The notes under the pieces were generated by a model. The model was not told where the DNA came from. It was given only the letters and a program-made list of their open reading frames with translations, and made no database searches. A stretch of 64,000 bases of DNA from Ginglymostoma cirratum (lineage: Eukaryota): assembly GCA_024137785.1 (NCBI GenBank), contig JAHRHZ010000040.1, positions 4,120,894-4,184,893 of the forward strand, read 5' to 3'. Shown piece after piece: positions 1-64,000 of the stretch. Within the stretch, counting starts at the first letter, position 1. The number at the start of each line of letters is the position of its first letter. Position numbers and translations under genes: made by a program.

Positions 1-657
1 GAGGCGAAGGAATTGGGAATAGGGGATGGCATTTTTGCAGGAGGGTGGGTGGGAGGAGGTGTATTCCAGGTAGCTGTGGGAGTCAGTGGGCTTGAAATGG
101 ACATCTGTCTCTAGGTGGTTGCCCGAGATGGAGACAGAGAGGTCCAGGAAGGAGAGAGAAGTGTTAGAGATGGTCCAGGTGAACTTCAGGTTGGGGTGGA
201 AGGTGTTGGTGAATTGGATGAACTGTTCGAGCTCCTCGTGGGAGCACGAGGCGGCGCCGATGCAGTCATCAATGTAACGGAGGAAGAGGTGGGGTTTAGG
301 GCCAGTGTAGGTACGGAAGAGGGATTGTTCCACATAACCTACGAAGAGGCAGGCATAGCTTGGACCCATGCGGGTACCCATGGCCACACCCTTTGTTTGT
401 AGGAAGTGGGAGGAATTGAAAGAAAAGTTGTTGAGGGTGAGGACGAGTTCGGCTAGGCGGATGAGGGTGTCGGTGGAGGGGGATTGGTCCGTTCTGCGGG
501 ACAGGAAGAAGCGGAGGGCCTTTAGGCCATCAGCATGGGGAATACAGGTATATAGGGACTGGACGTCCATAGTAAAAATGAGGTGTTGGGGACCTGGGAA
601 TTGGAAGTTCTGGAGGAGGTGGAGGGCATGGGTGGTGTCACGGACGTAGGTAGGGAA
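1..657 (-). mobile_element. Penelope-like element (Neptune-type), 5'-truncated; uninterrupted RT reading frame running off the window start
   Basis: Minus-strand translation PTYVRDTTHAL...FTMDVQSLYTCIPH...GVAMGTRMGPSYACLFVG...FLRYIDDCIG (YIDD at 276-265)...YTSSHPPSCKNAIPYSQFLRL, with no stop codon. Near-identical to the copy at 26064 where the two overlap. Confidence 0.93.
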
Positions 658-824
658 ACAATATAAACAAACTTCCATTAACACTCCAGGAGGCCTTCAG
701 TCTTCTGTATGGCACATACTGGTTTAAAATCAGAATTCTGGAAGGACTGGCCTAATTCATTAATAAATCCCTTCACACTAATGTATCATTACAATATGCC
801 ACTAGAGTAAAATCTAAACTCTAA

Positions 825-826
<2 letters not shown>

Positions 827-876
<50 letters not shown>

Positions 877-877
877 G
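827..877. repeat. (CA)n microsatellite
   Basis: Direct AC dinucleotide run with a short AT interruption. Confidence 0.97.
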
Positions 878-1291
878 TACATACATAATTCACAAACATT
901 TCATCAAACAAGCCTAATGTCCAATTAACAGCTCTCACACTTATTCCACCAAAGTACAAACCTTTGCTGCTCTGAATAATTCCTACACATTCACTGGAGT
1001 GGCCAATCAATGCAGTTAACTCCTTCGTGCAGTGGTGTGCTGCTGTCCCAGTCAATGCTAGCTCATTCCTAAACTTCACAAGCTTTTATTCCTCTTACAC
1101 AAAGAATTTCCTTTTATCTTTAGTGCAGGGATTAGTGGCATCCAATAAACTGGCATCTGAAAAGGCCTGTGCCAGAGACCTCTACCACTTCAACCACTGA
1201 GAAGGAGGTTACTGAACCATCAGACGATACATTAGCAAGACTTTCACCTGCACCTTCCACCAGCTCAGAGATTTTCAATAAGTATTTTCTT

Positions 1292-1530
1292 TATTTATTC
1301 ATTCACAGGATATGGACCTCCCACTGGGTATTACCCATCCCTAATTAGTCTTGAGGAAGTAGCAGCGACTACTTTCCCATTTGGTGACGGTACATCCACA
1401 ATGTTACTGGGGAGGAAGTTCCAGGATTTGTGTCCTGTGACACTAAAGAAACAGCGATATATTTCCAAGTCAGAATGGTGAGTGGGCTGTCGGAGAACTT
1501 GAAGTTGACTGTGTTCGCGTCTACTTGTTT
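1292..1530 (-). mobile_element. 3' end of a CR1/L2-group LINE (family B, tail ...cccacatcccatgaatgaataa)
   Basis: Similar to 34400-34670 (+), 41130-41280 (-) and 50238-50665 (-). Confidence 0.7.
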
Positions 1531-1637
1531 GACTCGAGAGCATATTCTGGTGAGCTCATCTGTCTGGAGTCTGAACTGCAGCAAAAATAATCCTGACCTA
1601 ATCAATCTCTCCTCATATGTCAGTCCTGCCATCCCTG

Positions 1638-2405
1638 AAGAGGAAATGTTGAGGGTCTTAAAATTTATAAAGGTAGATAAATCCCCGGGATCTAATCAGT
1701 TGTGTCCCAGGACATTGTGGGAAACTAGGGAAGAAATTGTGGGGCCCCTAGCAGAGATATTTGAATCATCAACAGCCACAGGTAAGGTGTCGCAAGGCTG
1801 GAGGGTGGACAATGTTATGCCATTATTGAAGAAACGTTGCAAGGAAAAGCCGAGGAACTACAGACCAGTGAGTCTGAAATCAATTGTGGGTAAGTTGTTG
1901 GAGGGGATTCTGAGAGATAGGATTTGCGCGCATTTGGAAAGGCAAGGACTGATTAATAATAGTCATCATGGCTTTGTGCATGGAATATCATGTTTCACAA
2001 ATTTGATTGAGTTTTTTGAGGAGGTAACCAAGAAGACAGATATAAGCAGAGCGGTAGGTGTTGTCTACATGGACTTTAGCAAGACCTTCAACAAGGTTCC
2101 ATATAGTAGACAGGTTAGTAAGGTTAGGTCGCAAGGAATCCAAGGAAAGCTAGCCAATTGGACACAAAATTGGCTTGATTGTAGGAGACAGAGGTGGGTA
2201 GTAGAGGGTTGTTGTTCAGACTGGAGGCCTTTGACGAGCTGTGTGCCATAAGGATTGGTATGGGGTCCACTATTGTTAATCATTTATATAAATGATTTGG
2301 ATGAGAATGTAGGAAGCATGTTTAGTTAGCTTATGGATGCCACCAAAATTGGTGATATAATGGACAGTGAAAAAGGGTCTGTTTCCATGTTCTATGACTC
2401 TGTAT
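1638..2405 (+). mobile_element. CR1 (HER1-type) LINE RT fragment, internally deleted, with 3' tail
   Basis: ORF 1430-2251 contains KSPG, NYRPVSLKSIVGKLLE, HGFVHG, VYMDFSKTFNKVP and WRPLTSCVP. Ends in a ctatgactct-type tail. Confidence 0.9.
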
Positions 2406-3778
2406 CACTAATGAATTATTCGGCCAGATAGAGCATGGACAGAAATGGATTGTCTGTGTTGTAATCTCCCTGCCTCTTCCAGTTATACCTCTTCTTTGTG
2501 CTTCAGTTTCTCATCTTTTCATGATGATGTAGTGGTAATCTTACTGAACTACTATCTGAGGAGCTAAGGTTAAATCATCGGGGGAAACCTTTAAATGAAT
2601 GGCACAGAATGGGCTAAGAAAGCAACGAAATAAAAAAAATGACAAAACAATTGATGCTACATCGAAAGCAGACACCAAGAGGCACAGCTACAGAAGGGAA
2701 ATCAAGGGCAATAGAAGTAATTTGAACTAAGGTCACAGCGCCAGTAATGTCATGAAGCCAGAATAAAGGTAACAAAGGGATAACATAAATGACTAAATAG
2801 ACAGTGTCAAACAGAAGAGGATTGTAGTAACACAATTGAGAAATGAGAATTTAATTAATAATTTATAAAGGCTACAGGTATGAGGCTTTATTTTGGAATG
2901 TCATGGAAAAGGACATTCATTATTTAGTTGTAGTTAAAGATGGAATTAGTGGGAATTTGTCCTTGATATCTTCTTAAAAATAGGAAATCTCTGCTTTTCC
3001 TGCAGGAAGCAGGAAACCTCAGATTGTTTGTAGAAAGTGGGAAACCTCCACTTTGACTGTAAAACATGGAAAAATTCCAAGTGAGCAGCACTGAGCTATA
3101 GCATTGCTATAATATAGAATCTATAACTTAAACAGAAGGAAATTAAATCAATGTAAAGCTTAAAATACTTTCAGACAGCGAAAATAAAACAGCATTGCCT
3201 TTGAAAAGTCAGAATCTACTTAGGAAAGAGATTAAAATAGCATTGAACTAAAAATGTTGGAAGTAAGGAAACTAAATCGTCACATAAGGAAGAAAATGCA
3301 GGAGAAATAATACTTCCTAGCATATTTAATTTCAAGTTGGGCCAAATAAAACACAGGATCAGACATCTTGGAGAGAGCAGATCTTAAGATACTGAATTGT
3401 TTGCAAGCTAGACATTAAGTCACAAGCTAACAAGTTAAGTACATTATTGTTTTCAATAGCATTTGTAACAATGAGAATCAAAACTAAAGTGGGATGATTA
3501 CAGATGCAGGATATGTTCAAGAAGATATTGTCTGGTTCTAAAATCTGCAAAGAAAACCTACTTAATTGAACAGAACATCAGTCTTTCATAAAGAAAATTC
3601 ATAAAATGAATGGTTCCCTAGATAATGGACTGACTACCTCATTTAGCAGGAACAACATTCTCTGTAAAGCACATCCAAGAGATAAATGGTCCTTGAATGT
3701 AGTGAAACATTTCAAACCTTGCAAGGTCAAGAACAGAATCATGTTCAATGGTCCTCAAGATAAACTTCCAAGTCCAAA

Positions 3779-4119
3779 GAGATAAAAGGTACTGCAGATG
3801 CTGGAGAATCCGAGATAACAAGCATGGGGCTGGATGAACACAGCAGGTCAAGCAGCATCATAGGAGCAGGAAAACTTGACGTTTCGGGCCTAAACCCTTC
3901 ATCAGAAATGGGGGAGGGGAAGAGGGTTCTGAAATAAATAGGGAGAGAGGGGGAGGCGGATAGAGGATGGATAGAGGAGGGGATAGGTGGAGAGGAGGCA
4001 GACAAGTCGAAGAGGCGGGGATGGAGCCAGTAAAGGTGAGTGTAGGTAGGGGGGTAGGGAGGAGATAGGTCAGTCCAGGGAGGACGGACAGGTCAAGGGG
4101 GCGGGATGATGTTAGTAGA
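3779..4119 (-). mobile_element. PLE 3' end (young subfamily) with tail and hammerhead
   Basis: Essentially identical to 39122-39460. Begins gagataaaaggtactgcagatgctggag. Confidence 0.92.
3874..3909 (-). ncRNA. Minimal type I hammerhead ribozyme motif
   Basis: Minus strand reads ATTT-CTGATGA-A-GGGT(TTAG)GCCC-GAAA-CG-TC-AAGT: intact core, 4-bp helix II, palindromic ACGT in place of helix III, and 4-bp helix I. Predicted cut after GUC, between 3878 and 3877. Confidence 0.8.
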
Positions 4120-5459
4120 GGTTGCTTTCTGTGAAACCACTATACCACCTGAATTTACGAAGTCTGAGTCTTGAGGGGAGATTGGGAGTGGTGACTTTAA
4201 AAATATATCTGAATTCAAAAATGTTAACTGGGGGGAAAATATTGAGGGTGGGCCGTGTTGTATGAGGTAATGGTTTTGAAAGGGTTAATGTTGGGGAATG
4301 CATTATACTCCACGCAATCTGATGATATCATTCAGATATGTGCAAGGACAAGGCGGTACAATTTAGGATTTTGTAGAATGAAGACTTCTATCCCAGGTTT
4401 CCTTGTAGCCTTTGTAACAAAGTCCAACTTATGCATGATTGCTGTGACAAAATGAGCTACGTTCTGCTTAAGTGAAGACTCATTAAGTCTTGCCAGTGAT
4501 TATCCCCTATCATTGTAAACTTATTAAGCTTTTATGTCCAGTCAGGAGGATGGTGGCAGCAAATTACTTCAAATAGAAGCTGATAGTGAGTAGAATCACA
4601 GTCCATTGAACAATGTATGTGTGCAAGCTCTTTTACCAAGATGGGGTCCTTCTGAAGTTTGTGTGTGCATCTCGGATGTAATTTTTGAACATTAAGAAAA
4701 TATATAGTCCCTAAAGTGTGAATAACATAGACACCAATTTCTCCACCTATATAGCCCATTTATATATTTCACAGAATCAGTAGCTCATAAAAAATGTGCA
4801 ATTTTGATTAGGATGTAATTTATGAAGTGTATTTGAAATTTTATATGGGCAGCTAGCTTACATATTCCTGTGTGTCTAAGTGAAATCGACCGTCTTTTCT
4901 AATCCCAAAAGAATATATTTCTGGACTTTATTGTTGACTGTCAGAGAGCACTGAACATAGACTGTGCTCATACAAGAATCTCAAAAATCCTTCAGCAATG
5001 CAGTGTTTCATCGTGGTAGGAAAAACCAGGTTATGATCTACTTTTCTCTGCTAAAATGTCAAGAGAAGTGTCTTGCTCTTTTTCCTTAATAATGCATTCA
5101 ATTATTTTTTCCACATTTTCTCCATAATGCAAATGGTCCAGGTGGATTTCAGAGAAAGGTTTGGAGGAAGGGATGATTTACAAGTGAACACATTACAGTG
5201 AATGCAAGAAACATGTTGGTTTTAGGCTAAACAGTGTAGTTGTGTTCCCCGTGGCATGTCAATCATAACTCTGCAAGGAGAGAGATGGAAAAGCACTAAA
5301 CCCAATCTCCCTGGAGGGAGTGAATGATAGAGAGAGAGAAAGGCTTGTAACTGAGAGAGTGACACCACAAGAAAAGTATCTATTGACTAAAAATGAGACA
5401 GCTATTTTTAAAAATTTTACTTCCTTCATAAGTAATGGTACAATCATAGAAAATTGAGC

Positions 5460-5895
5460 TATAGGGAGAGACTGAATAGACTAGGGCTATTTTCCCTGGG
5501 GAATCAGAGGCTGAGGGGTGACCTTACTGAGGTTTTTAAAATCATGGAAAGGGCAAATAGACAAGGTCTTTTTACCGGGATGGGAGGAGTCCCAAACAGG
5601 AGGGCATAGGTTTAAGGTGAGAGGGGAAAGATTTAAATGGACCTCAGGGGCAACTTTTTCACGCAGAGGATGGTACATGTACTGACTGAGCTGCCAGACG
5701 AAGTGGTGGAGGCCGGTACAATTAGAACATTTAAAAGGCATCTGGATGTGTATACGATTAGGAGGGGTAAAGAGGGATATTGGCAAAATGCTGGCAAATG
5801 GGATTAGATTTATTTAGAATATCTGTTTGGCATGGACAAGTTGGGCCGAAAGTCTGTTTCTGTACTGTATATCTCTATGACTCTTTGACTCTATA
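5460..5895 (+). mobile_element. CR1 LINE 3' end
   Basis: aggctgaggggtgacctt...tttaaggtgagagggg...tttttcacgcagagg followed by the ctctatgactct tail. Confidence 0.85.
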
Positions 5896-5967
5896 GCAAT
5901 TATAGTGCTGAAGAAGGTCATTCAGCCAATTGTGTCCATGTTGTCTCTTTGTAAGAGCAATTCTTTT

Positions 5968-6285
5968 ATTTAATTCATGCACGAGATGAGGGCATCACTG
6001 GCTAGGTCAGTACTTATTGCCCATCCCTAGTTGCAAAGAGGGCAATTAAGAGTCAACCACATTGCTGTGGTTCTGGAGTCACATATAGACCAGACCAGGT
6101 AAGGATAGCAGCTTCCGTGCTTAAAGTGAATAATGGATACATAGTCACTGCTGGATTCTTAATTTTTATTTTTATTGAATTTAAATTCTACCATCCACCA
6201 TGGTGTTTTTCAAACCTGGGTCTCCAGAACATTATCTGGGTCTTTGGATTAATAGATTAGTGATAATACCACTTGGTGATAATAT
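5968..6285 (-). mobile_element. tRNA-derived SINE with a family-B LINE tail
   Basis: Reverse complement matches the SINE at 6706-7266. Confidence 0.75.
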
Positions 6286-6804
6286 CCTTTTCTTCTCTAA
6301 TGTCTCCTAATTTTTAATAGCAAATGGGTCACCTCACAATTTCCTGCATTAAGCTTTGTTTTCCATGTGTGTCCTGATTCTACCAGCCGGTCTTGTTCTC
6401 TTGCAGCTTGTCTCTATTCCCCTCATGATCTACTGTACTCAAATATTTTGTGTGATCTGAAAATGTTGAGATTGTGCCATGTATATCCAAGCTTAGATAA
6501 CTCATATATGTCAAGAAAAGCAGCAGTGGTAACACTATTTCTTGGGGAAGGACACTATATATCTTCCACCAGCCAAAAGCAACTTTCATCATTACTCTCC
6601 ATTTCTTATCACTCAGCCAATATCACCAATATCATTATCTCTGATACAATATCATATCCATACTGTTCCTGTTTCTTTAGTTGCACAGGCTGATAAGTAA
6701 AGAGTAGGTGATGGCCTAGTGGTATTATCACTAGACTTTTAATCCATAGACCCAGATAATGTTCTGAGGATCTGGATTTGAATCCTGCTACAGCAGATGA
6801 TGGT

Positions 6805-7034
6805 GACAACAAGGTGTAGAGCTGGATGAACACAGAAGGCCAAGCAGCATCAGAGGAGCAGGAAAGCTGATGTTTTGGGCCTAGACACTTCTTCAGAAAA
6901 GCCTTCTGAAGAAGGGTCTAGGCCCGAAACGTCAGCTTTCCTGCTCCTCTGATGCTGCTTGACCTGCTGGGTTCATCCAGCTCTACACCTTGTTATCTCA
7001 GATTCTCCAGCATCTGCAGTTCCTACTATCTCTC
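6805..7034 (+). mobile_element. Fold-back (inverted-dimer) PLE mini-element with two hammerhead motifs
   Basis: Arm 6805-6898 is the reverse complement of 6904-6997, with a few mismatches. Unpaired tail 6998-7034. 15-bp TSD acagcagatgatggt at 6790-6804 and 7035-7049. Confidence 0.9.
6904..6936 (+). ncRNA. Minimal hammerhead ribozyme motif
   Basis: TT-CTGAAGA-A-GGGTCTAGGCCC-GAAA-CG-TC-AG. The variable core position 7 is A here. Confidence 0.7.
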
Positions 7035-10000
7035 ACAGCAGATGATGGTACTTCAATTCAAAATTAATCTTGAAATGACTTTAATGATGACCATGAAACC
7101 ATTGCTGATTGTCAGGAAAAACCCATCTGGTTCACTAATGACCTTTAGGGAAGGAAATCTGCCATTCATACCTGGTCTGGCCTACATGTGACTCCAGACC
7201 CACAGCAAAGTGGTTAACTCTTAACTAGCAATAAATAGTGATGCCCACATCCAATGAATAAAAAAAGTCCATTATGCATCACTTTAGCAAGTGTCTTTCC
7301 ACTGTCAATGTAAATCACATCATCTGTATTGCACTCCTCAATGCTCTCTGTTATGTTATCAAAAACTAACCCAAGTTAGTTAAACACACTTTGCCCTTAA
7401 CAAATCAGCAATGACTTTCCTCAATTAGTCCACATTTGCCCAAATTATTCTTTGTAAAAGTTTTCTTCCAAGGAGCATTGAAATAATTGGATTAGTAGGT
7501 GCACTTACTTTGACACCTCTTTTTGGAAGAAAATTCGTATACTGGCAATCCTCCAGTCCTCTGGAATCACCCTTGCAGCTGAAGAAATTGGAAGAATTCA
7601 GCTGGAGTTTCTGCAGTTTTCATTCACTTCCCTCAGTGTCTTTGGATGCATCTCCTTCTTTTGTAAAGGCATCTGAAAAGTAATGATTTAATATCTCAGC
7701 CACTTACCCCATCAACCCCCTTCAGAATCAAATCTAGTCATGCTTTCTCCCACTTTTAACTGGAAACATAGAGATGTAGAAAATTCTCCTGAACACAGTC
7801 CAGAAATTCTGGCCTCTTTCTGTCTTTTACATTGTTATCTCAGTCTATGTCAGGGCAACTAAATTGTCCCCTTATAACTGTCTTTAATTTTTGCATCTGT
7901 CAGTTATTTCCTTACAAATTTGTTTCTTCATTTCTTTCTCTCCAGTTGATAGCCATCAGAATACATTTAATGGGACCGGCTATTGTTTTATAGTTCAAAC
8001 CAAATAGATTCTGTGTCTGACTCCTTTAATATATCTTTTCTACTGCAGGTCTATAATATTCTCCTTAATCATACTGTGACATCTTTTACTTACTTTGCTT
8101 TCTTGTTTTTCCTGGGCATCTTATATTTAGCATCCAGTTTTCAAGCTAGGTCTCCGATATTGCTACAACATCTTATTCGTATGTCGTTATTTGTGCCAGA
8201 AGGTTAAAAGTATTTGTTTCAACTCTCTCTTCCACCTACCCTTTACACGTCTTATCTCTCCTAGATCTGGCCCTAATGTCCCTGGAAATTAAATCCCTCC
8301 CTCCTGCACCATCTCTTCAGTTACACACTCATCTGCTCAGTACTTTTATTTCTATACTCATTTGCACCTGGTTTTCCCATTGCAGCCTGACCAGGTTGCT
8401 GAGGGATCCAAAGATAAAAAAAGATAATGAGCTGCTCCTGGTAAGTTCAGCAGAACCTCTGCATTCCTGGAATTACCAATTTTATTCCAACAATCACTCT
8501 TCTCTGCTCACTCCATGACTGCCTTTAAAAATAATTTGGGGCCCATACCTAAACATCCTTGCTGCAGTACAATGATCAGGACTGGCATGACAACATCACT
8601 GCATTGCACAAACTCATTGAAGTAGATTTTCCAGCTGGGCCCAAAGGGACTGACAGCTTTTTTTAAAAATTGGAGTAGAAAGAAAAGGAGAAGCAGTATT
8701 GGGAATCAGACTAATAAGACAGCTCTGCGGGACAATGAGATCCTTCTGAAAATATCCAGTCACTGAGGTTATAGCTGTGTGCAAATTGGCTGCTAAATCA
8801 ACCTAGAAACAAGAAAAGAACTATAAAGTACACAAACAGACGCAGCAAGTTAAAATGACACCTACAAAAAACAGTCACTGAACTAAGTCTACCACAGTTT
8901 ATATTATAATTGATGCAAATTTCACTCGAAATCATTCACAAATTGCGAACTATGCGTATTTTATACTCTGAAATGACAATTGAAAACACAGAAGATGTAT
9001 GTCTAGTGAGGCTAGTCTGGATGGAAAGAGTGCCTCTTGTGCAACGGAGAATGCATTATTCAGCATCTACAGCAGCAGAAGAATGCACTGTCTTTTGGAT
9101 TGAATGCTTGCATGGTTCAACCATAGGTAAAACACATTTTACTCGTTGCTATGGATCTTGTGTATATCACTCCCCATTTGTCAAAGGTTGGGAATTACAT
9201 CTGAAACATCACACACCATTCTCCTGCTACATCAGATACTGATGAGTTGCTAACAGCCCCCTTACTTACTTCCAAATCTTTGAACATGAGCAACTACAGC
9301 ATCCAGAGGAAGAGGGTCCAAGATTTGAAGATCCCCATTTGAAAAGCAGGTTCTTGCAGCATCAGTATAAAGAAACAGACTTAATGTTTTACATTGGTGA
9401 CCTTACACTAGAACTGGGAAAAGCTCCCAAAGAAAGAGAGGTAATAGATTTTGAATAAGGGGCTGATAGGACAAGGACAAAGGAAATGTCTATAATCGGG
9501 TGAAAAATCAAGAGAGATAAAATGACAGGCACGTCTTTTTTCTCTGTTTCTTTTCTTGCCCCGTCACCTTTCTCTTTAGTCCTGAAAGACTAACTCAGCT
9601 GCCATTCAAACACTTCTCTCTTCTAGCCTGTCATAAATGTCCTTTTGTCTTTGTTCTGCCCATTCCTTGCTCGATGTCTATTATATCTATATTGTTTCCC
9701 AGTTCTAATTAGAAGTCCCAAGTTAGTTTCTCTTCACAAATGCTGCCATTTGCTATTTCATGCTCCCAGTTTGGCTGTTATCTAACAGGCATCTCATAAA
9801 GCAGCCACTGTGAAGGCTGGCAATGTAGTAGAGCCAAGGTTATAACATCCCTCCCTCTACAGCAAGTACCACAGGATGGCAATGAAATGGGAAACCTAAT
9901 GAATAGAAAATGAAATAAAATCATTTCCCATTGGCACAGCTCCAGCATTAAGCACAATCCTGCATCAAACAGAGAACAAATTCCTCCTGGAGGATTTGGC

Positions 10001-10335
10001 GACTCCAGCTTAGTGACCCCTCAGTGACCATTTGGAAAACATGCTCACAAGCAAAAAAATGAACAGATCAATCTCTCAGGTACCGTAATTTACAGGTCTC
10101 ACTGTACTTCCAAAGTGATTTGTAAAGCGTTCTGGGATGCCCTGAGGATGTGAAAACATCATAGTCATAGACGTCCACAGCATAGATAAAGACTCTTCAG
10201 CCCATTGAGTCTGTGCCAATCAAAAACAACCACCTAACTATTCTAATCCTATTTTCCAAGACATGGCCCATAGCCTCATATGCCTTGGAACTGCAAGTGC
10301 ACATCTCAATACTTCTTAACTGTTCTGAGGGTTTA

Positions 10336-11397
10336 ATCGGTCCTTTTCAAATTGGCAGGCAGTAACAAGTCAGGTGTCAAAGGAATTGGAGCTGGAACTC
10401 TAGCTATTCACAATATATATTGACAATTTGGGTAAGGGAACAAAATGTAACATCTCCAAGTTTGCAGATGATACCAAGTTGGGTAGGAAGGTGAACTGTG
10501 AAAAGGATGCAGAGGTCCTTCAGCATGATCTGGACAGATTGGGTGAGTGGGCAAATCAATGGCAGATGCAATATAATTTGGATAAATGTGAGGTTATTCA
10601 CTTCGGAAACAAAAACAAGAAAGCACATTACTACCTGAATGGCTGTAAATTGGGAGAAGGGAGAGTGCAGTGGGACCTGGGTGTCCTTGTACTCCAGTCG
10701 CTGAAGGTAAGCATGCAGGTGCAGCAGGCGGCAAAGAAGGCAAATGGTATGTTGGCCTTCATTGCGAGAGGTTTTGAGTACGGGAACAGGGATATGTTGT
10801 TTCAGTTGTACAGGGTCTTGTTGAGACTAAGCCTGGAATATTATGTGTGGTTTTGGTCTCCTTTTCTGAGGAAGGATGCTCTTGCTCTCAAGGGAATGCA
10901 GCGAAGGTTTACCAGGCTGATTCTGGGGATAGTGGGTCAGACGTATAAGGAGCGATTGACTAGATTGGGATTATGTTCATTATTGTTCAGATGACTGAGG
11001 GGGGATCTCATAGAGACTCATAAAATTCTAACAGGACTGGACAGGGTAAATGCAGGGAGAATGTTCCTGATGGTGGGTGTGTCCAGAATCAGGGGTCACA
11101 GTATGAGGATTTGGGGTAGACGATTTAGGTCAGAGATGAGAAGACATTTCTTCACCCAAAGAGTGGTGAGCCTGTGGAATTCATTACCATGGGAAGTAGT
11201 TAATGCCAAAACATTGAATGTATTCAAGAGGTGACTAGATATAGCACTTGGGGCGAATGGGATCAAAGGTCATGGGGAGAAAGCAGGTATAGGTTATTGA
11301 GTTGGGCAATTAGCCATGATCGTGAAGAATGGCTGAGCAGGTTCAAAGGGCCAAATGGCCTCCTTCTGCTCCTATCTTCTAAGTTTCTGTGTTTCTA
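10336..11397 (+). mobile_element. CR1 LINE 3' fragment (RT C-terminus and tail)
   Basis: ORF 10428-10994: ISKFADDTKLG, WQMQYNLDKCEVIHFG, DLGVLV, KKANGMLAFI. Tail cctatcttctaagtttct. Confidence 0.93.
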
Positions 11398-11398
11398 G

Positions 11399-12470
11399 TT
11401 CAGCACAGTTACATCCCTCTTATAACATAGATTCCAGAACTGCACAGAATACTCTAACTATGGCCTAACCAACTTTTTATACAATTCCTGCATATCTGCC
11501 CCTGCTTTTAAATGCTATGCCTTGGCTAGTAAAGACAAGTATTGCATTTCCCTTTTTAACAATTTGATCTATCTGTCTCATAGCCTTAAGGGACCAGTGT
11601 ACATACATACCAAGTCCCTCTGATGCTGCGCTTCCCAGGTTCCTGTTGTACATCTTGTATTCCCTTGCCTTGTTTGTCCGGCCCAAGTGCTTCACACCTC
11701 ACACTTACCCAGATTGAATTCAATTCGCCACTGATCAGCCCATCTGACCAGTTCTTCTATGTTCTCCTGTAATCTAAGGCTATCCTCCTCACTATTTACC
11801 ACCCCATCAAATTTTGTGTCATCCACAAACTTATCACCCCTTCATTCAAATATAAATCATTTACATATAATACAAACAGCAAGGGCACTAACTCTGATCC
11901 CTGTTGACCCCCACTGCTCACAGGATTTTAGTCTCAAAAACTCCTTGACTATTACCCTCTGCTTTCTGCCACTCCTGCTCCAATTAGATAAATTTCCTTA
12001 TGTCCCATGGGCTCTTACCATTGCTATTAGTCTTCTATGTGGGACCTTATCAAAAGCCTTGCTGAAATCATAGAGTCACAGAGTCATAGAGTCATACAGT
12101 ATGGAAACAGTCCCTTTGGTCCAACTAGTCTATGCTGACCAGATTTCCCAAAGTAAGCTAGTCCGATTTGCCTGCATTTGACTCCTATGCCTTTAAACAT
12201 TTCTTATTGTTTAATAGGAAACCTGTCCAAATGTTTTTTAAATGTTTTTACTGTACCCATGTATACCAAGTCCAAGTAGACTACATCAAATGCATTGCCC
12301 TCATCTGGTTGTCTCTTTGAAATGTTCAATAAAGTTGGTCAGACATGTCCTTCCTTTGACAAAACAGCATTGAGTGTTCTTGATTAATCCCTGATTAATC
12401 CCTGATTAATCAAGGGCAGATTAATCCTGTCTCTCAGAATTGCATCCAATAGTTTCCCCACCACTGGGGT
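11399..12470 (-). mobile_element. Degenerate CR1 RT fragment with a nested CR1 tail (~12068-12268)
   Basis: Minus strand shows DFSKAFDKVPH and FVDDTK-type motifs. Nested tail is marked by catagagtca repeats. Confidence 0.8.
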
Positions 12471-13454
12471 TAGATTTCAACCAAACGGTCAACAAGGAGT
12501 TTCCTTCAACGGGTTATTAAGTTTTTTATGGACTTTGTTTCTTAATATTTCAGGGAATATTATACTGGGACTTTGCTTTTTCGTGAGCCTTAATGCCAAT
12601 GGATTAATGGATTTTTTTGCTCACTGCATCATTGCTGGTCCAATGGACCTGGATGTGTATCCTTCCACTGAGCTGTTTGGAAGAAGAAAGCTCTGTGGCA
12701 GGTGCTCTGTGTCCACTCAGCAGTATCCACAGAGTTATTCACATGGCTTCTAAAGCTCCAAACCTTGTGCTAGACTGTAACAGCAGGTAAACTACCACAG
12801 ATAAATGTTCAAGGATTGTTTAGTGTTATGCTGATTCTTAATTGGAGGATTTACACTTTACTCCCATGTCAAAAGTGTCTGTCAGGGTAACCATTGTTTG
12901 GGAATATCTGTTTTGTTGCATCCGCTAAGATATAACATGTGACAATTCATGTGTTTTCGCACCAAGCTTGCATATTATTACAGAATTCTTTTGAGGCTAA
13001 ATAAGAAAAGTTTCCCTGATACTGACATGCACCATTGGACTTGGGAGCATAACAACTGCATCAGCTAAAGTCTTGTCCTTCTTCCAGGAAGGAGGAAAAT
13101 ATAGTCTTCTGAATATCAAACAGGGGTTCATTGTAGCCATGTCATTGTGTACAATTTCTGCTTTAGTGGGTGTCAGAATTTATTTGTTTCTCTCAGTTGC
13201 TCTGTTATTTAACTATTGATTCTTATCTGTGCTTGCAATCTTCCCACTGTTTTGCTTTTGCCAGTCAACACTTTGCCTTTTACCCCTTCAGTCCTGGGAA
13301 AGTCTTCTTACAGTATGAGATACAATTTGAGGCTTTCAGAAATTTTGCCAGTTAGAGGATTCCACTTTAAGTATCGTTATCTATTTAAATCTCACCTAAA
13401 TGCAAGTTAGCTTGGTGTATAAATATAGGAAAGTGTAACTATAATTCTTTAGTG

Positions 13455-13995
13455 AGATCACACCGTAAATATATTGGTCTCTGTACCTTACATAGAACCT
13501 TAGCAGAGGGCAATGGAGATTTATTAGATTGATTCTTGAGAGGTGGGAAGGTTGTTCCATATGGAGGTATTGAGTAAAGTGGGCTTACGTTCTTTCAAGT
13601 TTAAAAGATTGAAAGGTGATTTTATTGAAACATATAACATTCTGAGTGGATTTGACAGGGTCAATGCCTACAGGCTCTTTCTACTGGCTGGAGAGCATAA
13701 AACTAAGAAGCATAGTCTCAGGGTAGGGGTCAGCCATTTAAGATTGAGATCTTCATTCAGGCACTTGCAAATCTTTGAAATCCTTTACCTCACAAGACTA
13801 AGGATGCTCAGTCATTGAGCATATTCAAGGCTGAGATCAATAGATTTTTAAGACCTCTTAGGGGAATCAAAGGTAAATGGGGAATTGGCTGAGAAGAAGA
13901 AACTGAGGTCAAGGATCGGCCATGATCTCAGTGAATGGCAGAGGCAGCTTGAGACGCTGTATTGCCCACTCCTGCTCCTATTTCCTGTGTTCAAA
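13455..13995 (+). mobile_element. Degenerate CR1 3' end
   Basis: RLKGDFIETYNILSGFDRV followed by a ctcctgctcctatttcctgtgttc tail. Confidence 0.8.
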
Positions 13996-16900
13996 TTTTT
14001 TTTTCTGTCTCCATCACAAATGTGGCTTTCTCCACTTGTTTAAGTCTGTATGTAGATCTCTGAACAACTATACAAAGACACCCATGAAATTTCAGCGCTG
14101 TTGTTGTGTTGACGTTCTGATAAGATTAGTTCCAGTTCTCAAAAATTTGGTCCTTTGACCCAGACACATCATAAACCATTGAAGTGAGAATTTGTTTTAA
14201 GTCTTTAGTTCAAAACGTTTTCATAACACCTGTTTACACAATGTGAATTGAATTTCTGTGTGACGTGACCTGATAATTCAGTGTAAAATTGGCAAAACAT
14301 TTCCACAGCTTCTCCATTTAAATTCAGGCAGGTTAATAGGAATTAAGTTATTTGCTCCCATAATGGGAAAGTCAAGAATTTAATTTGTATTGAATGTAAA
14401 GATGACTAACATAGAAACAGGCAAGACAAGTGAATTGAGAGACATCATTGAAGCAGTGATTCTTCACAGATCTCACCGAAAAGATAAAAAATAATTAATA
14501 TTGTTCTATTTTGACTAACATTCAAATTTGTCCCTTGCAAACATTTTGCAAGCATTTCTTAATAAATCCATTCACGGGTTCCAACAAACATCATCTATCA
14601 AAAAGGGTACTGATGAATCTATGTCAAAGGTTTCTCAATTATCTCCTGGAAGCAAAACAAAAATAAAAAAAATGGATAATGACATGTTAGGCAGGACATC
14701 ACTTATAGTTGACTGGTCATAATTGTCAAGGTTCGGTTCCATTTAGCTTTGTGTTGGTGAAAGAACTTTACATTTGGGGATATGTGAAGCATTCTACCAC
14801 TGCTGCCTGCCCCCAGGCTACCTCTGAGTGCCAGTCTTGTCACTGGGTTTCTTATCTGATGCTCTGTTGAAATTAACTGCATATGCTGGCTGGCCTAAGC
14901 ATTAGAGACAGACTTTAAATCAGCCATTTATCAACAGTTAACATATCCAAAATGTCATCAAGTACAATGCCTTCACTTTTAACTCTCTCAGTGATGATGC
15001 TGTTTTCTATACATTGCTTGATTTCAATTCACTCCATGAATATGAATCCTGAAAGGTAAAGAAATAATAAAAATAGAGATAAAGAAATAAAACGCGCTAT
15101 TTATCTTTCTTGTGTAGATAAAGGGATTTCTTTGACACATAATGGAAAAAGGCAAAATCTCTTCACAGTATAACTTTTAAAAAAACTTTACAAAATGCAC
15201 GTAGGTAGTTGTATGAATTCTCATATGATCATTCTGGTGAATTCAGCTTTCTGCTGTGTGTTTGCAATGGATTCCATTTGCCTTTGCCTAAGACCTGAAT
15301 GGAATGGGAGAAAAGTAGCTTCAAAAGAGCAGGTGGTTTCTTCATAATAACTGCAGCAAGAACTGTCAATCATTACCATCAATCTCTGATTTGATGTCCT
15401 TAAAAATATTATGGCAATGTAATATCACAGAATGTGATTCAATCATTGCTGTTGGGTGAATTTTGCCAGTTTAGTATCTGCCAAAAGTGCTTTTTAGTCT
15501 GTATCATTCATTTTAAATATTCAACTTTTATTTAAATCCTTTTTTGTTCCTTGCGTTATCTGAAACTCAGCTTTAAATTCAGAGAACGTGACCTAATCTT
15601 AGATTCTGCCATGTAACTTATCAGTTGCACGCATTCTAATAGAAATTGTTGCAAAGATTTTCTCCAAAATTGTGACATTTTGTGACTTTTTGTTTTAGTT
15701 GCTTCACATCCCATACATTTTCTCACTTTGCTCTCCCAATGCCCACTAAATAATATTTTACTTTGTTGTTCTGAGATTAAGTTCCTTAGTTTTATTGTTA
15801 TCAACATCTACTTTCATTAATATGCCAGATCTAATAATATGATTAATTGAATCTAAATTATGCCCTATGTCTAGGTTAGTGATTATTTTTAACATGTTGC
15901 TAAATAATAAATCTAATGTGACATGTGCTTTGGAGCACTGATTCACATATTGGATCAAAGTAAAGAATCTTGCACTATCAGAATACATTTATTTTCTTCC
16001 CCCAGGGTGACCCTGTTCTGCTCACTTAATTCCCAGATAATTAAATTGTCCATGGTCACAACTGTATGTTTTTCTGCAGCTTTCCTTACTTGGCCACAGA
16101 GTTCACAGTCAGTCTGCTCACTTCAAGCTTATGGACTACAACAGTTGTCTATATTCATTTTTTGCTTTTTTTTATTCTAAAGGGATCCTGACAGGTTCTC
16201 CTCCTGAAGAAGGGCTTCTTAGTTATGTCTATATTAGGTGGCTGGGGACCATAAGAACTATAATTATTGTTTCCAAACTATTTGAACTGCATCAATGATC
16301 ATATCCAGTTTGTTTAGTGATCATCTTACATTCAGTATCTTAATCTGACATTTTTTATTCCCTGCTGTTTCTTGTAGAAGCATTTTTCACACTTTGAGAT
16401 GTGCTATCAACTATATAAATGTTAACTTTTCAGGAGCCAAAAACTGATGCCAATGAAAAGATAAAGATGGGAAGGATGTCTAACTGATGGTCAATTCATT
16501 GGCAAATTAGTTGACAAGTACATAATCTCTCAATTTTCCCTGCACTTGGGGAAAGTCCAGTGTTGGAACAAAGAGCCAATGTTTGGTAGCCAATTCAAGG
16601 TTGCTCATATTGGACCATCACTCAAAGCTGGTGTTAACCACTTAATGGTGGAATGATGCTCACTGACAGGCAGTTTATTTTATTATTGTTAACTTATTAT
16701 TTTTATTGTTGTTGTGATTTCAAATGAGATTGTCAAATTTGTGATTTTGTCTGGATAAGGATTAGCACTTTTTTTTATTTACAGTAGGCAAAGTATAAAA
16801 TCCAAGATACTAAAGATGAGAATAAAGCTACAAGAATCTTCTATTTTGAACAAACAAAATAATTGTTACTACACAAAGTCAGAACAACAAAATAATTAAC

Positions 16901-17294
16901 AGTATATATAGAATTTATACTCTAACATTAAGGATTAGGACAGCTAAGACATATCCTGCTGATTTCCCAACATGTTAGTGATACTGTGGGCCACCAAATC
17001 GCATTAAAACTTTGTTTCCTTATAAGGGGTCCAATTCTTCAATTCTAAAGTTCTAGCCTTGAAACTACTGCAGATTACATTCCATCTTGGACTGCCTCAA
17101 TGACTGTTCATGACCTGGCAAGTCAATTTCTCCCACGGAGACTGCATTCCACTGGTTTCCTGAGGCTACATTCCAGCACCAACGCATGGGCACAATTCCA
17201 GCACACCAAACAAACACTAACATACATATTAATGAAATAAGTGCAGGAGTGGGGCCACTAAGACTTATGAAAGGCTGTTTTGTTACATTTAGAC

Positions 17295-19020
17295 CATGAC
17301 ACCACAAGATGTAGAATCAGAATTAGGCCATTCAGTCCATCAAGTCTGCTCTGCCTCTCAGTTATAGCTGATATGTTTCTCAACCCCTTCTCCTTCCTCT
17401 CTTCATAGTCCTTGATACCCTTACTAATTAAGAACCTTCTTACCTCCGTCTTAAATATACCCGATGATTTGGCCCCTGTGGCAATGAGTTCGTCAGATTC
17501 ACCAACCTCTGGCTGAAGAAATTCTTCCCCATTTCATTTCTAAAGAGTTGCCCCTTCACTCTGAGGCTGTGCCTCCAGGTCCTAGTCTTTCCTATTAGCG
17601 GAAACATTATTCCATGTCCACTCTAGCCAGGCCACTCAGTATTCTGTAAGTTTCAATTAGATTACTGCCCCCTGCCATCCTTCTAAACTTCATCCAATAC
17701 AGACAAGAGTCCTGAACTGCTCCTTGTATGACAAGCCCTTCAACCCTGGGATCATTTTGTAAACTTCCTTTGGACTCCTTCCAACGCCAGCACATCCGTC
17801 TTTAGATACGGCGCTCAAAACTGCTCACAATATTCCGAATATGGCCTGACCAGAGCCTTATATGGCCTCAGCAGTACATTCCTGCCGTTGTATTCTAACC
17901 CTTTCAAAATGAGCATTAATGTTGCATTTTCCTTCCTAACTGCCAACTGAACCTGCTTGGCAGTTGCGCAGGACGCTCTGGCTGGAGCTTGTCCACTCTG
18001 TCTGATCTTTCTTTTCTCTTTCTTTTTCTCTGTTGTGTTTTTTTTTCCCTCTTCTGCGTTTTTCCCCTTTTGCCAGTGGCCTGAAGCAGAGTGGTGACAG
18101 CCATCAGCCTTGAGCGGAGCAGGGATGGCAGCCATTGGGCCCAGAGTGATGCAGGGGCAGTCAGCAGCCCGAAGTGGGCCAGGGATGGCCACCAAGCCCA
18201 GAGAGAAGATGGCTACTGGTTAGGAACCTGTGGATCCCAGTCAGATCACATGGAAGCCCTTAAAGAAAGACTGTAATATCTATCTTTTTGGTTTTATTTC
18301 TTATTTTCTAACTTATACTGATACGATGACTGTCTGTAATGTAGTGTAACTTTCTTTTCTTTATTTTCTGTATTTTTTGCACCTAAGATGGCACCTTGTG
18401 TTGGCGACATTGTGCACTTTCCACTGTGTTCCCGATCTTTTGTAACTTGAGTAAATGGGACAATAAAACTAATTCTGTTTCTAATTCTACTGTTAACCTT
18501 AAGAGAATCCTGAACTAAGACTCCTAAGTCCATTTGTGCTTCAGATTTCTGAAGTCTTTCCCTGTTTAGAAAGTAGTATATGCCTCTATTTTTCCTACCT
18601 AAGTATGTAACCTCACAATTTCCCACATCGTATTCTGTTTGCCATTTTGACCACTCTGTTAACCTGTCTAGGTCCTTCTGTAGCTTCCCTGCTTACACAA
18701 CACTACCTGTCCCTCAACTGTCTTTGTGTCATTGGCAAAATTAACAACAACGGCCTCAGTTCTTTAGGCCAGATTGTGAATGTATTATGTGAATAGTTGT
18801 GGTCCAAACATTGACCCCTAATGAACTGTACTAGTCACCAGTTGCCATCCGTAAAAAGACTCCTTTATTCCCATTTCTGCCTTCTGTCAGTCAGCCAGTC
18901 GCTATCCATGCCAGTACCTACCTCTGACACGTGGACTCTTAACTTATTTAGCGGCCTCCTGTGTGGCATCTTGCCAAAACTTTCCAGAAATCCAAATAGT
19001 TCAAGTCCACCGGTTCTCCT
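17295..19020 (-). mobile_element. CR1 LINE fragment split by an insertion at 17957-18490
   Basis: LIETYRILSGL, YKALVRPYSEYCEQF, QMDLGVLVQDSLKV and FGKMPHRRPL motifs are colinear on the minus strand. Confidence 0.85.
17957..18490 (+). mobile_element. Unclassified non-coding insertion (retroposon-like 3' tail) nested in CR1
   Basis: Interrupts the CR1 between acctgc and tgttaaccttaag. Ends gacaataaaactaattctgtttctaattcta. Contains degenerate ~30-nt GC-rich repeats. Confidence 0.6.
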
Positions 19021-20570
19021 TTGCTTGGAAACTCGCTTGTCTTGCTGCAGATTGGCGTCACTGAACATTACCAAACAATCATCATTGGTGTATTCCTCCT
19101 TCTTTTCATGCATGATTAGTGTGCCATACGTTGGTCTGACCTGTCTTCTGTTCCTTCACAATGAAGCACCATGATCAACAATGACTTTGTATGATTTGGG
19201 CTGATTGTATATTTTAGAAACCTTTGCTGATCACTGAGTATTTGTACTTATATTTCCAACTTGTACTGTCATATCAGTACTCAGTTTTAGTAATGCTCAA
19301 ACTATTTGCCTGTCATGTGTCTCCATCATTCTCATTTTTCTTTGCAAAAGAATGTCATGGGTCTTGGAATGGTTAGACGATTTGTTGCTTGGCGAGGTTG
19401 GGTGTATTTACTCTCTGAGCAAAGGTTGTGCTGGGGATTGTAATTCCCCCTCCAATGTTACACAAAAATACAGCAATGCAATGTGAAAATATTATTCTGT
19501 TGCTGAACATATGATGATCTTTGATTTGATTGTACATGCCTTTCATTTTGCTGGATCGTTAGAGTTAGGATACTAAGGTAACAGTGTGATATAGTCACTC
19601 CCCATTTAGTGTACATGTCATGAAACAGTGAATAGAAATCTATTGTCTGGCAGTTTTCATTCCACAATAGTGGTTATTTGTGTCAGCAATGATTGGACTC
19701 ATTTTGTTGTTAAGCATTTGAACAACATAAAACTCAGAGAAGTAATCAGTCACTAGGCTGTGGTATTCCCCATGCACTGTGAATAGGTCTGTGTCTTTGT
19801 TGGAATTGTAACATTTGGCATGCCTTGTATGACTGTGGTGTAACACAGACATTATATCCTGGTATTAGGAGTGGCTTGCTCATGATAAACCAATTTTATG
19901 TCTGTATGGCCAAAATGAATTAATGTTCTCATGTACTTCTTGAAACCTCAGACCATCCCTGGATTATAATTTTTTGCAACTGCTGAAGTTCCTCATCTTT
20001 GGCATTTGTCAATTGCGATTGTTCTTCCTAGCTCTGGCCAAAGCTTAACAGATGAAGATTGACAATGTAGTCATGAACATTTATATGTAGATCAGGAAGA
20101 ATATTATGGTTTTTGTGGATTAGTTAACTGCTCAGTGCTTCAGAAACGTGGCTTATATCTCATTTCAAATTCATATTCTTGCACTTTGACTCATTAGCAA
20201 TTTATGGCAGATCATTGCTAGTGGCCTTAGGTCTTTTACAATAGTGAATCTCATGCCAAGTAACAACATATGCAGTCAGTAATGGAGTGGTTATGTTGTG
20301 CAGATGACAGCGTTTTCAAAAGAAAAGCAAATGGTTTCTCACCTTGCAAAAGACACCTACCTAGACATATTTTCACTGCACTCACTTTGAGAATTGTGTC
20401 TTTCACGAGAGTGCATTATTGCAGTGTTCAAAATGTTGTTGATGAAACCTACTCCAGAAAATTGGAGAAGTATTGGTGATTATTTAACCATGTATACAGG
20501 ATGTCCTTCTTAAGCAAAATAACCTCATGGAGGTACCTTTGTGCAAAGTTTGGAATAGGTGGCCAGAGGA
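19020..20570 (-). mobile_element. Decayed Gypsy/Ty3 LTR-retrotransposon pol (RNase H and integrase)
   Basis: Minus-strand remnants GMRFTIVKDLRPL (cf. G.F...TDHKPL), DLFTVHGEYHSLVTDYFSEF (integrase DLF...VDYYS), KWGVTISH and QQNERHVQS (cf. PQSNG.AER.VQT). Confidence 0.7.
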
Positions 20571-20938
20571 AGTTAAAACTCTGATGCAATGATCTCCCTT
20601 ATCCTATAGGTGTGGAATTTGCTAACATTCCTGATTACTTTTCACACCCTTGCTTACCAAGAATCTATCTATCCCTGCCTTAAAATCATTCAAAGATTCT
20701 GTTTCTACTGCCTTTTGAGGAAGTTCCAAAAATTCACCATCCTCTGAGAGAAAAGAAAATGCCTTATCTCTGCTTTATTTCTGACATGGGGAAACATCTT
20801 TCATCCTTTGATTGTCCCTCAGGTTATTTAGGCTTCAATCAACTCACCTCTTACTTTTCTAAACTGCAGCCAATCCAAACATAACCTGTCCAAACTTTGG
20901 ACATAAGACAATTGCCCTCTCCAGATATTAGTCTCGTA

Positions 20939-21295
20939 CAGTAGTTTTCAACCAACTGGTGAGTCATGAGAATAGTCCAAGTGTGCAGTGAAATTTTGTA
21001 TAAAGGTAGTGAAAATCAATGCAAAACAAACATTTTTTCATCATAAACAATATTCTATCTAACCAAAATTACAACTCGTAATACTTGCGATAATTAACGA
21101 TCAAATTAAAATCGAGGCATCTGTCCTTTGATTCTTAAATGAACATTCTAAGTGTAGGTGGCCCGACATAACCATAGTAAATGTAAGTAAATGTGACATT
21201 TATGAACATTCAATTCTACTAGAAAAAGTGGATGTGCAATTGAATTGTTCGTTCCATTGAAGTGTAGTGTGACATTGAAGGGTTGGAAACCATTG
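20939..21295. mobile_element. hAT (Charlie-like) MITE
   Basis: Imperfect TIRs cagtagttttcaacc and ggttggaaaccattg. 8-bp TSD gtctcgta (20931-20938) and gtctagta (21296-21303), resembling the Charlie NTCTAGAN target. Confidence 0.8.
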
Positions 21296-21669
21296 GTCTA
21301 GTAAATATCTGAACCGTTTCCAATGCATTTACGTCACTCTTTGAATAAGGAGACCAATACTGTGGTCCAAATGTGGTCTCACCAATGCCCTCTCTAACTG
21401 AAACTTAACCTTACAGCCTTTGAATTCACTTCAATATTAGTTTTCCTGATTATTTTCAGTGTCACCATATTAAACTTGCATGATTAATGCATAATAACAC
21501 CCAGCTACTTCTGCATTTCAGAGCTCTGTAATTTATCACCATTGTGATAATGTCCTTCCTTTTTATTCTTTCTGCCAAAATTGACTTTTTTTGCGATTTC
21601 CAATATTATATTCCATTTGCCAGATATTTGCCCACTGTTTAATTCTATAACCCTGTGTAGTCTCCTTAT

Positions 21670-21757
21670 GAGATAACAAGGTGTAGAGCTGGATGAACAC
21701 AGCAGGCCAAGCAGCATCAGTGAAGCAGGAAAGCTGACGTTTTGGGCCTAGACCCTT
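21670..21757 (-). mobile_element. Short PLE 3' fragment truncated inside the hammerhead
   Basis: gagataacaaggtgtag...gggcctagaccctt. Duplication ccttatgag at 21664-21672 and 21754-21762 overlaps both element ends. Confidence 0.85.
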
Positions 21758-22744
21758 ATGAGTTGTCCACAACTTGTGTTAATACCTATGTTTGTGTCGT
21801 TGGCAAATTTATTAATCATTCCTTTGGTCCTTTAATCCAATTCATTTCTGTAAATTATAAGCAGTTGATGCCGCAGCACTAATCCCTGTGGCTTGTCAAC
21901 CAGAAAATAACCGATTTGTGCCTGCTCTCTGTTTCCAGTTAGCTAGCCATTCTTCTATCCATGCCAGTCTGTTATTTCCAACACCATGAGCTTTTATTTT
22001 TAAAGGACCAAAGCTCACTTTTGTTAACATTTTTATTTTTAGAAATATTTATTTAACCTCGCACTAACAGTTTTTATATCTCAGCTAACTTGTTCTAATA
22101 CTCTAAATGTTCCCTTCTTATTAATCTTTTAGTCATTCTCTGATTGTTTTATTCTGTTCAGTCTCTTGACCTGCCACAAATATTTCCACAATTATGTATT
22201 TTTTCTTTAAGTATTTGGTTAACCATGCATGGTAGGTCTTCTACTTGGAATTTTTTTCTTATTGAAATGTATCTATTTTGCGTACTCTGAAATATCTTCT
22301 TAAAGATTTGATACTATTTCTCTATTGAATTATCTCTTTACCTAATCTGCTAGCTCACTGCTGTCTTTACTTCCATGTCCTTGTAACAGCCCTTATTAAA
22401 TTTTAAACTACTATTCTTCTTCCCCTCAAACTGAACGTAAAATTCAATCACATTATTGTTGCAGTTACCTATGGTGCCTTCATTAATGTTTATTAATGAA
22501 TCCTATCGCATGGCATAACACTATACTTAGTCTAACCTGCTGTTTTGTTGGCTGCAGAACGTGCTGTTCTAAGAGACTATTCTGAAAATATTCTGTCGTC
22601 TGTTTATTTGCGCTATCTTTGATCATCTGTTTTTTCCCAGTCAATTTATAAATCAAGATCCCCATGACCATCGAAACACTTTCTGACAAGCTCCCACTAT
22701 TCCTTCCTTTATACTGCATCCTCCCAGGTTGTTATTATAATGTG

Positions 22745-22960
22745 GAGGAGCCAGTGTTAGACTTGGGTGGACTAGGTCAAAAGTCACATGACACCAGGTT
22801 GTAGTCCAACACGTTTATTTGAAATCACAAGCTTTTGAAGCGCTGCTCATTCGTCAGGTGACGAAGGTGATGTTCATCTGACAAAGGGGCAGCACTCCGA
22901 AAGTTTGTGATTTCAAATAAACCTGTTGGACTATAACCTGGTGTCATGTGACTTTTGACC
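22745..22960 (-). mobile_element. Fold-back mini-element of a second family with two decayed hammerhead motifs
   Basis: 22775-22861 is the imperfect reverse complement of 22874-22960, with a ~30-nt extra tail at 22745-22774. Arm consensus is CAC-CTGACGA-A-GGAGC(AGC)GCTCC-GAAA-GC-TT-GTG. Confidence 0.8.
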
Positions 22961-23088
22961 ATATGGTTACTGTTAGGGGACACTGCACCTGAGATTTCTG
23001 AAAGCTCCACTTTTTCTCAGCTCCACCAAGCAAATATGGCTGTTGGGATATGTTTACCATAAACTTTAGCTGCTCTGAATTGTCAAGC

Positions 23089-23280
23089 ATAGAATCGTAC
23101 AATCCCTATGTTGTGGAAGCAGACCATTTGGCTTATCGAATCCACACTGATCCTCTGAAGAGCAACCACCCTATATCCCCGTAACTATGTATTTCCCATG
23201 GCTAATCCACCTCGCCTGCACATCCCTGGATACTATGTGCAATTTCCCAAGGCTAATCCACATAACCTACACATCTTTGG
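23089..23280 (-). mobile_element. HE1-type SINE, 3' half
   Basis: Reverse complement reads ccaaagatgtgtaggttatgtggattagcc...tccagggatgtgcagg...cagtgtggattcg...tctgcttccacaacataggga, as recalled for elasmobranch HE1 with its CR1-derived tail. Confidence 0.7.
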
Positions 23281-24404
23281 TCAGTGGTTTCCAAAGTCTC
23301 TTTAGATAGGATGCTAACAATACTTTCATCCTGTCATCAAATTATTCCAGCAAGCACATAGAAACTGAAATCAGGGAATCTTCTTAAGCTCCACCCATTT
23401 CCGTGATACTTTCATCTATTCTGGGCTAATGGGTATAGCAACCTTTCAGATTTCACTGAATACTTTTAAACTAATTTAGCTTTAACTCCTTAAACAGATA
23501 ATCTTTTATATTCCCATTCTACTTTTCTAGCTATTAAACCTGTTAAAGCAACAGGATCCAAACCTTTCAGGTATGATAAACCTCTTTGTGATTCAATTCT
23601 ATTCATCCCATTTTGTACAGTTAAACATTCAATTGTAAAATGAAAAATACATTTTAACACAAATTCATGGACCATGAACTTGATATTCACGGAAAAGGTA
23701 ACGAAAATAACTGTTTTTGTGGTTCTTTATTTTCCATATTCAGGGGTAAGATAATTTCAGTTTTCTGAACTCAGAATATAGCAGCATTCCTTATTTTAAA
23801 AGATAGGAAACCTTTTGATAATGCTTAGCACAGTAGAGTTATGTCAAAGGAAAATAATATTAATTTAATCATCAACAATATTGAACAAGTTGCCCAGATT
23901 ATTCATACATAGTGGTATAAAAATTAGTTCAAAGTGATTGCAATATTAAATAATTACATTTTACTGCATTAGAAATTTATACTAAAATATGAGATGTATG
24001 AAAATGCTTTTTAAATCATTGTAAATTTTGTATTATGTTTGTGCAGATTATCTTTCTGAGCAAACATATGCTATTCATAACTTGGATTTTTAATATTATG
24101 TATTTGGTTGGTTAACTTAGGATTGATTTGAGGACTGTATCCAGAAAGCATTAATCATAGGCTTTAATACTTTTCTCTTGAAACCCTAGTCACTGTCTCT
24201 ACCGAAAATCAGAAAGTGTTGGAAATACACAGCAGGCCAGTCAGCTGTAAGACATAAAAGATAATTTAATCTTCTGGGTGAACAAATTTGCTCCAATTGA
24301 TGTGGTTCTTTTCTCTGTAGGGAAGATTGTCAGGATAACAAATCATTCTGCAGTCACAATGTATGTCATTTTGTTTAAAGTTCTGAAAAAAAGCATGAAG
24401 TGTT

Positions 24405-25029
24405 GAGATAACAAGGCGTGGGGCTGGATGAACACAGCAGGCCAAGCAGCATCAGAGGAGCAGGAAAGCTTGACGTTTCGGGCCTAGACCCTTCATCAGA
24501 AATGGGGGAGGGGAAGAGGGTTCTGAAATAAATAGGGAGAGAGGGGGAGGTGGATAGAGGATGGATAGAGGAGAGGATAGGTGGAGAGGAGGCAGACAAC
24601 TCGAAGAGGCGGGGATGGAGCCAGTAAAAGTGAGTGTAGGTGGGGAGGTAGGGAGGAGATAGGTCAGTCCAGGGAGGACGGACAGGTCAAGGGGGCGGGA
24701 TGATGTTAGTAGATAGGAGATGGGGGTGGGGCTTGAGGTGGGAGGAGGGCATAGTTGAGAGGAAAAACAGGTTAGGGAGGTCGAAATGAACTGGGCTGGT
24801 TTTGGAATGCGGTTGGGGGAGGGGAGATTTTGAAGCTTGTGAAATCCAATTTGATACCATTGGGCTGCAGGGTTCCCAGGCTGAATATGATTTGCTGTTC
24901 CTGCAGCCTTTGGGTGGCATCACTGTGGCATTGCAGGAGGCCCAGGATGGACATGTCGTCTGAGGAATGGGAGGGGGAGTTGAAATTGTTCGCGACTGGG
25001 AGGTGCAGTTGTTTGTTGCGAACTGAGCG
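24405..25029 (-). mobile_element. PLE 3' fragment (GIY-YIG C-terminus and 3' UTR), tail-less; hammerhead at 24468-24503
   Basis: RSVRNKQLHLPVANNFNSPSHS...GTLQPNGI. gtgttga is duplicated at 24400-24406 and 25029-25035. Confidence 0.92.
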
Positions 25030-26064
25030 TGTTGATCCCTTCACACATGAACTAGCCTATCTACTTTGTCCATCTTGCCTGGTCAGAGGAGATTAATTAC
25101 CATCAGTTAAGGTTGGAGTGGTTAATTTTATGATTTGCTGGCTAAAGGTTAAACCTCCAACTTGTTTAGTTTGCATTGTTTGGATAGTTTTTAAATAGCT
25201 AGTTGGTAATTGGCTTAACCCATCACTGCTGAATTTCACAGAAGGCCTTAGAAATAAATCCCAAACACAGAGTTAAACTTCCTCAAACCATTTTTGGGTT
25301 AGAACAGAAACAGAGGCAAATTAATGGAAAGTAAGTTGTGATTCAAGACTTTTTTCCCTAAATTAGTTAAAAAGAAGATTTTGTTCCCATTTACTAAATT
25401 CTTTAATCAATTTACATTTGATACGCAGCCTTTGTTCTATTTTTTCCTGCACAGCTTTTACATGAGAAAGAAATTAATTGCAGCACTAAACTGAAGAAAA
25501 AATTAAATATGCAAAAATCAGAAGGTTAAAAAAAGGCACTGATTTAACTTACATTGGTTGGATTCTCTTCAAAAGATGACCTTGAAACATAATCACTCTA
25601 ATGAGTTAAAATATTCATTTTCACAAATGAAACAGTAATCAAGTCAGTTTCAAAAAGCACCATTAATGAGCTTTTCCTTTGATTGGATATGTCCTGATAT
25701 ATTAATCTACAGGAGGTACCTTCTAGCTGAGACCACCCCATGCCTGCTCATTAGCTGACCTAGCAAGAGACTAATTTGAATGTTTTTGATAAAAATTTCA
25801 AGGAATTTTTACTTTAGCAGGATTTCAGCCAATACCAGTAACTTCTGTACAAGTAAACTGTACTTTTTGTAAAGTTAATTAATAGAATTTGAGGATCATA
25901 CACTGAAAAGTATTGTCATGCAGAATATCTAAAAGCAGCTCCGCCTCAGCATAATCATTGATGCACAGAACAGTAAATTTTGTTGGCAGACGGCTTATTG
26001 ACAATAAACGATTTGAGACTGCTATCTGATTAGACCATTACAGGACAACCAGAGCAATTTACAC

Positions 26065-27168
26065 TGCATCAGCGCCACCTCGTGCTCCCACGAGGGGTTC
26101 GAACAGTTCATCCACTTCACCAACACCTTCCACCCCAACCTGAAGTTCACCTGGACCATCTCCAACACTTTTCTTTCCTTCCTGGACCTCTCTGTCTCCA
26201 TCTCGGGCAACCACCTAGAAACCGATGTCCATTTCAAGCCCACTGACTCCCACAGCTACCTGGAATACACCTCCTCCCACCCACCCTCCTGCAAAAATGC
26301 CATCCCCTATTCCCAATTCCTTCGCCTCCGCTGCATCTGCTCCCAGGATGAGACATTCCACTCCCGTACATCTCAAATGTCCTCATTCTTCAAGGACCGC
26401 AACTTTCCCCCCACAGTGGTCGAGAACGCCCTCGACCGTGTCTCCCGCATTTCCCGGAACACATCCCTCACGCCCCGTCCCCGCAACAATAACCAAAAAA
26501 GAATCCCCCTCGTCCTCACATACCACCCCACCAACCTCTGGATCCAACGCATCATCCTCCGACACTTCCGCCATCTGCAATCAGACCCCACCACCAAAGA
26601 CATTTTTCCCTCCCCACCCTTATCTGCCTACCGGAGGGACCACTCCCTCCGCAACTCCCTTGTCCGTTCCACACTCCCCTCCAGCCCCACCACACCCGGC
26701 ACTTTTCCTTGTAACCGCAGGAAGTGCTACACCTGCCCCCACACCTCCTCCCTCACCCCAATCCCAGGCCCCAAGAAGACTTTCCACATCAGGCAGATGT
26801 TCACCTGCACATCTGCCAATGTGGTATACTGCATCTGCTGTACCCGTTGTGGCTTCCTCTACATCGGGGAAACTAAGGGGAGGCTTGGGGACCGCTTTGC
26901 AGAACACCTGCGCTCAGTTCGCAACAAACAACTGCACCTCCCAGTCGTGAAACATTTCAACTCCGCCTCCCATTCCTCAGATGACATGTCTATCCTGGGG
27001 CTCCTGCAATGCCACAGTGATGCCACCCGAAGGCTGCAGGAACAGCAAATCATATTCAGCCTGGGAACCCTACAGCCCAATGGCATCAATGTGGATTTCA
27101 CAAGCTTCAAAATCTCCCCTCCCCCAACCGCATCCCAAAACCAGCCCAGCTCATCTCGACCTCCCTAA
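26065..27168 (+). CDS. PLE polyprotein C-terminal part: RT thumb, Cys linker and GIY-YIG endonuclease (5'-truncated, no native start)
   Basis: The frame is open from 26065 (CISATSCSHE...FLDLSVSI...) through track ORF 26377-27168, which contains CNRRKCYTC, NVVYCICCTRCGFLYIGET, RFAEH and LQPNGINVD. Confidence 0.9.
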   Translation, partial: CISATSCSHEGFEQFIHFTNTFHPNLKFTWTISNTFLSFLDLSVSISGNHLETDVHFKPTDSHSYLEYTSSHPPSCKNAIPYSQFLRLRCICSQDETFHSRTSQMSSFFKDRNFPPTVVENALDRVSRISRNTSLTPRPRNNNQKRIPLVLTYHPTNLWIQRIILRHFRHLQSDPTTKDIFPSPPLSAYRRDHSLRNSLVRSTLPSSPTTPGTFPCNRRKCYTCPHTSSLTPIPGPKKTFHIRQMFTCTSANVVYCICCTRCGFLYIGETKGRLGDRFAEHLRSVRNKQLHLPVVKHFNSASHSSDDMSILGLLQCHSDATRRLQEQQIIFSLGTLQPNGINVDFTSFKISPPPTASQNQPSSSRPP

Positions 27169-27453
27169 CCTGTTTTTCCTCTCACCTATCCCCTCCTCCC
27201 ACCTATCCCCTCCTCCCACCTCAAGCCACACCCCCATCTCCTATCTACCAACATCATCCCGCCCCCTTGACCTGTCCGTCCTCCCTGGACTGACCTATCT
27301 CCTCCCTACCCCCCTACCTATACTCACCTTTACTGGCTCCATCCCCGCCTCTACGACTTGTCTGCCTCCTCTCCACCTATCCTCTCCTCTATCCATCCTC
27401 TATCCACCTCCCCCTCTCTCCCTATTTATTTCAGAACCCTCTTCCCCTCCCCC

Positions 27454-27489
27454 ATTTCTGATGAAGGGTCTAGGCCCGAAATGTCAAGT
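27454..27489 (+). ncRNA. Hammerhead motif with CpG-decayed helix III (ACGT to ATGT)
   Basis: ATTT-CTGATGA-A-GGGTCTAGGCCC-GAAA-TG-TC-AAGT, about 290 nt downstream of the ORF stop. Confidence 0.7.
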
Positions 27490-27964
27490 TTTCCTGCTCC
27501 TATGATGCTGCTTGACCTGCTGTGTTCATCCAGCCCCAAGCTTGTTATCTCCAATTTACAATGGGACTAGGTAGATAGACTGCGCTGATGGCAACATGTT
27601 TACACTTCTACTATCTTCTACCCTGTCCTGTAGAATGTATGTTGGCAGGGGAGCGCTTAATCATGCTGGAGGATGACAAGTGGGGATCGCGCTATCTGCC
27701 TAACTCCTCCTGATTCAGTTCATTCCGTCCTGCCACTAGTAGAGGCCCTTAGGTGGGTAATTAACTATCCTATTAAGTGCCCCATATCATCGCCACTCAA
27801 CATCAACACAACAGTGGGTGGTGGGTCTGCCATATTTGGAGCATGATGAGCAAACCTTTATATGTTTGCTTGCAGGCTCCCAGGGTGGATGGTGCTGCTA
27901 GGGTTGAAAGAGGAGGAGGGGTGTTTCTTACTTAAAGGCACTCAGCTCCTGCACCTGCTGCAAA

Positions 27965-28047
27965 CTGATGCTGCTTGGCCTGTTGTGTTCATCCAGTTCT
28001 ACACCTTGTTATCTCAGATTCTCCAGCATCGGTAGTTCCTACTATCT
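27965..28047 (+). mobile_element. Short PLE 3' tail fragment
   Basis: ctgatgctgcttggcctg...ccttgttatctcagattctccagcatc...tactatctc. Confidence 0.85.
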
Positions 28048-29139
28048 CTGTAATCACTCATCTGTGCCTGGGTCCCTCTGCAATCCAAGGACAAAGATGG
28101 GTGCAACATTGATATCAGTCACTGCTTCCTTGGTTGCAACACTGAGTGCAGAATTGTGGCAGCCTTTCAGCAGGTCAGCTATCCACTCTAAGCTCCTTGA
28201 TTCTGGGGAACTCTGCTACTGGACTGTCAAGCACCTGTTCAACATGAGATGAGGTGGGCTATCTCCAACGGACGTCACTCAAAGATCTTGTTTCCTCTCT
28301 ACTGAGAACATCACTGTTTCCACATGTTTCCATTTGGATGTTCCCTCACTGATAGGGTTTAATTTTGAATCAATGGGAACATCAAGGGATAAGGTGAAAA
28401 TACAGGAAAAGAGAGATCAGGCAAAGATTAGTCATGATTTGGAATGAGCCGGGCCACATTACAAGTTGTTTGCTGAAAGCACAGTTACTCATTAGTTTGT
28501 TGAAATAGCTGCATCCATGCAAAAGCATTGCTTGATTAATAGTTCTTTCACTTGATTAATTCTGTAAATTACATAATATTCATTTGCACAAGATAAAGAG
28601 ATGTCAAGTAGTTGTGCTTTCTGTTATTGAAACTTTTATGGGGCTATAGTGAAAGGAATTTTAGATTAAAAAAAAACTATAAAGTTATGAATGAATGACC
28701 AGAAAAAATTGCTTGTTGTCAAAAAACCGTCCACTAACAAAATTTACCGTTCCGTGCACCAATGATTATGTTGAGGTGGCGCTGCTTTTAGAGATACTTC
28801 GTGACTATACTTTTCGGTGTATGATCCTATGAACCCTATAATATTGTCATTATAGGGTTCATAGGTTCCATACAGAGAGTATACTATGTTTAATAAGTGT
28901 TTAAGTGTTAAAGCTTGACTTAGAGGATATAAAGGACTGTGGGTGCCATGTACCATGTCTCCTCGAAAAGCTGACCCAAATCCATGAACATTGCAGTGTG
29001 CTAGGAGATGCCCTATCAGGAGTGCATGGTGTGGGCTTGTTACATGAGCTTGCCTTCACTCTTATCCCATGGTTCTGGTACTGAGAATGGAACAGAGAAT
29101 CGTGTTTTCAGGGCTGGGACTTCATTTTTAATGGCAAAT

Positions 29140-29890
29140 CCAATTCATTGTGTTCAATTCCAGGCATCACACTTTAGGAAGGAAATGAAAGCATCAGAGA
29201 GGATACAGAAAATATTTACAGGAATGGTTTCAGGGGTGAGAAACTGAAGAAGCTGAAGCCATTTTCATTGAAGAAGATTAAGCAGAAATTTGGTAGAGGC
29301 GTTCAAATCATGACGAGTGTGGACAGAGTTGATAAAGCTCTCTCCCATTGGCATTCATCTATCAATTGAAAATGGATTGTCAAAAGAATCGATGGTGACA
29401 TAAGGCCGGTCTATTTTCAACCTCAGTGATCAGGATCTGGAATGCACTGTCACAGAGTGTGGTGGAGGCAGTTCAATCGAGACCTTTAAAAGAAAATTGG
29501 ATATGTACCTGAAGAACAAACCATAAAAACATCGGAGCTAGGAGTGGGAGCAGGCAATTCAACCCCTTGAGCCTCCTCTGTCATTTAATATGGTCATGGC
29601 TGATCTCATCTTGGTCTCAACTCCACTTTCCTGCCTACTATCCATAACCCTTCAACCCATTACTAATTAAAAATCTATCTGTCTCCTCCTTCAATTTTCT
29701 TATTGTTCCAGCATCCATTACTCTCAGGGTTAATGAATTCCATAGATTCATAATCCTTTGAAGTTTCAAGTCCTCTGTTTTAAATTTGTCACCCTTTAAC
29801 TTAAACCTATGACCTCTTGTTCTAGTTTGCTTCACAGGGGAAGCTCCAAGTCTACTTTGTCAATACCCTTTAGCATCTTATATACTTCAA
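29140..29890. mobile_element. Two tail-to-tail CR1 3' fragments (+ 29140-29520; - 29520-29890)
   Basis: HCVQFQASHFRKEMKASERIQKIFT on the plus strand and TRTRGHRFKLKG...RIMNLWNSL on the minus strand. Confidence 0.75.
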
Positions 29891-31429
29891 ATGGGCTCAT
29901 TTCACCCTCTCAACCAAACGTTTCCTTCTAAATTTACTGAGCTATGGGTAATGGGAGAGGGAGACAAGGTGAGTTGTTCAGTTGTACCAGATGGGGCAAG
30001 AATGTTAAAAGATTTTCAGGACAATGATGATCTTTATTTAGCCAGTGAATGTTGTTGATCTCTCTGAACTTTTACAGAGGGAAATTGGGAGTCCTTATTC
30101 TCTATGTCCAATAATTGTGGAGGCAATCAATGTCTCAGGTTGTCTTCTCCAGAGTATTGATTGTGCAATAGTTATATCTGAAATTAGGAAGCTTTTGGGA
30201 GCTATACAGAACAGAAACAGTTTCTCAAATCTCGGTAGATATTTGTAGATAAAAATGTCATGGTCTTGGAAGAGCCACATTGAGTTCCCTCTAATTTTCC
30301 TTTGCCATGTTTGACCTGTTGTTGAACTGAGAGGTTCCAATAAGTTTGTTTCCTGTTGCACACCTTAAAGAGACGACTTCTAGCAGCTAGCCTGTTTCTC
30401 CCTTGCAGCGTAAGTTCTGGACTGATGTCCAATTACACTCTGGACAGCTTATGGGGAAAATGGATTGAGGTTGTTACCATTAACACCCACTGAACTTGGA
30501 TGTGATGATGAAAATACATTCATTTTATTGTGCCTGACTACTGAAGAATAATGCAGAAATTGCCAATGAATATTAGCTCTCCCTTAGTGACGAATGCTGA
30601 AGAGGCTCTGATCAGAGGGTTAAAGCACATGTTCTTTTCCTCCAGCCTCCCCCTGCCTACCCTATTTTGCAGTGACAATTAGGAACCTCCTGGGTTTTGT
30701 GACTGTAATTGCACGCATATCATGTAACCTCACAACACCGGACAAACATAATGGTTGCCACTTGCCCTAAAATGGTACATCTTTCTGCCTTGGTGAAGCT
30801 GAAGCCACTAAGCCAGAAATTTGTGGGTAAAATTTCTGTTGGCCATTAAAAAAATTATATGAGGTCAGCACATGAAGTGAGCAGTTTCCACACAAATGAA
30901 ATCCAATTGATGACACAAAAAATTAAAGTATATCTGGAAACTAACAATATCAAACTTGTATTCGGTCCTGATGTTGATAATAAAACACTGTGTAATTATT
31001 GTTTTTTTCTTAAATTGAAAGACAGAGAAATAGTTTGAATTTATTAGTGGGAATTAATTAAAAAATTAATGATCCTCATTTATCCCTCAAAGAACTTAGC
31101 TACCCCGCTGCTAATGTGTATTCAGAAATTTATCTTCTGTCAACCTTTTTTGCAGTTATTTTTTCTCTTACTGTTTCTAATAATAGTAATCCTCAACAGA
31201 CTTTAGAATGATTGCCAATCCTCACGACACGTTCCTTGTATCTTTTACTACAAGTCTTTTCAGGTTGTAATGTGCCCCTCAGTTTATCTGCAGACGTTTT
31301 ACCTTATTAAAACAGTTAATGCTTCCTTACCACATTCTTTAAAAGGATGTTTTGGAAAATGCCATGTTCTCTGTTGTTCCTTTTGTATTTACTGCTTAAT
31401 CTTTCTTGGAGTTTGACCCATTGTTTTAG

Positions 31430-33250
31430 AATATAAGAACTAAGAGCAGCAGTATGCAATTGAGTCCCTTGAGCCTGCTTCATCAGTTTAATGATCATGG
31501 ATGATTGCATCTTGGCCTCAACTCCACTTTTTTGTACACTCTCCATAACCCTTCAACCCACTACTAATTAAAATTTTGTCTATCTCCTCCTTCAATTACT
31601 TAATGTTCCTACACGCAACGTACACAGGAGTAATACATTCTCCAGATTCACTACCCTTTGAAAGAAGTAATTTCTTCTCAACTGTGCTTTAAATTTGCTA
31701 CCACTTCTCCTAAAACTATGACATCTCATTCTAGATTACCCCACACGAGGAAACATCCTCCACACATCTATTTTATCAATCCCCTTTAGTTTCTTTTGCA
31801 TCTCAATGAAATCTCCATTCATTCTTCTAAATTCCAGATTTACAGGCCTAAACTGTCCAATCTCTCTTTCTATGAAAAACCCATCATCTCTGGAATCAAT
31901 CTAATGAACCTCTTCTGAATGCCTCCAATGCAAATATATCCTTTATCAAGTAAGGGGACCAAAATTGTTTTGCAGTACTCTGTGTGTGGGCTCCTGAATG
32001 CCTTGTAAAATTGTAGCAAAATTTCCTACTTTTATATTGTACTCCCTCAGCAATAAATGCCAAACTTCAATTGCCTTCTTTATTAACTGCTGTATCTGTG
32101 TACTAGTTTTATGCAATTCATGAATGAGGACACCCAGTTCCTCTTCACTGAAGCACTCTGAAGTTTCCCTTCATTTAGATCATAGGTTGTCTTTCTATTC
32201 CTCCAAACAGAATGGGATAACTTCACACTGATTCATGTTAAACTCCATCTGCTAAACTTTGGCCCATTTGCCTCAACCATCCATAATCATTTGTAAATTG
32301 TGTATTTCTTCATTAAAACTTATTTTCCCACCTATTTTAGTGTAATCAGCAAAATTGGCTATCACACTTTCTATCCTCGCATCCAAGCCATTAATATGAA
32401 TAGTTCTACAATGTGATAGTTGCGTTCTTGTGTGACCTCACGCTATAGAAAATTGCATTACAGGATTATAGAAAATCGTCAAACTTGTACAGCAGAAAGT
32501 TTGCGTTATCCAAACAGCGTCCACTATTCATCAATTGTGTTACAGCCAATTCGCATTAATGAAGAATACATTATTAGCAGAGCTACCTATATGATGTAAA
32601 TAATTGAGGACAGCAGAGAAACCTGTGACACCTCACTAGTTACATCTTGCCAACCAGAAAAAGACCCATCTATCACAATGCTCTGTTTTCTGTTGTTAGC
32701 CACTACCCAAGATAACAGATTACCCCCAAGTCCATGTGATCTTACCTTGTGTATTAAACATTTGTGCAGAACCTTGTCAAATGTTTTGGAGTTGTTTTTT
32801 CCAGAAACGTAACCTATCTTTCTAAACCTCTGTCTTTAGTCTTCATTACGGTTTCAAATCTAAACCACATTAGGATACCACATTAAACTACCACATTAGC
32901 TGCTTCTTTTAAGAATCTAGGGTGAGGCTCATCAGAACCTGAGGATTTACCAACCAAAAATTCCACCTGTTTGCTCGCTACTGCTTCCCTAGTGATTATA
33001 ATTCCACCAAGTTCCTCTCTCCCTGTCACCTCCCTGATTTACAACTATCACTTGAAGGTTTTTGCATACTCTACAGGGAAGACAAAAGCAAATATTTGTT
33101 CATTTCATCCACCATTTCCTTATTATCCACTGTTAATCCCTCATTTACCTCATTTACATACACTTACCATCTTCCTTTTAAAATGCTTGTAGGAAGCCTC
33201 GCTATCTATTTTAACTTTCTTGCTCACTCTAATCACTTTTGCCTGACAAA
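31430..33250 (-). mobile_element. Degenerate CR1 LINE with a nested MITE
   Basis: CR1 tail at ~31430 (ataagaactaagagcag) and RT remnants extending upstream. Confidence 0.75.
32396..32590. mobile_element. Probable Tc1/mariner (Tigger-like) MITE
   Basis: Interrupts the CR1 at ttaatat|gtaaata. Ends are decayed inverted repeats (tagttct... and ...agagctacctata) with TA flanks. Confidence 0.5.
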
Positions 33251-33879
33251 TGGCCTGTATACGATAAATATTGGAGAGAGCTGTGTACAACTAAGGTGCA
33301 ACTCCTCACCATTTCCATTCAATCAATTTACGGAGATGACTTTGTCTGATTAGTTGTCCCTGTGAATGAATTTCCCTGGACGTTTTGGGAGATGTTCAAG
33401 GCAGGCTTGCCTGCTGCCCCCTATATTTCCTAGCATCTCAGCCCTACTAAAAGAAAACTCTTTACTCTGTAGAATAGACAAAATTAGCAATGCTACACCG
33501 GAGAACATGGAGGATGGGGATAGCTAAAGATTCCAATAAAGTGATAGCTTTAATCTTTTTTGCTTATTTTGCTTCATTCACTCACTCACACGCACATATA
33601 CATATAAATTGCAGAAACCACCCTAATGCACATTAGTAGTGACCTACATTCAATTTGAGGGATGTTTTTCAGGGCACCATTGCAGCTTCTTCCTCCATGT
33701 GTTCCCAAATTAAATAAATTGCAATCCCTAGCAGCAGCTCTAACACTTAAAGGTGAGGTGAGAATCGACTACCTTGACATTTGTTCCAGTGTGGCATCAA
33801 CAAGCCCAGGCAAAATTGAAGTCTGTAGGAATCTGGGAGCAATCACTCCACTAGTTGGGGCACAAAGGAGTATTATTAT

Positions 33880-34670
33880 GATTGCTGGAGGTTAATCATC
33901 TTAGCACCAGGACATCAGTGTTGGAGTTCCTCAGGGAAGTGTTGTAGGCCCTAACATCTTTAGCAGCTTCATCATTGACCTTCCCTTCATCATAACCTCA
34001 GAGATGAGCACTATTAACATCCTGAGGACAGCCATCAACCAGAAATTGAACTCAATGAGCCAGTGAAATATTGCATTTATACAAGTGAATCATAGTCTGG
34101 GAACTTGGTGGTGAATAATTCATCTCCTGACTCCCCAAAGCCTGTCCACCGTCTACAAGGGACAAGTCAGGAGTGAGATGGAATAGTCTCCAGTTCCCCA
34201 GATGGATGCAGCTCCAAAAACACCAAAGAAGCTTGACATCAACAGAGAGAAAGCACCCTGCTTGACTGGCACCCTATTACCATCTTAAATGTTTATCTGC
34301 TCCACTCCTGATGCACAGTGGCAGCATTGTGTACCATTTACAAAATGCACTGCAACAACTTGCCAAACCTCTTTCAACACCACTTTCCAAGCCAACAATC
34401 TCTAACACCCAGAAGCACAAGAGTACCAGGGATATGGGAATACTACAAACTGCAAGTTTTTCTCCGAACTGCACATCATCCTGATTTGGAACTGGATCTG
34501 TACCCTTCACTTTGTTGGGCCATACCCTGGAACTCTCTCCCTAACAATACAATGGGTTTAGCCACACCATGCAGACTGCTGCATTTAAAGAAAGTGACTC
34601 ACCAACACCTTATGAAGGACAATAAAGGATGCTAGCTTAGCCAGTGATGCTGATGTCTCATCAATAAATC
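33880..34670 (+). mobile_element. CR1/L2-group LINE family B, 3' fragment
   Basis: ggagttcctcagggaagtgttgtaggccc (GVPQGSV.GP) and tacaagggacaagtcaggagt (YK.QVRS) remnants, with the tail shared by the SINE. Confidence 0.75.
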
Positions 34671-35819
34671 GTAAAGAAGGAAACATTGGCATGTCACTTT
34701 ATTTGCTTATTCTACTTGTAGAGACTGTAATGCGCAGTTAAGGTGCAGCTAAACATAGGTTTGAGTGGAATTCACAAGGTGAAACATTGAACAAGAATGA
34801 GGGAATAGAGACAAAAAAAACCCAGTAATTGTTGGTACCCTCAGATGCAAAACATCTAGAATCACCATCTCAAGAGATCACTGCTTAGGTATCATTGAGA
34901 GTGTCTATGGCCGATTTCGGAAAAGTTTATTATTGATAATGCACAGACAAACATGAAGTTTACTTGTTGTTGTAGATCAGCAGGGAGCAAGTTACAGCTC
35001 AAAGATGATATTCAGCAGAGCCTCCAATATCCAAAGTGTATGATTTTTTACATCTGCTTTTCTCCAAATAAATGAGCCTCTGCCATTCTTTGACTGAATC
35101 ACATTACAATTTAATATATAACCCTGTCACACTGTTGGCTGTATTGATACAGGTAGATCTGAAATTATGCACACATCCGGACTGTAGTTAAATGAGATAA
35201 CAGCTGTAAGTCCATTAGTTTGGAAACTAACTGCTATTCTCTCTCAAATGAAGACCATGTAACCATTTTTATGTACTTTATTCTCTCTATTCTGTAAAAC
35301 AGGACACCTATGTCATCAAGCATAACCTTGAAGCAGAAATCTTAAAATAAATGACATTGTTCAGAAAATCACTTACAATGTTATTTTGGGGCCTAATTGC
35401 CATAGTTATGCAGGAACTCTATGTGAACTTGGTCTGTAAGTTTTTGAGAACAGATACAATCAACTCTTCCACTCTTTCAAAAGATCACTGCAAAACCCCA
35501 AACTTCACTATTTGTAACATGCAGACAGATCTCGCACTGGCTGCCAGTTATTGAACTTGCACTAACTAATTCAATTTAAATGGAGGACAACAGAAGGTAA
35601 CACAGTCTAATATCATTTCACAAGCATAAACCGAACAAGATTAAATGATAGTTAAACTTTGACCCTGGAAAGTAAGAAATATAGTCTAAAGATTAACCTG
35701 TTATTTTATTCTGTTCTTTGTAGAATTTATTGTACTTTATATTTTACTTGTTGTGATTGATTAGAAAACTATCTCAATCCTTGGCCACAATGGAATTTGA
35801 TGAAATAGTTGATGAAAAC

Positions 35820-36700
35820 TCAAAGTGCAAAACCTCATATTTCCCCACATTATACTCCACCTGCCAAGCTTTTGCCCACTTACTCAAGCTGTTTATGTCC
35901 CTCTACCGTATCTCTGTGTCATCCTCACCACTTCCCTTCTCATGTATTTTTGTATCATCATCAAATGTAGTTGTAGTACATTCACTTTCCTAAATCAATT
36001 CATCAATATATATTGCAAATAATTGTGGCCCAGGACAGATCTCTGTAGTATTCCACCTGTTCCAGGTTGCCATCCTGAAAATACGCCCCAAACCCCAATT
36101 CTCTGTCTTCTATTAGTTAACCAATCTCTATCTAATGCATTGCCTTCAATACCATGGTGAAAATATCTTACCTCGAATACCCTTTTATCTATCCTGCCTA
36201 TTGTCTTCTCAAAGAATTCTAATAAATTTGTGAGGCATGATTTTCCCTACATGAAGCCATGCTGACTTTGCTGGATTATATTAGGTATCTCTAAATGCTC
36301 TGCTACTGTAGCATTAATAACAGACTTTAACATTTTGCAAATAACAGATATTAAGTTAATTGGCCTATAATTACCTGGTTTGTATCTCCATTCTTTTTTG
36401 AATAAATGTGTTACATAGAAAGTTTTCCAATCTTTCGATTATTCCAGATTTAAGGATTCTTGGAAGATTATGACAGCTACATCTATTATCTCTGTAGCTA
36501 CTTCTTTTAATATCTTAAGATGCATCACATCTGACGACATATCAGCCTTTAGCCACGTTAATTAACCTTGTATTGTTTCTTCTTATCAATAGTTATTGTA
36601 TTTACCCCCTCCGCCCAATTTTTTGTCCCTTGATTATTTGCTAGTTTTGGAATACTGTTGATGTCTTCACAGAAGTCAATGTCAATAAAAAGTGTATTTG
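35820..36700 (-). mobile_element. Degenerate CR1 RT fragment
   Basis: Remnants of WAK.WQVEYNVGK, QHGFM.GKSCLTNLLEFFE and NYRPINL on the minus strand. Confidence 0.75.
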
Positions 36701-36703
36701 GCA

Positions 36704-36754
36704 TATGTTGATTGGACAGTTCAAACTTTATGTTGATTGGACAGTTCAAACTTT
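36704..36754. repeat. Tandem duplication, 25-bp period
   Basis: tatgttgattggacagttcaaactt occurs twice. Confidence 0.9.
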
Positions 36755-39121
36755 TTGTGGATAGGATAATAAAATCAAAGTTTTGTTAATGATAACTTGT
36801 TACATGGCTTCAGATACTTTTATAGATGGTTTAGAAAATGTCTTCAATCATATCACCTTTAATCTTTTTTGCTGTTGGAGCATATATTCTTCAGCCTTCT
36901 GTTTGTGAAAACCACTTTCCAATTAGAAAATGTGCAATGCAGTTCACTATCATAGTCTATGCATTCCATATACACTTATTTCGTAGAATGTGACCCTTGT
37001 TTATCCTAGCATCTGAAATATTGCCTCAAGATGAGCATAGTGTCCAGTCAAATTCATTGTTGCTGTTGCGTCATTGCCTTAGTGTTCATGGATTGTTTCA
37101 ATACTTTGTAAGGCTGATGGAATTAGTTTAGGTCTCAAAGCCAAGTTTGCACTGTCATCTGTGGCTCAAGTAATCTGGGAAAAAATGGACGGTTTTCAAA
37201 TGAGAGCATCAACTGTTCATTGGGAGTAACAATGAAGTTGGACCTCAATGTGAGTTACAGCTGTCAAAACAGGGGATGAAGTAAAAAGAACACCTTGTAG
37301 CTTTAACCATTACTCTTGAAGTTAGTAAGGTACTTACTGGACAGAAGTTCTAATAGAGTGGCAATAAAAATAAATGCAAATAATCTTTCCAAGATCAAAC
37401 CTATAGTGTAGCAATATCAAACCCAATGATTTACAGAATCCAGTAACAGAATTATCGTTATAATTCAGAAGTTGTGAGTGCAGTGAGACGATCCAGTGCA
37501 GTGAGACAACCACTACTTAAAACAGTTTATATGTTTCGAACTCTATGACATTCTTACTATTCATCAAAAGACCAAAAATCAAAATTGAGTTATCTCCTAA
37601 ATGAAATTATTTTATGACCTCAATCTGACATTCAGTTACCAACCTGTTGCTCTTTCCATGTTCCTACGCAGGAATATTGTTTGATGTTAAAAAAAATCAA
37701 AAATACCTGTCTTTGGTGAATTATGGTTTTAACGTCTGATTTGAATACCTGGAAAAGTCTTGAATATTTATGACAAATGGAAGAATTTATATACTTCAGT
37801 ATGCATAAGTGTGACTTTTTTAGATTGCAATTCCTAAAATAATTGTATTTTTAACTTAGACAACATACATTTGTAATCAAAAGAGATACTGACCCTTTTC
37901 ATAAATTTCCAGGTACCGGAGGGTCACTTAGCACAAGTTGTGAAAAAAACAGATTGTGCCTGAAGACTTAATTATCTATATTCTCTAAGATACATCTGTT
38001 AGCAATATGGGATTATACATGTCAAAATGACAGATAGGAGTTGAATTTGTGCAAGTGTGTCTAACCAGGATCATCTACATATCAGACATTTGAAAATCTC
38101 GGACGTGCTGACATTAGAAATATAAGGTTGCAATTAATTATTGCTAGGATGAATCATAATTTCCTTTCACCTTAAGTACACCTCAGAAAGATCTGTAACT
38201 GTTAGCTTCACTTTTGCTTAAACAAAAAAAAGTACCAGGCAAAAAAAAACTTTTCCTTTACATTTGCAGCTAATTACTGATTTCCAATTAATAGGCTTCA
38301 GCATTTAACCTTTGGAGGATGAGATCTTTCCAAGTTAGTTTGCATATATTAATATGCAGATGGTAATTATACCTCCAGAGAAGGTACGTTCTGCATGGTG
38401 ACTAAAGGCCACATCTTTAATTTCTTTTTAATTTGAAGCTGCAGCTTCAGGTCTATCACTGTAACATGCAACTCTCGATGATTATTATTTAAAAAGACAA
38501 ATTCTGTTTTTTGGTCAGACAACCAAGATTGCTGCTTTAAAGCAACAGTGTTCTTTGTTGGCTGTTGTAAGTCTCCATTTTCACAGTTGCAAAGTAAACA
38601 TCCTCTGTTGTACCAAACTGTTATCACATTACTTAGATAATTTAATTCACCAGAGAAAAGTAAACTGCATCAAATATTTTGGCTGTTTATTTGGAAGGTA
38701 TCCAGCAAGACTGTATATTATTCTAAGTAGTTTAGAATTTTCTGTATTTGGAATGATTACATAATCATTATATTAATTATTACATAATACTAAATCAACT
38801 TAAAACATTTTATAGACATAAAGTATACTTGTACAAAATAAATGGATAATTGGCCTCAACAAATGCTTTGGCTGGACTAAATTGATAAAGCCGCAAGCTG
38901 TACACCACTGCAGATTTAATCTTCAGGTGTTTAACGGTAACCTAATGTTACAAAATAATTCAAACATGTTAAAAATTAAAAAAATTAGATTGATAAATTA
39001 TTGGTGCTAGAAAATACATTACTTAATGTGAATTAGATGACTTTCGTGCATTTTAGATGAAACTTTAGAATTGTTGGTCTTTGTTCTTTTACAAATTTCA
39101 GGACAAATATCAAATATTACT

Positions 39122-40047
39122 GAGATAAAAGGTACTGCAGATGCTGGAGAATCCGAGATAACAAGCATGGGGCTGGATGAACACAGCAGGTCAAGCAGCA
39201 TCATAGGAGCAGGAAAACTTGACGTTTCGGGCCTAAACCCTTCATCAGAAATGGGGGAGGGGAAGAGGGTTCTGAAATAAATAGGGAGAGAGGGGGAGGC
39301 GGATAGAGGATGGATAGAGGAGAGGATAGGTGGAGAGGAGGCAGACAAGTCGAAGAGGCGGGGATGGAGCCAGGAAAGGTGAGGGTAGGTAGGGGGGTAG
39401 GGAGGAGATAGGTCAGTCCAGGGAGGACGGACAGGTTAAGGGGGCGGGAGGATGTTAGTTGATAGGAGATGGGGGTGTGGCTTGAGGTGTGAGGAAAAAC
39501 AGGTTAGGGAGGTGGAGATGAGCTGGGCTGGTTTTGGGATGCGGTTGGGGGAGGGGAGATTTTGAAGCTTGTGAAATCCACATTGATGCCATTGGGCTGC
39601 AGGGTTCCCAGGCTGAATATGATTTGCTGTTCCTGCAGCCTTCGGGTGGCGTCACTGTGGCATTGCAGGAGGCCCAGGATGGACATGTCATCTGAGGAAT
39701 GGGAGGGGGAGTTGAAATGGTTCGCGACTGGGAGGTGCAGTTGTTTGTTGCGAACTGAGCGCAGGTGTTCTGCAAAGCGGTCCCCAAGCCTCCGCTTGGT
39801 TTCCCCGATGTAGAGGAGGCCACAACGGGTACAGCGGATGCAGTATACCACATTGGCAGATGTGCAGGTGAACCTCTGCCTGATGTGGAAAGTCTTCTTG
39901 GGGCCTGGGATTGGGGTGAGGGAGGAGGTGTGGGGGCAGGTGTAGCACTTCCTGCGGTTACAGGGAAAAGTGCCGGGTGTGGTGGGGCTGGAGGGGAGTG
40001 TGGAGCGGACAAGGGAGTCACGGAGGGAGTGGTCCCTCCGGAAGGCA
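39122..40047 (-). mobile_element. 5'-truncated PLE (GIY-YIG, 3' UTR and tail); intact hammerhead at 39217-39252
   Basis: ORF 39504-39851 reads VYCIRCTRCGLLYIGETKRRLGDRFAEH. 3' end is nearly identical to 3779-4119. Confidence 0.94.
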
Positions 40048-42994
40048 AATAGACATCTGCCCCCGGGCTTGCATTTTACCCAATCTGTCCCAGACAGCCT
40101 TTTCCTGGTTCAGTTGCAGCCAATGGTTGCTGGAGTCCCAGAAGTTCAGTGAATTTAATCCAATGTCATTTCCACAACTTCTGCCTACAGAGGGTTTTAA
40201 GTGCAGGGTCTGTGCATAAACTGATGGGGATTTTTGTCTCACCTTACATTACTTAAAAATAATTAACTTTGAGGAGAAGGCCATTAAGTCATTGAAGCTC
40301 ATTCTTATAATATTGTAACACACCAACTACACAACTGCTCCTTGAATTCCTGAAATGCTTTTGTATCATCAATAATATATGAGAATATTTTAAATATTTA
40401 ACACACTGTGGATAAAAACAATCTTCCCAATAGCTGTTCTAAAATAACAGAGTCATCCCGAGCTAGTTAGTATTTCAGGTTGTTAAGTTTCCATAAGAAT
40501 GTTGTGATGAAGAGTTAGAAATATTGTGGGCAGTATTTCCCCTCCCTGTTGTGAAGTGAGCAATAGCAAGGAAGTTGGGAAAATACAGAGTGAATGAAGA
40601 AAATCAGAGCCATAACAACTGAAATTCTTTTTGCTGTTGTCCCCTCAAACCTTAAATGGTGGCTCCAGAATCTTGTTACCTTGCATTTGCCCCTCTTTAA
40701 AGCGCCTTATGTATATAGCAATGGTTACTTGCCTTCAATAAATATTTTGGCTGGTCTAAATTGAGAAAAATGCAAGAAGGTTTGATTTTTTTCTAATTCT
40801 GTAAGAAAGTAGATGGAGTATTTTGTTGACATGCAAATCAAAACAGATAGCCAGCAGCTGTAGCTTGCCGACTATTTGCCCTGGCCATCATCTAACTGCT
40901 TCTTCACAACCATATCCCAGCATGGTCCATGGCCAACATCCTTCTTGACCCAATGTCCATGCATGTTGGCATCAGCAAATTACCAGCCTCAACATGTAAC
41001 TGTGCCTGCTCTCAGACCAACTCAGACACCTCTTCAGCCCTTTAGCACTTTACTTTGAAGGCAAGGGACACCAATATCTTCCATACTTGTGCCAAATCGC
41101 TTTGCGTGCAGCGACACACATGCTTCTTGTGCATTTCGTTGTGTGTATTTGTTCAATGGATGTGGGCATTGCCAGCTCGGTCAGCACCTATGGCCAAACC
41201 TTATTGCTCTGGAGACAGTGGTGAGCTGCCTTCTTGAAATGCTGCAGTGCTGAGGTGTAAGAACACCCATAGCTGTATAGGATCATCTTATGGCTCTCAA
41301 CTTGCTTTTTTAGTTCTCAGTCACTTTGGTACTTAATTGGAGGCTGCCAGCCTCTGTTTACTTCACATTATTTCCTTATTGTGGACTCACTGAATTCAGC
41401 ACTGACGTATGGACTGTTAGCGTTCTTTGCATACAGGTCTTTACTGTTCATTTCTGGGCTGCCAGGCTTTGTGGCCTGCATTGCCTTTGAGTGCAGAGGG
41501 AGTGACAGGCAATTTGTGATGGTTGAGAGCACTGAATAGGTAAAAAGGTGGCTATGTTATCGTGTGGTACTGTGCTACATAATCATCACGTCTGTAGCAT
41601 GTGTCAGTAGTTTACATTGTAAACACAACACTTGTGCTTCAAAATGTTGGCCATGTGTGAATCTCTTAGGGACACAATCCTTAATGTGTGAAGTGGAGCT
41701 ACAGTCAGTCAGAAGTCACTCAAATGACTTCTTCAATTCAAGTCCAGAACTTTAGCCATGATTGGTCAGGTGCTTGCTCTTACTGGAAACCTACCAGGAT
41801 TTGTGTTCTTGCAGTCATGGGATTGGGCTACAGTCAGTCCTGTAGGACAAACGCTACCATTCTGGGGATTACAGATGCATCAGTCAGTGTGTAATGGAGC
41901 AATCAAACTGAGGCTTTATTGGAGGGGTGAGACAGGAAGAGGGATGGAGGGGGAAGAGGGATGGAGAGAGAGGAGCAGTAGAGAAAAAGTTCCTGCAATG
42001 AGCTAAGGAGAGAGATTGAGTAGATGGAAGAACAATTAGTGGTGATGCATGACCAGGAAAATTATGGTGGGGACAATGATTAATTTGGGAGGATGAGGTT
42101 GGTGAGCGTTGTTGAGCGGAGATGCTGGATGCTACACTGCAAGTTGTAGTCCATGAACCTTAATGCAATATATGTGCTTTGAAAGAGTTAGAGTGAGTGG
42201 TGGCACTGAGTGTGAGATATCAGAAAATGGTGGCACTGGGGAAAAGCTGCCCAAGATACTGGTTGCTTATCTGAGGAGGTTAAAAGCAGAAGATAACATG
42301 AGAAAAGTAGTTCTGAGCCATGGCAGAGTAGGTACCACGAATTTCACTCAAGAAAACATTTTAACTGAAAATGGAGAAGTCTAAAACTTTCTCTCTCAAT
42401 TGATGCTGGCTAGTCTGGTCAGCATTTTTAGCACTTTTTTTTGTTTTATTCTCTGCAAGCGCAGTACTTTTGTTTTGTTTTTGTAGAGATCTAGAATACT
42501 GGTTAATACAAAGGATCTCAAATCCCATTGAGAACAGACGGATAATCATATTCACCTATTATAGGAAATCTTGGAGAAAACTCCAAATACTGTAACAGTG
42601 GGACAATGTTGCTCCAACTGAGAATTACTAATTGGAGGAATGAGGCCTGTTCAGTCCAAAGAGAGGCAAAAGAAAACAATACCTGTCAATCCTTTCAGAG
42701 TTTGTTTTCCTTATAATTAACTTGATGGAGAAACTATTAACTAACAAGTCTACTTATTGGCTTTATGTAGGCTTTCAAAGGATTACATATAGTCTGTGGG
42801 ACAGAAACAAGTCATTTGGACCAGCCAGTCCATGCTATGTTTGTAATTCATTTGATCTTCTTACTATCTTTTTGAATCTAAATCCATTATTAGAACTCTC
42901 TATTCACTTCATCCTCATGAACTTCATTTAGCCTCCCCTTAATTATATGTGCAGTATTCACTTCAATCTTTTGGTAACAAGAGCCACGTTTACA

Positions 42995-44830
42995 TAGACC
43001 GATAGACTCAGATTTTTATAGCACAGAAGCAGGCCTTTTAGCCCATCATGTTGATGCCAGTCAACAAAGATCTGACTACTCTAATCCATTTCCCAACTCT
43101 TGGCTTGTAGCTCTGGAGACTATAGCAATGTAAGTGAATATTTAAATACTGTTTCGATGATACAAGAGTTTTTGATTCAACAGCTCTTTCAGGCAGTGAG
43201 TTCCAGACTCCCATTATGCTCTCAGTGAAAAAGTTTCTCCTCAACTATCTTGTTAGCTTTCTACCTCTCACCTTAAGTCTATGTCCCCTAGTTATTGACC
43301 CTTCTCCTAATGGGAAAAAGTGCCTTCTTATCCACTTTGTATACCTCATAATCTTATATACCTTTAACAGGTGCCCTCCCAACCTTCACTGCTCCAAGGA
43401 AAGCAATCCCAGCCTATCCAATCTTCCATCATAGGACAGACCTTCCGTACAGGCAGTATTCTGATAAATCTCCTTTACACCCTTTCCAGTGTAATTACAC
43501 CTTCCCTGCAATGTTGTGACCAGAACTGCATGCAGTAATTCAGTTGTGTCCTAACCAGCATTTTGTAAAGTTCAAGGATAATCTCCTTGCTCTTGTAATA
43601 TATGCCTCGGCTAGTAAAGTCAAGTCTTCTAGGTGGCTTTGCAATTGTCTTATCTATCTGCCCTGCTATCTTCAGAGATTTGTAGAGTAGATATACATAC
43701 CAAGGTCCCTTTGATCTTCTGTCATATCAAGGGTCTTACTATTCGTACTGTAATCCATTGCCTTGTTAGCCCTCCCCATGTGCACTACCTCACACTTTTC
43801 CAGGCTGAATTGTATATATCACCGCTCTGCCCAACTAACAGTCACTTGGTATTCTCCTGCAATTTACAGCTATCCTTGTCACTATATGCCACCCTACCAA
43901 TTTGCATGTGATCCATGAACCTCTTGATCATATCCCCTGCGTTTAAATCCAAATCATTACTTTATACCATTAATCCCAACACAGAGGCCCAAACACCAAG
44001 CCTTTGGAAGCCCACTGGAAACAGATTTCCAGTCACAGAAACATACCTCTATAATCACCCTGTCTCAGCCGAGATTAGATCCAACATCTCACTTTGCCTT
44101 GAATCCATAGAAACATAGAAAACAGAAGCAGGAGTAGGCCATTTGACACTTCAGTCCTGGTCTGCCATTCATTGTGATCATGGCTAGTCATCCAAATCAA
44201 TAAAATGTTTCCAGTCCCCCTTATCACCTTTGATCCGTTTCACCCTAAGTATGATATTCAACTTCTTCTTGAAATCATACAACATTTTGACCTTCAATGT
44301 TTTCTGTGATAGTGAATTTCACAGGTTCATCGTTCTCTGGGTGACGACTTTTCTCCTCATCTCAGTCCTAAATGGTTTACCCAGTATTCTTAGACTATGA
44401 CTTCTGGTTCTGGACTCCCCTGCCATTGGGAACATCCTTCCTGCATCTTTCTTGTCTAACCCTGTTAGAATTTTATAGGTTTTTACAGGATTCCTCCCTT
44501 TTTCTTCTAGACCCAGTGTCAGTCATGCCATCCCAAGAGTCAGTCTGGTCTTCACACCCATGCCCTCTTACCTTATTGACCACTCTGCCACAAGGACCTT
44601 ATTAAAAATTTTAATAAATCTATGTAGAGCACATCGGACATTTAATCCGCATCAAGATCCTTGGTCACCTCTTTCAAAATTGTGATCAAATATGTCAAAC
44701 ATGGCCTTTCCTGAATAAATTCATGCTATAATTGATTAAACTGTGTCTTTCCAAGCACAGATACATTTTGCCTCTCAGCGTAATTTTTAATAGTTTTCCC
44801 ACCACAAAGTAAGACTGACGAGCGTGTAAT
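42995..44830 (-). mobile_element. CR1 fragment with a nested CR1 3' end (~44105-44540)
   Basis: MRRNFFTESIMGVWNSLP. The nested copy starts with a catagaaacatagaa tail. Confidence 0.8.
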
Positions 44831-44904
44831 TTTTCACCAGTCTATGGGTAAAGACATTTCCACTGAATGCCCTATTGGATTTTAGTTTTTAAAAAATTGT
44901 TTTA

Positions 44905-45345
44905 CTTATTCACAAGATGTGGGCATTGCTGGCTCGGCCAACATTTATTGCCCATCCCTAATTGTCAGAGAGTAGTTAACAGTCATTCACATTCCTGTGG
45001 ATCGGGTGTGATGTAGGTCAAATAATGTGAGCACAACAAATTCCTTCCCTAAAGGACATTAATGAATCAGAAATCAGAACCCGAAACGTCAACTTTCCTG
45101 CTCGTCTGATGCTGCCTGGCCAGCTGTGTTCCTCCAGCTCCACACTGTGTTATCAATTAATCAGTTGGGTTTTTCTAACAATTGACAATGATTTCATGGT
45201 CATCATTAGACTCTTACTTCCAGATTTTTATTCAATTCAATAATTTTATTGAATGCTATGGAAAGTTTCAAATCCAGGTCACCAGAACATTACCTGGTTC
45301 TCTGGATTAAAGGTCTAGTGATAATATTATTAGATCATCACTTCC
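44905..45345 (-). mobile_element. tRNA-derived SINE interrupted by a PLE fragment (45080-45154, + strand)
   Basis: Same SINE as 6706. The insert cccgaaacgtcaac...tgttatc is flanked by aatgaatcag (45061-45070) and aattaatcag (45155-45164). Confidence 0.78.
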
Positions 45346-45959
45346 CCTTTCTTGGTGACTATCTTCTTTGATGGCTATCTAGTTATCCTCTGCCCTATGA
45401 AAGCAAATATTTAGACCAAATTTATAGCAGGAGCTAAGGCTGCATAGGTTGCACATCCCAACCCCTCCTGTTCCTCACTTGCAAATTAATATACTCTAAC
45501 AATGGCTGCTGACTAGTATTATTATACTGCAGACACCCTGAGCAAGCGGAGAGTGCTACTTCAGCTACTTAATGGAAGAACGTCCCATCCTCAAGAGCTG
45601 CTCACGAATCTAATTGGCCAGCAACACTTGCAGTCCCAGTACCAATAGCACTTAGCAGCAGATACTGCCATGACTGCCAGAAAGGTGAAAGATGGCCACT
45701 GGACAGCGGTGAGTTTGAGACCTTTTGGCTGGAGATGGATGAGACATCCTCAGGAGGGAGATGAGCAAACTAGGGTAGCACAAAGTGAGTTACAGTCTTA
45801 GGGGAGGTCTTGAAGCACACTGGGAACCCTCCAAAGATGGTATCACCTTCCTTCCCACCTTTGTACTAATTTTGCTGAAAGGAGGACTTTTTCACTCTTA
45901 CTCGCCTTCTACGACACAGTGTATTAGTGGCAATGAAGGCAGATTGATATCCTTATTTG

Positions 45960-46842
45960 ACCATATGACCATAAGGTTTAGGAGCAGAACTAGGCCATTT
46001 GGCCCATTGACTCTCCTCCACCATTCGATCTCAACCCCGTTCTCCTGCCTTTCCCCCTTAATCCTTGATCCCCTTACTAAACAACCACCTATCTATTTCT
46101 GTCGTAAATACACCCAACAACTTAGCCTCCACATCATACTGCAGCAATGAGTTCCACAGATTCACCACTCTCTGGCTTCATCTCAGTTCTAAAGGTCACA
46201 ACTTCATGTTGATGCTATGCCCTCAGGTCCTAGTCTCTCCCTCTGATTGGAACGTCTTCTTCACATCCACTCTGTCTGGGCCTTTCAGTATTCTGTAAGA
46301 TTCAATGAGATGCCCTCTCATCTTTCTAAATGCCATCGAGTACAGACCTAGAGCCCTCAACCGCTCTTCGTGTGACAAGCCCTTATCCCTGGGATCATCC
46401 TTGTAACCTCCTCTGGACCCCTCCAATACTAGTACATTGATCCTTAGATATGGAACCTAAACTGCTAACAATATTCCAAATGCAATCTGACCTTATACAG
46501 ACTCAGCTGCACATTCCGCTCTTGTATTCTAGCCCTCATGAAATGAAGCCTAACTTTACATTTTGGCTTCCTAAGTGCAAACTGAACCTGCTTGTTAATT
46601 TTAAGAGAATATAGAGTCCTTTGTGCTTCAGATTTCTGAAGACTTTCCCCATTTAGAAAATAGTCTACTCCTCTATTCTTCCTACCAAAGTTCATAACCT
46701 CACACTTTCACACATTATGTTCCATTTGCTACTTCTTTTCCCACTCTCCTTGCCTGTCCAAGTCCTTCTGTGGCTTCTCTGCTTCCTCAACACTACCCTT
46801 CCCTTCATTTATCTTTGTGTCATCTGCAAACTTAGTAACAAT
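45960..46842 (-). mobile_element. CR1 3' fragment
   Basis: KFADD-type motif near 46820, MNFGRKNRGVDYFLNGE, GLSHEERL and MRGHLIESYRIL. Confidence 0.87.
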
Positions 46843-46849
46843 GAGGTAA

Positions 46850-47208
46850 GGGTGAACCTTTGACATCAAGGCAGCATTCGACCAAGTGTGGCATCAAGGG
46901 GCCTTAGCAAAAATGGGATCAGTGGGTATCAGGGAGCAAATTCTCCCCGCTGGCTGCAGTCATACCCAGCACATAGATGGCTGTGGTTGTAGCAGGTCTG
47001 TCAACTTAGTTCCAGGATATCTCAGCAGATGTTCCTCAGGGTAGTGTCCTAGACCTAACTATCTTCTGCTTCACTAATGACCTTCCTTCCATCATAAGGT
47101 GAGAATGGGGATATTTGTCAATGATTGCACAATGTTCAGCACCATTTTAACACCCAGGTGCTGATGCAGTCCATGTTCAAATGCAACAAGATCTGGACAA
47201 TATCCAGA
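46850..47208 (+). mobile_element. LINE family B RT fragment
   Basis: gacatcaaggcagcattcgaccaagtgtggcat (DIKAAFDQVWH) and gttcctcagggtagtgtccta (VPQGSVL). Confidence 0.78.
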
Positions 47209-47517
47209 ATTGTTCTTGAATAGGAGTCCAAAATGGGCAATTGTAAATCAGTTGCATTGTAAAACCTCGCCCTATTCCCTTTAACATTGCCTTCAGCACT
47301 GATGTCCATTTTTTCTCTGTAACCCTATTCTAAATCTAGCTTTAAGATTTCATATTTCATTGCTTTAAATTTTTGCATGGTTTGCATCATTTTGCATTGA
47401 CAAGAAGTTTCCCGCTCATTTTGTGAAATGCCTAGGAAGATCCAGTAATAGTGTATTAAAGCTCTTAAGTTGTAGGATTATTGAAATTGTGGTGAGCAAA
47501 GTAATTTGTGTGTGGTA

Positions 47518-47746
47518 ACAAGCATGGGGCTGGATGAACACAGCAGGTCAAGCAGCATCATAGGAGCAGGAAAACTTGACGTTTCGGGCCTAAACCCATC
47601 ATCAGAAAAACTGGGTTTTCTGATGAAGGGTTTAGGCCCGAAACGTCAAGTTTTCCTGCTCCTATGATGCTGCTTGACCTGCTGTGTTCATCCAGCCCCA
47701 TGCTTGTTATCTCGGATTCTCCAGCATCTGCAGTACCTTTTATCTC
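47518..47746 (+). mobile_element. Near-perfect fold-back PLE mini-element with two hammerheads (47574-47609 on -, 47616-47651 on +)
   Basis: Arms 47516-47609 and 47616-47709 are reverse complements with one visible mismatch. Spacer is actggg and the 37-nt tail is 47710-47746. 16-bp TSD taatttgtgtgtggta at 47502-47517 and 47747-47762. Confidence 0.93.
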
Positions 47747-49555
47747 TAATTTGTGTGTGGTACTTGGTAAAGGAATTGGGTAGGTTAGAACCATGGTAAG
47801 TGATGGCTGCAACATATTCCTCTTCCTCCCTTGGTACTGTGACACTCCTATTCTCTTCACTTCAAACTCTAAACCTCTCTCTCGCTGTTCAGAGCACCAT
47901 TACAACCTTCACTAAAAACTTTCCACCTGTTTCCTGCTTCCAATATCCTCAAGGTGTTTTCATACCTTTCAATATTTTATTTTGTTTCTTTATGCCTTTT
48001 GATTTAGATCCTTTGGTCCATATTTCCAAATTTTTTTCCTGCCTCTAGCAGCCTTCTGCCTCCAGGTCAAAAAAATGGTTGTGTGCTGTGAGCATGCAAT
48101 TTTGGAAGAAGCAAAATCAAAAGGCTGATTTCAAAATAAATATTTGAATACCAATCTTCTTCACTTCCGGGCTCCGACTCTTTATGTTGTGCCCGCACTT
48201 TTGATTTTTTTTTCTTTTTATTACCATCATGCACCACTCTTAAGGCCTTCTCCACGGGTTATGCTGGTCAATTGATTTTTTTTCAGAGATGTACATTGTG
48301 GCCTCACAGAAGAGAATCCGTGGTCAAAAAATTTCAAAGACTTCTTTCATCCTGGGCATTGTCTCCTGTCACTGCCTCCCCACATTGCCAAACATCCCTT
48401 CTGTTGCTTACAATAAAAATAGAAAATAGAAGTAAAAATTCTCCTTCTCAGAACATTTAATTTATTAGGGATATTAATGGAAAACAGTGGGGATGTTGTA
48501 ATAAAAATGGAATTGTTCATTGGTAGCAGCAGATATGGAGGTTGAAATCCAAGTTAATCTTTCAAATGAGTAGTCACCAAACTGACACAATGAATTGAGC
48601 CTTCCTTTGGGCTCAGAAAAATCAAAACTGGACATTTACAAATTTTGGAAACCGTACACTCAACACATCTGGGACTACACATGCCACTTTTGCCCTCACG
48701 CTGGGACTGGTGTGTCTGTGCAATTTGTGAACTATACTAGACTCCGTGAGACATGTGGATGCAGAGACTATATGACATAAAGTAGGAGAAAATAGTTTAC
48801 ATTCTTTGGGGGAGAAAACAAATGACATAATCTGACAAAAACTTTGATATCATTATAACTGAGAAAAAGGATGCATTCCACCATGAAAAAAACCCTGCCA
48901 AATTATTAGCATTACAGCAGCAAATCTGAAACCACATCAAAAGGGCACAATACATGCAACTATCATTTATTTCAGATGAGTGGAATGTTTACTGTGCTAA
49001 AATAGATTAGTACTTGAACCTCAGCTAAGCATTGTTACTGGTCACTGATGTCCAGATGATAGATTGCTTTTTGGGAGGCAAAACAACAGAATCCTCTTAT
49101 TTTAATTTCAAAGCAGAGAATTTTTCAATCAATGTAAAGAAGCAGGGTTAGCTTTATGTTTCAAGAATGAAAACAGGTCTTATTGTTAGCCAGAACCAGT
49201 TAAGTCATGGTGGAAAGCAACATAGCAACACATGCTGAAAGGCCATTTTGTCATATTTTGCACTGCATTATAAATCTTTCTCCATTCGAAAAGTTTTGCA
49301 ACATATTTGAAAGAATACACAGGCTGGTCATTTTAAGGATCAACTTACCTTTAAAGGACAGATCCCTATGATGAATTGCAGCATGGAAAACAAATCTATG
49401 TAATAATAAATAATATATTAATGGCACTCCTTCTCTTCCAGTATGTTCCAGATTCCTTCACAGTCTTCTATTTTCTCTGAAAACTCTCAAACCTGGCGTG
49501 CTTTTAATGGAATTCCTTCATCACTAAATGAAAATGGCATGTGCAGGAAGATCTG

Positions 49556-49570
49556 AGTTTCACTTTCATT
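49556..49570. promoter_or_regulatory. ISRE/IRF-E consensus match
   Basis: AGTTTCACTTTCATT (AATGAAAGTGAAACT on the minus strand) in non-repetitive DNA. GGAATTCC lies at 49509-49516 and a minus-strand TATAAAA at 49616-49610. Confidence 0.45.
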
Positions 49571-50237
49571 TAAATTGAGGAACACAGACTCAGCAGTTGC
49601 AGTTGTGTGTTTTATAGAATAGACATTCTGGACCGACAAAAAGATCAGAGGAGAATGCACAGTTCCGAGAGGCAGTTGGCCATTTAAATAATCAGCTGCC
49701 GTTACTGAAATGGAAGTTAGGAATCCCTAGTCTCTGGATGCTGGAGTTTGGAGAATAGACCAGCTGAGTACAAATCTGTTCCCAGTGTGTTGCTTTTGAA
49801 TAGCTAGGTACCCTTCTGAAGAAGTAAGGTATCCCTACGGAAGTGGTCCCAGGACACCTCCGCGATGCGGGTCAGGAATCCTTTGGCAGGGAGAGGGGGA
49901 CAGTATTTGGTATCCTTTGGGGTGGAGTTCAGGGATCCTTTGAGATTGGGAGAGGTATCAGGTGTCACTGAGACTCTTAAATGTGAAGAATATTGTATGC
50001 AAGTGGTTCATAAACCTCTTGAAACCACCTAATGTGTCAAGGCCTGTCAAAAAGTGTCTACCTGTTAAGAAGTGTCAACATTTCTCAAAAAGTGTCAAGT
50101 GTAAACAAATGTTGACCTTTCAAGAAGTATCAAGAATTGAGAGTGATTTTCTCAATAAAATGTAATCTGTGATATAGAGTTTTAAATACTAGAAATATAG
50201 TCTTTCTTCTATGTGCCCATATAATTATGGAATTTGT

Positions 50238-50665
50238 TTTATTCACTCGCTGGATGTGGACATTGCTGGCTAAACCAGCATTTATTGCCTATCCGTAATT
50301 GCCCATGATAAGCTGGTGGTGAACTGTCTTCTGGAAATACTGCAAGCACATATAGGGATATCCAATGCTTTTGGGGACGGGTGGGGGAACGTTTGAATAT
50401 TGACTTTGTGACAGTGAAGGAACAGTGATATACTTCCAAGTTAGGATGGTATGTGACTTGGAGAGAAACTTGTAGGTGTTTGTATTCCCATGCGTTTGCT
50501 GCCCTTGTCTTTCTAGATTATAGAGGTTGCAGGTTTGGAAGATGTGGTCTTGGTGAATCGTTGCAGTGCAGCTTCTAGATGTTACACAATGCTGCTGCTG
50601 TAAGTGGTGGATATGATGCAAATTAAGTGGGCTATGTTGTCCTGGATGGTGTCAAAATTCTTGCA
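50238..50665 (-). mobile_element. LINE family B 3' end
   Basis: tttattcactcgctggatgtggacattgctggc...catttattgcc tail plus upstream similarity to 34200-34670. Confidence 0.75.
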
Positions 50666-53600
50666 CACTGATCCAGGATAGTCAATGAATTGGCAAGGTA
50701 TTAAAGGAGGAAAGGGTTATGCATTGAAGTATGTGTTCAGTTACATTGGAGAATGAGGGAAAGGTGGAGAGCATTAAGTTGTAGTGGTGTCATGGTGGGG
50801 CATTGGGACTCTGTTAAGAGTGAGGAGGAGTGGAGGAGGTATAAGTAATTAGTGCTGCAATTTTGTTATATATTCTGCCCTTTTAGAGAGGTATGTTACC
50901 CCTTTGGACCTGGTGCTTTTTTGGAGATGAGGTATCCTATGGTGTACATTAGACTCTCTGGGATTATAAGAAGGAATGCTTTTCCACATAAAGTGTATAA
51001 TACTTTCTGACTGGTAATTTTGCCAAGAAACTATTAAAATAAAAGCAGTGCTAGGAATTTCAGCTTGCCTGGTCATTAAAAAAAATTACAAGATTTCTGC
51101 TGCATGACTGAATTTGCAAACTAAACATTTCATAAGATTAGTGCCAAATGAGGGACAGCTCCAACTGCTTGTTGAATGGAAACTTTTTGGCATAAGGTAT
51201 TAGACCATTGAGTGAAATGTTTGTTTACATAACAAATTAGGTGAAGAAGTCTCAGTGTATTAGATATTTTATACCATGAATGTGTATATTTTAAATAATG
51301 ACAATACCAATAGACTGGTAAATTTATTTTCTGTCAGCTTGCCTGATGAGCAATGCCAATAAGTTATCATGGAGAAGGCAGCACAGAAGATGGTGTGTGG
51401 GTGGCCTGAGGCGATTGGGTTCACAGAATCAAAGGGCCGTATGATTTAGGAGCAGAAATAGACCATTCAGCCCATTGAGTCTGCTTCATAATTTAGTGAA
51501 ATCATTGCTGATCTGGCATGCTCAACTCCACTTTCCTGCCTTTTCCCCATAACCCTTAATTGTCTTGCTGATTAAAAGTCTGTCTATCTCAGCATTTAAT
51601 ATGCTTAACAACCCAACCTCTGCAGCTGTCTGTGGTAAATGGTTCCACAGACTCTGAGAAAAGAAATTCCTCTTCATCTCTGTTTGAGCTGGGTGACCCT
51701 GTAGCCTGCAATTATTCCGTCTGGTCCTAGATGCTGCTACATCTTCCCAACTCTGAGTGTCTGACCTTAGATAAGGTCAGACCCCACAGTTGAATTGCTT
51801 AGTTCCACACTTCCAAAATGGTGATGAGTTAAGTGGGATCATGACTTGGATGTCAAATGACGTTAATGTGACAACGATTCACTGATTCACACCATATCTA
51901 TGATGGTTCCCCAAAGTGTGAGATTAATGAATTTATCATTCTGTCACATCTGCATTCTATCTTAAATTCAAAACAGAACAATTTGTTTGAAGTTTCCCAT
52001 TTCAGACAGCTAAAGTGAAATGAGCTTGAGAAGTTTCAATCCAGTTCTTAGTGGACATGTTGTGACTGCTGCTGGAAACTGTCAACCGTTCACTAATTGC
52101 CAGCAAAACGAGCAGTCTTACTTAGGCTATAATACTTCTGGAGCAAAGCAGTTCTTAGTATGAATTTCAATGTTCTCTTTCCATATATTCCCTTAAGTGC
52201 CCAACACAATGCTCTCACCAGTTAAAGACCTGGAAAGTGTGGGAACCAGGTGAATGGCTGCTTTGAGAAACCAAAGTATTGTAACCTTCTGAGGTTATGT
52301 TTGAGTACAATAAAGAGAAAACCACATTTTGCAGTTTTAGTAAGTATGCTCCTAACACCTTTAATCAATATTGAATTGTTTGTTGCTAAAGCCGGAATGC
52401 CCAACTTCACCACATTGTTGTGGTGACATTTCAGTCAGAGGCTAAACCTATTCTATTACTGGCTGGCATGTCACTGGCAATGAATATCAAAAGTGAAAAG
52501 TTTTAACCTTTAGTGTTGTATTCCAAGAATTAACTACTCTTTTGATCCACAGCACTAAGTTAGATTGTATGTAAATATTGCTGTTTGAAGTATTTTTATG
52601 TTTTGAGACTGAGTCTTTAATTTGGAGTAAAATACAGGGGGTCAATTAATTTGTTCTGAAGTCTGCATATAAACAGGCCTGGGAGACTTGGCTGTTAAAG
52701 GCTACAGAAAGTTCTAGGTTTTTCTGGAAAGCAGGTGTAGTGTGTTCAGAGAAAATACGAATAAAGAAGAGTAGGCCATCCAGCCCTTTGAGTTGACTTT
52801 GCCATTCGATAGCTAATATATAGCTACCCATAGCTAATCATTCAACTCAGTACCACGTTCCTGCTTTCTCCTCATACACTTTGATTACTTAAACCCCAAG
52901 AACTACAATTAACTCCTTCTATTCACAGCTGGAAACAATGGCAGCAGCACTTGTGTTGACAATGGTAAGATTCATCATAACGGAGGAATACATTAAAGAA
53001 TTTTGAGTCGTAAACGCTTATATTTTAAACAGTATATTTACGTACGATCTAGCATAATGCTGTGGGCCTAATGTGTATCTAATTGTTGTACCTGGATAGA
53101 GGCCCATGTTATTCACATAGCCGTGGAGATGAGCTTTTAAGAAAAAAGGACAAGCTTTGAGAGGAGAAGGTTCCTAAAATATTCCTAAAAGTCACAAGTG
53201 AATTAATCTGACAATTTGGAAGAAAGAACATCTAAATGAGAAATGTGGGTGGGAGCTTACAATAAGGCTAAAAAGAATTTGGGAAGATTTGAAACGAGTT
53301 TGGAAAATTCACCTACCCGTATGCTAGAGTGAGAATCCCAAGGGCAAACACTCAACATGAAAAAGGTTAAAGCGGTACAGAGGTTAAAAGATACAAGGCT
53401 GGGAAAGGGAGAAAAACAGAAGTAAACTCTCAGGAGCTAAGAATCTGTAAGGACTGAGTCTGGGAAATTGAATGTCTGATTAAGGAACAGTGGAAAGTAT
53501 AATTCAGAAACGTATTTTTCAGTTGTATTTAAGTTAAAAAGAAGGAAGTCGTGTTCTGTAGTTTAAAGTATAAATTGTGTGCAAAACAGATTCTGTTTAT

Positions 53601-53899
53601 TCAATAATCTGGTTGTCACAGTAGAAGTCTTCAAATGCCCGTATGTTGTTATATCACCCTTTCAGCTGTCAACTGAAGTATCAAATTCTTTTTCTTTAAA
53701 GTTATTGGTGTTGACGGATTCATTGATTCATTGTTTCAACTTAATAAACATCATTCTCACGTGTTAGACATTGCTGTCTTCCGCACTAGCAGTAAAAGAA
53801 ATTAACTTGTTGTTTCATTGTTGTTTCAGGGAGCATGTTCAGTCCAGATTGACTGTTGTGTTTTCTAAATTACAATAGCAACTACATTCAAACATTTCA

Positions 53900-54022
53900 G
53901 AGATAGTAGGAACTGCAGATGCTGGACAATCTGAGATAACAAGATGTAGAGCTGGAAGAACACAGCAGGCCAAGCAGCATCAGACGAGCAGGAAGGCTGA
54001 CGTTTCGGGTCTAGACCCTTCT
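53900..54022 (-). mobile_element. Short PLE 3' fragment truncated in the hammerhead core, inserted in a Deu-domain-type SINE tail
   Basis: gagatagtaggaactgcag...gacgtttcgggtctagacccttct. Flanks read attacaatagcaactaca... and gtgaagcactttgag...gctatgtaaatg. Confidence 0.82.
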
Positions 54023-54096
54023 GTGAAGCACTTTGAGGTATTCTGACATCATGAAATGTGCTATGTAAATGTGCAAGTATTCTTTAACAAAAACAT

Positions 54097-55620
54097 GCAT
54101 GTCTGGAGAAACTCAGTCAGTTTAACATCATCTGTGGAGAGAGAAAACTAGAGTTAACACTTCAAGTCCAGTGACCCTTTGTCAGAACTGAAAACAGCAG
54201 AGAAATGGTGACATTTATGCTGATGACAGGAGGTGAGGTTGGACTGGGTAAAGGAGTGAGTCAAACAAATGGAGATGGTGCCGAGAGACAGGGAGAAAAA
54301 AGGGAAGCAGACAAATGGATTACTGATAATAAGGTGGGAGAGAGATGCACACTGAATGGATGTTAATGGGAAGTATGTGCTGGCACCAACTCATACAGAA
54401 CAGGATTTTGGGATGTGGAGGTAGGTAACAAACATAGAGGAAGGTGTTCATTCTCAGAAATTGTTAACCTCAATGTTGAATACTGAGGCTTGTTAGGTAT
54501 CTAGGGGAAGATGGGGTATTGTTTCTCCAGCTTGTGTTAAGCTTTTCTGGAGCATTGCAGCAGACCTGAGACAGAAATGTTGGTGTGGGAACATGCTGGT
54601 GTGTTGAAAGGGCAGGCAACTGGAAGCTCAAGGTTCATTTTTACAGACAGAGTGGAGGTGCTGCACAAAATGTTCACCCAGTCTTCACTTTGTCTCTCCA
54701 GTATACAGAAGACCACCTGGGAAGACTAAATTGAATGAGGTGCAGATAAATTGCTACTTCACCTGGAAGGCGTGTATGGGGCCTTGGATAGTGTGAAAGG
54801 AGGAGGAAAACAGATAGGTACTACATCTTCTGCAATTGCATGGGAAAGTAATGTGGGAATGTGAGAAGGTGTTGGGAGTGGAGGAAGTACAGACCAGAGT
54901 GTCCCAGACAGAACGATCCCAGCAGAAGGCTGACAAAGGAAGGGAGAAGCATATGTTACAGAGATAGTAGGAACTGCTGATGCATTTCTGGAGAAGGGTC
55001 TAGACCCGAGGCATTCCTGCTCCTGTGATGCTGCTTGGCCTGCTGTGTTAATCCAGCTCTACACCTTGTTATCTCTGGAGAAGAATATGTGTTTGGTGGT
55101 GGCCCCACACTGGTGGAAAATGGAAGCTTATGATCCTTTGAAGCGGAGGCTGCTGGTCAGTGAGGGCTAGGGGTATCCTATCATTGTTGTGGGAGGAAAG
55201 GGAATGGGTGAGGGCAGAAGTGGGGGAAATGGATCAGATATGGCTGAGGGGCTCTGTCAACCACAGGAGCAGAGAATCCTCAGTCAAGGAAACAGGTGAG
55301 CTTTTCTCAGATTTCCTGCAAAAGGTGCAATCATCTGAACAGATTCTACGAAGATGGAGAAACTGGGAGAATGGAATGGAGTCTCTACAGGAAGCAGGAT
55401 GTGAGGACGTACAGTTGAGGTAACTGTGTGAGTCGGTGTGTTCGTAATGGATATTGGTGGACAGCCTATCACCAGGAGCAGAAACAGAGAGGTCGAGAAA
55501 GGGAATGGAGCAGTCAGTGACGAACCATATGAAGGAGTGAGCTGGGTAGAATTGGAAGCAAAATTGATAAAGTTTTCCAATTCCAAGCAAGAGAGGGAGC
55601 CAGCATCAACAATATCATCT
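54097..55620 (-). mobile_element. Older, frameshifted PLE of a third family; decayed hammerhead at 54153-54188
   Basis: IPFLDLSVS...TDSHSYLNCTSSHPASCRDSIPFSQFLHLRRICS and TFPCNCRRCSTY. The 3' end reads GTT-CTGACAA-A-GGGTC(ACTG)GACTT-GAAG-TG-TT-AAC. Confidence 0.85.
54957..55076. mobile_element. Internally deleted fold-back PLE mini-element nested in the older PLE
   Basis: A minus-orientation tail (gagatagtaggaactgc) is joined to a plus-orientation arm (atttctggagaagggtctagacccga...ttgttatctc). 14-bp TSD ggagaagc/aatatgt at 54943-54956 and 55077-55090. Confidence 0.8.
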
Positions 55621-56339
55621 TTGTGGCTATAGTTCTTTTTTGCATCAATTGTTTGAAGCTAATGTGGCATCATTAAGCTATTCTCAGCTAAGGCCTATTG
55701 ACCTGATTCAACAAAATGGCTCTTTTTATATTTCGTACATTAGATGTGAGTTTCAATAGCTGGGCCAGCATTTATTGCCCACCCCTAGTCGCCTTTGAGG
55801 AGGAGACAATTAGGTCCTAAAATACCTGCTAACAGGTTTTGGGATTTTACACGGTAACCAGTTTCCACTAAACTCCAAAGTTAATAATCAGTGCAAATAG
55901 GAAGTCATTTGGTTATACAGATAAAGCATACACAGGAAAGTCAGTTCTCTTGGTAACTCTAGCATTATTGTTCAGAGAGCAAAATTAAATGCACAGTTTA
56001 AACTGGATTCCTGTATTTCTTGAAAAACATAAGTTGCCAGTCAAGTGCAATTGCTGCAGGCCATGGGAAATTCTTTTGACCAAGTATGGTATTAATAATA
56101 GAACCTCCACAGGAGGGCAGCCTTTACATCCTTACAGTTTTCAACATAAGACGAATAGTGCTTGGCTGAGAAAATAATAAAGTTGCACTGTTTGCAACAC
56201 TGGGTTTAGAGCTTAAAAATCCAAGAATGTGCCAGACGCATCCAAATGGAATACTGCGCAATCTCATGCAGCAATCACAAGGCAACTATAAAGGATGAGA
56301 AAAAGCACAAATAACCGTACCCATAAAGCAGCTGTCACT

Positions 56340-57980
56340 TCATTGAAAAAAATCCAGAAAGGCACGATATTTCTGAAATGGTGAGAGGTTGGGATGTGCA
56401 GGTGTCCAAAGGGATTTGTGTCGCCTTATCCATGAGTCATTAAAAACTAGCATGCAGTTGCAGCAATCAATGAGAAAGGCAAGCAGTGTATTGGTATTCA
56501 TTTCTAGGGGATCTAAATATAGAAGTACACATATAAATATATTTTGTGCAACAGAATAGAGCCTTGGTGAGACCTCTCCTAAAGATCTCACAGGTATCCA
56601 CCCTGACATCTACCCAGAATCTTGGATGTTTGCAAGACTTTATGTTATGTCATGTGACAGGATATGACCTCAGACCAAAGGCATTTTGGGTAGCAGTGAT
56701 CATAATACGATTGAAGGTAGCAGAGTGGGTTGAAGACTAATATTTTAAACTTGATTAAGGGCAACTATTTTGATTTGAAAGCTGAGCTAATTGAAGTGAA
56801 CTGGAATCTTAGACTAGCAGCTAGATGAGTAGAGAAGCTGTGAAAGACATTTAAAGTGATACTTCAGTATACTCAAAGTAAGTACATTGCTACAGTGAAG
56901 AAAAATTCCAAAGGGTTGGCCCATGATTGGTGAACAATTAAGTTAATGAAACCATCAAACATCAACATGTGATTGCACAAAGGTGAGTGGCAGGTCAGAT
57001 GACTGATCAGACGACAACAGAAGTAGGGAATGAATATAAGATTAATTAGGACTAATAAATTAGAGCATGAGAGGAAACTAGCTAGAAATGTAAAAACAGA
57101 GAACAATTGTTTCTGACAGTATCAAAAAAGGTGAAGAATAAGTAAAGAGAGTGTTGGTCCTCTGGCGGGTGAGAATGGAGGGTTAATAATAGATAATAAA
57201 AAGTGACAGTTATAATGAATGTTTTGCTTCTGTCTTCACTAAACAGGATATTAAAAAATCATTCCAGTTGTACGTGTAAATTTGAAGGTTGAAAGAAAAG
57301 AAGAACTTGTTGAAATTACGATCACTAAGGATGCAATACTGAGCAAACTGATGGAGCTGCATGTTGATAAGTTCTGAGTCTTAATAGACATCATCCTAGG
57401 GTCTTAAAAGAAGTGACTAATGAGATAAGAGTTGAGATGCTGTCAATTTTCCAAAGTTTGTTAGATTCTGGAAATGTTCCAATATACAGAAAAATAGCAA
57501 ATGTAACACCTCTATTCAAAAAGGGAGGGAGGTAGAGAAGAGGAAACTATATACCTGTTAGCTTGTTTTCTGTCATGGGGTAGGTTTTTGAAATGATTTT
57601 TAAAACTGTTATAACTATGTACTTAGAAAAGTTCAAGGTAAATGGAAACAGTTTGCATGGATTTGTGAAAAGGAAATCTTATTTTATCAATTTATTGAAA
57701 CTTGGAAATTGGAACTCTGTGGATAAAGGGGAATACTTTGGTGTTCTGTTCTTGGTTTTGCAGAAGGCATTTTATAAGGTACCACATGAAAGACCTTTGC
57801 ACAAAATAGGAACTCTTGGGTATTGGGGATATCATTCTAACCTGTACAGAATATTGGCTGGCTGGCAGAAAACAAAGTGTTTGCCTATATATATCTTTTG
57901 TAGACTGGTCGGATGTGAAAGATGGCATGCCATAGGAGCATATGCTGGGCCCTCAAACTTTACAATTTATGACAATGACA
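56340..57980 (+). mobile_element. Degenerate CR1 fragments
   Basis: ANVTPLFKKG, HGFVKRKSYFINLL and QKAFYKVPHERPL remnants. Confidence 0.78.
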
Positions 57981-58719
57981 TAGTCTCAGCCTCTATCTTA
58001 CACTAGGGCCAATTATGCAAGATGTACTGAACTGAGGGAAGGGTACCATAGTCTATAACTGAATTACTGAGCACAATCCCAAATACTGCAATGATAGAAA
58101 CTGAGAGCTGTAATAAATGTCTGTTGAATCTTTCAGCACTTTGTGACTCATGTCTAGCTCTTATGTTACAAAAACTAACATAAATATTACGTCATGAGGT
58201 ACAAGCATCTTGCTTAAGGTAAAAAGCAAAATAAACATCACCTTTTTTCAGAACAGAACAGATCAGATCAGATGCTGTGAACATCCAGATATGCTCAAAG
58301 TCAGTGAGAACTATGAGACCAAGAAAGGCTGGAGCTGCAGCTCAGTCCAGTCCATGAGCTGGGAATAGTCCCTGAGTGGACAATGTGCTTGCCACAGCAT
58401 CACAGTGATAGTTTCCTGTTCAGCCCAAGGCACAGTATTGAAGTTCAGTAGTATCATGTGAGTGAATCAGAGATGTTATGAGTGTTTTCGGAGGCTGGCA
58501 GATGTCAGGTGCCAATGTCTGTGGATGTGGTGTGCCCATAGAATGTGCCTTTCTGGAAGTAGCACATTGAAATGAAATATGGTCTGTGGAGTATTATTTT
58601 GGGAAACTAGAATTAATTCAAGGGTTGTGTGCTTAAAAAGAAAAAAATGTATTACAGATGACCAAGATGTGGTTAAAAACGAGTTGAGCCATGACCTCCT
58701 ACTAACCAGGTCATAAAAG

Positions 58720-60566
58720 GCATAGAGTCACATAGCACGGAAACAGACACTGCAGTCCAATGCATCCATGCTGACCAACTTTCCCAATCTAAACTAGCCC
58801 ACTTGCCTGCATTTGGCCCATATCCCTCTTTATCTTTCCAATTCATGTACCTATGTCAATGTCTTTTAAATGTTGTAACTGTACCTGCATCTACCACTTT
58901 CTCTGGCAGTTCATTCCGCACGTGAACATGGCAAATTCAAAGAGAAGCTCCTGTGTTGGGTCTACACTTCCAGCCACTAGATGGCATGATAACAGTGATA
59001 TCAAACCAGAAGAGATTAGCAGCACCACATACTTTTTCGTAAAAAATTAAAAAAAAACCTCAAACAGCAAGATCAAAGCTAGTTTAAGTGCATGTGGTCA
59101 AATACACTTTAGAGTCATACATACGTAGAGCATGTACGCCCCACTGGTCATCAAGTACCTACCGACTCTTATCCTATTTTCTAGCACTTGTAACCTCATG
59201 TGCTCTGCCGCTTGTGCTCATCTAAGTACTTCTCAAACTTTGTGTTGGTTCCTGCCCCTATCACACTTTTAGGCAGTTAGTTCCGGATACCCACCATCTT
59301 CTGGTGAGATAATATCTTCCTTAAATTCTATCAAAATCTCCTTCCCCTTAAATTATTGACCCACTACTCGGTCCCCCGTCAGTCTTCTCTGCTATGTGGA
59401 AAACAACTTGAGTTTATCTATTCTCTTGTAATAGCTGAAATACTCCAAGTAACATCCTGGTTAATCTTCTCTGCACTGTCTCTACAGCAGTCATATAGTC
59501 TGCAACCAGTACTCAATTGGTGTCCTAACTATCATCTTATAAAGCTGAGCCAAGTTCTCCATGAGCCTGCCTGGCAGAACTCGCAGGAGACCAAATATTC
59601 GGGGGACCTGGAGCTGTGCAACAAAGAGTTAGGAAGGCAAATGGTGTGTTGGCCAATATTGCAAAAGGGTTTTGAGTATAGGAACAAGGGGGTCTTAATA
59701 TAACTATACAGGAAACTAGGTGTGACCACACTTAGTGTATTATATGCAGTTTTGATCTCCATACCTAGGAAAAGATATATTTGTCATAAAATAAGTGCAG
59801 CAAGATTTCACTAGACTGATCCCTAGGATGGCAGGTTTTGTCCTATGAGGAGAGATTGGTTTGACTTTGCCTGTAATTACTTAGGTTCAGAAGAATGAGA
59901 GGGGATCTACTTGATGGTGGTTGACCTTTTGAATTCTCTACCCCAGAAGGCTTTGGAGGTGAAATTTCTGAATATATTTTAGAAAGAAAAAAAAAGTTTT
60001 TCAGAAGCTAAAGATGTCAAGGGGACTGGGGAGGTAGTGTCAGAGAGTCAGACAGCATGAAAACAGACCCTTTGGTCCAACTTGTACATGCTGTCAAGGT
60101 TTCTCAAACTGAACTAGTCCTATTTGCCTGCATTTGGTCCAAATCCCTCTAAACCTTTCCTATTCATTTACTTGTCCGAATGTCTTTTAAATGTTGTAAC
60201 TGTATATGCCTGCACCACTTCCTCTGGCAGTTCATTCCATATAAACATAACCTCTGTGTGAAAAAGTTGGCCTTCGGGTCCCTTTTAAATCTTTCCCCTC
60301 TCACCTTAAACCTATACCCTCTAGTTCTGTACTCTCCTACCCTTGGAAAAAGACCATTGGTATTCACCTTATCAATGCCTCTCATGATTTTATAAACCTC
60401 TATAAGGTGACCCCGCAACCTTCTACACTCCAGGGAATAAAGTCCCAGTCTATTCAATAGCGAGAGTACGGCATTCAGATAGAGGATCAGCCATGATTAT
60501 ATTGATTGCCAGAGCAGGCTTGAGGGGCCTAATGGCCTATTCCTGCTCATATTTTCTATGTTCCTA
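58720..60566. mobile_element. Cluster of nested CR1 3' fragments (-, -, +, with a nested - copy at 60043-60457)
   Basis: MNRLGLYSLECRRLRGHLIEVYKIMRG on the minus strand, GFEYRNKGVL on the plus strand, and several tails. Confidence 0.8.
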
Positions 60567-60574
60567 TTTAAATA

Positions 60575-61000
60575 TTGTGATACCTTTCTAGATTAACAAG
60601 TAGGGGTCTGTAGGAGTTGTTGAGTATAGTCACCAATAAGGAGTGAAATACTTCCTGTTCTGGAATCTGACGAGGTGATGCCAGGGAGCACTGATCGATA
60701 ACCTCTTGGATCTGAGAGAACCTAGCAAAGGCTGCAAATCTAACAACTTTGCCACCTTGTCTTTCTGGGTCAATCATGAACTGGATAAACACTATTGCTT
60801 TTCTCTAAAGGGCATTGGTCAGCTCATGAATATATTTGTGATCTGCCGATTGGATCGTTGAAAGGGGTTGATGATGAGATAGTTCAATGCTGCTGAGACC
60901 TTTAGTACCAAAGGCATAGTGCAGTTTACCAGGCTTCATGGTTACAGATTTACTTGTACTTGCTTTCCATGCCTGCAGCAATTTGCTCAATCTGACTCTT
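60575..61000 (-). mobile_element. Decayed PIF/Harbinger transposase fragment
   Basis: IQSADHKYIHELTNAL...FIQFMIDPERQGGKVVRFAAFARFSQIQEVID...NRK/FHSL resembles Harbinger ISQS..H..I..VT.AL...FI.F...GF...AGFP.VQG.ID...NRKGFHSL. Confidence 0.68.
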
Positions 61001-61199
61001 CATGGCCTCTAACCCTCTAACCTTGGAGTCCACAGCTTGCATTATGGCATATCCTTAGCTTTCAGACACACAGGGCTGTGAATGTACCTGGATCACTGCA
61101 TGTGGAAGCACCCCACCACTGTCACTACTGTTGGTGTGTCTCACGTGCCCTTCCTCTCAAATTCAGTTGAGGAGATAGATGATGTTTAGTAATCTTTTG

Positions 61200-61570
61200 T
61201 TTGATTCTTTCATGCTCTATCCTCCCCCATTTTATTAAACTTCCCCCTATCCCTCTAAATGGTCTTTCCTTCTCACTGGCACCCTGTATGTCATTCTTCA
61301 ATCTCCCCCAGTGATTATTGACCTTTTCACCATCTCCCTATATGCACTGCTGCTCCCCTGAACTCATTCCCATCCAGATCTCTGTGCCGATGTTAACATT
61401 ACACCTAACTCCCTTTATGTAATTCCACTCATGTGTTAAAAGTATAAAAAATCCCACCATTTTCCAATCATTCAGTTCTGAAGAAGAGACTACCTGGACT
61501 CAAAACTTCTCCCTCTACTTATGCTGCCAGACATGCAGCGTTTCTCCAGGATTCTCTGTGCATGTTTCTG
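61200..61570 (+). mobile_element. Decayed 3' end of the third PLE-related family
   Basis: Pyrimidine-rich UTR, then cagttctgaagaagagac...ggactcaaaa and atgctgccagac...tttctccag, matching 54097-54190. Confidence 0.55.
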
Positions 61571-61742
61571 ATCATGTAGAAAAACTGAGATCGTAGAATG
61601 GCTCCCATAGATTGAAGGTAGCAAATGTAACACCATTATACAAGAAAGGTGGGATGCAAAGGCCAGTTAACCTGGCATCAGTGTTAGGGAAAATGTCAGA
61701 GTCTGTCTGATGCGAGAACAGGCACCAAGAAAATCACAATAT

Positions 61743-62472
61743 TGTCACAAAAACAGCATTTATAGGTTTGTTACATTTTGGTATCTTAATGTAAGGTAAA
61801 AGGGAGTTAAGGTCATGTGATGTATTCCAAATCCTACTTAATAATATGCCTGAACGGCTTTGTTGCTATGGGATAGAGCGTGAAAGAATCAAACAAAAGA
61901 TTACCAAACATCATCTATCTCCTCAACTGGGTTTGAGAGGAAGGGCATGTAAGACACACCAAGTCACGCTTGATTCACTGGGAAGAAATTATAAGGTGTC
62001 CATACCTATGATCAAAGGTGAGAGCATTAGTTACAACTCTGCATAAGGCTATTAGTCTCCAGGCCTCGTTGCCTTAGGGAGGTGAATGTCATTTTTCGTA
62101 AATTTTATAAACTGCCTGTTAATTTCAAATTAGAATGGAATTGTTAATCTAAGGAAGGTCAAATGAGTATTCCTGCCTGGGCACGAGGCTCATGTGATTC
62201 ATCTTATCATGGAGATAGATTTTGAGAGGGGAAAAGCCATTGTGGTATCAGGTGATAGAAAAAACCTGTGGTATCAGGTTTTTTCTAAGATAACACCGAA
62301 CTTCACTATATGTAAGAATCTGAGTTGGAGAGAGAGAAAGCAAAGAGACACAGGCAACAAATCTCTTGTTCACTAGACAGAATGCAGATGTAAGCAGGTG
62401 CATGGATTGACGACATCAAGTTTGTGAGGATTTAAACAAGACTAGAAGATTGAATAGAATTTGACTGTGACA
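61743..62472. mobile_element. Possible solo LTR
   Basis: Starts TGTCACA and ends TGTGACA. No TSD seen, and the right end abuts a CR1 tail. Confidence 0.3.
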
Positions 62473-63185
62473 TGGAACATTTAACAGTACAGCACAGGAA
62501 CAGGCCCTTTGGCCCATCATGTCTGTACTGACCATGATGCCATTCTAAACTAATCTAATCTGCCAGCACATGCTCTATTCCTCTATTCCCTGCCTGTTCT
62601 TGTGTCTGGCTAAATGCCTTTTAAACAATGATATTGTATCTGTTTCTACCACCTCCCCTGGCTGTGAATTCCAGATACCTGCTTCCCTTTGTATAAAAAT
62701 CTTGCCTTCCACATCTCCTTTAAATTTCACCCCCCACTCACCTTAAACTTATGCCTCCTGTTATGTGACATTTTCACCCTGGGAAAAAGGCTCCTAATAT
62801 CCACCCTATCCATGCCTCTCATAATTTTATATACTTCTGTCAGGTTGTCCTTCAGCCTCTGACATTCTAGCAAAAACAATCCAAGTTTATCCAACCTCTC
62901 CTTAAAAGCTAATACAATACAATCCAGGCAATATCTTGGTAATCCTCTTTGCATCCGCTCCAAAGCCTCCATATAGTGTGGTGACCAGAACTACACACAA
63001 TACTCCAAATGTGTTCTAAGTATAGCTGCAACATGACAGTCAATATTTATACTCAATGCTTGACTGAAGCAGGTAAGCACATTGTACACCATCTTTAAAA
63101 CTTTATTAACCTGTGTAGTCACTTTCAGGGAGTTATGGGCTTGCAGCCAAGATCCCTCTATATATCAATGCTCATCAGGGTCCTG
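62473..63185 (-). mobile_element. CR1 3' fragment
   Basis: MEALERMQR...FKERLDKLGLFLLECQRLKDNLTEVYKIMRG. Confidence 0.87.
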
Positions 63186-63554
63186 CACTTGCAGAGATAT
63201 GAACTTACAATCTCTTGCTTACTAGACAGGTAAGACTAGAGGGATGCTTTTTCAGGGCAACCCTCATTGTGAAAATCTGTTTTGGAATCAGAAATTGCCT
63301 GGGAAGTAAAGGAAAAATTAAACCATCCATCAAGAGTTGAGCATAGTTGTGGACTGTTTTCTGGGAAGCAAGGTATCCATTTAAGGAACAGAGGCATGTA
63401 TAATCATGAAGGGGAATTTTCAATTATTTAAAAATGAAATGGGGGAGGATATTTTCTCTAGTTCAGAACATAAGTGCCCCATTGGATGGTCATCAGACAG
63501 TGTTGCTTTTAATTTGTGCATTACTGTCAATGTTTTAAAGCTTGAAATCTTAGG

Positions 63555-64000
63555 ACATAGAACTATTCAGCACAGGAACGAGTCCTTCAGCCCACAATGT
63601 TGTGCCGAACAGAGTGCCAAATTAAACTAATCCCTTCTTCCTGCCCTTATTCCATATCCCTCCATTCCTTGCATATTCATGTGCTTATCTAAAAGCCCCT
63701 TAAACGTCCCTATCGTATCTGCCTCCACCAGCACCCTTGGCAGCATGTTCCAGATTCCTACCACTCTCTGTGTAAAAAACTTGCTCCTCACATCTCCTTT
63801 GAACAGTTCCCCTCTCTCCTTGAATGCATGCCCCTAGTATTAGACATTTCAACTCTGGGAAAAGGATTCTGATTGTTAATCCTATCTATGCATCTCATAA
63901 TTTTATAGACCTCTATCAAGTCTCCCTATAGCCTCTGCTGCTGCAGAGAAAACAACCTGAATTTTTCTAGCCTCTCCTTATAGCTCATACCCTTTAATCC
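63555..64000 (-). mobile_element. CR1 3' fragment continuing past the window end
   Basis: catagaac tail. Minus strand reads GMSYKERLEK...RL*GDLIEVYKIMR. Confidence 0.87.

What the first reader, a model, noticed from the sequence alone, without database searches (positions are those of the whole stretch)
3874..3909. Minimal hammerhead ribozyme in the 3' region of a shark Neptune-type PLE, with structure-preserving variation across copies
Seen: the core CUGA(U/A)GA...GAAA..UC is present at 3874, 6904, 24468, 27454, 39217, 47574 and 47616. Helix II varies as GGGTTTAGGCCC, GGGTCTAGGCCC and GGGTCTAGACCC (~54007), always keeping the pairing. Position 7 varies U/A as the core allows. There is an extra nucleotide after A9, and helix III is reduced to the palindrome ACGT. 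Known: minimal PLE hammerheads with a palindromic helix III have been described and are thought to cleave as dimers. Inference: it processes tandem PLE transcripts after GUC. Activity cannot be shown from sequence.
Basis: partly seen in the sequence, partly recalled or inferred. Interest (0 to 1): 0.7.

Follow-up and report, generated by a model that had tools for sequence, protein, structure and literature searches.

The report
Minimal hammerhead opening shark Penelope RNA
This 36-letter motif is an already known kind of tiny self-cutting-RNA fold carried by a very abundant Penelope-type jumping gene of a shark; it likely forms the very start of the gene's capped RNA, and many genomic copies appear to have been made from RNA that had not been cut there, so cutting would more likely remove the cap than release the template that is copied.

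Summary
The motif is real (minus strand, C3 at 3905) and all seven listed cores are present. It is a minimal type I hammerhead in the pseudo-LTR of a GIY-YIG Penelope-like element with a Neptune-type linker, a described kind (PMC4209133). It has at least 36,000 exact read-through copies in this genome. Within the family, helix II changes are one-sided. Two-sided changes appear only between families, in helix I (20 of 20 pairs, 1 of 120 permutations) and helix III. '3' region' is half right: the same motif lies 166 nt upstream of the ORF's ATG. Copies begin sharply 1-6 nt before C3 (22 of 86 unbiased 5' ends), often after a G (27 of 44), which suggests a capped start. Only 3 of 86 begin at the GUC cut, although genome-wide counts show a 2-3-fold local excess there. 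So 'processes tandem transcripts into templates' is weakly supported; a cut would likely remove a 32-nt capped leader. Activity is untested. The scan reached the same reading before, on this and other genomes. New member of a known kind.

The parts
3874..3909 (-). Minimal type I hammerhead: helix I 5' strand 3909-3906, C3 at 3905, bulged A, 4-bp helix II with UUAG loop, GAAA, self-complementary ACGU, C17 at 3878; predicted cut between 3878 and 3877
3778..3873 (-). Leader downstream of the cut site, including the ~34-nt PLE 'tail' between the two preferred 3' ends
   Evidence: tail as defined in PMC8557442 and PMC11167929
3910..4119 (-). End of the element's 3' UTR; the copy is 5'-truncated at about 4119 (about 340 bp in all, no ORF, no target-site duplication seen)
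26063..27551 (+). 5'-truncated PLE copy: RT thumb, CX4CxxC linker, GIY-YIG endonuclease (frame 26017-27168), 3' UTR, hammerhead (C3 27458, helix III decayed to ATGT), short end
39121..40109 (-). 5'-truncated PLE copy with linker, GIY-YIG and intact hammerhead (C3 39248); low end approximate
24405..25029 (-). 5'-truncated PLE copy with hammerhead (C3 24499)
6801..7030 (.). Head-to-head fold-back of two leader-only copies (older subfamily, N7 = A); C3 at 6896(-, decayed) and 6906(+); both start 2-3 nt before C3
47516..47745 (.). Head-to-head fold-back of two leader-only copies; C3 at 47605(-) and 47620(+); both start 3 nt before C3
54983..55075 (+). Leader-only copy starting at C(-5) right after a G; core decayed
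53912..54021 (-).
21670..21757 (-). Leader-only copy truncated inside the core
45080..45154 (+). Leader-only copy truncated inside helix II

Best explanation
The motif is a minimal type I hammerhead fold in the pseudo-LTR of an abundant Penelope-like retrotransposon, and it likely forms the first 36 nucleotides of the element's capped RNA, where it is predicted to cut only as a protein-assisted dimer and would thereby remove a 32-nt capped leader rather than release the template that gets copied. SHOWN: one copy of the motif lies 166 nt before the ATG and another after the ORF, 3,577 nt apart in a full-length unit; insertions keep the motif whole; their 3' ends fall at two sites 34 nt apart downstream of the cut site; their 5' ends pile up 1-6 nt before C3, often after a G that the joined partner does not template. 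INFERRED: Pol II starts at the A (or the C before it) 4-5 nt before C3, in an initiator-like CCATTTC, so helix I's 5' strand is the RNA's first four bases. The RT primes internally in the tail, as shown for the anole Poseidon element. If it primes at the 3' repeat it gives ordinary 5'-truncated copies such as 3778-4119. If it primes at the 5' repeat it runs off the cap after 100-135 nt, copies the cap as an extra base, and joins to target DNA, to the opposite strand (fold-backs) or to an internal point of element RNA (composites). Cleavage is a minority fate: the lone fold is predicted inactive, and a cut needs a second copy (the other repeat of the same long RNA, or another RNA) and probably the element's protein. 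The copy at 3874-3909 is a truncated relic, unlikely to cut on its own.
For: Position. Unbiased 5' ends (copies found by the tail, not the core): 22 of 86 in 6 nt at -6..-1, against 12 of 86 in the 90 nt upstream and 3 of 86 at the cut site; 12 further copies censored by N or an edge. Genome-wide junction counts: -4 from C3 4,772; A9 2,156; cut site 1,044; 7 nt before it 327; about 9 nt after it 383. G before the start: 2,765 G against 2,343 A+T; 62 of the first 100 rows against 14 of the first 100 (hand counts); 27 of 44 junctions in loci not selected on G, p=2e-6 against 0.27; in 10 of 17 such junctions with a forward element partner the adjacent G is not the partner's next base (hand count). 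Of 30 loci holding the ORF start, 13 end at -5..0 and 2 read through into 3' UTR (hand count). 10 of 11 extended such loci are composites with a second leader copy. Fold under selection: helix I 20 of 20 pairs in 5 families, 1 of 120 permutations; 92% of cells paired, 2 helix I pairs with two-sided change, 3 of 500 shuffles as high; helix III ACGU versus AGCU in another family; family-majority H17 always C or U. Lone 36-mer: mispaired fold -9.3 against hammerhead fold -3.4 kcal/mol. PMC11167929: the anole element's hammerhead cuts only with protein, is not needed for insertion, and uncut RNA is the main substrate. PMC4209133: monomer inactive, dimer weakly active.
Against: No cap or start site was observed directly. 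RNA run X20 is in effect unstranded, mostly reflects copies inside host transcripts, and showed no start or end pile-up. Part of the G excess is explainable by GA/GAT microhomology inside the element (duplications such as ATTTCTG-ATTTCTG), and several target-duplication-resolved short copies have no extra G (L262, L270, L274). The cut site does carry about 3 times the junctions of its two nearest controls; after removing 5 indels and 8 palindrome fold-backs, 27 of 40 inspected remain, so some RNA may be cut and still copied. The 35,979 read-through copies fit a re-ligated circle as well as an uncut linear RNA. Within the family the core is not clearly more conserved than the tail. Families D and E lack an obvious initiator at the same place and were not linked to a PLE ORF here. 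The cap-G signature and the initiator consensus are recalled, not taken from a call.
Confidence: 0.6

Rival explanations
1. One reading: the dimeric hammerhead cuts tandem transcripts after GUC into unit-length RNA, perhaps circularised, which is the main template for new insertions.
For: Two motifs per long RNA, 3,577 nt apart. 35,979 read-through copies whose junction a circle would regenerate. About 3-fold local excess of G-poor 5' junctions at the cut site. Proposed, as tentative, in PMC4209133.
Against: A circle has no stop 4 nt before C3, yet 13 of the 19 ORF-start loci that reach the core end there and 2 read through. A cut linear RNA should give starts at AAG: 3 of 86 (p=0.11 against local background). 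In PMC11167929, core mutants insert normally in vitro and no RNA-seq reads start or end at the site.
Confidence: 0.17
2. The pile-up before C3 is an RT stop or strand-switch hot spot caused by structure, the upstream C-rich tract or microhomology, not a transcription start; the hammerhead's place in the RNA is then unknown.
For: Many junctions there are fold-backs at the near-palindrome around GAAAT/ATTTC or short duplications. Junctions stay elevated to about +10 inside the core (12 of 86; 2,156 at A9). PMC3846280 reads such head-to-head junctions as self-priming, possibly on an antisense template.
Against: G that the partner does not template in 10 of 17 forward-partner junctions. The same start zone in a diverged family: 4 of 32 family B copies scored as read-through. 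Initiator-like sequence at the same offset in families A, B and F.
Confidence: 0.13
3. The motif is catalytically dead and is kept as a core-promoter element (initiator plus a downstream ACGT) or a protein-binding hairpin.
For: Predicted inactive monomer; a 12-bp helix II homoduplex (-20.4 kcal/mol) beats the helix III dimer (-13.3). D. virilis Penelope has an internal promoter with RGACGTGY (PMC2377424). Naiads thrive without a hammerhead (PMC8557442).
Against: All catalytic positions are kept across families whose flanks and helices differ; helix I covaries across the cut site; ACGU becomes AGCU in family D, keeping the palindrome but not the sequence. The homologous motif of PMC11167929 does cut, with C3/G8 rescue.
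Confidence: 0.1

Closest known systems
Minimal hammerheads (min-HHR) of metazoan PLE pLTRs, including Xena, Poseidon and Neptune elements of fishes (Cervera and De la Pena 2014, PMC4209133; parts 1-2 of 4 read, supplements not read)
   Same: Type I core, extra nucleotide between A9 and 10.1, G10.1-C11.1, 4-5-bp helix I, palindromic 15.2-16.2 with no real helix III, sits in both pLTRs, thousands of solo copies from truncated elements, several families per genome, opposite-strand pairs.
   Different: Helix II is 4 bp here (7-8 bp in Schistosoma) and close to a 12-nt palindrome. Sharks are not named in the text read. That paper does not place the motif at a capped RNA start in the parts read.
Poseidon element of Anolis carolinensis, PAc (Frangieh et al. 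2024, PMC11167929; parts 1-2 of 4 read, supplements not read)
   Same: Hammerhead at the pLTR-ORF junction; two 3' ends defining a 30-40-nt tail downstream of it; uncut RNA as template.
   Different: In PAc the ATG is inside the ribozyme and the tail is coding; here C3 is 166 nt before the ATG and the tail is non-coding. PAc belongs to the Penelope/Poseidon clade, which is described without the Zn-finger linker seen here.
Neptune/Nematis EN+ PLEs (Craig et al. 2021, PMC8557442; passages read)
   Same: Single ORF with RT, CX2-5CxxC linker and C-terminal GIY-YIG; partial tandems, inverted 5' copies, tail, heavy 5' truncation.
   Different: No phylogenetic placement was done here, so Neptune and Nematis are not separated.
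Animal non-LTR retrozymes (bioRxiv 10.64898/2026.07.22.740005; part 1 of 5 and passages read)
   Same: Type I hammerhead derived from PLE pLTRs; reported from one chondrichthyan genome.
   Different: Retrozymes are head-to-tail tandem arrays; no tandem array of this motif occurs in the window, and the short copies are solo, fold-back or composite.

Membership tests
Minimal type I hammerhead of PLEs | Core C3 U4 G5 A6 N7 G8 A9 / G12 A13 A14 A15.1 / U16.1 H17 | tested here: met
Minimal type I hammerhead of PLEs | Unpaired nucleotide after A9 and G10.1-C11.1 closing helix II | tested here: met
Minimal type I hammerhead of PLEs | Short helix I across the cut site, supported by covariation | tested here: met
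   4 of 4 pairs in the young subfamily, 3 of 4 in two older ones
Minimal type I hammerhead of PLEs | Palindromic 15.1-16.1 in place of helix III | tested here: met
   ACGU in families A, B, E, F (with CpG decay); AGCU in D
Minimal type I hammerhead of PLEs | Located in both pLTRs of a PLE | tested here: met
   L312: two copies 3,577 nt apart flanking the ORF
Minimal type I hammerhead of PLEs | Site-specific self-cleavage as a dimer | not testable with these tools
   Only indirect: a 2-3-fold local excess of junctions at the site
Rfam hammerhead families (canonical, full helix III) | Match to a curated covariance model | tested here: not met
   no hammerhead family among 10 matches at E<=10
EN+ Penelope-like element | One ORF with RT and C-terminal GIY-YIG | tested here: met
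   GIY-YIG above the Pfam cut-off; RVT_1 E=3e-5, below the cut-off; DKG and YIDD motifs; homologs carry PF00078 and PF01541. The copies translated are broken by frameshifts or stops.
EN+ Penelope-like element | pLTRs, inverted 5' copies, 30-40-nt tail | tested here: met
   (3' ends peak at +94 and +128 from C3)
Neptune clade | CX2-5CxxC linker between RT and EN (shared with Nematis) | tested here: met
   CNRRKCYTC; 87 of the 90 listed homologs that show a YIGET-type motif have it
Neptune clade | RT phylogeny grouping with named Neptune elements | not tested
   No named reference proteins among the 120 homologs listed
Non-LTR retrozyme | Tandem repeat with a hammerhead in at least two consecutive units | tested here: not met
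   (window only)

The most novel reading that the evidence does not exclude
In these shark PLEs the hammerhead is a cap-removal switch: the RNA begins with helix I, and protein-assisted pairing of two copies cuts off a 32-nt capped leader, ending translation once enough element protein is bound, while capped uncut RNA is the main template. The genome records both states: G-tipped strong-stop copies and a small G-less class starting at the cut.
Probability: 0.25. Interest if true: 0.62.

Novelty: new member of a known kind. Interest (0 to 1): 0.3.

Why it matters
The motif is ordinary for PLEs. What is useful is that the role of PLE hammerheads is still called unclear (PMC8557442), and a family with tens of thousands of young copies lets insertion ends be counted at single-base resolution. 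The counts argue against cut or circular RNA as the main template and point to a ribozyme at the capped start, which turns the open question into a simple 5'-end mapping and mutant test. Six paper searches listed no paper whose title or abstract start states this; subscription papers and unread supplements could. Earlier reports of this scan state it for this and other genomes.

Tried and rejected
Rfam scan: only microRNA-type and other chance hits on the fold-backs, no hammerhead family. PDB sequence search with the RT frame: 0 hits. First pair count is discarded: my structure string was one column off and MAFFT misaligned the D and E rows; repeated on 9 of the 13 rows, with D and E handled by script. 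First boundary script used a reference containing N; repeated. 'Core more conserved than flanks within the family': not shown; core positions have no shared non-CpG variant, but most tail positions have none either. A predicted pairing of the core with the distal tail has no matching change in the older subfamily by eye; dropped. Pairs of inverted copies about 450 bp apart looked like a mini-element but flank runs of N in 2 of 2 loci fetched; rejected, and they double-count some A-type junctions. Loss of C17 in 3 of 40 cut-site loci was considered as a scar of re-ligation; too rare to tell from ordinary indels. Expression: no RNA holder listed; X20 is uninformative on starts or strand and X21 laid only 13 reads. 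One search failed on a term format and was re-sent.

Full report
OBSERVATION. The sequence at 3874-3909 is, on the minus strand, AUUU CUGAUGA A GGGU UUAG GCCC GAAA CG UC AAGU. All seven listed cores are present; four more copies (21670, 45080, 53912, 54983) have lost or damaged the core, including the one cited at ~54007. A strict descriptor finds 44 hits in 607,463 non-N bases (100 evenly spaced 10-kb stretches plus the window) and none in 5 Markov controls. Rfam has no model that matches it. Genome-wide, 35,979 copies match the read-through form exactly, a lower bound for the family.

THE ELEMENT. The window copies at 26063-27551 and 39121-40109 encode an RT thumb, a CX4CxxC linker and a GIY-YIG endonuclease. 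The linker marks the Neptune and Nematis clades (PMC8557442, passages). The best named homologs are shark proteins at 72-86% identity, which fits 'shark'; no named Neptune reference was available, so the clade rests on the linker alone. Walking upstream through the genome showed that the tail behind the motif continues into a 5' UTR and the ATG. In locus L312 two copies of the motif flank the ORF 3,577 nt apart, and C3 lies 166 nt before the ATG. The motif therefore belongs to the pLTR, and the '3' region' copy is the repeat of the 5' leader.

IS THE FOLD UNDER SELECTION? Within the family the evidence is modest. In 98 copies found by the tail alone, shared variants fall on N7, three loop positions and one U-G/U-A pair of helix II, and not on the core, apart from CpG decay at C11.1-G12 and in ACGT; but most tail positions are equally invariant (the reads agree). 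Between families it is strong. The genome holds several other families with the same core; B, F and G lie behind divergent PLE endonuclease hits in 2 of 46, 1 of 5 and 1 of 13 tail matches, D and E in 0 of 17 and 0 of 4. Helix I, which was not in the descriptor, pairs in 20 of 20 positions over five families, reached by 1 of 120 permutations; with two older subfamilies added it is 26 of 28, 18 of 5,040. The families are related, so these are not strict probabilities. On 9 natural copies of A, B and F, chosen by me for intact cores, 92% of cells pair, two helix I pairs change on both sides and no helix II pair does. Helix III is ACGU except in family D, AGCU. This matches the min-HHR definition of PMC4209133, which already reports such motifs in Neptune elements of fishes.

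WHERE COPIES END. 3' ends peak at +94 and +128 from C3, about 66 and 100 nt past the predicted cut: the PLE tail, explained by internal RT initiation in PMC11167929. Of 86 uncensored 5' ends, 22 lie at -6..-1, 12 at 0..+10, 3 at +11..+25, 3 at the cut site (+26..+31), 7 further down and 39 further upstream. Whole-genome exact patterns that demand two non-element bases before a position give 4,772 at -4, 2,156 at A9, 327 at A13, 1,044 at the cut site and 383 about nine bases after it; the patterns differ slightly in length and degeneracy, and the A9 count may include point mutants. Forty cut-site loci were inspected (hand count): 5 indels, 8 fold-backs at the local palindrome, 8 other inverted partners, 4 forward element partners, 13 genomic flanks, 2 unresolved. 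Of 20 control loci, 11 were true junctions. The excess at the cut is thus about 2-3-fold. It may be a trace of real cleavage, or of A-rich microhomology and added A's; the unbiased sample is too small to tell (p=0.11).

THE EXTRA G. Before the -4 A the genome has 2,765 G against 2,343 A+T, while G is 21% of the sampled DNA. G is 62 of the first 100 rows at -4 and 14 of the first 100 at the cut site (hand counts). In loci not selected on G, 27 of 44 junctions have G next to the start once up to two C's are allowed. Where the partner is forward element sequence, the G is not the partner's next base in 10 of 17 (hand count). Against: duplications of the first 7-10 bases can give G by GA/GAT microhomology, and L262, L270 and L274 join without G. 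An untemplated 5' G as the mark of a reverse-transcribed cap, and the initiator consensus that CCATTTC, TCAGTT and CCAGTC fit, are recalled knowledge; two searches listed no paper on this for PLEs. D. virilis Penelope has an internal TATA-less promoter (PMC2377424, passages), and a rotifer pLTR has Inr-like motifs (PMC3846280, passages).

LINEAR OR CIRCULAR TEMPLATE. Of 30 loci that hold the ORF start, 13 end at -5..0, 4 inside the core, 9 below the cut, 2 are hidden by N and 2 read through into 3' UTR (hand count). A circle would not stop at -4. Ten of 11 extended loci are composites: leader, broken-off ORF, then a second leader copy, several with G at the seam. The same seams appear in RNA reads (table 5c), which come from transcribed genomic copies and are not independent. 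The 35,979 read-through copies cannot tell an uncut 3' repeat from a re-ligated circle.

CAN IT CUT? The lone 36-mer prefers a fold in which UGAUG pairs with CGUCA (-9.3 against -3.4 kcal/mol), and two copies prefer a 12-bp helix II duplex (-20.4) to the helix III dimer (-13.3) (predictions without tertiary contacts). This fits the published low, dimer-dependent activity (PMC4209133) and the protein dependence of the anole ribozyme (PMC11167929). A cut in the 5' copy would remove 32 nt with the cap. RNA runs gave no start or end signal; this is not evidence either way.

VERDICT. A new member of a known kind. Confidence that this is a PLE min-HHR is about 0.95; in the full working model about 0.6. 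I formed the capped-start reading before consulting earlier findings (notes); the scan holds 106 fitting notes for this genome and the same cap reading for other genomes, which are not independent support. Unread supplements of PMC4209133 (alignment, accession table) and PMC11167929 (end maps), and the closed supplements of the bioRxiv paper, may already list shark motifs or 5' ends. PMC6155905 was read as passages only and adds nothing on sharks.

Noticed in passing
window 22820-22990: Head-to-head pair of a second hammerhead-bearing family (D; helix III AGCU, helix I CAC/GUG), both cores decayed; not linked to a PLE ORF in the loci held.
   Followed up: partly
window 55234-55658 (-) and 1-266 (-): An older, diverged PLE thumb fragment, and the RT end of another young copy running off the window edge.
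   Followed up: partly
window 1388-2251, 10404-10994, 57584-58006: LINE-type RT fragments (RVT_1 hits for the first two), probably CR1/L2-like (family name recalled).
   Followed up: no
window 6700-6800 and 7030-7260: The fold-back at 6801-7030 sits inside what looks like a SINE-type repeat, with ACAGCAGATGATGGT on both sides (likely a target duplication plus a few extra bases).
   Followed up: no
L268 and L280 (G000 C1:3238200-3239200, C3:5414100-5415100): Fold-back junctions appear on both sides of ~400-nt runs of N, so exact-pattern counts double-count some events.
   Followed up: yes
L301-L311: Composite insertions in which a leader copy is joined to a random point of the ORF, often through G, AG or AAG that the ORF does not template.
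   Followed up: partly
L312:4900-5320: The ORF's N-terminal part holds a variable Thr/Ala/Asp/Pro-rich repeat (TADAD-like units) that differs in length between copies.
   Followed up: no
L214:8908-8951, L071:6351-6394: A further family (E) with a 6-bp helix II, bulged U and helix I GCA/UGC; PLE link not shown.
   Followed up: partly
   Followed up: partly

Follow-up and report, generated by a model that had tools for sequence, protein, structure and literature searches.

What kind of event sets two copies of the end of a retroelement head to head at a single genomic site, and does the product go on to move by itself? This question is raised by a 229-bp insert of a Penelope-like element (PLE) in a 64,000-nucleotide stretch of a Ginglymostoma cirratum contig, the whole of which is referred to here as the window. 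An earlier note had described the insert as a near-perfect palindrome of about 94 bp with two opposed hammerheads, a 37-nt one-sided tail and a 16-bp target-site duplication (TSD), and each of these claims is borne out by our analysis. The TSD is an exact direct repeat, TAATTTGTGTGTGGTA, and the head-to-head arms (47516-47609 and 47616-47709, 94 nt each) are complementary at 93 of 94 positions (99%). The component parts are as follows.

47502-47517, plus strand: left copy of the TSD, its last TA common with the inverted arm (from comparison of the repeat and flanks).
47516-47608, minus strand: inverted arm, that is, an inverted pseudo-LTR (pLTR), running between the 5' strand of the hammerhead's stem I and site 1 (...CTTGT/TA), a putative internal priming site of the element, with no tail.
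47575-47608, minus strand: minimal type I hammerhead, C3 at 47605, with a change at 47598 (motif read against the description in the accessible text of PMC4209133).
47609-47616, no strand: 8-nt junction, AACTGGGT, with no match to the parent element.
47617-47713, plus strand: direct arm (pLTR), from the 5' edge of the hammerhead to site 1, with the same sequence as the young long copies.
47617-47650, plus strand: minimal type I hammerhead, C3 at 47620, predicted cut after 47647 (sequence motif).
47710-47746, plus strand: one-sided tail, from site 1 to site 2.
47747-47762, plus strand: right copy of the TSD.

When every 229-nt interval of the window was scanned, only the interval bounded by the TSD had an exact 16-mer in common between its 60-nt flanks, and the chance expectation is about 2e-6 per interval. 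A single TSD around the whole unit upholds the proposal that it arrived in one insertion event. Positions 47617-47746 are identical at 130 of 130 positions to the ends of two longer copies (3779-3908 and 39122-39251), which places the insert in the youngest subfamily seen in the window and confirms that it consists of the last 130 nt or so of a young PLE together with an inverted copy. All bases except the 8 junction letters are traceable to the 3' end of this window repeat. The tail measures 37 nt past the mirror point of the arms and 33 nt past the end of tail-less copies. No long open frame runs across the unit, and its translations gave no meaningful match to 90 homologues of the parent protein (best E 0.62). 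A tRNA-derived SINE was considered and rejected; PLE sequence accounts for the whole insert, and ARAGORN reported no tRNA genes in the window, a search that a decayed tRNA-like SINE head could escape.

The plus-strand hammerhead has a stem I of UUU/AAG, the core CUGAUGA at 47620-47626, stem II at 47628-47639, GAAA at 47640-47643 and a palindromic ACGU, and only 14 nt separate its C3 from that of the opposed motif. The sole mismatch between the arms, at 47598, falls on the unconserved base after A9. The motifs resemble the minimal hammerheads of metazoan PLEs, as set out in the accessible text of PMC4209133, in their CUGANGA and GAAA elements, the unpaired base after A9, G10.1-C11.1, the palindromic 15.2-16.2 region and the short stem I. 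No hammerhead match was returned by Rfam at E<=1, and its four matches were all to microRNA-precursor models; the fold-backs at 6809-6993 and 47579-47648 score against such models with a best E of 1e-16, below the gathering score. Read as RNA, the insert has a predicted fold of -188 kcal/mol (z = -24), and none of 200 shuffles was equally stable. The note had foreseen a hairpin transcript bearing a sense hammerhead. The hairpin is real in silico, but in the predicted fold of either transcript the opposite arm pairs with the whole of the hammerhead (stem II probability 0.0), so that the hairpin transcript would bury the motif and would not be a working ribozyme.

The repeat family to which the insert belongs (family A) is present at 11 loci with 13 arms in the window, a count made with a 131-nt unit as query that leaves out copies without the unit and very short arms. 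Two of its long copies are informative about the parent.

39122-40051, minus strand: young-subfamily long copy, 5'-truncated, with the tail and a GIY-YIG coding region.
26064-27551, plus strand: longest copy, tail-less, with a 9-bp TSD; its ORF covers the end of the reverse transcriptase (RT), a CX4CxxC linker and GIY-YIG.

GIY-YIG (PF01541) scored above the Pfam cutoff in both long copies tested. The ORF of the long copies has 90 longer homologues, mostly annotated with the PF00078 RT and matching with E values as strong as 2e-133, and the best by identity (70% over 54% of the query) is a Chiloscyllium punctatum protein, in line with a shark host. Ahead of the nuclease the window ORF carries the CX4CxxC linker CNRRKCYTC, a motif found in 75 of the 90 homologues. 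According to the accessible text of PMC8557442 and PMC3846280, a CX2-5CxxC linker between RT and endonuclease (EN) occurs in Neptune and not in Penelope or Poseidon, and the former source gives Nematis the same linker. Grouped by this linker motif alone, the parent is of the Neptune or Nematis type and not Poseidon.

Other repeats are also present in the window. PLE coding fragments lie at 1-266 (minus strand, truncated by the edge of the window and with 96% identity to the 26-kb copy) and at 55237-55605 (minus strand, older, similar by eye), and LINE-type RT fragments with PF00078 matches lie at 1388-2251 and 10404-10994, among many decayed LINE pieces in the window. A further hairpin at 28810-28885, with arms of about 37 nt, closes off a 123-nt repeat that has its other copy (25892-26014; 84%, inverted) just before the long PLE copy; a motif scan of these two intervals found no hammerhead core.

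The general layout of the insert is a familiar one. Typical EN+ PLE insertions carry an inverted pLTR beside a direct pLTR, an optional tail of 30-40 bp and a TSD (accessible text of PMC3846280 and PMC8557442), and the insert is like those described by Arkhipova et al. (2013) and Craig et al. (2021) in its inverted copy, one-sided tail, single TSD and pLTR hammerhead. Its parent encodes RT and GIY-YIG, its tail of 33-37 nt is on the right arm only, and its inverted copy is adjacent within one TSD. Unlike a typical insertion, it has neither an ORF nor a second direct pLTR. Pairs of minimal hammerheads on opposite strands are described in Schistosoma at a spacing of 100-700 bp (Cervera and de la Pena 2014, PMC4209133, accessible text), whereas the motifs of the insert lie 14 nt apart and its transcript is predicted to pair them away. 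Non-LTR retrozymes are ORF-less, PLE-derived tandem direct repeats with two same-strand hammerheads (bioRxiv 10.64898/2026.07.22.740005, accessible text). The insert shares their lack of an ORF, their PLE origin and a type I hammerhead; we reject its identification as a retrozyme, as none of the 20 TRF rows gives a tandem array at the locus and the hammerheads are on opposite strands. For a possible link to Eulor repeats, the accessible text of PMC5753468 and PMC9004415 offered no support.

The insert is not alone. Three further head-to-head inserts that are TSD-bounded or symmetric occur in the window, near 6.8, 22.7 and 54.9 kb.

6790-7049, plus strand: older-subfamily fold-back of family A, with a right-hand tail and a 15-bp TSD (6790-6804 and 7035-7049).
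22738-22960, minus strand: fold-back of family B, an unrelated hammerhead-bearing family, with the tail on the left.
54943-55090, plus strand: reciprocal product, an inverted tail end of about 24 nt plus a tail-less direct arm from the 5' edge of the hammerhead.

The arms of the 6.8-kb fold-back are identical at 83 of 90 positions and meet at the same position as those at 47.5 kb, with different junction letters. In the family B fold-back TCAC, which forms the 5' strand of stem I, is where the arms meet, with a 12-nt spacer that seems to hold a short templated insertion; this junction edge was set by symmetry, the parent being outside the window, and neither a clear TSD around 22738-22960 nor any further family B copy in the window was found. 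The 54.9-kb locus has a 14-bp TSD with one mismatch (13/14), and its arms, the short inverted tail and the tail-less arm, do not overlap. The TSDs of the three head-to-head family A loci are thus 16, 15 and 14 nt long, and those of simple copies 7-10 nt or absent. Bases diagnostic of a subfamily agree in each fold-back with the subfamily to which it belongs. Over their common core, the arms at 47.5 kb match young long copies at 90/90 and 89/90 positions, as against 75-79 of 89 for the older fold-back. The autonomous lineage has therefore given rise to the fold-back form on at least two occasions, and family B has done so too. Beyond the window, pattern scans for families A and B gave 0 loci in viral, metagenome and genome contig collections, and a 21-nt match in a bacterial contig was rejected as chance, with no similarity by eye past the pattern; a search of sequencing runs yielded, among the matches listed, none with half the query words and none recorded as RNA.

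The inner junction of these loci has a fixed position. All seven hammerhead-bearing arms, five of family A and two of family B, stop 2-5 nt before the CUGANGA core, and the five family A head-to-head arms keep 3, 3, 2, 3 and 5 templated nt upstream of C3, taking the long young copy as reference. The other eight family A arms stop within the hammerhead (four) or at 214-1394 nt upstream of C3 (four), so that 0 of 13 stop in the interval from 6 to 213 nt. Under a best-case geometric length model, a crude null applied to a small sample, three further loci would land within a single 4-nt window with a probability of about 4e-6; the data come from one 64-kb window with 11 family A loci and one family B locus. 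Published PLE inverted copies vary in size (accessible text of PMC2377424), whereas the arms in the window stop within 2-5 nt of one landmark in two families. Between a stereotyped and a random fold-back point, which the note had posed as alternatives, the former is found at 4 of 4 head-to-head loci in the window. The placement of that point immediately 5' of CUGAUGA was close, the junction being near the core, but three templated T upstream of the core are retained on each arm at 47.5 kb and 8 non-parent nucleotides lie between the arms. The added letters number 8, 4, 12 and 0 and differ at all four loci, so that the shared spacers expected of independent propagation are not seen within this window. 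An extra G at a junction is, from L1, a signature of the cap; no uniform extra G is present at these junctions.

What, then, sets the junction? The predicted ribozyme cut (GUC, after 47647) lies about 31 nt downstream of it, and ribozyme cleavage is therefore rejected as its maker. Annealing of two cDNAs at palindromes of the element is rejected too: it would centre the junction in stem II or in ACGU, and the junction is elsewhere. The Penelope transcript of D. virilis has its start some 120 nt upstream of the hammerhead, a distance made up of 46 nt and a 75-nt intron (PMC2377424), and the intron ends at helix I (PMC4209133; both from the accessible text), which makes the hammerhead edge a processing boundary. 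Here there is no AG at the edge. A splice acceptor of the D. virilis kind at the junction finds no support, the nearest upstream AG ending 24 nt before C3. The long copies do contain a pyrimidine tract leading to TTTCAG (39272-39300, minus strand), 23 nt upstream of the hammerhead core, which resembles a 3' splice acceptor and may be that of an intron of the element's own. The literature covered yielded no account of fold-backs that lack an ORF and have their junction fixed at the edge of the hammerhead; it does not extend to Repbase, Dfam or the older subscription papers on PLE structure, and the fixed stop may already be known to specialists.

The outer ends are also defined by the element. 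Fourteen family A ends are listed, of which seven are at site 1 (...TTGT/TATC/TC) and seven at site 2 (...TATCTC/T), about 33 nt beyond; in the 47.5-kb fold-back one arm ends at each. We also compared contigs from four runs of other organisms with the linear copy 39060-40160, considering 24 of 3750 loose-end rows and 15 of 342 joints. In these related species the loose ends cluster at the tail end, site 2 (at least 463 in run X1 and at least 98 in X14). Two of the 15 joints join opposite strands, both within the ORF region (39576/39619 and 39679/39728), which indicates that inversions arise elsewhere in the element too. Among the same 15 of 342 joints none is an opposite-strand joint at about 39251, and among the 24 of 3750 loose-end rows none matches that position. 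Depth falls across the hammerhead edge in X14 and not in the other three runs; contig depth is not copy number, and the fall was given no weight.

We hypothesize that the insert is a dead-end product of one event, made anew each time by an autonomous Neptune-type PLE, and we consider this the probable origin. It joins one TSD, two head-to-head pLTR copies, two element-defined outer ends, a fixed inner end and added letters. The priming model is taken from PAc, a protein of the Poseidon clade from Anolis carolinensis, and is applied here to a Neptune-type family. In vitro, both strands of the target are cut and extended by PAc (Frangieh et al. 2024, PMC11167929), which begins synthesis at two sites inside the RNA, one on either side of the tail, and has no need of hammerhead cleavage, uncut hammerhead RNA serving as template. 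Trimming the RNA's 5' side gives shorter products, and PAc requires RNA as far as +172 (the ORF's first 172 nt), yet starts at +111-118 (PMC11167929, accessible text, for all of these properties). The window family is like PAc in its two sites around the tail and its AT-rich targets and, on the model proposed here, would also be like it in cutting and extending both target strands and in using uncut hammerhead RNA as template, but differs in having a Neptune-type Cys linker, whereas the ORF of PAc starts in the hammerhead. Complete head-to-head products or a fixed stop are not described for PAc in the accessible text of PMC11167929.

By analogy with PAc, the GIY-YIG domain would nick both target strands about 16 nt apart, and each nicked 3' end would prime RT inside the RNA, one at site 2, giving rise to the tail, and the other at site 1. 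Synthesis of both cDNAs would then halt where hammerhead stem I begins on its 5' side, a step less certain than the priming steps, and the two cDNA ends would be united by end-joining with the addition of 0-12 letters. The template may be one RNA copied twice or two RNAs. We see an even case for a stop by run-off, in which the template RNA begins at the hammerhead edge; a less favoured possibility is that RT is blocked, either by the hammerhead or by the long C/U-rich tract that lies behind it. An RNA 5' end is the simplest account because the limit is a hard upper one with nothing just beyond it. Such a start would not be general among Penelope elements, since that of D. virilis lies about 120 nt upstream. 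Once formed, the insert should not move again, because it has no RNA downstream of the tail and its transcript would mask both the ribozyme and site 1.

The joining step has a precedent in L1 twin priming, where two target nicks prime two cDNAs, at the poly(A) tail and at a chance internal match, that are then joined head to head. The 54.9-kb locus has the same non-overlapping form, whereas the arms of the fold-backs overlap fully and start at element-defined sites. Because the arms at 54.9 kb do not overlap, two priming events would be needed there, and copying of a hairpin cannot produce this locus.

RNA structure around the start sites can be predicted in both families. Positions 47666-47672 are predicted to pair with 47722-47728 in an arm:tail stem that encloses site 1, and a stem around site 1 is predicted for family B as well (22738-22862, minus strand). 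The 7-bp arm:tail helix was matched by 145, 162 and 208 of 2000 shuffled tails (7-10%) and is not significant singly; its resemblance to the stem-loop start site of PAc is suggestive only. In the young subfamily the tail end (47735-47744) is also predicted to pair with the hammerhead core (47622-47631) over 10 bp, with nine pairs at p of at least 0.98 and one at 0.57, a stem II p of 0.004 and an overall fold z of -0.6, and this pairing is absent from the predicted fold of the older subfamily. The helix could keep the 5' hammerhead uncut in the young subfamily, or it could be chance.

The fixed stop also admits a more speculative and rather doubtful reading, that the fold-backs are fossil strong-stop cDNAs of a Penelope cycle with a cDNA jump and terminal redundancy. 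The RNA would have the upstream hammerhead's 5' edge as its start, where the parent reads CCCATTT, a fit to an initiator consensus, and RT would prime about 95 and 130 nt inside and run off. A productive cDNA would jump to the RNA's 3' end, cut by the downstream hammerhead, and the 31 nt or so from the stem I edge to the cut would be terminally redundant, comparable to R in LTR elements. A fold-back would arise if both strands ran off and neither jumped.

Other origins have to be weighed against a dead-end product formed anew. The note had left the choice between an abortive product and a mobile unit; a stereotyped abortive product fits, and the mobile unit is disfavoured. The insert would be such a unit if a PLE protein bound the hairpin transcript in trans and copied all of it, junction included, which we judge improbable. 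Precedents exist, in that pLTR sequences sufficed for mobilisation in trans in rotifers (PMC3846280) and vertebrate PLE-derived non-autonomous retrozymes are described, including one from a cartilaginous fish (bioRxiv 10.64898/2026.07.22.740005; both from the accessible text). Fold-backs are common in the window (three hairpins in 64 kb), and in related species a derived joint of unspecified kind, 39212 -> 39170, recurs with the same 11 letters in two runs at depths of 611 and 923, so that some rearranged forms may be multicopy, as far as depth, which is not copy number, can indicate. However, the junctions differ at 4 of 4 loci, weak evidence for rare subfamilies as it comes from the window only, and the arms at 47.5 kb resemble the older fold-back less than they do the young long copies. 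The end of the inverted arm is site 1, a point that read-through copying would reach only by coincidence; PAc requires RNA 3' of the start site (PMC11167929, accessible text), and no sequence of the insert lies 3' of the tail; and the hairpin is predicted to hide both site 1 and the hammerhead. A snap-back of one strand, in which the cDNA stops at the hammerhead edge, primes itself and is copied while a short second priming adds the tail, seems to us no less improbable. Palindromic head-to-head junctions of rotifer Penelope elements have been read as self-priming (PMC3846280, accessible text), the added letters at 47.5 and 6.8 kb permit one more base pair around a small loop, and CGAAGG within the family B spacer matches, by eye, the sense core after TGA as a fold-back extension would. 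Yet a single extra base pair is within chance, the junction letters are unpaired in predicted DNA folds, and snap-back alone would not make the two arms end at different sites, 1 and 2, nor yield the non-overlapping arms at 54.9 kb.

Loss rather than failed synthesis is a still fainter prospect: an insertion of the form [inverted pLTR][pLTR-ORF-pLTR][tail] might have lost its ORF by recombination between the direct pLTRs while keeping the TSD. A length of about 95 nt is rather small for repeats to recombine efficiently, the insert, with one difference from the parent across both arms, is very young, and none of the four long copies in the window has a pLTR at its 5' end. The product would be identical in sequence, the full layout is typical, and solo pLTRs have been put down to recombination or deletion (PMC3846280, accessible text); a fixed 5' edge of the pLTR would still be required. 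An artefact of assembly or of library fold-back is very improbable, given the exact TSD, the asymmetric tail, the non-palindromic junction and the one arm mismatch, and given old, decayed examples of the same layout with arm differences of 7/90 and 10/87.

The layout of inverted pLTR, tail and TSD is already published, and the insert itself is ordinary retroelement debris. The fixed stop, however modest, is a testable clue to the PLE replication cycle, for the origin of PLE pseudo-LTRs, tails and inverted copies and the role of the hammerhead are still regarded as unsettled (PMC11167929 and PMC8557442, accessible text). Inserts of this kind are a countable, genome-scale readout of where cDNA starts and stops, and the stop is not the ribozyme cut. 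Three hairpins in 64 kb suggest that there are many per genome. Because the fold-backs score against microRNA-precursor models, false microRNA calls are likely to arise from them, and when transcribed they would possibly form real dsRNA. The strong-stop reading, if true, would account for the formation of pLTRs and would give the hammerhead a role that needs no circular RNA.
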